Shown here: positions 1 through 64,000 of the stretch, piece by piece
Numbering within the stretch: position 1 is the stretch's first letter
Layout: each line of letters opens with the position of its first letter
NCBI RefSeq assembly: GCF_963853765.1
Contig: NC_088854.1
Coordinates: 13,330,001 to 13,394,000, forward strand
Origin: Magallana gigas
Taxonomy: Eukaryota
Length of the DNA stretch: 64,000 nucleotides
Direction: 5' to 3'
Position numbers and translations under genes: made by a program
Notes under the pieces: generated by a model
The model's database searches: none
The model's input: the letters and a program-made list of their open reading frames with translations, nothing else
Told to the model about the DNA's origin: nothing

Positions 1-1145
1 CTACCCTACCCCGGGGACCATGATTTGAACAAATTTAAATCTACACTATCTGAGAATGCTTCCACTCAAATTTGAGCTTTCCTGGCCAAATAGTTTTTGA
101 GAAGAAGATTTTTAAAGATTTTCTCTATATATCCCTATGTAAAACTTGATCCCCCCATTGTGGCCCCAACCTACCCCCAGGGACCATGATTTGAACTCTG
201 AGGATGCTTCCACTCAAATTTGAGCTTTCCTGGCCTAATAGTTTTTGAGAAGAAGATTTTTAAAGATTTTCTCTATATATTCCTTTGTAAAACTTGATCC
301 CCCAATTGTGGCCCCAACCTACCCCCAGGGACTATGATTTAAACAAACTTGAATCTACACTACCTGAGGATGCTTCCATTTTAATTTGAGCTTTTCAGGC
401 CTAATAGTTTTTGAGAAGAATTTTTTAAAGATTTTCTCTATATATTCCTATGTAAAACTTGATCCCCCCATTGTGGCTCCACCCTACACCAGGGACCATG
501 ATTTGAACAAACTTGAATCTACACTATCTGAGGATGCTTCCACTCAAACTTGAGCTTTCCTGGCCAAATAGTTTTTGAGAAGAAGATTTTTAAAGATTTT
601 CTCTATATATTACTATGTAAAACATGATCCCCCTATTGTGGCCCCACCCTACCCCTGGGGACCATGATTTGAACAAACTTGAATCTACACTACCTGAGGA
701 TGCATCCACTTTAATATGAGCTTTTCTGGCCAAATAGTTTTTGTGAAGAAGATTTTTAAAGATTTTCTCTATATATTCCTATGTAAAACTTGATCCCCCA
801 AATGTGGCCCCAACCATACCCCCGGGGACCATGATTTGAACAAACTTGAATCTACACTATCTGAGGATGCTCCCATTTTAATTTGAGCTTTTCTGGCCTA
901 ATAGTTTTTGAGAAGAAGATTTTTAAAGATTTTCTCTATATATTCCTATGTAAAACTTGATCCCCCCATTGTGGCTCCACCCTACCCCAGGGACCATGAT
1001 TTGAACAAACTTGAATCTACACTATCTGAGGATGCTTCCACACAAGTTTAAGCTTTTCCGGCTGAATAGTTTTTGTGAATAAGATTTTTGAAAAATACCA
1101 ACAAATTTTCAATAATTCTCAATTATCTCCCCTTTAAAGAGGGCT

Positions 1146-1182
<37 letters not shown>

Positions 1183-1298
1183 TAGTGGTGCTTTGTGCCA
1201 AATTTGGTTGAAATCTGCCCAGTGGTTCTTGGGAAGAAGATGAAAATGTGAAAAGTTTACAACAACAACAACAACGACGACAACGACAGACAACGGAC

Positions 1299-1330
<32 letters not shown>

Positions 1331-1350
1331 TGGCTCAGGTGAGCTAAAAA
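1..1350 (+). mobile_element. Non-autonomous Helentron (HINE)-like element, 3' part, with an internal ~166-bp tandem satellite (Cg170-like); left end outside window
   Basis: The GGACCA/GGACTA anchor recurs at 15, 181, 329, 493, 659, 826 and 991 (periods 166, 148, 164, 166, 167, 165). It is followed by a unique core, an (ACA/ACG)n microsatellite at ~1258-1295 and the terminal hairpin AGCTCACTTGAGCC-TTT-GGCTCAGGTGAGCT (1315-1345) ending in an A-run. This architecture matches oyster HINEs as I recall them. Confidence 0.8.
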
Positions 1351-3063
1351 CTAGAATATCAATATATTTTTAATAAACTAAATAAATTTTGCAAATTTGT
1401 CATACAAGTCTGGTTCTAGCAAGGTGAATGGACCATTATTTTTCAAAATACTCATTTATATAATTGATGCATCCTAAATAGGAAGTTGTGTGTTGTGCCT
1501 GTTACTTACTGATCATGAATTTTTTCACAATTCTCTTGAATTTTTTTCTTTTCTGACTCTAATCTTTTTATATCTCCAGAATAAGCTTCAAGGCTGCAAA
1601 AAATCAAAAAAGTTGGTTATAATATTGCCTTAGCTTTCCATTCACCACTGTACAAGCAACAAAGGTGTGGAATGTAAACATATAATGTGATCAATAGGCA
1701 AATCAGTTTTTAATTCAATTAAATTTTGTAGCTGATAAGATATGCATGTACAGCCATTTTAACAAAAGCTTGGATTTTCGGTTTGATGTTTCTATCTAGT
1801 TTCTCATCAAAACAAGCTGTCAAATATTGACCTCTTTTCTTCTTATTTGTTAGAGGCAGCTTATTAATGTTCATAGAAAGTCAAAATTAAAAAAAAATTC
1901 CCCAAGAACTGCTCTGTTGGGTGAAATTGCCATTATTTTAACTGAAATATTCAAGGGTCAATCGAAAAATACGAAGACAATGTGGCTGTCTATTTCATAT
2001 TTTTCATTTAAGTCATCACTATCAGATTAATTTATGGAACAATAATTATTTTATGGATATTCGAAGTTTCATTCCATTTGATGAAAAGGTATTTTTGTTA
2101 CCGATTTTAAATTCAATAGGTTTTGTCACCTCGGCACACGGTAACGTTGAGAACAGGGCATCAAAATGACGCATGCACAGTTAATAGAAATATCCAAACT
2201 TTATATCACCCCGAGTCTTTTGTCCTTTTCACCATACAATTTAAATCGGCACTATATCACTTGACATCTAATTTGTTCACATTTGTTCGAAAATTATAAG
2301 TTAGTCCCTCGAAGTTTTCTTCTTTTTTACCGCATGTCTCTTCATTTACACTAAGAAAATACCTGAATGTCAGATGACGGTGTTTATTTTTTGATTAAAT
2401 ATCTACAGATGTTCTACTCTCTTTCGTACTGTTTGGTGTTCAAAATACATTTACCACAACCCCCACAAATTGTGTTAGAGTTATATACAAATGTGCAAAT
2501 AATTTTTGACTTATTTTTTCCATCATTGAGCATTTTCACAGTTTTTATCGGCTTTTACCAAAGTTCGATCCATACTTTTTATACTTTTTGTTGCGCTGTG
2601 ATGTCCGGCGACGTCAATGTTTTTAGTCAATTTTAAAAAGGACTATATGTCTTTAGTTACTGATATATATTCAACAAATCTATATATCCCATCATTATTT
2701 GGTACATAGACTAATATGCCAATTTTCAATTTTAGGTCTCAATATTACTTGGTTTTAAGCCCAATTTATGGAGATATTACTTTCAACATAATATGGTTTA
2801 TTGTTGACAGAACACAAAGTTTGACCGTGCGCCGTGACCTCATTTTTGCAGGATTGGATTCTAAACAATTCTTAGATATACAGGAATATATGATCCTTTT
2901 TAATTTCAAATTGTTTGAAACAATTGCTAAATTACGTCTTCTAAATTTAGTAATAATATGACGTTAAATAAAAGAGCTATGGCAAAAGTCTTCGTATTTT
3001 TTTATTGACCCTTGTACATCCCCAAATGAAGTACGTCAGACAAGTGTCATTGCATGCATATAC

Positions 3064-3224
3064 CCTCTGTTGTAATGGTAATGGTATTCAGATGGTAATT
3101 TGTACAATGTAACTTTTCACTGTATATAAATTTCACTAAAGTTGATTACCTTTGTCTTAATTCATCATGTTTGGTCTCTGATGCCTCCTCACTAGCTTTC
3201 CCTCTAGATTTCCCTCTCCTCTCA
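3064..3224 (-). CDS. Two probable internal coding exons (3150-3224 and 3064-3119) of the unrecognised minus-strand gene
   Basis: On the minus strand, TTCTTTATCTTTCAG|...|GTAATC bounds a 75-nt exon (ERRGKSRGKASEEASETKHDELRQ) and TTTATATACAG|...|GTATAT bounds a 56-nt exon (EKLHCTNYHLNTITITTE). The phases are mutually compatible. Linkage to the 5046-5540 exon is not resolved. Confidence 0.35.
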
Positions 3225-5045
3225 CTGAAAGATAAAGAATCTCCCGCATGTCATATTGCTAAATAATAGTAAAAAATAAACACTAAAAAAGTAAATGTAA
3301 ACAGCAAAAAAAAGATGATAGCCAATACAGAGAAATCAAAGCAAATAATTGATTTAGGAATGGAATTTTTTTAAAAAAGGTGCAGCCTGTTCATTCTCCT
3401 GGAAAATACAAGAGCATCTAAATGTCTGTTGCAATGCATTCTGAAACAAACGTGGAAATTGAAATCATTTATCTTTCTGTCAACTGGAGCTGAGTAATTA
3501 TATCTGCTTTCTTTCGATCCTCGTGGATCACATGGGGTGTAAGATTATATAAGCAGCAACAATGGAGGTTGATAGTCAGCTGCAGTTGAAGATTTTCACT
3601 TAATTCATATTAGGTGAGGACAAAACCTTGATAATAGGATATGTCTGTAGAAGGTTATCGAGACTTGATTTTAAAGTGTTTTAGCTAGTAATAGCTGTTA
3701 AGGTAAATAGGAAGCAAGTGCACTCCATGATATAGTAAATATTATTGATTGAAATAGTTCATTGAGAAAATTTATACTTGTAGTTAATTTATATACATGT
3801 ATCTCATAAATTGCTCAGGCAGAGCAGCTAAATATCAAAGCCCATAAATGTTACACAATGCATCTTAATGCATCAGTTTATCAATATTCATTTTAATTTC
3901 CATAGTTTCTGCAACTTAAAAAGTTGTAGATCTTAACTTATTTTTTTTCTCTGTAAGAAGGCATGTCACATACAGCAGGTGAGGTATGATTGATAACTTG
4001 GATTCCAAATTTTTTGTCCCTGCAAGTTTGGCTTGTCTGTTAAAGTCGTGGAACTGCCCCCCCCCCCCCCCCCCCCCCCACCACCAAAATTTTAAAAACT
4101 GATTATTTATCTGCAAAGCATATGCTAAATAACAATATCATGTATCCCCTGAAGCATCACCCCCTGCAAACTCATCTGTAAAGAAGTTTATGTACAGCAT
4201 CCAAGCAAAGGTGCATTAATGGGTAGATGGATTGGCATGAATTTGGGATTTATTTGGATGTTTGGGACCTGTATTGAATTGTTTAATCTGCTCCAAAGAC
4301 TCAAGGTAAGGCTAAAAATACATTATTCAGAGAGCCATAAGTATATGAGGGCAAAATAAAAGAGCTACTAATATTGAAAAAAGGAAGTGTTCCAAACATA
4401 CTCTACCATTCAAACTCCCATGACCAGTTCATTCATCCAGGAAATACAAAATCTAACACTGGTACATGTATTCTGTATCCATGGATGCTCCATCTTTGCA
4501 AGTTTAGTTCAGATAGGAAAAGCACATAGATACAGAACTTGTGAATGAGATCTGTCCTTAAAACTTCAACCTTTTCCAAAAAGAGGTACACCTAGTGATC
4601 CATGCTGAAAATTCAGTATTTGAAATCTGACTGGTATAATGTAACCCTTGTTGCAGCATTTGTGCAGCTCAGGTCTGTAATAGGCAATTCGGTGAATTGG
4701 GCATGGAACCTTCTTACTCTAAAAACTTGACCCTTGGCTGCTGACACCAACATAAATGCTGGTGGTATAAAGAAAACAAGACTCTTTGAATTACCTTTTC
4801 TGGGTTTGGTCACTTCCTTGTAATAATGGTTCACCCGGTACACCAGAGCACTACAACGTGAGGATTATATTTAAAAACCATCTGCTACAATTGTCCGATC
4901 TATACTTTTCAAATCTTTACATCTGATTGCAGGTAAAATGTAAAAACTGACGATAAACCAACAGCTTATTTTCATCCAGGTTTTTTTTATATCAATATTA
5001 ATCGTGTAGGTATACTAGTATATTGAATATGATATAATTTCATAC

Positions 5046-5540
5046 CTTGCATGAATCCAAAACATATTTAAGGTCTTCCTTTTTAAATTCACTAAGAAAT
5101 GTCCAATGCTTTCCATTGGCTAATCTTTCTAAAAAGTCAATAATGGGATCAGGACAATCTTTACAATTATCTTCAATAGTTTTCCATAGTTTTTCCTGCT
5201 TAGTAGCAGGTTTCTCGATGTCATTTACTATACCATCTACATCATCTGCTTTATTGTCTTGTTTTTTGTTTTTCTTCTTTTTCCCCTTTTTGGATTGTCC
5301 ATCTGTTTCATTGTCATTTGATTTCTCCCCACGCTGCGTCTCTCCCTTATCTACAACTTTGTCAGGTTCTGCTTCAACTTCTTTCTGCTGAGGTGAAAGC
5401 TTCGGTTCTTGGCTTTCATGTGATTCTTGAATTGGTTTTGAGTCTTCGTCTTTAACTACTGGGTTCTTTGAAGCTGTTGGTTCTGCTGAGTAATTCTTAG
5501 GTTTTTTACCTGCTGATTGTTGCCCTCTCTTTCGTCCCAT
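5046..5540 (-). CDS. First coding exon of an uncharacterised multi-exon gene: Lys/Glu-rich low-complexity N-terminus followed by a probable helical domain
   Basis: Part of the 200-aa ORF 5040-5642. Acceptor CTTATTTTTGAG| just upstream (exon start 5553), ATG at 5540 (MGRKRGQQSAGKKPK...), phase-0 donor AAG|GTATGA at 5046/5045. A candidate non-coding upstream exon ends at the AAG|GTACGA donor near 5992. No family recognised. Confidence 0.55.
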
Positions 5541-6795
5541 TTTGCTTTCCTTTCTCAAAAATAAGATACACATTGAAGAATTTGAAGTGGAATTTTTAAA
5601 AATTAAGTCATTATCATAAAAATATTTTCCTTTTGTATACAAATTTTAACACATTTAAATTTTATTTAATCATATAAATCAAATTATCTTAGATCTACAA
5701 TGTACATGTATATATACATCTGCTACTCCATAGACAAGTCTGTGTTGTAGCCAACTGATAGCTGATAATTAAGGAAAATGAAATGGATAAATTTTGCAAA
5801 AACGGATTGATGTGGTTTTAGTGTAACAAAAATGGAGGTCATATAATTACCGTATACGTTATTCATTCTACGATAAAAACTTAATGTTGTGTATGAACAT
5901 GTCTTAATTTCCGTCAGCTTACTATACATGTATACATCAACAATTTGATATTTTAAACATTTTCTTACTTTTATCAAAATAATTGTCGTACCTTAAAAAA
6001 ACGTGCAGAGATTTTTAACAAGATTCTTTTTCACGTTTCCTGTTTCACGAAGAATGTAGTATACCACCAAGAAATGTAACACACGAACGCTTGTCTGGCT
6101 AAGTCTACTTTCGTTTCGATTCTTCTTCCTGAATTGCGATTAGAGTTGTCTTTCTTTGAACATATATGTACAAGACTGAAAACTCATAGAGACTGGCAAT
6201 TCAAGTCTAACATCATATAAATAAGCCTTCTTATAATGATATTAATAGTAGAGAAATTGATATAGACATGGTAAGTATGACGTTCAGATTTAGAGGTATT
6301 AAACTATTTCTTAAAATCCAAAATGCTTTAAAATATTTAATGTGTGAATACGGATATATCAGTTATATTATATTATATGGTATATTTAAAAAGCAATACG
6401 AGCTGTAATTTTTAGAATTTAATTTTGCTGCAAAAACCTGCTAGTATGATAAGTCTGCATATAACTTAAACTTTTATAATGAATAAGATTTGAAAAAATC
6501 ATGAATTTTTGTCAAAGGACATATTTCTCTTCTAAGGAATACATATAGCAAATCAATTTTAAGGCTCCTTAACGGCATTTTCCACAAAAATATGGCTAAC
6601 AGAAATTTAAAAACCATGTTATTTTTGTTATTATAGTAGAAAAAATATTTTTCGATTTTGTAATGTTAGAGGCGTTTTATTTAATTATGTCTCTGGTAAT
6701 GTATAGTCCAATACAATGTACTGTTCATCATTGTGAATGATGATTTTAAAATCAAATCTTACATAACAATGACTAAAAATCATATAAATATAAGT

Positions 6796-6943
6796 AATAG
6801 GGAATCATTCCTTGAAAATTATGATGTGATCATATAGTGTCGGGGTCGGGCGTGATCAAATCTATCAGGGCTTTACTGCATGGATCTGATCACTTTCGAT
6901 CGTATTTGATCACCTCATTATACTCAAAGAATGATTCCTTATT
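6796..6943. mobile_element. ~150-bp palindromic miniature element (MITE-like)
   Basis: The left arm AATAGGGAATCATTCCTTGAAAATTATGATGTGATCA is an imperfect inverted repeat of the right arm (reverse complement AATAAGGAATCATTCTTTGAGTATAATGAGGTGATCA). Confidence 0.6.
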
Positions 6944-7534
6944 CCTTTAAATAAATTAATATACAGCAATTAAACAATCAATCAACTTTCAGGTAAGTAT
7001 CACATAAATTTTATACATTCATATCCCATATTGAGTATCGATTTTCCTTTTGTAGATCAGATAATATAATATTTTGTTTGTTTTACCTTAAACTTATTAT
7101 AATTATAAAAATATTATAAATAACATTTTTAAATTAAAAACACAAAACCAAATGAATCATACGGGGAAAAGGTCCAACGTACAGGCTTTATATATGATGT
7201 CCCCCGCCCCAAACGCGGGAAACGCATGCATGCATTTTATATGTAGACGGTGACGGGGTCTTATCTTCTGTTGTGCTCTGAGTAAATTCTTTAGAGTGGA
7301 CCCCGGACTGAATATAGTTAAGTCATATATCCATGTCTGTGCAAAACATATATCATAAGTACCCGTAATTAACTAAATAAAGACATCTGCCCATGTCTAG
7401 TATACTGAGATTTGCTACACATATAATTATATAGACTTTGAATTTCTCTGTATAGGATATCATTTCCCACAGTTGCCAACACCATTTCTCGTACGGGCAT
7501 CCCAGAGTAAGCACGAGCACTATCGAAAAATCAT

Positions 7535-7557
7535 ATGGACATTGGACGTTTCAGGTA

Positions 7558-7633
<76 letters not shown>

Positions 7634-7804
7634 GAAAACGAAAGTGATAGTAAAGTTTATGATTTCTGCGTATCCTGCTAAAAATAGATTCTTGATTTTT
7701 CCGAAACAATTCTAAAAATACATGATTACGTATGACTATATATAAAAATAAGACGGATTGAACAACTTCATTCCTCAAAAATGTGCACCTTAGCTCCACA
7801 AATG
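7535..7804 (+). CDS. Tentative 5' exons of the stand-alone RCR gene (7535-7554 and 7753-7804; alternative ATGs at 7781 or 7802)
   Basis: ATG GAC ATT GGA CGT TTC AG|GTAGGC, then AG|A CGG ATT ... CAA ATG|GTGAGT, gives an in-frame MDIGRFRRIEQLHSSKMCTLAPQM joining exon 8238 in phase 0. The donor at 7805 is strong, but the acceptor at 7752 lacks a pyrimidine tract. Confidence 0.35.
7562..7630. repeat. (TC)n microsatellite
   Basis: Perfect TC dinucleotide run of about 35 units directly after the GTAGGC donor. Confidence 0.95.
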
Positions 7805-8237
7805 GTGAGTAAAAATTTATAACAATTCCACATGGACTTAGTAAAAGAATCTCTCACTTTTCATGTTCACACTCTACCCTGTGCGATCTTCTTGTGCAGT
7901 TTTAGGTTATTTTTCATGTTTTAAATTGCATCCAATGTGGTACTATATAGCTGTTTATTTTCAATCCATGAGACTAATTATGTATTGCTAATAGAATGAT
8001 TACATTGTCAAATTTATTATACATGCCCCAGCACTCTTGAGCGGTAAATTATATTGAATTCTACTACGGATATTTACGGCGGAAACTTAAGTAATATCGT
8101 CATCTTTTCTGCAATTCTTCACCAATGAAATTGATATTATTTTTCTACACTGGCCTTTATTAAGGCCACCCGTATATTTTATATCTTTGATTATAAGTTA
8201 CATTTTTGTTGAGACTTTTGATTTATTTATTCAAAAG

Positions 8238-9981
8238 GAATTCTTCCAAACCTGCCGAAGACCTCTACCGTGCGGACACCCCTGCGGGGGGATCCCCAGC
8301 GAGAACTCCTGTGCCCCCTGTCTGGTGGAAGGGTGTCAGCCTCACTACGGGGACGGCTGTTGTCCTGTATGCGCCGATCCGTGGGCGTCAAACGCCGTCA
8401 TACAGGTAAATCTGAACCATTTTCTGAAAATGTACCAATAGATTACCTAACGTACTCCAGGTATGCTCAGGTATATTTATCTTAATTATCATCAAATCTA
8501 AACTTCCTTATACATGTAGTGAAATCCTTACAATTCAAATGAAAGTTGATTAAATACACTTGTTTTACAAAATTCAAAGTACATTTCATTTACTTTTTAG
8601 CTTGATTGTGGACACATATTTCATCACGCCTGCATCAAACAGATGCTACAAAATCGCTGGCACGGATCCAGAATTACGTTTGGGTTTATGACATGCCCAC
8701 TCTGTAAAGTAAGTTTTCTCGATTTCTCAAAAACGAAAGAAACTCTTTCCCACTGAAGGAAATATAAATAAAGGAGCTTCATTTGTATTACAGAGTTCCA
8801 TCAGCCACCCTGACTTGTATGAAATCATGAGTCAGCTGATTCACTTGTACGATCAAATAAAGTCAAAGGCTCTGACACGACTTCAGCACGACGGGTTGTT
8901 CAATTCAAGTGACGTCACAGACCCGTCAGGGAAATATTTCCAGGACCCCACTGGATTTGCTATGGACAGATACGCTTACTACATGTGTTCAAAATGTCAG
9001 CAGGTAGATAAAAATATAGTTATACTATATTTATTGTTTTCCTTTGATATTGTAATATACAATATTTTTTGTTTTGCCCATTGGGGTTTAACGTCAAAAT
9101 ATTACTAATATAATGTTTTGTATTAATCTTTTTTTTTTAAATAAATAACCCATTGAAGTTTTGACATGCAAATAGATCTATGCAATACTTTGTAGCCTTA
9201 CTTTGGAGGAGAAGGGCGTTGTCAAGAATCCGTGGTGGAAGTGGATCCGTCAGATTTGGTTTGCCCTCAATGTTCTGACACCACCAAAAACAAGGTCAGA
9301 AAATCAACCTTCACTTATAGACACAGTGGTGCTAATAATATCCTCCTAACTTCCCATGTTTTGAATTAATGAAAAATCTTGGCGCATAAGATATAATTTC
9401 TCGACTTCAGTGCACTCCTTTCTCTCTCTGTAGATCTGCTCCATTCACGGTGCCGAGTATGTGCTATACAAATGCCGATACTGTTGCTCGCCGGCTCTTT
9501 TTCACTGTTTCGGTACCACTCATTTCTGTGACCCCTGTCACAGCAACTACACAACAGTCCATAACAAACCAGCATCCAGCTTACCCAAATGTCCTGCAGG
9601 TAACGTGAGAAATATACCTGGGCCCTTTATCTGTTTGTGACAACTAACTACCCTTTCTTATCTTACTTTTTGTCTTTCTGTTTAATAAACTATTTGCTTT
9701 CTTGTCATTTAATTAACTATTGGTTAATTTTAATATGATAATTTATTTGTATTTATAAAAATATACGAGTAGAATCAAGATATGATGCAGACTAGAGGTG
9801 ATCCAAAATGGTTACCCCAAAACAGGGAAACGAACCTCTTTCACTACATATGTATTTATTTTTAGGACCTTGCGGGAAGCAACTCCCTGGCTCTGTTTGT
9901 CCGCTGGGGATGGACCACCCTCCCACGGGGGAAGAATTCGTCATCGGCTGTGCCATGTGTATCAACACTCACTCATTTTGA
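8238..9981 (+). CDS. Stand-alone MYCBP2-like RING-Cys-Relay (RING-H2 + tandem-cysteine) E3 ligase module, about 290-310 aa
   Basis: Six GT-AG exons: 8238-8405, 8601-8708, 8794-9003, 9196-9294, 9434-9599, 9866-9981 (TGA 9979-9981); 867 nt, open throughout. Translation includes CRRPLPCGHPCGG, CPVC...LDCGHIFHHAC...[61 protein letters not shown] and [21 protein letters not shown], colinear with the MYCBP2 C-terminus at 54044-55636. AATAAA at 10006-10011. Confidence 0.88.
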
Positions 9982-11433
9982 AATCATTGTACAAAGTTTG
10001 TTTTCAATAAAATGTTTTTGTTATACATTTTCGTTGTTGTTCTTTTTTTAATATCCACAATACATTGTCATCGTATAAAAATTTGTTTTCAAACCATGTT
10101 TGTTATATTTCTGATATATTCCCAGTAAAGCAATGATTATATTGGCAACATTATTCTATTTTGATTATTAAATGCAATACTGAATGTTACATTTCTGATG
10201 CGATATTCTATTATAATGCATTAATATGTGTAGGGGCGGCACATTTTAATCCGCTCCTCAACCTCAACCGCTGTCAAAAATTAAATTGATATTTGGATGA
10301 ATACAAAACAGACAGCGAGATATATATTGATTTTCTAAATATAAAAAAAATAGAGATACTAGTACTCAGAAAACGATTTGTTCAGAGCTCTGTAATAATT
10401 ATTGCAGACAATAAATTACTTGTACATAACCAGATAAAAGTGTCTGTGGGGAATAATGTAGATCAGTGTTTTCAATTTTAAAAAATGAAAAAAATTAAAG
10501 CGAAAAGAGAACACAAACTGTACATTGTATATACCGGTATATGTTTTTTTTTCACACAATTCATAATCATAAAAATAGTTTGCCTCTTCTTTCAAGACTA
10601 TCTTATTTCTAAACGATTTTTCTTGCTGTTGTTTGGTAGGTGAACATCGTCATTGTGCAATCATGACATTATGATACTAGTAACTTTGTAAGGGTGGATC
10701 AGTCAAATAAAAGTTGCTCGTCGTAGGGAAATTATTATTTCGGAAAATACCGGTATGCTGCCCTTAGAGTTTATTTATTTTTCCTCTTTTATTTTCAAAT
10801 GATTTTTTCCTACCAACATACCTTTTGGTGCTCCGCAAAATTAGGAAAGTTGGGAACTATTTATATTTCGAGATGACCCCTTTCAAAAACCAAGCGGTAG
10901 AATTCAACGTTTCTTGAAAGGTAACTGTGCTAGGATAAATCGATATCAGGTTAAAAGAAAATACATGTAATCAGATTTGGAATTGATACTTCACCAGTTT
11001 AACATTATATTTAAAACATATTAATGTGTCTAAGCCTATCCGGAAAAAAATGTCGTTTATTTCAGTGTGAGATATGCAAATATGAAAAGAGACACTATGA
11101 TACATGAATGTATATGTTTAAAGGTGGGAAATAGAGCAATTTCCGAGATTTGAGTTGAATTTTCGAAAACTTAGATTGTTTAAAACTGTTAAGGACACAC
11201 GAGACGTTCCTCAATTTTATATAATTTTCCTTGATATTTTATTCTTTATTTATTAACATTTAAACCTGTTGCTACCCCAAATATTAGGGAACATTACCAG
11301 GCTCTTTTCCGAGCTAGAATATTTCGAATTTTCCTTAAAATAGCATGCAAAATGCATTTGAATGCTTATAAATAAATCCATACTATACATTCCTTTATAC
11401 GGTATCTAAATAAAGAAAGAATCATATAACATA

Positions 11434-11436
11434 CAT

Positions 11437-11467
<31 letters not shown>

Positions 11468-11614
11468 GTCCGAAGGATAATTGTGTTTGCCAGGGGGGGG
11501 GGGGGGGTCCGAGGCATATTTTCGCGATAATTTTACTATGTAAATTTAATAAATTTTCATTTTCCAGGGGGGGTCGGGACCCCCCCCCCCGACCCCCCTC
11601 TAGATCCGCGCATG
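11434..11614. mobile_element. MITE with CATGCGCGGATC termini and internal poly-G/poly-C tracts
   Basis: Terminal inverted repeat CATGCGCGGATC...GATCCGCGCATG; ACATA is repeated on both flanks (possible 5-bp target duplication). Confidence 0.7.
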
Positions 11615-12460
11615 ACATAAACATATAATTATAAAATTACTAAGTGGAAATCTTCACATTGTGGAGTTAGGAAAAAATGGAAGATAGGTCACGTCTGATC
11701 CTAAAGCTGTACTTACCAAAATTACTAGGCTTATATGAGAGTATTTTCAAGTCTTTTTAATGTATAAAAACAAAACAACAAAAGCATTTATTGTAGTTTC
11801 TTATTAGTCAGATAGACTTATAACTCGAAAAAGTGTGTTTCTTGGTCCTTCAACACCTATGTGAGATATAATACATTCGATTTAAGAGCCAGATGGTGTC
11901 ACTACTTAGTATTAGAAATTCAAACAATGGCCTTTTATGTTGACATATTTTTATTACTGAGTGGGACACACTAAATATGCGTACACTTATAGCTTACTTG
12001 CATTTATGGAATAACTTCAATTGGTAAGCTATATATAACAATTGATTATTATATTTAAAAAGACAAAACGTTTGAAGGTTGACAATTTTGAAAGATCCGC
12101 GCCAAAACAAGTCCGTAGAACATGGATTTTCCCCCCAAAAAACGAAAATAATAATAGAAGTGCACTAAGTACTATTTTATAAATAGCCTGAAATATTTAC
12201 ATAATGATGAATAAATATAGTTTTTTTTCATTATCAAAATGTACATGATATATGATTAAGACAACCTTCACATATTTTCGTTTTGTTAATTTATGCACAC
12301 TTCGCTACCGTACTTTCATTTCTTGCATGACATTATTTTTACGTCTTGTGAAAAAAAGACAGTTAATAATCTTACTGTAAAGAAAATTGAATCGCGTAAA
12401 TGTTGCATTGAGTCACAGGATGTGTAGGTTAGATATGTTATATGAAAACTAGTAGAAAAA

Positions 12461-15400
12461 ATGGCGACTTTGCAGATTTCTCCGGCATCGAGGAGCGAAC
12501 TGGCCAAGTTCCTGGCTGGGGATATTCTGAGGGACAAATTCCACAACCTATTTCAGTGGTGTGACGAAGAGAGCATCAAGAACAAGTAAGTATGGGGAAT
12601 TTGTGAGCAAGGATAAGTCTGGAAGTGAACCGATCTTTCAATTTTTATTTCTAAAATTGGAATTGTCTTTTTCATACATGCATAATATTTATTAAAATTT
12701 TCTGGTTTTGCCACACTCAGCCTCATTGATATTGTGCTAAGGATGTTTGATAATATCTGAATGATTTTAAAAAAGAGATGACCACAAAAATAAAAATAAT
12801 TATAGGACTCGAGCAAAATTGATGTTAGATAAGATGTCTGGGAAATGACTAATCCCCTATAAATAATGCTAATGAATTGTATCAAATTTCTACCATCTTT
12901 ACATGGTATGTTAATTTGCAAAGTATAAAAGAGTTTAGAGATAATTAAAGTTGCATGTTCCACTATGATGTCTTTGCCCAATTGTATCATAATATTTTAT
13001 CTCTTACATATCTTTGTTGAAACTGTCTCGAAATGCAGATTTGATTCTTATTGTATTAATTTTTACTTTATTTTTTATATTTCATTTTTGTTGTTCATTA
13101 CTATTTTTCTACAAGACTGTTTTGACTTCAAGCTTAATTTTAGAATGCGGATCCATCTATTTTTTTCACCTTTATTTTGATCATCAAAATTATACAAATG
13201 AATTAAGCCAGGTGATGATTAAATACTAAGAACCCAATGTTTTGGGATTATGAGATGACAATATCATTCGAAACTATTTACAATGCATTAACTTCAAAGG
13301 AAAGAATTATTGACAATAACTTTCTAACATATCCATGATGAATCGTCCTTTATTATTTAATGTGTCGTTTTGTGTAAGTTTGAGTTTACACTGCTCTGCC
13401 CTGATAATTATAGATTTATTAATGGTATTACATGTACTAGATAAGAATAGTTTAAAGAGCATTTGTATATTTTGTAAATAGATTTATGGAGGTAACAATT
13501 CTTAGAAATTAAGGCAGAGAAGTAGAATATGATATGAAAAATTCATATCAATAAGATCTCTGTGTCAGTATAAGAACTTCAAGGCAGTTTAAAAAGGAAT
13601 GCAAATATTCAAATGTAGACAAATTGAACAAAACTGGTTGGAATGTGAAGTGGTTTTGTCGTAAATCTGTTTGAACAAAACTGGTTGGAAGAAATATTCA
13701 GTAGATGTAAATATTCTAGTTTGACTTTGTTACATTCCTCTCTTTTCTGTTTTGTGAAAGCAACATTAGATAGTACTCAGGATAACTTTACAAAGACATT
13801 CAATTTCTGCATGTTGATTTTACTCGTTTCACTAACCAATTTCATGTACACGTACATTTACATATCAAAACCATTTATGATATTTCAGCGCTCGAAGTTG
13901 CGAAGAATAAGGTCGCATATGCGACTTAAATTCAGGATCTGCGACTTAAATGAAAAGCCAGTCGCCATTTTGCGACCAAAAATATCTGCCCGGTTTATTT
14001 TCAAAAATTTTACACCGGGTTCAAATCTTTCAAAAATTAAAAATGGTGGACTATTTAAACAATATGGCATGTTTCAGTCCTATATTAATCTATACAAAGA
14101 CAAGACTTCATCCGATGGAAGTTTTATATGCAAAACCGCTTGAGACAAATATGTTTAGTAATGTTTATGAGACTTTAACATATCGAGAAGGTAATGTAGC
14201 GCGACCGAGCATGCGGTCTTATTTCTCCACTATTCTCTATAAATTAATCCATTTTAATTCACCTCTAATTTCCTTCTTTGGTAGTGTAAATAAAAGTCCA
14301 ATTATCTATTAACAAATTTATTCCGTTTTTACATATTAACAATTTACACAAACATAGGTCACTTTCTAAATCTGCCTCTCGAACTACTCTACCTACTCTC
14401 ACGCTTTCACCCATATATATACATAACGGGGGCAGCTCCGCCGGAGCTGCTAGTACCCGGCAGCTCCTCGGTAGCTGCCGATCACTGATTACGTAATACA
14501 CATACACACGCTGTTGTTGACAAACAAATCACTCTCTACAGTAAGCTTATTTTGTTACGCCTATGTGAAAGAATTCCATACGATATATTCTTTTTACGTT
14601 TCAATCAAAACAAAGTACAATTTTGAAGATTTTGTAGACTTGTCTCCCAAGAATCAATGTGAAGAAAACTTCTAGTGCCAAAAAATATTATTATACATGT
14701 AATGAGTATGATGTGTCATTTTTGATTGGATATTAATTTTTGCCAGACGTGAAACAATAAATAAAAACCTTTTTAACAAATTGAACACACTTCTTTTATT
14801 ATTTTTTACAGTACATTTAATGAGAGAAAATATGCAGATATCTTAATGCTACATAAAGTTTCACTACTTGCGACCTGAATTTGAAAATGGTGACTAAAAT
14901 TCATAGCAGGTTGCCATTTGGCGACTTTGTCTAAAAGTCTACTTTGAGTCCTGTATTTTATGTAGAAAAGTGGTGTATGAAGTAATTAAAGATGTACAAT
15001 TTCAGAATTTATGTGACAAAGTATTTTATTTTTAAGGAAACTGAAAAATGATAAGAGGAAAGGGAAAAAGAAAAGCAAACTCAAATCAAAAGAAAAGAAA
15101 AACAAGGTACGTTCATTTAATAAGATTACTGTTATATAACTTTTTAGGATTATTTATTTATATCCTACATTTTACTATTCAATATTTCAGAAATTTTGCC
15201 CAATTTTCCATATTTAAATTTTTTTTATATGCTATGAAAAGGATGCCATATTTGTAAATTTTTAATGCAAGTGTTCAAATGAACTTTGAGAGATATTATA
15301 CTCTTTTCACTCAGCAAAGAGACAAGAGTCCCGAGTCGACAGAGATCAGGCGGATTAGTGTTGACCTCTATGCCAACCCGTCCCTGTTCACTGTGTACGC

Positions 15401-18400
15401 AGCGGTCAGACAAACAGTGCTGGAACAGTGCATGAATGAGGCCACCCATATCTATCACCAGAGTATCTCCCCCACCACTGACTCAGACAGCGATGAAGAT
15501 GGGGAGGAAAAGTCTAAAGAGCTGGCCATTAAACTGCCAAAGGTATGAACCACTGTGCCACCATTGATATTCTAACATCATTTATTCAGTGCTGAAAAGA
15601 TGATAGCTGTGGTTTAGTTTAATAATACATACAAGTAAAAGTAAATTCACAAGCTCCATAATTCTGACAACATATGATTTATCAATACATTGTACATGTA
15701 CTTTTTTCAGTGGGTTAGTTATTATTTTCTCTCTTATTACCTTAATTTAGAACAATCACAAATCTTAAAAAGTTGCTAGTGGATTTTTTTATATCTGACA
15801 GATTGTTGGTCTTGGCCTCTGTGGTGTGTTTGAGTTGATTCGAGAGACCAGAATCAAGTACCCAGAGCTGTGTGTGAAGGCCCTGCGAGCATTGTTAGAC
15901 CTGTTACAGGGCCAGTACCCCGAGAGCATGAAGTCAGAACCAGTGGATGTGGTCTGTAAGTCAACCTTACTCCATTAATCTGTTTTTTAGTATGCTGAAT
16001 TAGATTTATTAATTTTTTTCTTTACAATAAAATGAATGCTGTATTAATTCAATGTAAAGAATTGCTTAAATGCAAGATTATTTAAGATTTGTTTGTGTAT
16101 CATTTTTCCAAAATTCATCATTTCAAAAAAATGAATGGATAATTAATAAAAAATGTGATGATGATTCTGATTGGTTAATCAGCTGGGCTGTTTGAGCTGT
16201 TGATGGAGCTGACCTGTGACCTTGGCCCTGACCCAGACCTGCCATCCCTGGCCTGCTCCTCCCTGATTAGTCTGGTGATAGCCCTGGGGGACACTAGTAA
16301 AATACTCACTGCTGTGTCAGCCATACTGATGAACCCTCGACCTCATCTGTCTTATCACATTGTGGTTTGTATTTTTATTTTTTATTTTTTCATTTACAAT
16401 TTTCAGTCTGCATCTTCAAAAATTATTTATTTTTTCTGCTTTGATTCTCAATTTTAGCAGAAAAAATAAATTACTTGTATTTTTCTGGTAGATATGTTAC
16501 AAATACCAGGTAGGTGTTAAATACATGCATCTGTGTTTTGTGTTAGGTGCCCGGTATCCTGACCCTGTTACAGAGGAGCGTACAGGCGGTACTCCTTGGT
16601 AAATCAGCGCTGCCTGATTGGTTCAGTCAGGGAATCAAAGCAGCGGCCAGGATCAACAAGTTCCAAGTGGAGGCTCTAGTGGGTCACCATCACAGTATGT
16701 ATGAGACACAGACAAAGAGACCAAGCTTTCACTGTAATCTGATAGTTGTATACTGCTATATTCTGCTGTACGCAAGGATGTGGTAATGGTTTTTGAGTTG
16801 CAAGTATATGTATGTGTGATGGTTCTACATCTTTAATAGTCTGTTTGTTCATGAAAAACTTTTTGAAAGTAGCTAAGAGTTGATTGATATATTGAAATAC
16901 CTCGGTATATTTTTCTCAACAACCTTTATAATCGCTATTGGGTTTTTAAAGAAACTTGATATAAGAAATGTAGAGATACCTTGAGGTTATTTTGATGAAA
17001 GTATGATAACAAGTAAGACAAACATTTGATATAGAATATAATGTCTGCCAATTTTTGGGTTACAAGGTGCATTGTACATTTTACATTGTATGTCTACTTT
17101 TTTCACTTCCTTTTCATCAAATAAATGGTAGTGACAGGAGAATGATTCTTATACTTTATAGCCAACCAGTTTTAGAATAATTACAAATATATTGTTATAA
17201 AACATTGAAGATACATGTATAACAAAATTAATTTCAAAGGCATATCAGTTTTATAATTTCCTGTACATTTAATGTGTCTCTCTTTATAGCCAATGGTTTA
17301 AACAACATTCCTAGTGCTGTATCCTGTGATGGCCAGTATCTGTATATATTAAACTCCAGTGGACTGTTCAAGGTCGGGTCTGGATACGGCTCAACCATCA
17401 AGGTATTGGTCAATGCAGCATCCGTATCGTTCATTAATTGTAGTTGAAAGGTATTTCACTATAAGAATTCTTTTTAAAAAAAGGGTTTTAAAAAAGGTAT
17501 TTACATTTACATGTGTGTGTGTTTAGGGACATGTGTATCAACAAAGAGAAGATTTTCCAGGAACTGCTAATGTTTGGCTGGCTTATGCAGGGGTAAGTAC
17601 ATGTACATGTATTAAGTTATGCATTTAAGATGACAGTCAGAAAGCATCAACAGTCCCATACTGCTGATACAGGACAAAATCTAATGAGTCTGCAGAGAAG
17701 TGTGTGTACATTGAAAAAATACTTTGACCAGTCAAATATATGGTTGTCATCCATATGCTTTCAAAAGAAATGGAAATTGAATTTGGCATTTTCTGTGTCA
17801 CAGGGAAAGCTGTTCTGTCGCTGTGATGATAATGCCCATCCCCAGTTGTGTGTGGTGGATCCAAAATCTTTAGAAGTTCTGTCTTCCTGCAAAATGGATG
17901 GTAAGTACTGGTATAGATTATTGCATACATATAAAGTTTGACTAAAGTTTTCTTAAATTTTTGATCTTATAAGGAGTCGTATGTATGTTTACATATGGAT
18001 AAATGTTTTCAGGGAAAAACAATGGACCAAGTGCTCTCTTCAGTGATGGAGAATACATTGGCCAGATAGCTGCTGCAAAGGATGTAAGGCTTGCACGGAT
18101 GATTAAATGTTGGACTGATTTTATCACTAGTATACATATGATAAACATTTTATACTATTTCTTAAACAATGATGTGCATAGTGGAAAATTAATTTAATGT
18201 AATGTTGGCCTTGGTCTGTTATATAGGATTCATTTGTGGTGAGAATGTTTGACCCTAACAAGACTCCAATGACTGTTGTGAATGAGATTCCACTAAAGCT
18301 AACCAGAAAGTGTCTAGAAGTGCTGGGCCAGTCAGGCTATGATAATGAAATCAACCGACACCCCATTGGTAAGTGGTTCATCAATATTAAACTTAAATTT

Positions 18401-21400
18401 CTTGGCAAAGTTATTCATCCTTTCAAAATGATAACATGTACATGTAAATTCATGATTCCACAAAGTGGATATCAAATCTCAAGAACAATTAATTTGAATG
18501 ATGTTTGCAAATTCCTGTGATTTTTTTAACATGTATGCTTTACAGAACTTAAACATGATTGTTAATATCTATTCTTATTATGTATTGAACATCAATGTTT
18601 GTACTTGTTGTTTTCAGTAACCTCCTTTGATGAAGAATCGGCCTGTATTACTGCTGGGAAAGAGTTTGCTCTGATCAGAACTGTTGGTGGAAAGGTTTGG
18701 ATACATCTCCATTGCTGCATTATCCATGTATCCACATATTTCTAATACATGTAATCTATTGAAGTAGGCAAGCTTGACATTCATCTTTATTTATAGGTGA
18801 TCTACACTGGCAAGTCTCAGTGCCTGGGTATCAAGCAAGGAGGCCCCGCCCAGGGGAAGTGGGCGGAGTTACCCATCACTAAGTCCCCCAAGATTACACA
18901 GGTGGTCACTGGACACGAGGGGCTTCATGCTCTGATGGTAGCGGAGGACGGGAGTGTGTTCTTTGTGGGGACGTCTCGGAGGGGAGAAGACGGGGACACC
19001 AGTGTCTGTAAGTGAGGGGGACACCATAATCTTGGCAAGATTTGTCAAGACTAAAAATTTTGTACCGACATCTCATCTTGACATCTGACCAATGTCCCAC
19101 AAAATGATTCAAGAAATCTTGCATCAACTTAGACTGCTTGTTAGGATTAAAATTAGTTGAATTTTTTCCCATGTCTGATTCAAATTTTCACTGTGCAAGG
19201 AGAAGATGATTTTCAAAACTGTCCTTTGCATGTGTTTTTCTTGTTCCCTTTTTAAAAATCAGTAGTAAAACAGAAGTCAAATAATGGATTATGTTTATAT
19301 AAATCAACTGGTATCTGAAATAATACTATTTTCTTTTGTAAAGCAAAAGCCAGGAGACAACCAAAAGCTGTCAAACCCAGAAAGATGATTCGGTTGGAAA
19401 CAAGGCTTGTAGTGTATGCAGCCTGTAACAATGGAAGTAGTGCCGTAGTGACCAAGGAAGGACAACTCTTTATTTTCGGGAAGGACACCACCTTCTGTGA
19501 TCAAAGCAGTGGTAAGGCATTAACATAGATAAACATTTTGTTATTTTTCTGTTGAAATTTTCCATGCAGGACTGTTACTTGTAAATGTCTTTCATAAAAA
19601 TACTGCCATGAATTGTGTTACAATTATTTGCAGGTTTAGTTACAGACTTAAAGAAGCATGAAGTATCCCAGGTTGCCCTGGGCAAGGCCCATGTGGTAGC
19701 GCTAAGCAGTAAGGGTCAGGTTTTTACTTTTGGGATCAACAACAAAGGACAGTGTGGGAGGGATTTCCCATCAGCGGCCAGCAAAGAGGGTCAGTGTCTC
19801 ATCGTATAAAGTCTATAAACCTCTTACTGTTTAATGTTTTCTATAAACTTCACATTACAAACAGAAGTCATTACTCTATCTGTTTCTGCAATGATTTTTC
19901 CTTAGTGCAGTATTTTAACAATTCTGTCTTTTGTTTTAGTGATGAACAATGTAACAATGGCTGATGAGGAGGAAGAGACGGAGGCTGATGAGAACATCTG
20001 TCCACCAGGTAAAGGAACTTCCTTGGTTATCATTAAAACTTTTTACTAAATGAAGCAATTTTAAATTTTGAAAATAAATTTTAACTTGAAATAAACACTT
20101 ATTTGCACAAAAAAATTATATCTGTTCATATATACATGTATCTGTTCATATACTTTGAGCTGAAGATGTACATGTATTTTCTTAACTACTATTTCCAGGG
20201 AAACACAAGTGGAAGCATGACATGTGTATGCTGTGTTCTGTGTGTGGGAGGTGCACTGGTTACGGCGTAGACTGTGTCAACCAGGGTCAGGCGGACAGGA
20301 ACCCAGGGACAGCCTGTGGGTGTGGGGCAGGGGACTCGGGGTGCTCGGAGTGTGGGGTGTGTCGGACCTGTGCAGCTGAGGCCCCAGACATGGACGGGGA
20401 TGATATCGACAGACAAATACTGGAGAAAAGTAAAGAACTACTCAGCATTGATCTCATGCTAGGTACATGCATATGAACTAAGAAGGTTTTAGAGACTTGT
20501 TTTATTTTAGTTCAGTGGTGTATGCATGGGTTTTTATTTCTGTGGCCTGAAATTTCATGTACAGTAATTTGCCGAATATAATATGCAGTTGTGTATAATA
20601 CACACAACTTTCTAACAATGAAAGTAATTTTCTAGAAAAAATGCTTATCATAGTCGGCAAATTACGGTATCTAAATTTTTTGTTTAAATTTTATTCATTG
20701 TGTCTGTTCTCAGTAAAGACAGGTTTTATTCTCCTACTCTGTAGGCAAAAATGTTCCTGCTCATTTAGAACAGTTCTTTAAGTCTCTGGATTCCCCACAT
20801 CTGAGGAAGAAACTGATGCACTTGAAAGGAAACAAAAGCAAGAAAGGTTCGGGCTTTCATCAACTAGAAAATGTTTTGTTTTGAATCAATACTGGTTCTG
20901 AAAAAGTACATCCATGCAGGCAAAGTAGAAATAAAGTTAAGGTACCTCACTACACCCAGGCTTATACTTTTTAAGATACCACGTCACAAGATGGCGATTT
21001 AAATGTTTTGTTAAACTGTTTATATCGTTCGATTTGGTTGTATATCGTCGTAGCTCAGTGGCTTAAGTATTGGGCTTCTGAACCGCAGATCATGAGTTCG
21101 AATCCGCCGGGAGCTTTTGTTAATGTTAACTGAATTAAATTTTTGAAAATGTAATTTTTCATCTAAAATTGCACATTTTTTGCCTATTTGACTTAAATAC
21201 GTCTTATCCATTATGATATCTCTCATAATCAAGTAATTTTCTGCTGATTTGAGAAAATATCTCAAGGTGTAGTGAGCCACCTTAAGCACAAAGAATTGAC
21301 AACTTTATCAACTCTCTACATATACATGTATATTTTTATAAGTAAAATTTTGATAGATGTGGTTTGTACTTGTACATTTGATTAAAAATTTTTGAAGTTT

Positions 21401-24400
21401 TTGTTAGATTCTTAAGTTTAAAGCTTTTTGAAAAAGTGTTTGTGTCATGAACAGATTTAACAGACCAAGAGACAGATTACACCAAGACCAGCAGCCTCCC
21501 TCCCACAGAGCTGGATGTGGGCGGGGCTGACAACCCAGCCATCCAGATAGCTTGTGGACAACACCATACCGGTAAGTTGACAACTTAGATCTATATCAAG
21601 TATCACTAAATCATGCACATTATTATCAGTAGACTTCTGATATATAATTGATAAAATAATATCATGTCTAAAACAAGAGGAGTAATTGTACATATACCTG
21701 GGTGTTTGTGTGTTTCAGTGGTGCTGCTACAGAGTGGGGAGGTGTATACATTCGGCAGTAATCAGTACGGGCAGCTGGGTCAGGGAGATACCGCCGTCAA
21801 GTAAGTTCATCAAGTGGAATCTTTCTTAAGATTTCAATAAGTAATGTAATTGAGTGACTTTGTGAATACCACTTACCCATTAAGTTATTCTCTCCAAAAT
21901 GTACTATTATATGTGAATATTAATTTACGGAATTCAAAAAATTGTTTGAATACAAATGTTTATGCATGTTCATTAATTGTAATGTGAAAAATGAACCCTC
22001 GATTGTAAATGATTGCACAGTAATGAGTTAACAGACAGAAGCAAAACTGATAATAAGATGTAACATACATTGGTTCAAACTAAGAAAGGCATTTTCAGAG
22101 GTTGTGTTGGTAAAGTGTATTTGACTTTGTCATCTAACGGAATGTGTTGTTTCAGGGGTTGCCCTGTGTTGGTGCCGCTTCCACACCCAGCTGTTCAGGT
22201 AGCTGCTGGTAGCCACCATACTGTGGTGCTTCTGAACAATGGACAGGTGTATACATTTGGAAACCACCAGGTAATCTAAACACCAGAATTGAAAGCCCAA
22301 AAATCAATGAATAACTTGTATCGGATTTATCATTGCTTTGTGTAGAGAATAACAAGGTTGTATTCATAATTTACAGAAACATGCATTAGGCAGAGCAGGA
22401 CCAGATGAAGCCGGAGCGATGTCAAAGAAAGCTTTGTGGTATGCTGTACCAGGCCCTGTGCCAAGCATAGGTATGTTATCAAAAGAGAGTGATATAGGGT
22501 TTACAGCTATATTTTGATTCAGATCTTTTTACTCCATCTAAAGATTCCTTATTTTGGTGATTACAAAAACATGTACATGTTTATATGATTGGTTTTCAGC
22601 TGGTCAGGTATATGTGTACATGTATTTCAGCATTTATATCTGAATTTTTCAGGAGGGAAAGAAAAATATTTATCTGGAGTTCTGTTTGGTTAAATTGTTT
22701 TAACCCCCTCTCCCCCCCCCCCCCCCCCACAAAAAAAAACAAAACATAAAATGTTCTAGTTTCAGTAAATGAATGAAAATTTACATGCTCTAGTAATTAT
22801 ATGTATTATATGATGTGTAGGGGCCCGGTATGGAAGAAGAGCCACCTGGATTGGAGCAAATGGGGACCAGACATTCCTGAGAATTGATGAGTCCCTCATC
22901 AATGCCCACATCTTGGCAGCCTCCAAAGTGTTTGCCAACCAGAAAAGCATAGGTAATGCAGTTTTTAAATGTTTTAAATTGTAACAAGAATATCAGAACT
23001 GTCATTAAGTAATGGTGGAAAGGTTTGACTTCTTTTATTTGGTGCTCTACCTCTTGTTTCCTGTGTGTTTTGCTGAGACTGCGTGATTTTACAGGTCTGA
23101 TTCCTATTGGAGAGGAGAACACTGCTCTGATGAAATGTCTGATGATCAGCAAGGTGGACGGGAGTTGTCGCAGGTACTGGAGATAATCAGTCTGTAACGA
23201 ACCTCGATATCAAAGTAAAATTGTAGAAATTAAATTGTAAAAACTGTCAATGGGGAAATATTTATGCTGTTTATTATTCAATATGTGTACCATCTAAATT
23301 GATATGATTTAACTGTATTTTCCACACCACTGTGAATGTAACTCCATATACCTCAAGAAACCATGTTATCCATCTTGAATTCTTGATTATGAGAAGAAAA
23401 AAAATTATTACCCTATTATGTAACTAATCAGGCATTATCTGTGCATGTTTCAGTCTGGGGGGAGCGGAGCAGGAGGATCTCTCTAAGCATGCTGTTTGTC
23501 TGGATCCAGTCTACGATGTGTTATGGAGGTCAGCAATGCTCATTACATGTACTTCTGTACTGTTTAGAAGTTAATTGCCTGCTGGTATACCATATGTATT
23601 TGATTGAAGAAGTAAGAAAAACTGAACAAAATTTCAACATGAAAACATTTTCATTCAGTACATAATCTATTTTTAGCTACTTGCCCAGTAACCATGAGGT
23701 GTCCTGCTACAACTGCTTGGCCTCAGAGTCTCGGGCTTTGACCTGTGACCTATTTGAACCAGAGTTAGCAGTTCCAGTCAGAACTGGGTGCAGTACAACT
23801 AGATCTCACTGTGCCCTTCATATGTTAGGTCAGTCAGAACTATATGTACATGTAAATCTTTTGTTCATTCTAATTTACATCAATCATGATCAGTGTGATA
23901 AGAAATGATAGGTGTTCCAAATTTGTCCTTATATTTGGTTTGGTTTGTAGGGTGTTTGGATGTCCTAACCATGGCCCAACAGGCCAACTTGACAGTTGTG
24001 GAGGAAACCAAGGAGAAACAGGCCACCTCTAAAGTTTACACCAAAGATGACTTCACCATGGTCAACCGCTTCGAGAGTGAGTACATTTCAGATTGTTGGA
24101 AGTCTTGGTAGTGTTGTACATTAAATCAGAACCATTCATGTAAAAAAAAAAGAACAGATTACATAATATAAGTGCAAATGGGAGTGAAGTAGGTCAATTA
24201 AGTTTTTTTTAAAAATATGAACACTCTGTCTGACAATTTCTAACTAAATGTGGCTGTTGACAGGTCATGGAGGTGGATGGGGTTACTCAGGACATTCCAT
24301 AGAAGCCGTTCGCTTCATGTCAGACACCGATATCCTTCTGGGAGGATTTGGGCTTTTCGGTGGAAGGGGAGAATACTATGGCAGGATAAAGGTTTGTAAA

Positions 24401-39400: not shown

Positions 39401-42400
39401 AATGCACCTGATGGGCTTGAATGCTGAATCTGAGCCAAAGGTTTCGGATGCTGGATGAGGTTTAGTTTTTAAGAACAGGTCACATGTTTTATAGATGATA
39501 GCTTGCATAGTTGATTTAACTTTATTATAAATTAAACGCAGAAGTTGCTTCAGATGCAGAGCCTGATCTCCATTATCAAGGATGCTAAAGAAATCTACTA
39601 CCTCACTCAAACCTGCTCAATAGATAGATGTGTTTGTTGATAAATGATATAACATGATTCCTATGATATAGTATTGTATGATATGAAACAATATTGTTTG
39701 ATTTGATACAATATGATATCATATGTTTTATTATAAAAAGTTATACGATACGATATGATATTGTATCATTTTTTTTGATATTTTATGATATGATATTGAG
39801 ATGTATAGTATTGTATATTATGATACAATGTTGTATAATATTATATTGTATTTTTAATTTATTATTTTATCACATGATACAATTACATAAGATATTGCAA
39901 AATATTATATTGTATCCTATGATTCAATATTGCATATTCTATAATATTGTATCATACAACATTGTATAATATGATATTGGTTTCTGTAATATAGAATTAT
40001 ATCATATGAAATTGTATTATATGATATTGTAATATTATATAATATTGTATCATACGATATTGTATGAAATGATATTGGTTTATATGATATATTATCATAT
40101 CACATGAAATTGTATTATATTATATTGTAATATATATTATTGTGTCATATGATACAATATGCATAATATAATAATGTATTTTATAATATTTTACTTTATC
40201 ACATAATATTGTATCATTTGATAAGATACAATGTTGGAATCAAATTATATTGTATTATATGATATAATATCATATTATTTATCAAATATGTTTCAGTGTC
40301 AAACAATACAATATTATACTATATTATACAATATAATATTATGTTTCAATGTTATGATGTATTATGTAATATGATATTGTAATATAATACTATATTGTAT
40401 TATTTTTTATGATATTGTATTATGTGATCAAATACAATAAGGTATAACACAATACAATGTCATATCATGCGTTACAATATCATATCTCATTATTGTTTAT
40501 TACGGTATTTAATTGTATTATATGATGTATATTATAAATATGACATGATGCAATGTTTAATTTTATATCATTGTATTGATTAACATATGAACATATGATT
40601 ATCATAAAAAAATTTATCAGATGATATACGATATTTTGTCAAAACAGAATCCATAAATATCCAAGATCATAAAGTATGATTTTCATATAAAATGATAAAG
40701 GTGGTCTTATGAAGGTGATGTCTCATAAGGGTCATGCTCCGTCTCGGTGAGCTTAGTAATCTATGATTACCTATGTTTCATTTCTAAATAGGGCCATTTG
40801 GAAGAAGTGCAAGTCTACCTGGGAATTCTTTCAATCCCTTGTTTTCAAGTAAATATGCATTTTATACTTAGTTTCTGTCTCAAAGATCAAAGACGGCTTA
40901 TTTTTAGTGATAATATTTGGTTAAATGAAATATTAAAAGTAAACACTATATCATCACAAGTCAGGATTTCAAAGATGCTCAATTAATAATTCCTGCTTTT
41001 ACTCAAAGGATCAGTCATTCCTAGTTTTGGAAATCCCAGCATTCCACAGTTTGGCGGGGGCTTTGGATCAAGTTTTGAGAGCACCCCTATGCATAGAGAC
41101 CTCAGTAAAGTCTCCACCATGCCAGGCAATCTCTCGGCCTCCCCTGGGTTTCTGTCTCCCTCCAGAATGGACATTTCTGCCCAGACAGCATCGCCAGCCT
41201 CCACTACTAGGTCCCCAGCTTCTGGGTCCCCCAAGTCATCACGAAGGGAAGTGACCCACCCCCTCCCTGCGGAACTACAGGGTGTGTCTGTGAAGGAGTT
41301 GGTCAAAGCTTTAGGTAAGTGTGTTAGGTATACGGCAGCTCACACCTGTTTCAATCTTTCTTGGTCCATTTTGTCATGTTCCTGGATTTCATGAGTACCA
41401 GCACAAGTTTGGAAAGATCTGCCAATAAAAGATTTCTTGCATATAGTCAATTTTCTTAAACTTACTTTTAAAAGCAATTAAGAGACAATTGAAATAAATT
41501 TGTTCAATAAATACAATGTAGTGTGACTGTTAAGTCGTGTTTTACACACACTAGAAGCACACTAGTAAATAAGAATTACCCCCTCCCCTTTACACATGAC
41601 CTTGTAACCCTCCACACAATGTGTTAATGCCGCCCCCTCATCCCCCACAAAGACCCCCCACTGACTACCCCTAATTATTGTCTGATGCTGTTTCTTTTGA
41701 GTGTGTGGCTGTCGGGATGTGTCTTACCTGGCCTATATGTTCGGTGAGTGGTTGGATGTTGTCTCACTGTTAGAGTTGTCAGTCTGTCATCATTATATTT
41801 GGACATCATTTATATCAGTTTTCTTTATTTATGTCGAATTTCACATCACAGCCAAGATGGTTACAGAATTCTGAGAGATGGTGCAGCTTTACTTGTTTTT
41901 CCAATGCTGCTGTAAATCTGAATTTATTTATTCATGATTTTTATGCAACCGAGATAAAACATTTGCAAGCCAAAAGTTTTGTTTGTTTCCTTTATATGAC
42001 TACAGAAGTTTATTACTGGTACATTTGTATAAATGTCTGTCAAATATAGATACATGTATTTATCAAAAGACATATAAGTGTAAAAACTGTTTACACAAAA
42101 ATCTCCCACTCGCAACAGTTGTGTGTTCTCTAAGAATTCACTTTATAGGAAAAAAATATATATGTATGTATAAGTGTTTATTTGTGTTTGATTTTTTTTT
42201 GGAGGATTTTTTTTAATTTGGAAGCAAATATTTTGTTTGTGAAAAGCAGATTCCCTCATTATTTGCATGTCATCATTTGTATGTGTATTGTAATGTGAGT
42301 TCACTTCTTCACAAAGAGAGATTGAAACAGTTTCATTCTGATCAAGTTTGAACCATATTATCCTGTTCTCCATACAGTTTACTATTGAACGGTGTGTGTG

Positions 42401-45400
42401 GTTTCAGGGGAAAGCAGAGCCAATGGCAATGGACCGACCCCTGTACCCTCCCCACCAGGTACCCCCAAGAAATCAGGGTCACGAAGTTCTAGTCCTCACC
42501 TGGCCATTACAGAAAAACAAGGTAGGGAAATAATGCCTATTGACCATGATATCTAGTAGCATCTTTTAATGAAACTAACTGGATTTTATTACTTATAATG
42601 ATGATCGGCAGCATAAATAAAATGTTTGATTTAAAACGATAATCAGTTGTTAGAACAGTATTGGTCTAATTACCAATTCTTGCTAATTACCATTTCTTGT
42701 CAGTGCATTGTTAAATGCATGTCACTTTATTAACACATAAAATTATACATTTATATGATATAAAGATGTAACAGTGCAATGGCAAGAAACAATACATGGT
42801 GAGATTTGGTCTTAGACCAGTACATGTATATGCAATTGAGTGCAATGTGTGTAAATCTTTTCAAAAGGGGAGGAAGAAGACAAACATTCAGCTATTGTTT
42901 AATTACAGGTTCACCCAGAACGGGCTCTCCTGTGGGTAGATTGAGCCCCCGACAAACCCGGGCGGTCAGCTTGACTGACTCCCCTTCCTACAACTCCATC
43001 AAGGACGATCTGTTTTCCACGCCCCCTGACAGCCCGATCAACGCAACCTCTAAGAGAATGACGCTAAAGAAGGACATCTCCGGCGACAGACCCACCCACT
43101 CCCCGCCCACTTCTCCGTCAATCAAACATAAACAGATGGATGTTAACAAGATTGTCCCACCTTCTGGGCAGGGTATTTTAAGTCCAGCGAGAAGAGATAG
43201 TTTCGGTGGGGCTGTATCACCAGTCAGAAGTACTAGGTGAAGTATTATTTTTTTTTTAAAGCTTTATTTTAAATGTATAAGTTCTTCAAGCATTTTAAGT
43301 AACTTTTCTTCTTTTGTTTCATTCAGTCCACAAAGAAGAGCATCTAGTCCACTACTCAGCAGTCAGTCGAGAGCATCACCGGTCAATGCTGGTTCCAGGG
43401 CTTCACCCCTCAGTGCTAACGCCAGATCCTCACCAGTCAACGCTGGGGCAAGGGCCTCCCCAGGAACGGGGGGCTCTCCCATCCCAGCCTTTAGTATTGG
43501 TTCCTCCTCACCCAAAGAAGAGTCCAGGTAATACATGTAATGTTCAATGTACCTGATATTGTTTTTATACCCAGTAATTAGTTTTTGTGTTTAAAGTATT
43601 CATGTGATATATTTTCTGGCATTGTAAATTGTGTTTATATTTTCCAAATTTACTTAGGATGTCTCCTAAGTCCATGAGGAAAGACAGAGGAAGAACTTTA
43701 AGGTCAAAAAGGTCAGATTCACCATCCTCTAGAGAAAGCATTCCAATAATTCGAAGTCGCTCTGCTTCGACATCTGTGATCTACGACAAGAAAGAACCTG
43801 TCAAAGAGGCCTTGTCCCCGTCTGTAGCAGAATGTCTGAGGGCGGTATTCGCTGCTTTCTTGTGGCATGAGGGAATTGTTCATGATGCTATGGCATGTGC
43901 CTCATTCCTGAAATTTCATCCAGACCTGCAGAAGGAGATGTCTAAGTTTGCCAACAGAGCCAAACCAGAAAAGGTTCGAGTCAGGCATGCTACAGACTCC
44001 AGTAAAGATATTAACAGGAAGAAGGAGAATATCAATATAAATGAGTCAAGGGTCAGATTCAAGCTGGAACCAAGATTTGTGAGAAGTGATTCAGAAAAGT
44101 CGGATAAATCAGACAAGTCTGACAAAGACGAACAGGTCAAAGGGGCAGAGAAGGTCGAGATTCAGCGAACCATGTCCGATGGACGGAAGATCATTGAAGC
44201 ACGACAGAAGAAGGTGATGAGACACAAGTCGGATGGTAATGTTGGACCTTTCAAGGAAGGCATTGAGGCTGATAAAGACTCGCCCCTGCCACCTACTCTG
44301 CATCATCTTGTGTACTTCTGGGAAGAAATGTCTTCTGGTGTTCTAAAAGTGATAGATCAAAAACAAGGTACAGTATTTAGGCCAGATTTGTATCCTTATT
44401 AAGTCTCCCCTTTCAAAGGGGAGACATATTGTTTTTGTCGACTTTCTTATTCTTCTTCTTCTTATTCTTCTTATTCTTCTTCATCCAAATTTGTCCAAGC
44501 CGTAACTTAAATACCCTTTGACATTAAGACTTCAAACTTAAAACATAGGTAGATGGTATTGAGAAGGAGTGCACGCCACCAAAATTTTTGACCTTGACCT
44601 ATTTTCTTTTTCAAGGTCAAGCGTTTTATAAAAAATAGAGTTTGGACTATAACACAATATTCCTTAAACATACAAACTTTTAACTTGTATCATAGATAGA
44701 TGGTATATAGTCCAGTTGAACCTTACCAAAATTTTTGACCTTGACCTTAAAACTTTATTTCAAGGTCAAATCAGAAAAAACTTCATTGTTCACCTCCTAA
44801 ATATTCTTTGACAGAAGGACTTCAAACTTTACACAAAGAACAATTATAATACACTGAGGTGTACTATTGATAAATATTTGACCTTGACCTTGTTTTACTC
44901 AAGGTCAACTTGAGAAAAAATAATTAAATTTTGTCTGGGTGATAACTTAGATACCTTTTGACATTAAGACTTCAAACTTGGAACATAGGTAGATGGTATT
45001 AAGAAAAAGTGCAGGCTATCAAAATTTTTGACCTTGACCTATTATCTTCTTCAAGGTCAAGCGTTTTATAAAAAATATAGTCCGGACCATAACACAAGAC
45101 TCCTTAATCATACAATCTTTTAACTTGTATCATACATAGATGGTATATAGTCCAGTTCAACCTTACCAAAATTTTTGACCTTGACCTAAAAATTATATTT
45201 CAAGGTCAAATTAGAAAAAACTTTATTGTTCACCTCCTAAATATTCTTTGACAGAAGGACTTCAAACTTTACACAAAGAACAATTAGAATACACTGGGGT
45301 GTACAATTGATAAATATTTGACCTTGACCTTGTTTTACTCAAGGTCAACTTGGGAAAATAATTAAATTTTGTCTGGGTGATAACTTAGATACCTTTTGAC

Positions 45401-48400
45401 ATTAAGACTTCAAACTTGGAACGTAGGTAGATGGTATTAAGAACAAGTGCACGCCATCAAAATTTTTGACCTTGACTTATTATCTTTTTCAAGGTCAAGC
45501 GTTTTATAAAATATATAGTCCGGACCATAACACAAGACTCCTTAATCATACAATCTTTTAACTTGTATCATACATAGATGGTATATAGTCCAGTTCAACC
45601 TTACCAAAATTTTTGACCTTGACCTAAAAATTATATTTCAAGGTCAAATTAGAAAAAACTTCATTGTTCACCTCCTAAATATTCTTTGACAGAAGGACTT
45701 CAAACTTTACACAAAGATTAATTATAATACACTGAGGTGTACTATTGATTAATATTTGACCTTGACCTTGTTTTACTCAAGGTCAAATTAAAAATAATTA
45801 AATTTTGTCTGGGTGGTAACTTGGATAGCTTTTGACATTAAGGCTTCAAACTTGGAACATAGGTAGATGGTATTGAGAAGGAGTGCACGCCTCCATAATT
45901 TTTGACCTTGACCAATCTTGTGTCTCAAGTTAATTCATTTTCTAAACTGTATCATATATGGATGATATCTAACATATAGCTGACTTCATTCTTTTTCACT
46001 TATTTAATTTGCCCCATATTACAATCCTTTGGGAGAAGGGGAGACATGTGTTTTTTTGTATAAAAAAACAATACCCACTAGTTTTTACCTTGTATTCTAT
46101 GAATATTTTTGAAGTTGTGTCAAAGAAGATATTTGTAAGAATTGAGTGTGTTGTACATATATATGTATGTAGTTTAACTTTATTTTATTGCAGTTAATCC
46201 TAGTCCTGCTGTAATGCTCAAGGCCAAAAAGAGTGAAAAGAGAGAGAAAGAAAAAGAGAAAGACAAGAAAGTTAGTCGTAAGAAGAAGGATGAGATAAAA
46301 CATATATGGCGGGGAAATGCCATGGGAGACATGATGATTGGTGCGCTGGGAGGAAGAGATGGACCAGACAGAGGGGAGACTCAGTGTGAGTTGTGTGGGG
46401 GCATGTTCCCTCATCCTGTCACCTACCACATGAGACAGGCCCACCCTGGCTGTGGGCGACATGCTGGGGGTAAGGGCTACAACAGCAGTGGGATCTTCTG
46501 TGGGGGCTGGGCAGGAAACTGTGGGGAGGGGGGACTAGGAGGAAGCAGTTGGTACCTCATCTGTGAGAAGTGTAGAGAGAAGTGCTTAAAAGAAAAAAGA
46601 CACTCACAAAGAGAAAAAGATAAAGCTAAGAAACAGAAGAAAAAGTCTTCACAAATCCGCCAGCAGGCTGTCTTGTATACTCAGGAGTCACATGCTGTGC
46701 TGAAGAGTAACGCTATGTTCCTATTGGATCTTGCCAGTGCATCTGGATTGACTCTTCCCACACAGTCCAAGAAGATTCCTCAGAGAAACTCAGATCTTTT
46801 ACTGCCCAGTGTCAGTGAGGAGTACGGAATGGAGCTGAATCCTTTCCCACCCGTACCTTTCCAGTTTCTTGTGCTACAAGGTGGTCAAAATGCAGATTCT
46901 GCCTTTGCAGAGGAAGTTTACATTGATGCCGATGAGAGGGTGTTTGTTAGATCAGGCTCCATGAGCATCAAGGAGCGCCACCCTTCCTACAGACCCCGTC
47001 TACCAACTGAACCCAGGCACAGTCCACTAGCAAGGTCAGGGTCACTGGGGCAGGACTCAAGGTCACATATATCTTCCCACATCTCACCACCTAGTCCAAG
47101 GGTAAGTGTTTGTTTTGTAAAGTTGTTGATTTACAGCAAGCATAAGATGATACAATGTTAAGTTCACAAGCTATGAACTACTTTTAGGCAGTGTAATGTT
47201 TATCTGTAAATCAGTGTTTTAAAGGAATTACTGAATTTACAGGATTTTAATGTTGAGAATGCCAACCATGAAACCAAACAGATCCCCAAGAGCGCTGGAA
47301 CAAGCCCTGACTCCAGTGATGAGCTGTTTGGGAAGAGTCGTCCCTTCCAGAGGAGTCTGTCGGAGATCGGGACAGAGGACAACAAAGACCAAGATAACGA
47401 CAAAAAGCTAGTGTCTGGTCGCCGCAGAAATAACAGTGGAGGGGTAGGAGGTAGGTGGCACCCCTCTACCCACCCCTTGTAACCACAAAGAAATGTCCTA
47501 TTAAATGTTCATAAAATTATCAAGGGATGCTAACATCACAATTATTTATTTGTCCTTCTGTGTGTGTTTTGTAATGTCTTATGAACTGTTCACAGAATTA
47601 TCAAGGGATGCCAATAATTATTAAAGTGAATTGATTTCCTTATTTGTTGATATTTTGTAGATGGTGGAATGTCTCTGCTGAAGCACCCGTCTGCTGCCAT
47701 GGAGAAGCTGCTACACACGGTGGATAGACGGTGTCCTGAGGACGATGAGCGGGCTCTCCAGCGGCCGGTCATGTCCTTCATCATACAGAGGCACGATCTT
47801 GAAGGTCTACAGCTTGCCATGAAGCAGGCCCTCAGGAAAGCCGCCTGTAGGGTGTTCGCAATGCAGGTCAGTGTGCTATCATGATATGTATCAAATATTA
47901 TGAATACTGGGTACTAATAATTTATATATAATTCAGTCATATTTTTCTGTTTTTAACTCTTTTAATCTTATTTCTAATCTTTAATTTGGCCTAAATATAT
48001 GTTCTAATTACTTTACTGGTAAGACTAGTTTTACATATCTAGCAAAATGTATGTACAGATTATGCCTATATTATCCTGTATGGCATGAATTGATTTGCCC
48101 ATTATATATCCTATATAGCTTTAGTTATGACTTGATTTGATATTTGCTAGGCTTTGAACTGGCTGTTGAGGAGCATCACTCAGACTGTGTGTCTCCACGA
48201 CCTGCTGTGGTTCTTTGTGTCCTCACTGATGCCCCCTGGAGGAGAAGAAGAGGAGCAGGAAGAGGAGGAGGAGGACAAAGACAAGGAGAAGAAGAAGAAG
48301 GAGGCCCCCAAAAAGGACCATGAGGTACAGAGAGGGCTTGCTGGCAATTACGATAACTATTTAACAAAATAGGTCCCCAAGCATGCAGGAATAAACCATG

Positions 48401-51400
48401 ACTAGTCTAGTGATTTATCATTTAGGAATTTCTATGTATAATGATAGAGTAGTGCTCCTTATTTTAATAATGCCTTAGATTTCGAGAAGAATTTTATTTA
48501 TTGTACAAACGTAACTTTTGCTGACTCCAATGGTTTTTCCAATAGGACGTTCCGCTGTGTGACCACCCCCTCTCTGACATCACCATCGCCGGCTCTGCTG
48601 TGGACCCCCTCCCTGAGGTGTTTCACACTCTTCTGCAGACCATAGCAGACGCCATGATGTTTCTGCCATGGGGCTCTGCTTTACAGGTAGATTAATTTGA
48701 ATTTCAGAAAATCGCTGATGTTTATACATCCAAAACCTCACAAGTTTTAACCAAAAACATTTAGGCATATCAACTCTATTATACATGTAGTTTAATGAAA
48801 TGATTTTTTGTCTCCAGCAAATGGCAGTTCGTTGCTGGTGTTTGAAGTTCCAGTCGTCAGATCACCAGTTCCTACATGAGTGTCATGTGTTCAGTAACAT
48901 CAGTCGAATCCTCAGTAAGTCAGAGGAAGAGAGAGAAGAGAATGGCACTGAACATTCCCAGGTGAGAAAACATTGGCTTCACCCTCATTTATATACTGTA
49001 GTATTTTTTGTAAGTGCTCACCAGAATATATGTTTTTGTAAGTGCTTGCCAAAATGGGTTTTCTACAACTAATTTTACCTCATAAAGGAAAAAAAGTGCA
49101 GTTTTTAGTTTAAATATCAAATAGTCTATTTCTTTTTTTTTTTTAAATCAATTTAAATGATATTTCGAATAGATTATAATTGTTTACAATTTACTGTAGA
49201 TGCTGGGTATTTTACCCTGCTATATTTTTTTTGTTGCAGTCGTCTGTCAAGTTATCTCAGCTGAAAGATCTCACCCCATCCTCTGATATTTCTGTCTCGA
49301 GCCGCCAGGCCATGATAGCGAGTCTGACGGACAATTCTACAGAGACGTTCTGGGAGAGTGGGGATGAGGACAGAAATAGATCCAAGTTTCTGACCATTAA
49401 ATGCCACGTCAAAGCTTCTGCCAGGATACTCTATGTCCATATCGACAATGCCAGGGACTTGGGGGTCAGTCAATTCACTTTATCTTAATTCAGATTTGTT
49501 CTCTTCATCAAAAAGGACAAAGTCAAAGAGAGTGTCCATGAAAAGTTGAGGCAATGGCTGTAATGTTAGTGACATGTTAGTTCCCACTAAATTTTGTGAA
49601 CCTTGCTTTTATTTTATCATCATATATTAGTATTCCTGTTATTTTATTAATGTACTTTTTATTCACAGAGCAAAGTAGGAAGTGTTAGCTTTTCGGTTGG
49701 ACCATCACAAGATGAGTTAACAAAAGTTCATCAGGTCAGTTTAATACCAAGTACATGTTCATGTAGATGATATCAAATTAAGTGTTTGATATACGTGTAC
49801 TAGTTAATGATATTTCAGAGGTCTATTGTGTTTTAAGTAAGTAAATGGTTATAGATTTGATTGTTTGAGTTTATTGGTGGTGTTATTGGTTGTATTAGTT
49901 AACTGGCCTGAACTTCAGTCTGTGTGATCCACATTACAGGTGGATGTGGAGGCTCGTTACGTGGGGTGGTTGTCCTGTCAATTTTCTCACCCACACATTC
50001 GCGTCATACAGCTGGAGATGAAGGGGCCAGACCACAGCCTTAGGGTCAGGCAGATCAAGATCCTGGGGGAGATGGAGGGCCAAGAGATCTGTGTCCCAGT
50101 CAAAAAGTCTGCGGTGGATATGCAGCAGGAGAACTGTGAATCAGAGACCCTCAGGGTCTTCAGAATGCTTACCTCACAGGTATGTTATCATTTGAAGACC
50201 ACCCTACCATTATAGAATACAGTTAAACACAGTTATAGCAAACACTATTATAATGAATTGACACCTACAGCGAAGTGATTTTCATTCTACATGACTTAAT
50301 TACACATTGTAAACTTGACGAATATAACGAAATACACTTATATAGAAGAAAAATTGCCCATCCTTGGCACTTTGTTATTTGCGTGTTTCACTGCAGTGAG
50401 TAAGAAATCCCCTACTAGTGAGTTATTTGTTTGACCAGGTGTTCGGAAAGCTGATCACGCCGGACGGGGTGGCAGGGAAGATGAAGTTTGTGGAGGGAGC
50501 GGGATTAGACAGCCTTGACGGGGACCACGACCTAAAGGAACACATGGTGGGGATACTGTTCAGTCGCAGCAAGCTCTCTCACCTCCAGAGACAGGTGTGT
50601 ACAAAAATTCGTTCAGTTGAGGGTCAGCAAGCTCGCACACCTTCATACAAAGGTGCATATACAACTCTTCAGTGATCTGTTGGTTATTTTTATCATTAAA
50701 GAATAGAAATAAAGACTCATTGAGGAAGATTTTTGTTTAAATTACATGCATGTTCATTTTACATTTTTAGGAATTTTCTAAACTTCTTTGAAAAGATAAC
50801 TTATTAATTGCTTTGTTTGTGTTGTCCTTGCCTAATATTTTAGTTTTTAGTTGTACATGTTCTTTAAATCTTGAGGGTTTCATCACTTGTCTTGCTTTCC
50901 TTAAGGTATGTTCCCACATTGTACAAGGCATCAGGAAGGAGTCCACCAAGATCAGAGAGGAGTGGGAAGCTAGCCTGATCAACCCCAACCATATAACACA
51001 AACCAGGTCAGTGCTTCACTATTCTTATATCTCAGGCTTATTATAAAACAGTCTTTACTAATTATGGCGATATGTACAACTGTTGGTTTGTCTGTCTTGT
51101 TGCAGTGATCAGGATGTGTACTGCTTTGAGCTGCTGTCAATGGTGCTGGCCCTCAGTGGTTCCAGTGTGGGTCGGGCCTACCTGGCTCAACAGTACCCCC
51201 TGCTACAGGACCTGTTCAGCTTGCTGCATACAGGCACACCCAGGGTCCAGAGACAGGTAAGAGAGATGATACATAATCACATCACAAATTACATTCTCTT
51301 TTAAACAAACTTTTCATCTAACCATCTGTTACTTTACAAATTGCATGCACTGTGTGCATGAATGTAGCTAGAATGATTTTCAAACATTTTGTTTTAAATC

Positions 51401-54400
51401 CCCCCTTCCATTTCATTAAAATCTAGATGGATTTCTCAATGTCAAAAATCTGTCTGATATTTTGGTTACAGTGACCTTCAATATCCTTATTTTTGTCAAA
51501 AAAATAAATTTTGTTAGTGTTGTTTGATCATGTTGAAATTTCGTTTACAAGGTAATTTCGGTTCTACGGCGAGTTCTCCAAGACGTGAAACCCCAGACCC
51601 TCTCTAACATCCTGTCCGTGCCTGCTCTGCCTCCTGTTGAGTACAGCATTGTGAGTCTGGCCAGTCGGGACGAGACTGCCTCCTTTGATCCTGAACAGCC
51701 TGGTCTTCTGGACGTTTTGCTATCATGCATCAGCAAGGCCCTCACAGTACAGACCAAGATTAAGATCAGCGGACCACAGAAAGCAATGACTGCTGTCAAA
51801 CTAGAGGACTTCCTTGGATCTACGTAAGTCTTCAGGAATTTAATTTAACATATTTATTCAAATTTGTTTTTTTAATAGAAAAATTTAGCACTTCATTAAT
51901 ATTCTTTTGTTATTTTAGAGCTTCAAAATCTCGCTGGTGGCTGAGAGGAAAAATTAATGAAAGTTTAGCAAACAATGTCATCACACTTATACAAGACATG
52001 GCCTCGGTAAGATAAATCATGATCTGTTGGTAATATTATTTCCCATGTGATTATCAAAGTACCAGGTATGTGATATAACTCTCACTCTATTGTACCCCAG
52101 GGTCAGTTGTCGGAGACATGGGCACCTGTCACCAAGGCAGCCATTGCTGAAGCTATTCTGAATCTCACCAAGTTGGGGGAGAAATACAGAGATCCTCAAG
52201 TTTGCCTCAAGACCCCAACTGTAAGTCTTATCCAAAGGGAGTACATCTAAAAATTTCTAAGGTTAAATGTCTCTCAGTTCAACTTTGAATTACATGTATT
52301 AGTACTCTCTGATGTTATCTTACTTAAAATTTGTGAAAAATAAGTTTCTGAATGTTGTGTAAGTATATATACCTGTAATTTTTCATCTCTTGGAGTGCTG
52401 TTTAGCTGTTGAAGGACTTTAAAGCAAATGCATGTACCTTTATGTTACAGCTGTGGTTGTGTCTGGCCTCCCTCTGTGTTCTGGACAAGGATCATGTGGA
52501 AAGACTGACGTCTGGTCAGTGGGTCAGCGGTCCAAACGGTCAGCACGGACAGCCAAGGGTAAGTAACTCAAACCTCCCAGGATAGTTACATCAATTCATT
52601 CTCTGCAGTGCATGTGCATGGTGGAACGGGTTCTGTAAACAGAACTGTTATTGGTGATCTTATTTTTACATTTGATTCATGGACCAATTGATTTTTGTGT
52701 AACAGCACAACAAAGTTTTGTTTTGTTTACAGCCGACCTGTGATAACCATGACGACGGGGAGACCCAGGCCATCATTCTGTGCAGTGACTGCGGGAACCT
52801 GTGTGCCGACTGTGACCGATTTCTCCACTTGCCCAGGAACAAACGCTCCCACCAGAGACAGGTACACACCTTATGTATAGTGACATCATGGACAAATTCT
52901 TAAGATCAATTCTATGTAAGAATCAAAATTTGGTGGCCACTCATAGTCACTGATTTTCTTCATACTTAATAATTTGATAGACTTTGGTGAGTAAAAAAGC
53001 CTAACAAGTTAAATAACAGTCAGTTTATGTTTGACAGTGTTTATGTCTGACAGTTTTCATTTCTGTGTATATCTGACAGTGTCTATGTCAGTGTATATGC
53101 CTGACAGTGTTAATGATTAACAGTGTTTATTAAATCAAAATATGATCACATTGCAAGTGTAACTTCAAGTTAGAATAGTAGATTTTTACTGTTTGCTTAA
53201 AATGTCTTTATTTTGTCTTATGTCTTGATTTTCCCTAAAAAAGGTAATGAATATATAGCATATAAAAGTCTGCCTTATTTTGATGAAATTTAAGAACTGT
53301 GAAGTAGACCTTTGTTTTGTGTCTGTCACCGATTGTTACATTTGCTGGCTGTAGGTGTTTAAGGAGGAGGAAGAGGCCATCAAGGTGGACCTACATGAGG
53401 GCTGTGGCCGGACCAAGCTCTTCTGGGTGATGGCTCTGGCCGACTCCAAGGCTCTCAAAGCCATGGTTGAGTTCAGAGAAGGTACTGTCTGATTTGGTTA
53501 AGTATTGTCAGAATACAACAATGGGATTGAAAAGATAGATATATTTGCAAAAACATTTGTTCATTTGAAATGTTAAACAATTCTTCTTGATTCTTCCATT
53601 GCAAACATATAACGGTACATTTGAACACGCCTCTTGTTTGTATTATTAAATGGTTTAGCTATGCGTTTATGTTTCAATTCTGTCTGATCTCTGAGATTCG
53701 GTCTCCCTTACAGGGAAATCTACAGCCGCTACCTCAGGCCCTGGCAGGTGTCGCTTCTGTGGAACCACAGGAAAGACTGGCGTGCTAGCCATCGGCAATG
53801 TTTGCTCGGACCCAGATTGTCAGGTAAAAGGGGACTCATGTTGAAAGAGGCTTTACTGTTTTGTTACGTAGGCACAGAGTTGAGTTATTCCCCTTTGCAA
53901 ATTTTGAAATGAAAATATCTGCCTGAGGCATTATGATTGGAAATTTTTGGCTCTAGTACCAATACATTTATAATTTTGGGCCTTAACACAATCACCAGGT
54001 ACTAAGTGCAACAATTCTTATTCACTGGTTCATCTTTTTTTAGGAGCATGCCCAGAATGCCTGTCAGAAAGTCCTTGCTTGTGGACACCAGTGTGGGGGG
54101 ATTGTTAATGAAGAGGAGTGTCTGCCCTGTCTCCACAACTGCCCGCCGTACCAGGGCAAACTAAAACAGGACGCCGATGACATGTGTATGATCTGCTTCA
54201 CCGAGGCTCTCTCTGCAGCCCCTGCTATCCAGGTTTGTGTCTAACATTAAATTTTATGAATCTTAAACATTTGCATACCAGATTTATTTTGTTTTAATTC
54301 AATCGATTAAAACTAATTCTTTTATCTTTCCAGCTACATTGTAAGCATGTTTTCCACCTTCACTGCTCCAGAAATATATTGGAGAAAGGATGGGTGGGTC

Positions 54401-55636
54401 CAAGAATTACATTTGGATTTTCACTTTGTCCAATATGCAAGGTACAACATTATGTTACATTAAGTTGGTCTTTTTTACTTTATTCCTATGTTGTTTGATT
54501 TTGATAATGATAAATGGTCCAAAAATTAAATTAAACATATATTTTATTTTCATATCAGAACCCAATAGACCACTCTGTGCTGAAGGAACTGCTGAAGCCG
54601 ATCCGTGACCTGTTCAGTGATGTGAAGCGGAAGGCTCTGATGAGACTGGAGTACGAGGGACTACACAAGGCCGAGGCCATCACCACCCCCGGGGCTCGCT
54701 TCTACAAGGACCCTGCTGGGTTTGCCATGGACAGATATGCCTACTATGTCTGCTACAAATGCAAAAAGGTATTTCAACAGTATATGTTTATATACACGTG
54801 TACAGGTAAATTATTAGTTTATATTTTGTGTAGAATATTTTCATTTCTACAGTAATTTGTTATGCTTGATTTTAAGGCTTATAATGGAGGTGAGGCCCGC
54901 TGTGATGACCAGATAGGGGTGGCTGAGGACTATGACCCCCGGGAGCTGGTGTGTGGGGGGTGCTCTGACGTCTCTAGGGCCCAGGTAACTTCAACCTTCA
55001 TCTCCATCTTACAATGTATCATAAGAGATGATTCAAACCACTCAAATTAATGTTATGAAAATGATGTTCAAATGAAAGTATCAATGTTAACAATCCTACA
55101 TTCCATTTACATTATCAATGTTGTAGATGTGTCCAAAGCATGGGACGGATTTCCTGGAATACAAGTGTCGCTACTGTTGCTCTGTCGCTGTCTTTTTCTG
55201 CTTCGGTACCACCCACTTCTGTAACGCCTGCCATGATGACTTCCAGAGAGTCACATCTATAGCCAAGACTGAGCTGCCCCACTGTCCGGCCGGTAAGAGA
55301 TAAAAAATGACTGTAGAATACAGGTAAAGAACTTAGGTAGTTTAAGGCCACACCAGGATGGCTGTACAATTAAATAATAACATGAGGTTGTTAGTGCATG
55401 GTTTGAGATAGTGTTGGGTTATAATTTAGATGAATTTCCTTCTCTATGTATTAACATACACATGTAGAGAGAAAACTGGCTCACTATTATTAGTAACAAA
55501 TGTGACTAAATCTTTCACAGGACCTAGGGGGAAACAGCTTGAGGGTGAGGAGTGTCCACTTCATGTCCAGCACCCACCCACAGGGGAGGAGTTTGCTTTG
55601 GGGTGTGGAGTCTGCAGAAACGCCCACACCTTCTGA
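12461..55636 (+). CDS. MYCBP2: E3 ubiquitin-protein ligase MYCBP2 (PAM/highwire/RPM-1, PHR family), complete, 84 coding exons, ~4667 aa
   Basis: Hand-traced exons, all GT-AG and phase-consistent: 12461-12585, 15037-15106, 15315-15542, 15802-15955, 16183-16364, 16547-16694, 17290-17402, 17527-17592, 17804-17900, 18013-18083, 18227-18368, 18618-18694, 18797-19007, 19344-19511, 19634-19789, 19940-20008, 20199-20462, 20745-20846, 21455-21571, 21719-21800, 22156-22270, 22377-22470, 22821-22952, 23095-23173, 23454-23528, 23677-23828, 23951-24076, 24264-24391, 24531-24622, 24836-24970, 25210-25293, 25466-25562, 25753-25945, 26176-26453, 26756-26986, 29770-29961, 31760-31963, 32217-32351, 32526-32707, 32948-33090, 33355-33452, 33767-33949, 34172-34519, 34656-34743, 34980-35035, 35206-35378, 35583-35727, 35905-36090, 36469-36640, 36871-36959, 37047-37163, 37570-37795, 37898-38022, 38156-38414, 41009-41314, 42408-42521, 42909-43236, 43327-43527, 43658-44367, 46194-47101, 47243-47450, 47661-47866, 48151-48324, 48546-48686, 48818-48961, 49240-49464, 49669-49734, 49940-50179, 50439-50594, 50906-51006, 51106-51256, 51552-51823, 51919-52006, 52101-52220, 52451-52558, 52733-52861, 53355-53481, 53714-53823, 54044-54232, 54334-54441, 54559-54768, 54877-54984, 55127-55292, 55521-55636. 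Total 14004 nt. Recognisable motifs: [66 protein letters not shown] and the C-terminus [21 protein letters not shown]. Confidence 0.96.
13886..14953. mobile_element. ~1.07-kb non-autonomous DNA transposon in MYCBP2 intron 1 (CAG termini, possibly hAT-like)
   Basis: Imperfect TIRs CAGCGCTCGAAGTTG and (reverse complement) CAGGACTCAAAGTAG; GCGAC/GTCGC motifs repeated near both ends; TATTT on both flanks (possible 5-bp TSD). No transposase ORF. Confidence 0.5.
20560..20669. mobile_element. ~110-bp Tc1/mariner-type MITE (TA-flanked)
   Basis: TA-CAGTAATTTGCCGA ... TCGGCAAATTACGG-TA; 14-bp TIR with one mismatch. Confidence 0.65.
20941..21281. mobile_element. TTAA-flanked non-autonomous DNA transposon (Kolobok-like), 341 bp
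   Basis: TTAA at 20937-20940 and 21282-21285; TIRs GGTACCTCACTACACC and GGTGTAGTGAGCCACC (14/16 match). GG...CC termini fit Kolobok rather than piggyBac. Confidence 0.75.
21044..21118 (+). pseudogene. tRNA-like (Arg-TCT-like) Pol III cassette inside the Kolobok-like element
   Basis: A-box TAGCTCAGTGG (21051-21061), loop CTTCTGA (TCT at 21077-21079), B-box GAGTTCGAATCC (21094-21105), TTTT at 21115-21118. The acceptor and anticodon stems do not pair. Confidence 0.55.
24264..25293 (+). other. MYCBP2: MYCBP2 PHR domain 1 exons
   Basis: [37 protein letters not shown]...[25 protein letters not shown]. Confidence 0.9.
27678..28786. mobile_element. ~1.1-kb non-autonomous Tc1/mariner-superfamily (pogo/Tc2-like) element
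   Basis: Perfect 26-bp TIR CCGTAATCCGGTGAATATAATACGCA at both ends, TA on both flanks, subterminal GGGGTGCGTATT repeats; no transposase ORF. Confidence 0.85.
29962..31450 (+). repeat. 40-bp minisatellite (consensus TGTAAGTCTGACTTGTCAAAGTCTCAGTTAAAGGTCTGGA), ~36 units with variant units
   Basis: Exact 40-bp period visible from 30001. Later units include GTTAGT and shorter CACAGC..CTGGTCTGTTT variants. The array begins at the donor of exon 29770-29961. Confidence 0.95.
31760..32707 (+). other. MYCBP2: MYCBP2 PHR domain 2 exons
   Basis: [30 protein letters not shown]...[26 protein letters not shown]. Confidence 0.88.
35206..36640 (+). other. MYCBP2: MYCBP2 FBXO45-binding region, filamin-type repeat and RAE1-binding motif exons
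   Basis: [63 protein letters not shown] (EELR motif). Domain assignment is from recalled PHR-family literature. Confidence 0.7.
38494..40778 (-). mobile_element. HINE-like element (reverse orientation) with ~160-240-bp tandem repeats and an inserted AT-rich satellite
   Basis: Left end TTTTAGCTCACCGAGACG...GGGAGCT hairpin, then a GGCGTC microsatellite remnant. CTTCACCA(A/G)ACTT units at 38611, 38788, 38969, 39205 and 39362. The right end carries the inverted subterminal repeat CGTCTCGGTGAGCT and the small palindrome GTAATC..GATTAC, ending in TT. Confidence 0.75.
39640..40630. repeat. ~1-kb degenerate AT-rich pentamer satellite (ATATG/ATATT/ATACA/GTATT-type)
   Basis: Continuous low-complexity TGATAT/ATTGTAT/ATACAAT runs, almost free of G+C. 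Confidence 0.85.
44396..46083 (-). mobile_element. HINE-like element (reverse orientation) with a ~440-bp higher-order repeat
   Basis: Terminal hairpin GTCTCCCCTTT-C-AAAGGGGAGAC (44403-44425), (CTT/CTTATT)n microsatellite, CACCTCCTAA anchors at 44791, 45231 and 45669. The subterminal GGGGAGAC recurs at 46038-46045, followed by a TGTTTTTTT..AAAAAAACA palindrome ending CTAGTT. Confidence 0.78.
49240..50179 (+). other. MYCBP2: MYCBP2 DOC/APC10-like domain exons
   Basis: [26 protein letters not shown]...[12 protein letters not shown]...[21 protein letters not shown]. Confidence 0.85.
52733..52861 (+). other. MYCBP2: MYCBP2 B-box-type zinc finger exon
   Basis: [30 protein letters not shown]...H. 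Confidence 0.85.
53020..53130. repeat. Short degenerate ~15-bp minisatellite (GTTTATGTCTGACAGT-like)
   Basis: The TGACAGT/TAACAGT motif recurs several times at roughly 15-nt multiples. Confidence 0.6.
54044..55636 (+). other. MYCBP2: MYCBP2 RING-H2 plus tandem-cysteine (RCR) catalytic module exons
   Basis: CMICFTEAL...[10 protein letters not shown]...CPICK; GGEARC (upstream relay Cys); [18 protein letters not shown] (downstream Cys). Confidence 0.93.
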
Positions 55637-55887
55637 GTGCTAGTCAGGGACTTCCCAGGGTAATGTAGTGTGTGCGTCACACAACCTGTGTCAGGTAGAA
55701 CAAGGATTTTATTGACCCTACATGACAAACTTTTATCAAAGAAAACTGTCTTCTGTGTATCCTATATGTACTTCCACTTCAATGTGATAAATTTTAAGGA
55801 GGTTTTATTAAAATATATCTGATGTGTCCAAGATCTTAAATTGCTCTTACGTTTTGTGCCAAAAATTAAAAAAAAAATCAATGATTT

Positions 55888-55893
55888 AATAAA
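55888..55893 (+). promoter_or_regulatory. Candidate polyadenylation signal for MYCBP2
   Basis: AATAAA about 250 nt after the stop codon; the actual 3' end could lie further downstream (ATTAAA near 56445). Confidence 0.35.
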
Positions 55894-58067
55894 GTTATAT
55901 AAAATTTAAAAAAGAAGGTATTAATAGTCATTTAATACAGTGCTTTGAAATACTATTGTTGTAGTTTATATTTGACAACCAAATGCATTAATCATTGATT
56001 ATTAATTTAATCATTGATACAAGTGAAATTGAGAGGTCTGAGGAATACTGAGTAGTATATCTCAATCATGTTATTTAAGGAATGATTTTTCCTAAAAAAG
56101 CTGCCTGTGTTTTGTGCTGACAATAGCTCTCTGTGTGTAATGTTTGAAATGTATTTTGTATTCAATTATTGTTTGATGCATATTGTATCAGCCTTTTAAT
56201 TTTTTCCGTGTTTCCATTTAATATATTTTTAAATGTGCTGCATTTTTTGGAAGTGCAATGCAATTGTATATTTATGTATTGAACCATGTTTTTTTCCAAC
56301 CTGAGAAATATGAGAAGAGTCTTGGCCTAGCAAGATAGACTATTGATTGCTTAAAGGTTTATAATGGAATGCAACATTCATGTAATAATGAACTACATTA
56401 TGAGGTGTACCTCCACTGCAGTGTCATTTGACTGTGATTTTGATTAAATATAAAAAGGCACTCTGTTCTTTGTGTGTGTTTTTTCTGTTTTGGTTTTTTT
56501 TTTTGGGGGGGGGGGGGGCTGGGTAGATTCATTAACTGCGAAGTTTTTTTTTTAACTTGCATATCAATTTATTTTTAAAACAATGGTTTCATTGAGTGAA
56601 ATCGAAGGAAAAATGGGGGGGGGGGGGGTTCTTTACCCTTAATATTTTTCCCCATTCTTTCTTTCTTACTTCCAGTAATGGAACAACTAACTACTCTTAT
56701 CATGTGAATAACAATTCATTCGGGTGTTTAATAAGATGGGTAAGAAGCAGCCAACAGTCGCCAGAATCTTATCTCTTGGTTTCTTTCATTAGAAAGTGGG
56801 CTCTTAAAGCATGCTCCGCGCTGACTTAAGAGCCGTGTCGCGTATGGAGTCCCTACCGATACCCGTTATCCATGGTAACTGTGGTCCGGTGATTGAGGTA
56901 GGACCCTCTCACTAATTGATTTCTCTCCCATCGATTGACTTTTATTGCTGCTTTAATACCAATTAATGTGAACAGCTACGATTTGAAATCAATTATCGAA
57001 GGGAGAGGAAAAAATATTATACCTTGTTATCTAAATGCTTTCTTTATAGGGACAACGTCCCGTCGGTTCGTTTATATTCAGAGGTTGCCATTTCACCGCA
57101 TTACAGAGGCCAAGTGGGATTATTTTATTGAAATTTTCCGTAATCCGTTTACAAGCGAGTACACAATTTCATTTTGTCGGATAGTAGGGATAAATATCGT
57201 GTTGTGGGTTTAAAATACTGGCTTAGGGACTCTCCTGTAGAGTCGTTAAGTAGTGATTTGAATACGATCGGTGCGCATGATGTCCTATAACATTCAGCAG
57301 ACACAACATGTGTGAATGCATTTAAGATTTACCAGAAATTGAAATTTAATCGAGAGAAAATTTAAAGAGGAAAAATTAAGAATCTCATTTTGATATCGCA
57401 GCCAGTTCAAGGACGAATTTGAAAATAGTGATAAAAGGTAAGAATTGAGTTTAACCTTCTTTTTTTTTTTTTAAATATGTACCTATACTTATTCTACGGT
57501 ACTTATGTTGATCTAGCTGTTCTGCTTATTTTTTTTCATGTTGAGATTGCTATCAAATAAATTCATTGTTACAGGTAGACAGGTTAATCTTTAATTTACA
57601 ATTCTATGCGTGAGAATTTCATTCACATCTCGTGGGGAAGGGTGATAGAATTCGGTTAACTATACCTTGAAATTATACCCGTTGGAAATATACTTCCGTT
57701 TGAAACTCATTGTATTGTTACAACCCGGTCGTAAAACTAGAGGTATATTAGATAACTTCTCTCGTGTAGAAAAAAAAAGCGTCCGGGAAAAATCTGGAGA
57801 CTATTTAAACACGTAAAATAAAGAAGAGTAAATAGTAATCTAGAGTAGTGTTGACAATTCCAGTCGTAAACCAATCTATATGACAATTTATCTATTCTGC
57901 ATACTCGATCAGAGGTTTTTTATGGACTAGGCCTCCGATTATATCCATTTGATCCATGAAACTGCATATCTTTTAATGGCGCGGATTTATATTGCCCAAC
58001 AATGATTTGATTTACATATACATGTATCTACAATTGCAGGCTGTGTGAATATTGTTGACGTTTTGCC

Positions 58068-59641
58068 ATGACCACGGATTCGGTAAATATTTTCTTCTTT
58101 TTTCTGTCCTTAATTAACTTCTTCAATAACTCTGTTACCTGTTTCAACAGAGTTTAAATCATAAATTGGTTAAATTACGCGATTTTCATTAAAATATAAC
58201 ACTAGTAATTGTTATTGATACTTGAAGCTGTGTTAATTTATCATTTTATTTGTTTATTTTCGCCAATGATTCGAAATATTATAATCAATATTAAGACTAG
58301 TGGGCAAATTGGACCAGCACAAAAACTTTTTAACGTTTTGTCGTTTAACTCGTCAGACTTGTTCTATTGGGTTCATTTTTTTTTTTATTTCAAACGATTT
58401 GTAAAACCAGAAATAAAGATTATTTGGTAATCAAGAGGGAAATTAATGTGCATATGGATAAAAACGCGCATTCATTTAATTATATGCACTTCATTTTAAA
58501 TTAAAGAAAGGATTATACGTTGTTGAACGTGCTACGAGTTTCTTCTCTGTCGGCGACGAACCCAGTAATCCGAAAATGCCGAAACAAAATCTTTTAATCT
58601 TTGGTGTTTTTTTTATCATTTTGAACCCGCTTTGTTACCGTTGGTTTCGTTTTGTTATTAAAAAATGAATTGTGATTCACTGCTAACAAATGAATGTTGA
58701 TTATGAGAATGTAAATCCGCGAATTAACCAATGCGTAATTGTTGCGCAATGTTTCTTTATGGAGAGTTAAAAAGTCAGCGTGTATAAACCCTTACAACTT
58801 GGGTTATGTTGGGTTACATAATGGTTTTAAGAATGTTATTTTAGTATAATAAACATTTTGAAATAACTTTCTATTTGACACGTGTCACAACACTCATCAG
58901 CTGCTCATCTTTTACACTTGACAAAGCATATTCCGTCTTTAAGTTAATTTTTAAAACAATTGTCGTTTGGACTATGGAAAGATTTTATTAAAGAAGTTGG
59001 TAGTCTCAGCAAATGGGTTAAACATATGCACTATTCTTAATTTATATCGACAGAGAAAGGAGTCCATTCCTATAGTTATTACAGATGATTCTCCGGACAC
59101 GTCGGGGGGTAATAGCAGGTTCCCTTCCAGGAAACAGTCAATGAAACCTGCCGGGGGGATGGGTCGCCGAAAGTCCATCATGAAGCTGTCTGGAACCACG
59201 GCCCTTGCCGGGCGACGCCTGACCAAGGCCCTGCTGGACCTTCCCGAGGAACAAAGCAGTATCGCCAACAAACCCAAAGTCCGCATGGAAAACACGTACA
59301 AAATGGCCCCCGACGAAGACACAACGTTCGTTCCATGGAAAGTTCGGAACGCCGTCTTGGATATTTTCAAGGAACAATTGTCCTCTGTGTCGTATGACAA
59401 CAAGACTGCCGGAAAACAGTGCTGTGATCTTGCCCAAATGATCCGAAATCGGGTCAGAAATATGGACTTTCCGCGCTATAAGATAATCTGCAATGTGATC
59501 ATCGGACAGTGCTCTGAGCAGGGACTGGAGGTGGCCAGTCGGTGTCTATGGGACGATAAATTCGACAACTATACCTGTATCGAGTACAAAAACCACTCTC
59601 TGTTTGCCATCGCTATGGTTCATGGTATTTTCTTTGAATAA
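58068..59641 (+). CDS. Tctex-1 domain dynein light chain (TCTEX1D/DYNLT-like), ~200 aa, two coding exons 58068-58082 and 59054-59641
   Basis: ATG ACC ACG GAT TCG|GTAAAT splices in phase 0 to CGACAG|AGA AAG GAG. The C-terminal MENTYKMAP...PRYKIICNVIIGQ...GLEVASRCLWD...NHSLFAIAMVHGIFFE is a Tctex-1 fold. Probable non-coding exon ending AAG|GTAAGA near 57438; AATAAA at 59824-59829. Confidence 0.85.
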
Positions 59642-61643
59642 CTCGTCCTTGTCGTCAATGCTAAGCTGTGATCTGTCTCGATGCATCCGTGCCTAACGTT
59701 ACATGTGTGCGGAAAACGGAGAAATCCTCATTTGTGTTTTTAATGCACCAGTATTTTATTAGCGTTTTGTCGGTATTTTATTTATACTTTATTTTGTGAA
59801 ATTGGATATGTAGATTATTCGACAATAAAATTGTGAATTATCATGTGTTTTGTATGAGATTAAGTCAAGTAGGACCCCCATTCGACCGGTTGACTTAAAA
59901 GAAGATTGGTCATCAAATAGGCAATACAGGGTGAAAACCATAACAGTATTCAATATTCATAGATCATCACATATAGGACTGCTAACGATTTGGACTAGAA
60001 CAATTTTAACAGGAGCTTGGACTTAGGGTAGTTGTGTCGAACAGAAATTTGAAGTAGGCCTATCTATTTCATTGTTGGCCACTCGGCCATGGCTCTTTGA
60101 AATCGACATGATTTGTCTGGCTTATGAGCTAAAACCATATATGAAATCTATGCATCCAGCGTCATTTTTAACTTGTTTTGATGAAGAAAAAAATAGATAG
60201 TAACGTCTTTTCAAAAGTCCAATGTCTTGTTAAATGGTTTTAATTTTGCATTTAAATATGTTCAAGAGTGACTTTTAAATAGATACAGTATGACAGACGG
60301 GGGAATAATTAAAACGGATGAAATGTCTAAATTGGGCGGAATACGAGTCTGAAAGACGTCAACATACGAGTACCTTAATTCTTTCAAAATTTCTTTTCTA
60401 ACAATGTATATGCAACAATGGACTTAATTAATTTAATCCAAAACCCTCAAGTAGTGTCATTTAAAAATTAGAACTTCAATGCCTTTTATTTTATAGGGTC
60501 TTTGCTCCATATTTTTGTCGTAGTCTAATTAAGGTCTAATGGAAAACATACCAATTTCAACCAACGAAAACTTAGAATGATGACCCACTTTACATTTGAA
60601 ATATCATTTGTCTCCCAATAATTGGACGTTTAAGGAAAATCATAGAAGTCCGTACACTCATGGCCAACATTAGAAATAGCATCAAAATAAACCACTTTAA
60701 TTGTTGTGATTTGAAATGTCTCACTGGTTAGGGCACCAGACATTTGATAACCTTAAAAAACCTGGCTTTTTAGGTTGAGGTTCAATGTTTGTTAAAATAT
60801 TTGGACTGACTTTGACAAAGTGTGCCTAGTGTAACAAATAAATGAATCTAAACAAAATTTTGAAATTGTATTTTATGATTAACCAAATGGGCATTTGCCT
60901 CCCCCCCCCCCCCCTTATTCGCTCATCAGAGGAAGGTATCGAGTAGACTAGCAATCAGCAACCCACCTTCAAAAGCCCAGGGTCGTGCGTCAACTCCAAG
61001 AGGACCCCTTATATTGATACAAATTATTTGAATGCATCTTGCCATGAGGAATATAATGATTTTGTATAAGAGAATACCACCATAAACATGATACATGGGT
61101 TGAGTTTTTAGTTTTTAACTTTTTAGCTTTTGACAAAGACTATATACTAGTATATATAGTTAATTAATTCAATGAAATTTATGCAAATTGACAGAGACTA
61201 TAAATTCTATAGTTTATCAACTCGACTGGTCTGAAACACAAGTTCCTAGAGTATGTATACTTCTACTAAAACACCCCCCCCCCCCCCAATTAATTTTTTT
61301 TTTTTACACTTTTGTATGAAAAGCCAGTTTTACAATGTTGGTTAAACATAAAACTAGGTTTACGGCTATAAACTATATGGTCTATGCGTAACACTTGAAA
61401 AGCAAAAATATCTAACTTAAAATTAGACGTAAAATACTCCTCTACGGTACGGTGACCGTAAAGGAGCGGAATTACCAGTCTAATTTTAATTAAATTGCAA
61501 TGCAAAACAAAATAAATGTGATATATATGCTAATATATCGGTTTTATGATTCATAAAATACTGTTTACGACTCTTAACTATAGTTAACGAATGGTTTGTA
61601 AACATGTATAATTAATCAACATCTATTTAAGCATTAGAATCGC

Positions 61644-61728
61644 CATCTTCGCTATAAAATATAGCCAAGGTTTTCTGATCCGCACCAAAGAAGCGATGCG
61701 GATCAGAAAACCTTGGCAAGCGAAGATG
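61644..61728. repeat. Near-perfect long palindrome / miniature foldback element
   Basis: 21-bp perfect stem GCCAAGGTTTTCTGATCCGCA / TGCGGATCAGAAAACCTTGGC with a 12-nt loop, plus an outer 10-bp stem CATCTTCGCT / AGCGAAGATG. Confidence 0.85.
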
Positions 61729-62129
61729 TAAAATCGCAAAAATGTAATATACACGTAGGCCTAGTTAAAGAATGCGTTTGAGAAACAGTTTAACAACAAA
61801 TATCTTATTGATTGTGTATTTGAGATGTACAATTTTAGAGTGCTGTGAAAATATATCACTATTCTAAACATTAGTTCATGAATTGAATATTTATGTGATG
61901 TATGAAGTAGATTCATAACTTATTGAGATGTTCTTAGAGATTTTAAATTGAAAGATTTTACATGTTACAGTTATAGTTAAAGCTATAAAAAATAATTTTG
62001 ATATATGGGTCTTAATTAAAGAAATAAATATCACCATTTAAAGAAAAAAATCACTGTTTTAATTAATATTTTGTATTATTGTTTTAATACAATATTATTA
62101 TGGAATTGCGTATATTTTTTTATGATTTA

Positions 62130-62132
<3 letters not shown>

Positions 62133-62170
<38 letters not shown>
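62133..62170. repeat. (GA)n microsatellite
   Basis: Perfect GA run of about 19 units. Confidence 0.95.
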
Positions 62171-62175
<5 letters not shown>

Positions 62176-62693
62176 TTTAGGCCAATGAAAAGTCGTCAAA
62201 TTGTCAACTGCGAACTATCAAAACAAATCGAGGTTCCACGTCATTTTCGCCAGTTTGTAGTTTGTTACAACCAGTTTTTGAACAATGCTGCACATCAAGT
62301 ATAATTCTAGGAACTTGTAAGCTGTTTTATAATGTAGTCAGCACATACAAACTGTAAGTATCTTTGCTGCCCGCTGCCATATCTCCTACAACAGATTTAT
62401 CGATTTCTTAAGCGTCTGACATTTATCTCGAATTTCCTCAGTATTGTAAACAAACTAATATATCTTTTTGCTAGAAATTTGTTTGTTTTATCAGTTTACT
62501 GTCATATCGAATTATTAAAATGAAAATGATAAGAAAAAGAAACCTTAATCATTACTGCAAAACTGTTACTTGATCTCAATAGAAATAAGTATCAAAAGTA
62601 TATTGTTGTTGTTGCAAATTTAACGGCTCTCTGATTAGCGGTCGGTTTGCCTCAGGTAAGTTCAGGTAAGGGATGGAGCCTAATTGATAAAGG

Positions 62694-62943
62694 TGTGAAG
62701 CCCGAGTCTTCGTGAAATGGTTAGGCAATCCCGGGCCGGGGCAAAACAAAAGATTGGCAGTTATTAATCTGCCAATCTCATTAAAGTTTTCAGGATATGT
62801 TACGGACCAGTATATTTGTATTTGCTGTAAATATTGCTGCAAAACAATGCATATTTTGGAATTGACGATTGCCGATCTGCCTCGGCTTTTATTTTGCCCC
62901 GGGCCGGGTTTGCCTACTCATTTTATCAAGACTTGTGAAGCCC
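62694..62943. mobile_element. Degenerate foldback/MITE with ~58-bp inverted arms
   Basis: AGTCTTCGTGAAATGGTTAGGCAATCCCGGGCCGGGGCAAAACAAAAG is an imperfect inverted repeat of CTTTTATTTTGCCCCGGGCCGGGTTTGCCTACTCATTTTATCAAGACT. TGTGAAGCCC is directly repeated at 62694 and 62934. Confidence 0.6.
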
Positions 62944-64000
62944 TAGGGAAACACACGAGCTTGTGTATTCATTTAAATATACACAGTTTGTTACAATGCT
63001 CTCAACATAGTTTTTTCGATGATCTAGAAAAGTATCATATTTTTATAAGTACTAGAAAAAGCAAATTGTCAATATCATTGAAATGAATAAAAGAACAACA
63101 CATGAATGACCCCATGTGATATTGGCTATATCTATCTTTTTCCATCATTTTTGATGGGTTTGACTGAGTTTTTATTGCGATGTTTCATGCAATATACAAT
63201 AATCAAACTGTAGTCAAATATAATAAATTAAGTGCAAAATTAATGCAACATAGGTTTGTATTTATAAGTTCTCTGATGAGCAGCTAATATGCACAATAAT
63301 TCTACCAGCTGTGCCTGTACCAAAGTTGTCATTACTTGCTTCTCTTCCATTATTAATTGGTGCATGAGAAATTTCTCAAAGAAATCATAGACATATATCT
63401 ATGAAGAATTGTGATATCTATAAATCATGGGCACAAGATTTGATGTAATTTAATTATTTATTCTCAATTATTCACAAATAAAAATCTTTATTTTGAAATT
63501 ATCATGGATGATCAGAGCCATTTGATTAATAGACTATTTAGGTGATCAGCATGTTTGTTATGGCATAAATTAAGTACAAATAAATTTTTAACTCTCAATT
63601 TTCAAAGGTGGAAAATTTATTCGTCAGTAGTTTCTTTTAATTATAGTCAAATAGACATGATATTTTAAGACAGTGCTTTTTTTCTCGGGCTTTAAAGTAA
63701 TGTCAATATTCTTGTGATGTTATCTCTTCATAGAAATAGATCCACATTTAGTCTAATGAAAGATGCAATAGTGTTTCCCTCCAATTTTTTTTAGAGGGGA
63801 TGGGGGTGGTGGTGCTGAACTAAGAAGCAAACCAACCATGAAAAACTTAATTGGGTAATATAATGTTTATTTCATACAGGGGATATGGGTCAGATCTTAA
63901 GAAGACATTTAGAATCGGAGAATGGAGTTGATAATGATGGGGCGGTTGCCAATAGATTCCCAGATTTGGCTAAGTTACCACCAGAAATCAGCATGGCTAT

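Follow-up and report, generated by a model that had tools for sequence, protein, structure and literature searches.

The literature consulted treats MYCBP2 as the sole representative of the RING-Cys-Relay (RCR) ligases and views its catalytic module as what powers a very large machine of many subunits; reviews of this module describe the relay mechanism, a Cys-His-Glu triad and a preference for hydroxyl groups (PMC9527308, PMC9120709). The first-pass annotation of the locus studied here stated that its author was aware of no characterised free-standing RCR enzyme, and a literature search likewise found no paper on one. Short or differently fused RCR proteins are, on the other hand, numerous in sequence databases, and the gene reported below is less novel for that reason. 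We regard the gene as real and as a so far uncharacterised variant, in architecture, of an enzyme class already known.

The window analysed, 64,000 nucleotides of the genome of the oyster Magallana gigas, contains in this order a MIEAP-like gene, a short gene that we call mini, and MYCBP2 (Table 1). The mini gene comprises seven exons on the plus strand (7775-10027). Six of them (8238-9981) carry the RCR module, measure 168/108/210/99/166/116 nt with AG and GT borders on all, and when spliced give a single open frame of 288 codons closed by TGA at 9979-9981. Together with exon 0 they encode a product of 296 aa that is identical to RefSeq XP_065931178.1 of M. gigas. A stand-alone product of about 300 aa, read from exons devoid of stops and frameshifts and followed by their own stop codon and AATAAA, had been proposed in the first-pass annotation, and all of this held. 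The gene extent had to be corrected: exon 1, with which the gene had been taken to begin at 8238, opens with an acceptor; translation begins in a mini-exon further upstream (7781-7804), which had been missed. Transcript contig L011 matches 7775-7805 at 100% and then passes straight into exon 1; the N-terminus of RefSeq model P0121 (MCTLAPQM followed by EFFQTC) supports the same joint, and a loose end before 8232 in run X3 agrees with it. RNA depth was zero across 7583-7781, and upstream of exon 0 the frame contains a stop and no further ATG. The actual 5' end may lie slightly upstream of 7775. In the alternative first exon of older gene models, the start codon position reads TAG in the present haplotype, as seen by comparing the window translation with P0125 and P0124. 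A longer start (MISK...) present in database protein P0006 was discarded, as the first 588 nt of the contig map at 100% to another chromosome (C5), which makes it an assembly chimera.

Table 1. Features of mini and of its two neighbours in the window (positions counted from the first nucleotide of the window).
Feature	Position	Strand	Remarks
Exon 0	7775..7804	+	Short 5' UTR; ATG 7781-7783 and ATG 7802-7804; donor GTGAGT at 7805; codes MCTLAPQM
Exon 1	8238..8405	+	168 nt; conserved pre-RING Cys/His motif and first half of RING-H2; joint to exon 2 in X1, X3, X7
Exon 2	8601..8708	+	108 nt; second RING-H2 half (CGHIFHHAC ... CPLC); joint 8708>8794 in 4/4 runs
Exon 3	8794..9003	+	210 nt; helical linker and start of tandem-cysteine domain (CSKC)
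Exon 4	9196..9294	+	99 nt; mediator loop, upstream relay Cys179 (GGEGRC), acidic Asp190, CPQC; joints in three to four runs
Exon 5	9434..9599	+	166 nt; CSIH, CRYCC, downstream relay Cys228 (HCFGTTHF), putative catalytic His239 (DPCH), KCP
Exon 6, coding part	9866..9981	+	116 nt including TGA 9979-9981; VCP, HPP, CAMC; joint 9599>9866 in X1, X5, X7
3' UTR	9982..10027	+	AATAAA 10006-10011; poly(A) addition site at about 10027
Alternative first exon	7453..7554	+	Older 321/322-aa gene models P0125, P0124 (MDIISQ...WTFQ)
Antisense 5'-UTR exon of MIEAP-like gene	8252..8423	-	Nearly mirrors mini exon 1
Further MIEAP-like exons	from 8594 upward; 5992-6128; 5046-5549; up to 4850	-	5046-5549 has its ATG
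MYCBP2 first coding exon	12461..12585	+	Homology to first exon of 4712-aa C. virginica and 4689-aa S. echinata genes
MYCBP2 last six exons	54044..55636	+	Intact RCR; 54044-54232, 54334-54441, 54559-54768, 54877-54984, 55127-55292, 55521-55636
PHR domains of downstream MYCBP2	24266-25294 and 31802-32705		
Filamin repeat of downstream MYCBP2	36334-36666		

The RNA evidence consists of assembled contigs from four runs in four studies, and it informs on splicing, not on expression level or tissue. In these contigs all five introns among the six RCR exons were spliced at GT..AG borders, so that the splicing pattern predicted for an independently transcribed gene was recovered in the four runs. A contig of run X1 stops at 10027 and continues with 23 A; since the genome reads TTTTCG there, the A run is non-templated. 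One X7 contig extends to 10058, 31 nt beyond the poly(A) site. Intron 0 is retained in some transcripts (contigs unbroken over 7895-8403), from which at best a 218-aa product without half the RING could be made (P0122). The presence of its own start exon, stop codon, poly(A) signal and poly(A) tail, together with the spliced transcripts, confirmed mini as a separate gene.

The RNA contigs also contained an antisense transcript overlapping mini exon 1, and the MIEAP-like gene on the opposite strand showed CT..AC joints at 8423>8594, 6127>8251, 5548>5991 and 4850>5046. This neighbour was identified by homology to the C. virginica MIEAP gene and by its splice contexts and ORF, and a Pfam match to MIEAP sits on the minus strand immediately ahead of the window. 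Downstream, on the same strand as mini, full-length MYCBP2 begins 2.4 kb past the mini poly(A) site (ATG at 12461); the C. virginica and S. echinata loci served as the reference for locating this start. A Pfam scan of ten long plus-strand ORFs between 13 and 36 kb gave a single weak filamin match and nothing else. The last six exons of MYCBP2 measure 189/108/210/108/166/116 nt and are the parental copy of mini; these two are the only RCR copies in the 564-Mb genome.

Intron positions and phases are the same in the six mini exons and in the last six exons of MYCBP2, and the spliced frames at both loci bore out the parallel that had been drawn between them in lengths, positions and phases. For two exon pairs of equal length, identities of 19/36 and 29/55 had been claimed; recounting gave 19/36 for the 108-nt pair (counted by eye from the translations) and about 30/56 for the 166-nt pair. 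Over the whole module, mini and the oyster canonical RCR are identical at 140/288 positions (48.6%), and the oyster canonical RCR is 83% identical to that of a spider. Compared with the PHR proteins (MYCBP2 / Highwire / RPM-1), mini is a paralogue of their C-terminal six exons that evolves much faster than the full-length proteins and lacks the RCC1-like, PHR, filamin, FBXO45/SKP1-binding, Myc-binding and DOC regions. As it measures only 296 aa and matches only RING families in Pfam, it is a paralogue of the RCR module and falls outside the PHR family, whatever its RefSeq name suggests; the PHR and filamin matches in the window are confined to the downstream gene.

The mini product is a bare RCR module, made up of a short Cys/His motif, a RING-H2 and a tandem-cysteine domain. 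Pfam returned RING families only, zf-RING_2 and zf-RING_UBOX scoring above their cut-offs, which fits the earlier view of a module standing alone without RCC1, PHR or DOC. Searched against the PDB with phmmer, residues 38-288 matched the human MYCBP2 RCR structures 5O6C and 6T7F (E=7e-90), the alignment to 5O6C being end to end. The eight RING-H2 zinc ligands (C50, C53, C67, H69, H72, C75, C96 and C99, in the pattern C-x2-C ... C-x-H-x2-H-x2-C ... C-x2-C) occupy columns without variation among 62 RCR sequences. So do the tandem-cysteine ligands CSKC, CPQC, CSIH, CRYCC, CDPCH, KCP, VCP, HPP and CAMC, all of them kept, and the earlier statement that every zinc ligand and both relay cysteines had been retained was thus upheld. 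The upstream relay cysteine, Cys179 of the 296-aa protein, lies in YFGGEGRC, which aligns to YFGGEARC of 5O6C, and is shared without exception by the oyster, Mytilus and unionid copies; neither Cys228 nor His239 varies. Residue 143 of the 5O6C chain is human C4520, and the HCFGTTHF cysteine (Cys228) aligns with human C4572.

The human triad was reportedly described by Pao and colleagues in 2018 as C4572, H4583 and E4534, with a hydrophobic pocket for the methyl group of threonine formed by F4573, F4578 and F4586. The acidic position is Asp190 in Magallana, and Asp also in Crassostrea and Mytilus, a conservative change from Glu, which Saccostrea keeps. Two of the pocket Phe are kept in mini as F229 and F234. 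The third site (human F4586) varies: it is occupied by Tyr in M. gigas (Tyr242) and C. virginica; C. angulata, Saccostrea and Mytilus carry His, and Sinanodonta carries Asn. Relative to human MYCBP2 the mediator loop is shortened by three residues, and because of this and of the changed pocket residue the chemoselectivity of mini could differ. An AlphaFold2 model of mini (mean pLDDT 82.6) had only 6T7F and 5O6C as full-length structural matches (E 1e-31 to 1e-28, TM 0.70-0.73, 246-250 columns), the remaining matches covering the RING only. The model thus predicts an RCR fold for mini, which answers the structural comparison with the human module that had been suggested. In comparison with the human MYCBP2/PAM RCR (residues about 4378-4640), the order of RING-H2, helical linker and tandem-cysteine domain is the same, with 48-49% identity over the whole crystal construct. 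The two differ in that the module makes up the entire protein in mini and just the final 6% of a scaffold of roughly 4,700 aa in MYCBP2, and in that mini has Asp instead of Glu in the triad and Tyr/His for one pocket Phe.

Orthologues of mini, 291-300 aa long, were found in Crassostrea virginica, Saccostrea echinata and S. cucullata in the same position between the MIEAP gene and MYCBP2 (291 aa in C. virginica and 298-300 aa in Saccostrea; 74-78% identity). They show the same exon pattern, a small start exon followed by exons of 162-174/108/210/99/166/116 nt, and the start exon changes between close species. RefSeq models of 291-300 aa exist in five species, and six oyster species or copies have an open frame. 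Pairwise dN/dS among oyster minis was 0.05-0.22, with dS up to 1 or more. These comparisons showed that both the location and the sequence of mini are conserved among oysters and that purifying selection acts on the gene, as the first-pass annotation had proposed for the duplicate, and retention across oyster genera shows that the RCR module can be selected for alone. The survey of RCR-only genes and of their synteny, which had been recommended, yielded these oyster orthologues beside MYCBP2 and, in addition, free-standing short RCRs in mussels and unionids. The short gene of Mytilus spp. codes for 290 aa, is not beside MYCBP2 and has a first coding exon made of the ATG alone; that of unionids codes for 320-321 aa, keeps one extra parental exon and has lost the last intron. 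Short bivalve RCR genes are already predicted in databases.

In phylogenetic analyses the oyster minis formed one clade (99/99 support) on a stem of 0.96-1.46 changes per site, a length that shows a burst of change after the duplication. A quick tree joined Mytilus to the oyster minis as their sister group (SH-aLRT 93), and in a careful tree this node collapsed to a polytomy. In AU tests, a clade of oyster minis and Mytilus was not rejected (p=0.45), and a grouping of oyster minis with the oyster canonical RCR was rejected (p=0.006, a value to be read with long-branch effects in mind). Motifs shared by oyster minis, Mytilus and unionids (LTRL..GL and CH.N.T) were considered as proof of a common origin and dropped after a control, in which Mytilus shared 7/41 mini-specific states, unrelated divergent RCRs 5-6 and a sponge 12. 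Short 'MYCBP2-like' models of 288 aa in a spider and 297 aa in a sponge were likewise rejected as stand-alone genes. Each immediately follows a model of 4,418 or 4,614 aa, and the Pfam families listed for the spider include no RING; for these reasons they appear to be pieces of the canonical gene that were split off in annotation.

On this evidence, mini is likely an independent gene derived from duplicated 3' exons of MYCBP2, whose product would be a compact transthiolating RCR E3 ligase. The gene would have originated by duplication of the 3'-terminal six MYCBP2 exons and by gain of a tiny new 5' exon supplying the start codon. Its RING is predicted by homology to bind a ubiquitin-charged UBE2D-type E2, and by analogy with MYCBP2 we infer that ubiquitin would pass from the E2 to Cys179 in a mobile loop and be relayed to Cys228, from which the Cys228/His239/Asp190 triad would discharge it onto a hydroxyl (Thr, Ser or other) and not onto lysine. 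Since the RCC1, PHR, FBXO45/SKP1-binding and DOC regions are missing, substrates would be found by a route other than the MYCBP2 scaffold, and the gene raises the question of what directs a scaffold-less RCR enzyme to them.

Another role can be envisaged for the protein, namely that of a regulator more than of a substrate-directed ligase, which would soak up charged E2, or act on or compete with full-length MYCBP2. An intact RING, the lack of a recognisable substrate-binding region and a location that, in every oyster examined, is adjacent to MYCBP2 and on its strand would suit such a role. However, the relay cysteines, the His, the acidic residue and the zinc ligands of the tandem-cysteine domain, all under purifying selection, would be needless in a pure E2 decoy, and the Mytilus short gene lies away from MYCBP2; we consider a mainly regulatory function unlikely.

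That mini could be a duplicate which is transcribed yet has no function, being processed or in decay and with a frame left intact by chance, is strongly disfavoured and very improbable. Its fast divergence from the parent (identity below one half, long stem), the intron-retaining transcripts, the polymorphic alternative start exon and the turnover of start exons between close species are what one might expect of such a copy, but they have to be set against a frame kept open in six oyster species or copies, dN/dS values that stay low while dS reaches 1 or more, conserved synteny and the retention of all 30-odd Cys/His ligands. Least probable is that the six exons belong to a larger unit, either as alternative 5' exons of MYCBP2 or as 3' exons of an upstream gene. 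The acceptor at the start of exon 1 could be read in this way, but exon 0 provides an ATG with in-frame stops upstream of it; the 588 nt of foreign sequence upstream in contig L011 match another chromosome at 100% and reveal an assembly chimera; and although one contig passes the poly(A) site by 31 nt, the in-frame stop at 9979 and the non-templated tail close the unit. Moreover, the upstream neighbour is on the opposite strand, and the RefSeq models of five species are independent ones.

Other non-PHR RCR proteins found in databases include Macro+RCR and RING-IBR+RCR proteins (ciliate-like clusters) and a Dictyostelium 'RCR-type E3'. They differ from mini in their N-terminal domains, come mostly from non-animal or unidentified sources and are not close to the oyster clade. 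Roughly 430 clusters in the databases contain an RCR, and both relay-cysteine motifs were present in 112 of the 148 top representatives. The database survey suggests that RCR modules occur in several other, undescribed architectures. It is conceivable, though we hold it doubtful, that mini is a self-sufficient ester-forming ligase with a substrate range unlike that of MYCBP2 (e.g., serine or non-protein hydroxyls) and the tip of a large, unrecognised RCR radiation. The altered pocket (Phe to Tyr/His) and the missing scaffold would give the changed substrate range, and the radiation would span bivalve RCR-only genes, Macro+RCR fusions and RING-IBR+RCR fusions in ciliates. If true, RING-Cys-Relay would be a widespread E3 class and not a peculiarity of one giant neuronal protein. 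As a small protein that occurs in nature, mini lends itself to work on the relay mechanism and on the selectivity for hydroxyls, with natural variants available at the acidic residue and at a pocket residue.

The RefSeq name of the 296-aa RCR-only protein, 'E3 ubiquitin-protein ligase MYCBP2', is misleading, an annotation problem that we flag here. The GGEGRCQESVVEVDPSDLVCPQCSDTTK region of the product is an example of a source of peptides unique to mini.

The six exons that the first-pass annotation had proposed for a stand-alone RING-Cys-Relay (RCR) gene, here called the mini gene, were borne out, with their lengths of 168/108/210/99/166/116 nt, by splicing window 7000-11000. The spliced exons formed a single open frame of 288 codons, closed by its own TGA at 9979-9981 and followed by an AATAAA at 10006-10011, both as claimed. 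RNA contigs from four runs, each from a different study, were mapped onto window 4200-10150, and all five predicted introns were seen as GT..AG joints, each in three to four runs. One contig stopped at 10027 and continued with 23 A; since the genome reads TTTTCG there, the A run is a genuine poly(A) tail, added 16 nt past the AATAAA. These results showed that the mini gene is a separate gene with a spliced, polyadenylated transcript. The proposed start at 8238 did not hold: exon 1 begins with a splice acceptor and contains no in-frame ATG until the middle of the RING, so that a further upstream exon was required. RNA depth was zero across 7583-7781, with first coverage at 7782, and a short loose end ahead of 8232 in the RNA contigs was compatible with a splice from a sequence ending in AGCTCCACAAATG. 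A public transcript contig (L011) matched 7775-7805 exactly and then ran straight into exon 1. This junction established the 5' exon: exon 0 holds two ATG codons (7781 and 7802) and ends at a GTGAGT donor; in frame upstream of it there was a stop and no other ATG. The first 588 nt of L011 come from another chromosome and were joined on chimerically; they were rejected as 5' sequence of the gene. With exon 0 the product is 296 aa long (MCTLAPQM and the 288 residues) and identical to RefSeq XP_065931178.1 (Magallana gigas), which carries the misleading label "E3 ubiquitin-protein ligase MYCBP2".

Features of the mini gene and its neighbours (positions in the window)
Feature	Position	Strand	Details
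Mini exon 1	8238-8405	+	168 nt, AG/GT borders, spliced frame
Mini exon 2	8601-8708	+	108 nt, AG/GT borders, spliced frame
Mini exon 3	8794-9003	+	210 nt, AG/GT borders, spliced frame
Mini exon 4	9196-9294	+	99 nt, AG/GT borders, spliced frame
Mini exon 5	9434-9599	+	166 nt, AG/GT borders, spliced frame
Mini exon 6, coding	9866-9981	+	116 nt, stop TGA 9979-9981
MIEAP-like gene, ATG exon	5046-5549	-	upstream neighbour of the mini gene
MIEAP-like gene, 5'-UTR exons	5992-6128, 8252-8423, from 8594 upward	-	CT..AC joints in RNA contigs
MYCBP2 first coding exon	12461-12585		comparison with C. virginica and S. echinata loci
MYCBP2 PHR domains	24.3-25.3 kb and 31.8-32.7 kb
MYCBP2 filamin repeat	36.3-36.7 kb
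MYCBP2 own intact RCR	54.0-55.6 kb

Species differ in the start exon that they use, whereas the RCR body is retained. This exon occupies 7781-7804 in M. gigas, and the N-terminal peptides of the different species are unrelated; a sister Crassostrea species (L012:1-82) starts in the homologue of 7948-8043, where M. gigas has an in-frame TGA. Older models of 321/322 aa began in an alternative first exon (7453-7554), where this haplotype has TAG in place of the start codon. Intron 0 was retained in some RNA contigs (7895-8403 unbroken), which correspond to a 218-aa model without half of the RING. A long (CT)n microsatellite (7552-7639) separates exon 0 from the alternative first exon.

A tblastn search of the window with the mini product found one other copy, at 54059-55633; when all six frames of the 564-Mb genome were searched, no RCR copies beyond these two were found. 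That other copy forms the 3' end of MYCBP2, a large gene whose last six exons measure 189/108/210/108/166/116 nt; their introns have positions and phases identical to those of the mini gene, the parallel drawn by the first-pass annotation, and the two products share 140/288 residues. The first coding exon of MYCBP2 sits 2.4 kb past the mini poly(A) site. On the upstream side, 5'-UTR exons of the MIEAP-like gene run antisense to mini exon 1 and reach into exon 2, the one at 8252-8423 almost mirroring exon 1, and the two genes overlap head-to-head by at least 0.8 kb. In one run (X5), antisense contig depth exceeded that of the mini contigs. The segment 6389-6985 had a very high RNA contig depth (in three runs 1,400-2,600), together with numerous loose ends and peculiar short joints; it looks like an expressed dispersed repeat within an intron of the antisense gene. 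The MIEAP family (PF16026) is much expanded in the genome (68 matches at exon level, almost all of them on the chromosome of the window, C2). A tandem repeat with a unit of about 165 nt lies at the start of the window (1-1350) and is about 76-80% identical to repeats that flank the S. echinata locus on both strands (L015:1-1116 and L015:22354-23226); it is probably a conserved array of satellite or mobile-element type.

Short, complete orthologues, searched among proteins of 158-504 aa, were found in C. angulata (298 aa, 98% identity to mini), the sister Crassostrea species (a transcript; 297 aa, 93%), C. virginica (291 aa, 78%), Saccostrea cucullata (300 aa, 74%) and S. echinata (298 aa, 73%). 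Exact mapping of their exons gave a start exon of 15-30 nt followed by 162-174/108/210/99/166/116 nt. Synteny was conserved: in C. virginica, MIEAP (-) and mini (+) are followed 3.2 kb further downstream by a 4712-aa gene (+), and upstream of the 4689-aa gene of S. echinata, which has RCC1, PHR and DOC domains, lie a partial copy and then a full mini. The S. cucullata locus contains MIEAP and then at least three tandem minis. Pairwise dN/dS among oyster minis was 0.05-0.22, well below 1; the closest pair gave dN 0.048 and dS 0.219, and the ratios of the other pairs are rough, as their dS is 1 or more. These values showed that the mini frame is conserved under purifying selection. The gene has been tandemly amplified in Saccostrea, with copies of 300, 298 and 304+ aa in S. 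cucullata (L020:10001-24256) and a full plus a 185-aa partial copy in S. echinata (L015:6396-14464), the latter still with a dN/dS of about 0.1.

Pfam detected RING families and no other domain in the mini product. With phmmer against all PDB chains, the human MYCBP2 RCR constructs 5O6C and 6T7F were best (E=7e-90, from residue 38 to the C-terminal residue), the next matches being bare RING domains (E>1e-6). The mini GGEGRC aligned to human GGEARC, its Cys being C4520 by count along the 5O6C chain, and HCFGTTHF aligned to human FCFGTTHF (C4572), with the next CH at the catalytic His. All RING-H2 ligands, all ligands of the tandem-cysteine domain and both relay cysteines, reported as retained by the first-pass annotation, fell on invariant columns among 62 RCR sequences; no class of structural or catalytic residue of the module has been lost from the mini. 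The AlphaFold2 model (mean pLDDT 82.6) matched 6T7F/5O6C over 246-250 columns (TM 0.70-0.73, E about 1e-30), its other structural matches being RING domains only. Differences from the canonical RCR were an Asp instead of Glu as the acidic triad residue (Saccostrea short genes retain Glu) and a loop with the first relay cysteine that is three residues shorter. The threonine-pocket position that corresponds to F4586 is Tyr in the M. gigas mini and His/Asn in other short genes. By sequence and predicted fold, the product is an RCR module, and it lacks the architecture of the PHR family, which makes it a paralogue of the RCR module rather than a "MYCBP2".

MYCBP2 recruits E2 through its RING and takes over ubiquitin by transthiolation on the first Cys; the relay then carries it about 24 Å to the second Cys, and Thr/Ser, with no lysine activity, is esterified by a Cys-His-Glu triad (PMC9527308, PMC9120709). 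By analogy, E2 would bind the mini RING, ubiquitin would pass to Cys179 and then to Cys228, and a Cys228/His239/Asp190 triad would esterify Thr/Ser. The mini is probably an active relay E3, and it may well esterify hydroxyls. It would have to find its substrates without the FBXO45/SKP1 scaffold. The main rival, a regulatory or decoy role, appears unlikely. Full-text literature searches found no description of the mini gene or of a free-standing RCR, in line with the first-pass annotation, in which no such enzyme was known to have been characterised; "MYCBP2-like" occurred in two unrelated gene lists only, and the RCR type is exemplified by MYCBP2 in recent reviews as well as in the 2026 E3-ome compendium. 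RefSeq and UniProt already list the gene model; the new element is the insight, backed by expression, synteny and selection evidence, that an RCR-only enzyme has been retained in oysters.

Short RCR genes were found in oysters, Mytilus and unionids. In Mytilus species an RCR-only gene encodes 290 aa; its first coding exon consists of just the ATG, and the exons after it measure 168/108/210/102/166/116 nt. The neighbour of this gene is SDA1, and no MYCBP2 exons lie within 10 kb. The 320-321-aa genes of the unionids Sinanodonta and Potamilus keep one extra parental exon and have lost the last intron. In Sinanodonta woodiana (L017) this intron loss has fused the last two exons, and the first coding exon occurs three times within 7 kb (3846-3917, 6684-6755 and 10001-10072). 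Oyster minis formed one clade (support 99/99) with a long stem, in contrast to the canonical oyster RCR, which is 83% identical to that of a spider. A careful tree of the oyster, Mytilus and unionid genes gave a polytomy. AU tests did not reject a clade of oyster minis and Mytilus (p=0.45) and rejected oyster minis with oyster canonical RCR (p=0.006), a rejection that may derive from an old duplication or from long-branch effects. Shared motifs as proof of a common origin of these genes failed a control, and short spider and sponge models were discarded because they appear to have been split off the canonical gene in annotation.

An exhaustive profile-free search yielded 431 RCR clusters at E≤1e-30. 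The top 150 were mostly of 480-1000 aa with a C-terminal RCR, and both relay-cysteine motifs were kept in 112 of 148 top representatives. Two mollusc-rich Atlas clusters contained short MYCBP2-like proteins. Architectures other than PHR giants included Macro+RCR (P0038, P0314), a joining of a Macro domain to an ester-forming E3 that recalls DELTEX/ADP-ribose chemistry, and RING-IBR+RCR (P0179, P0191, P0207), whose nearest Atlas clusters are ciliate; a Dictyostelium purpureum protein (P0331) is named "RCR-type E3".
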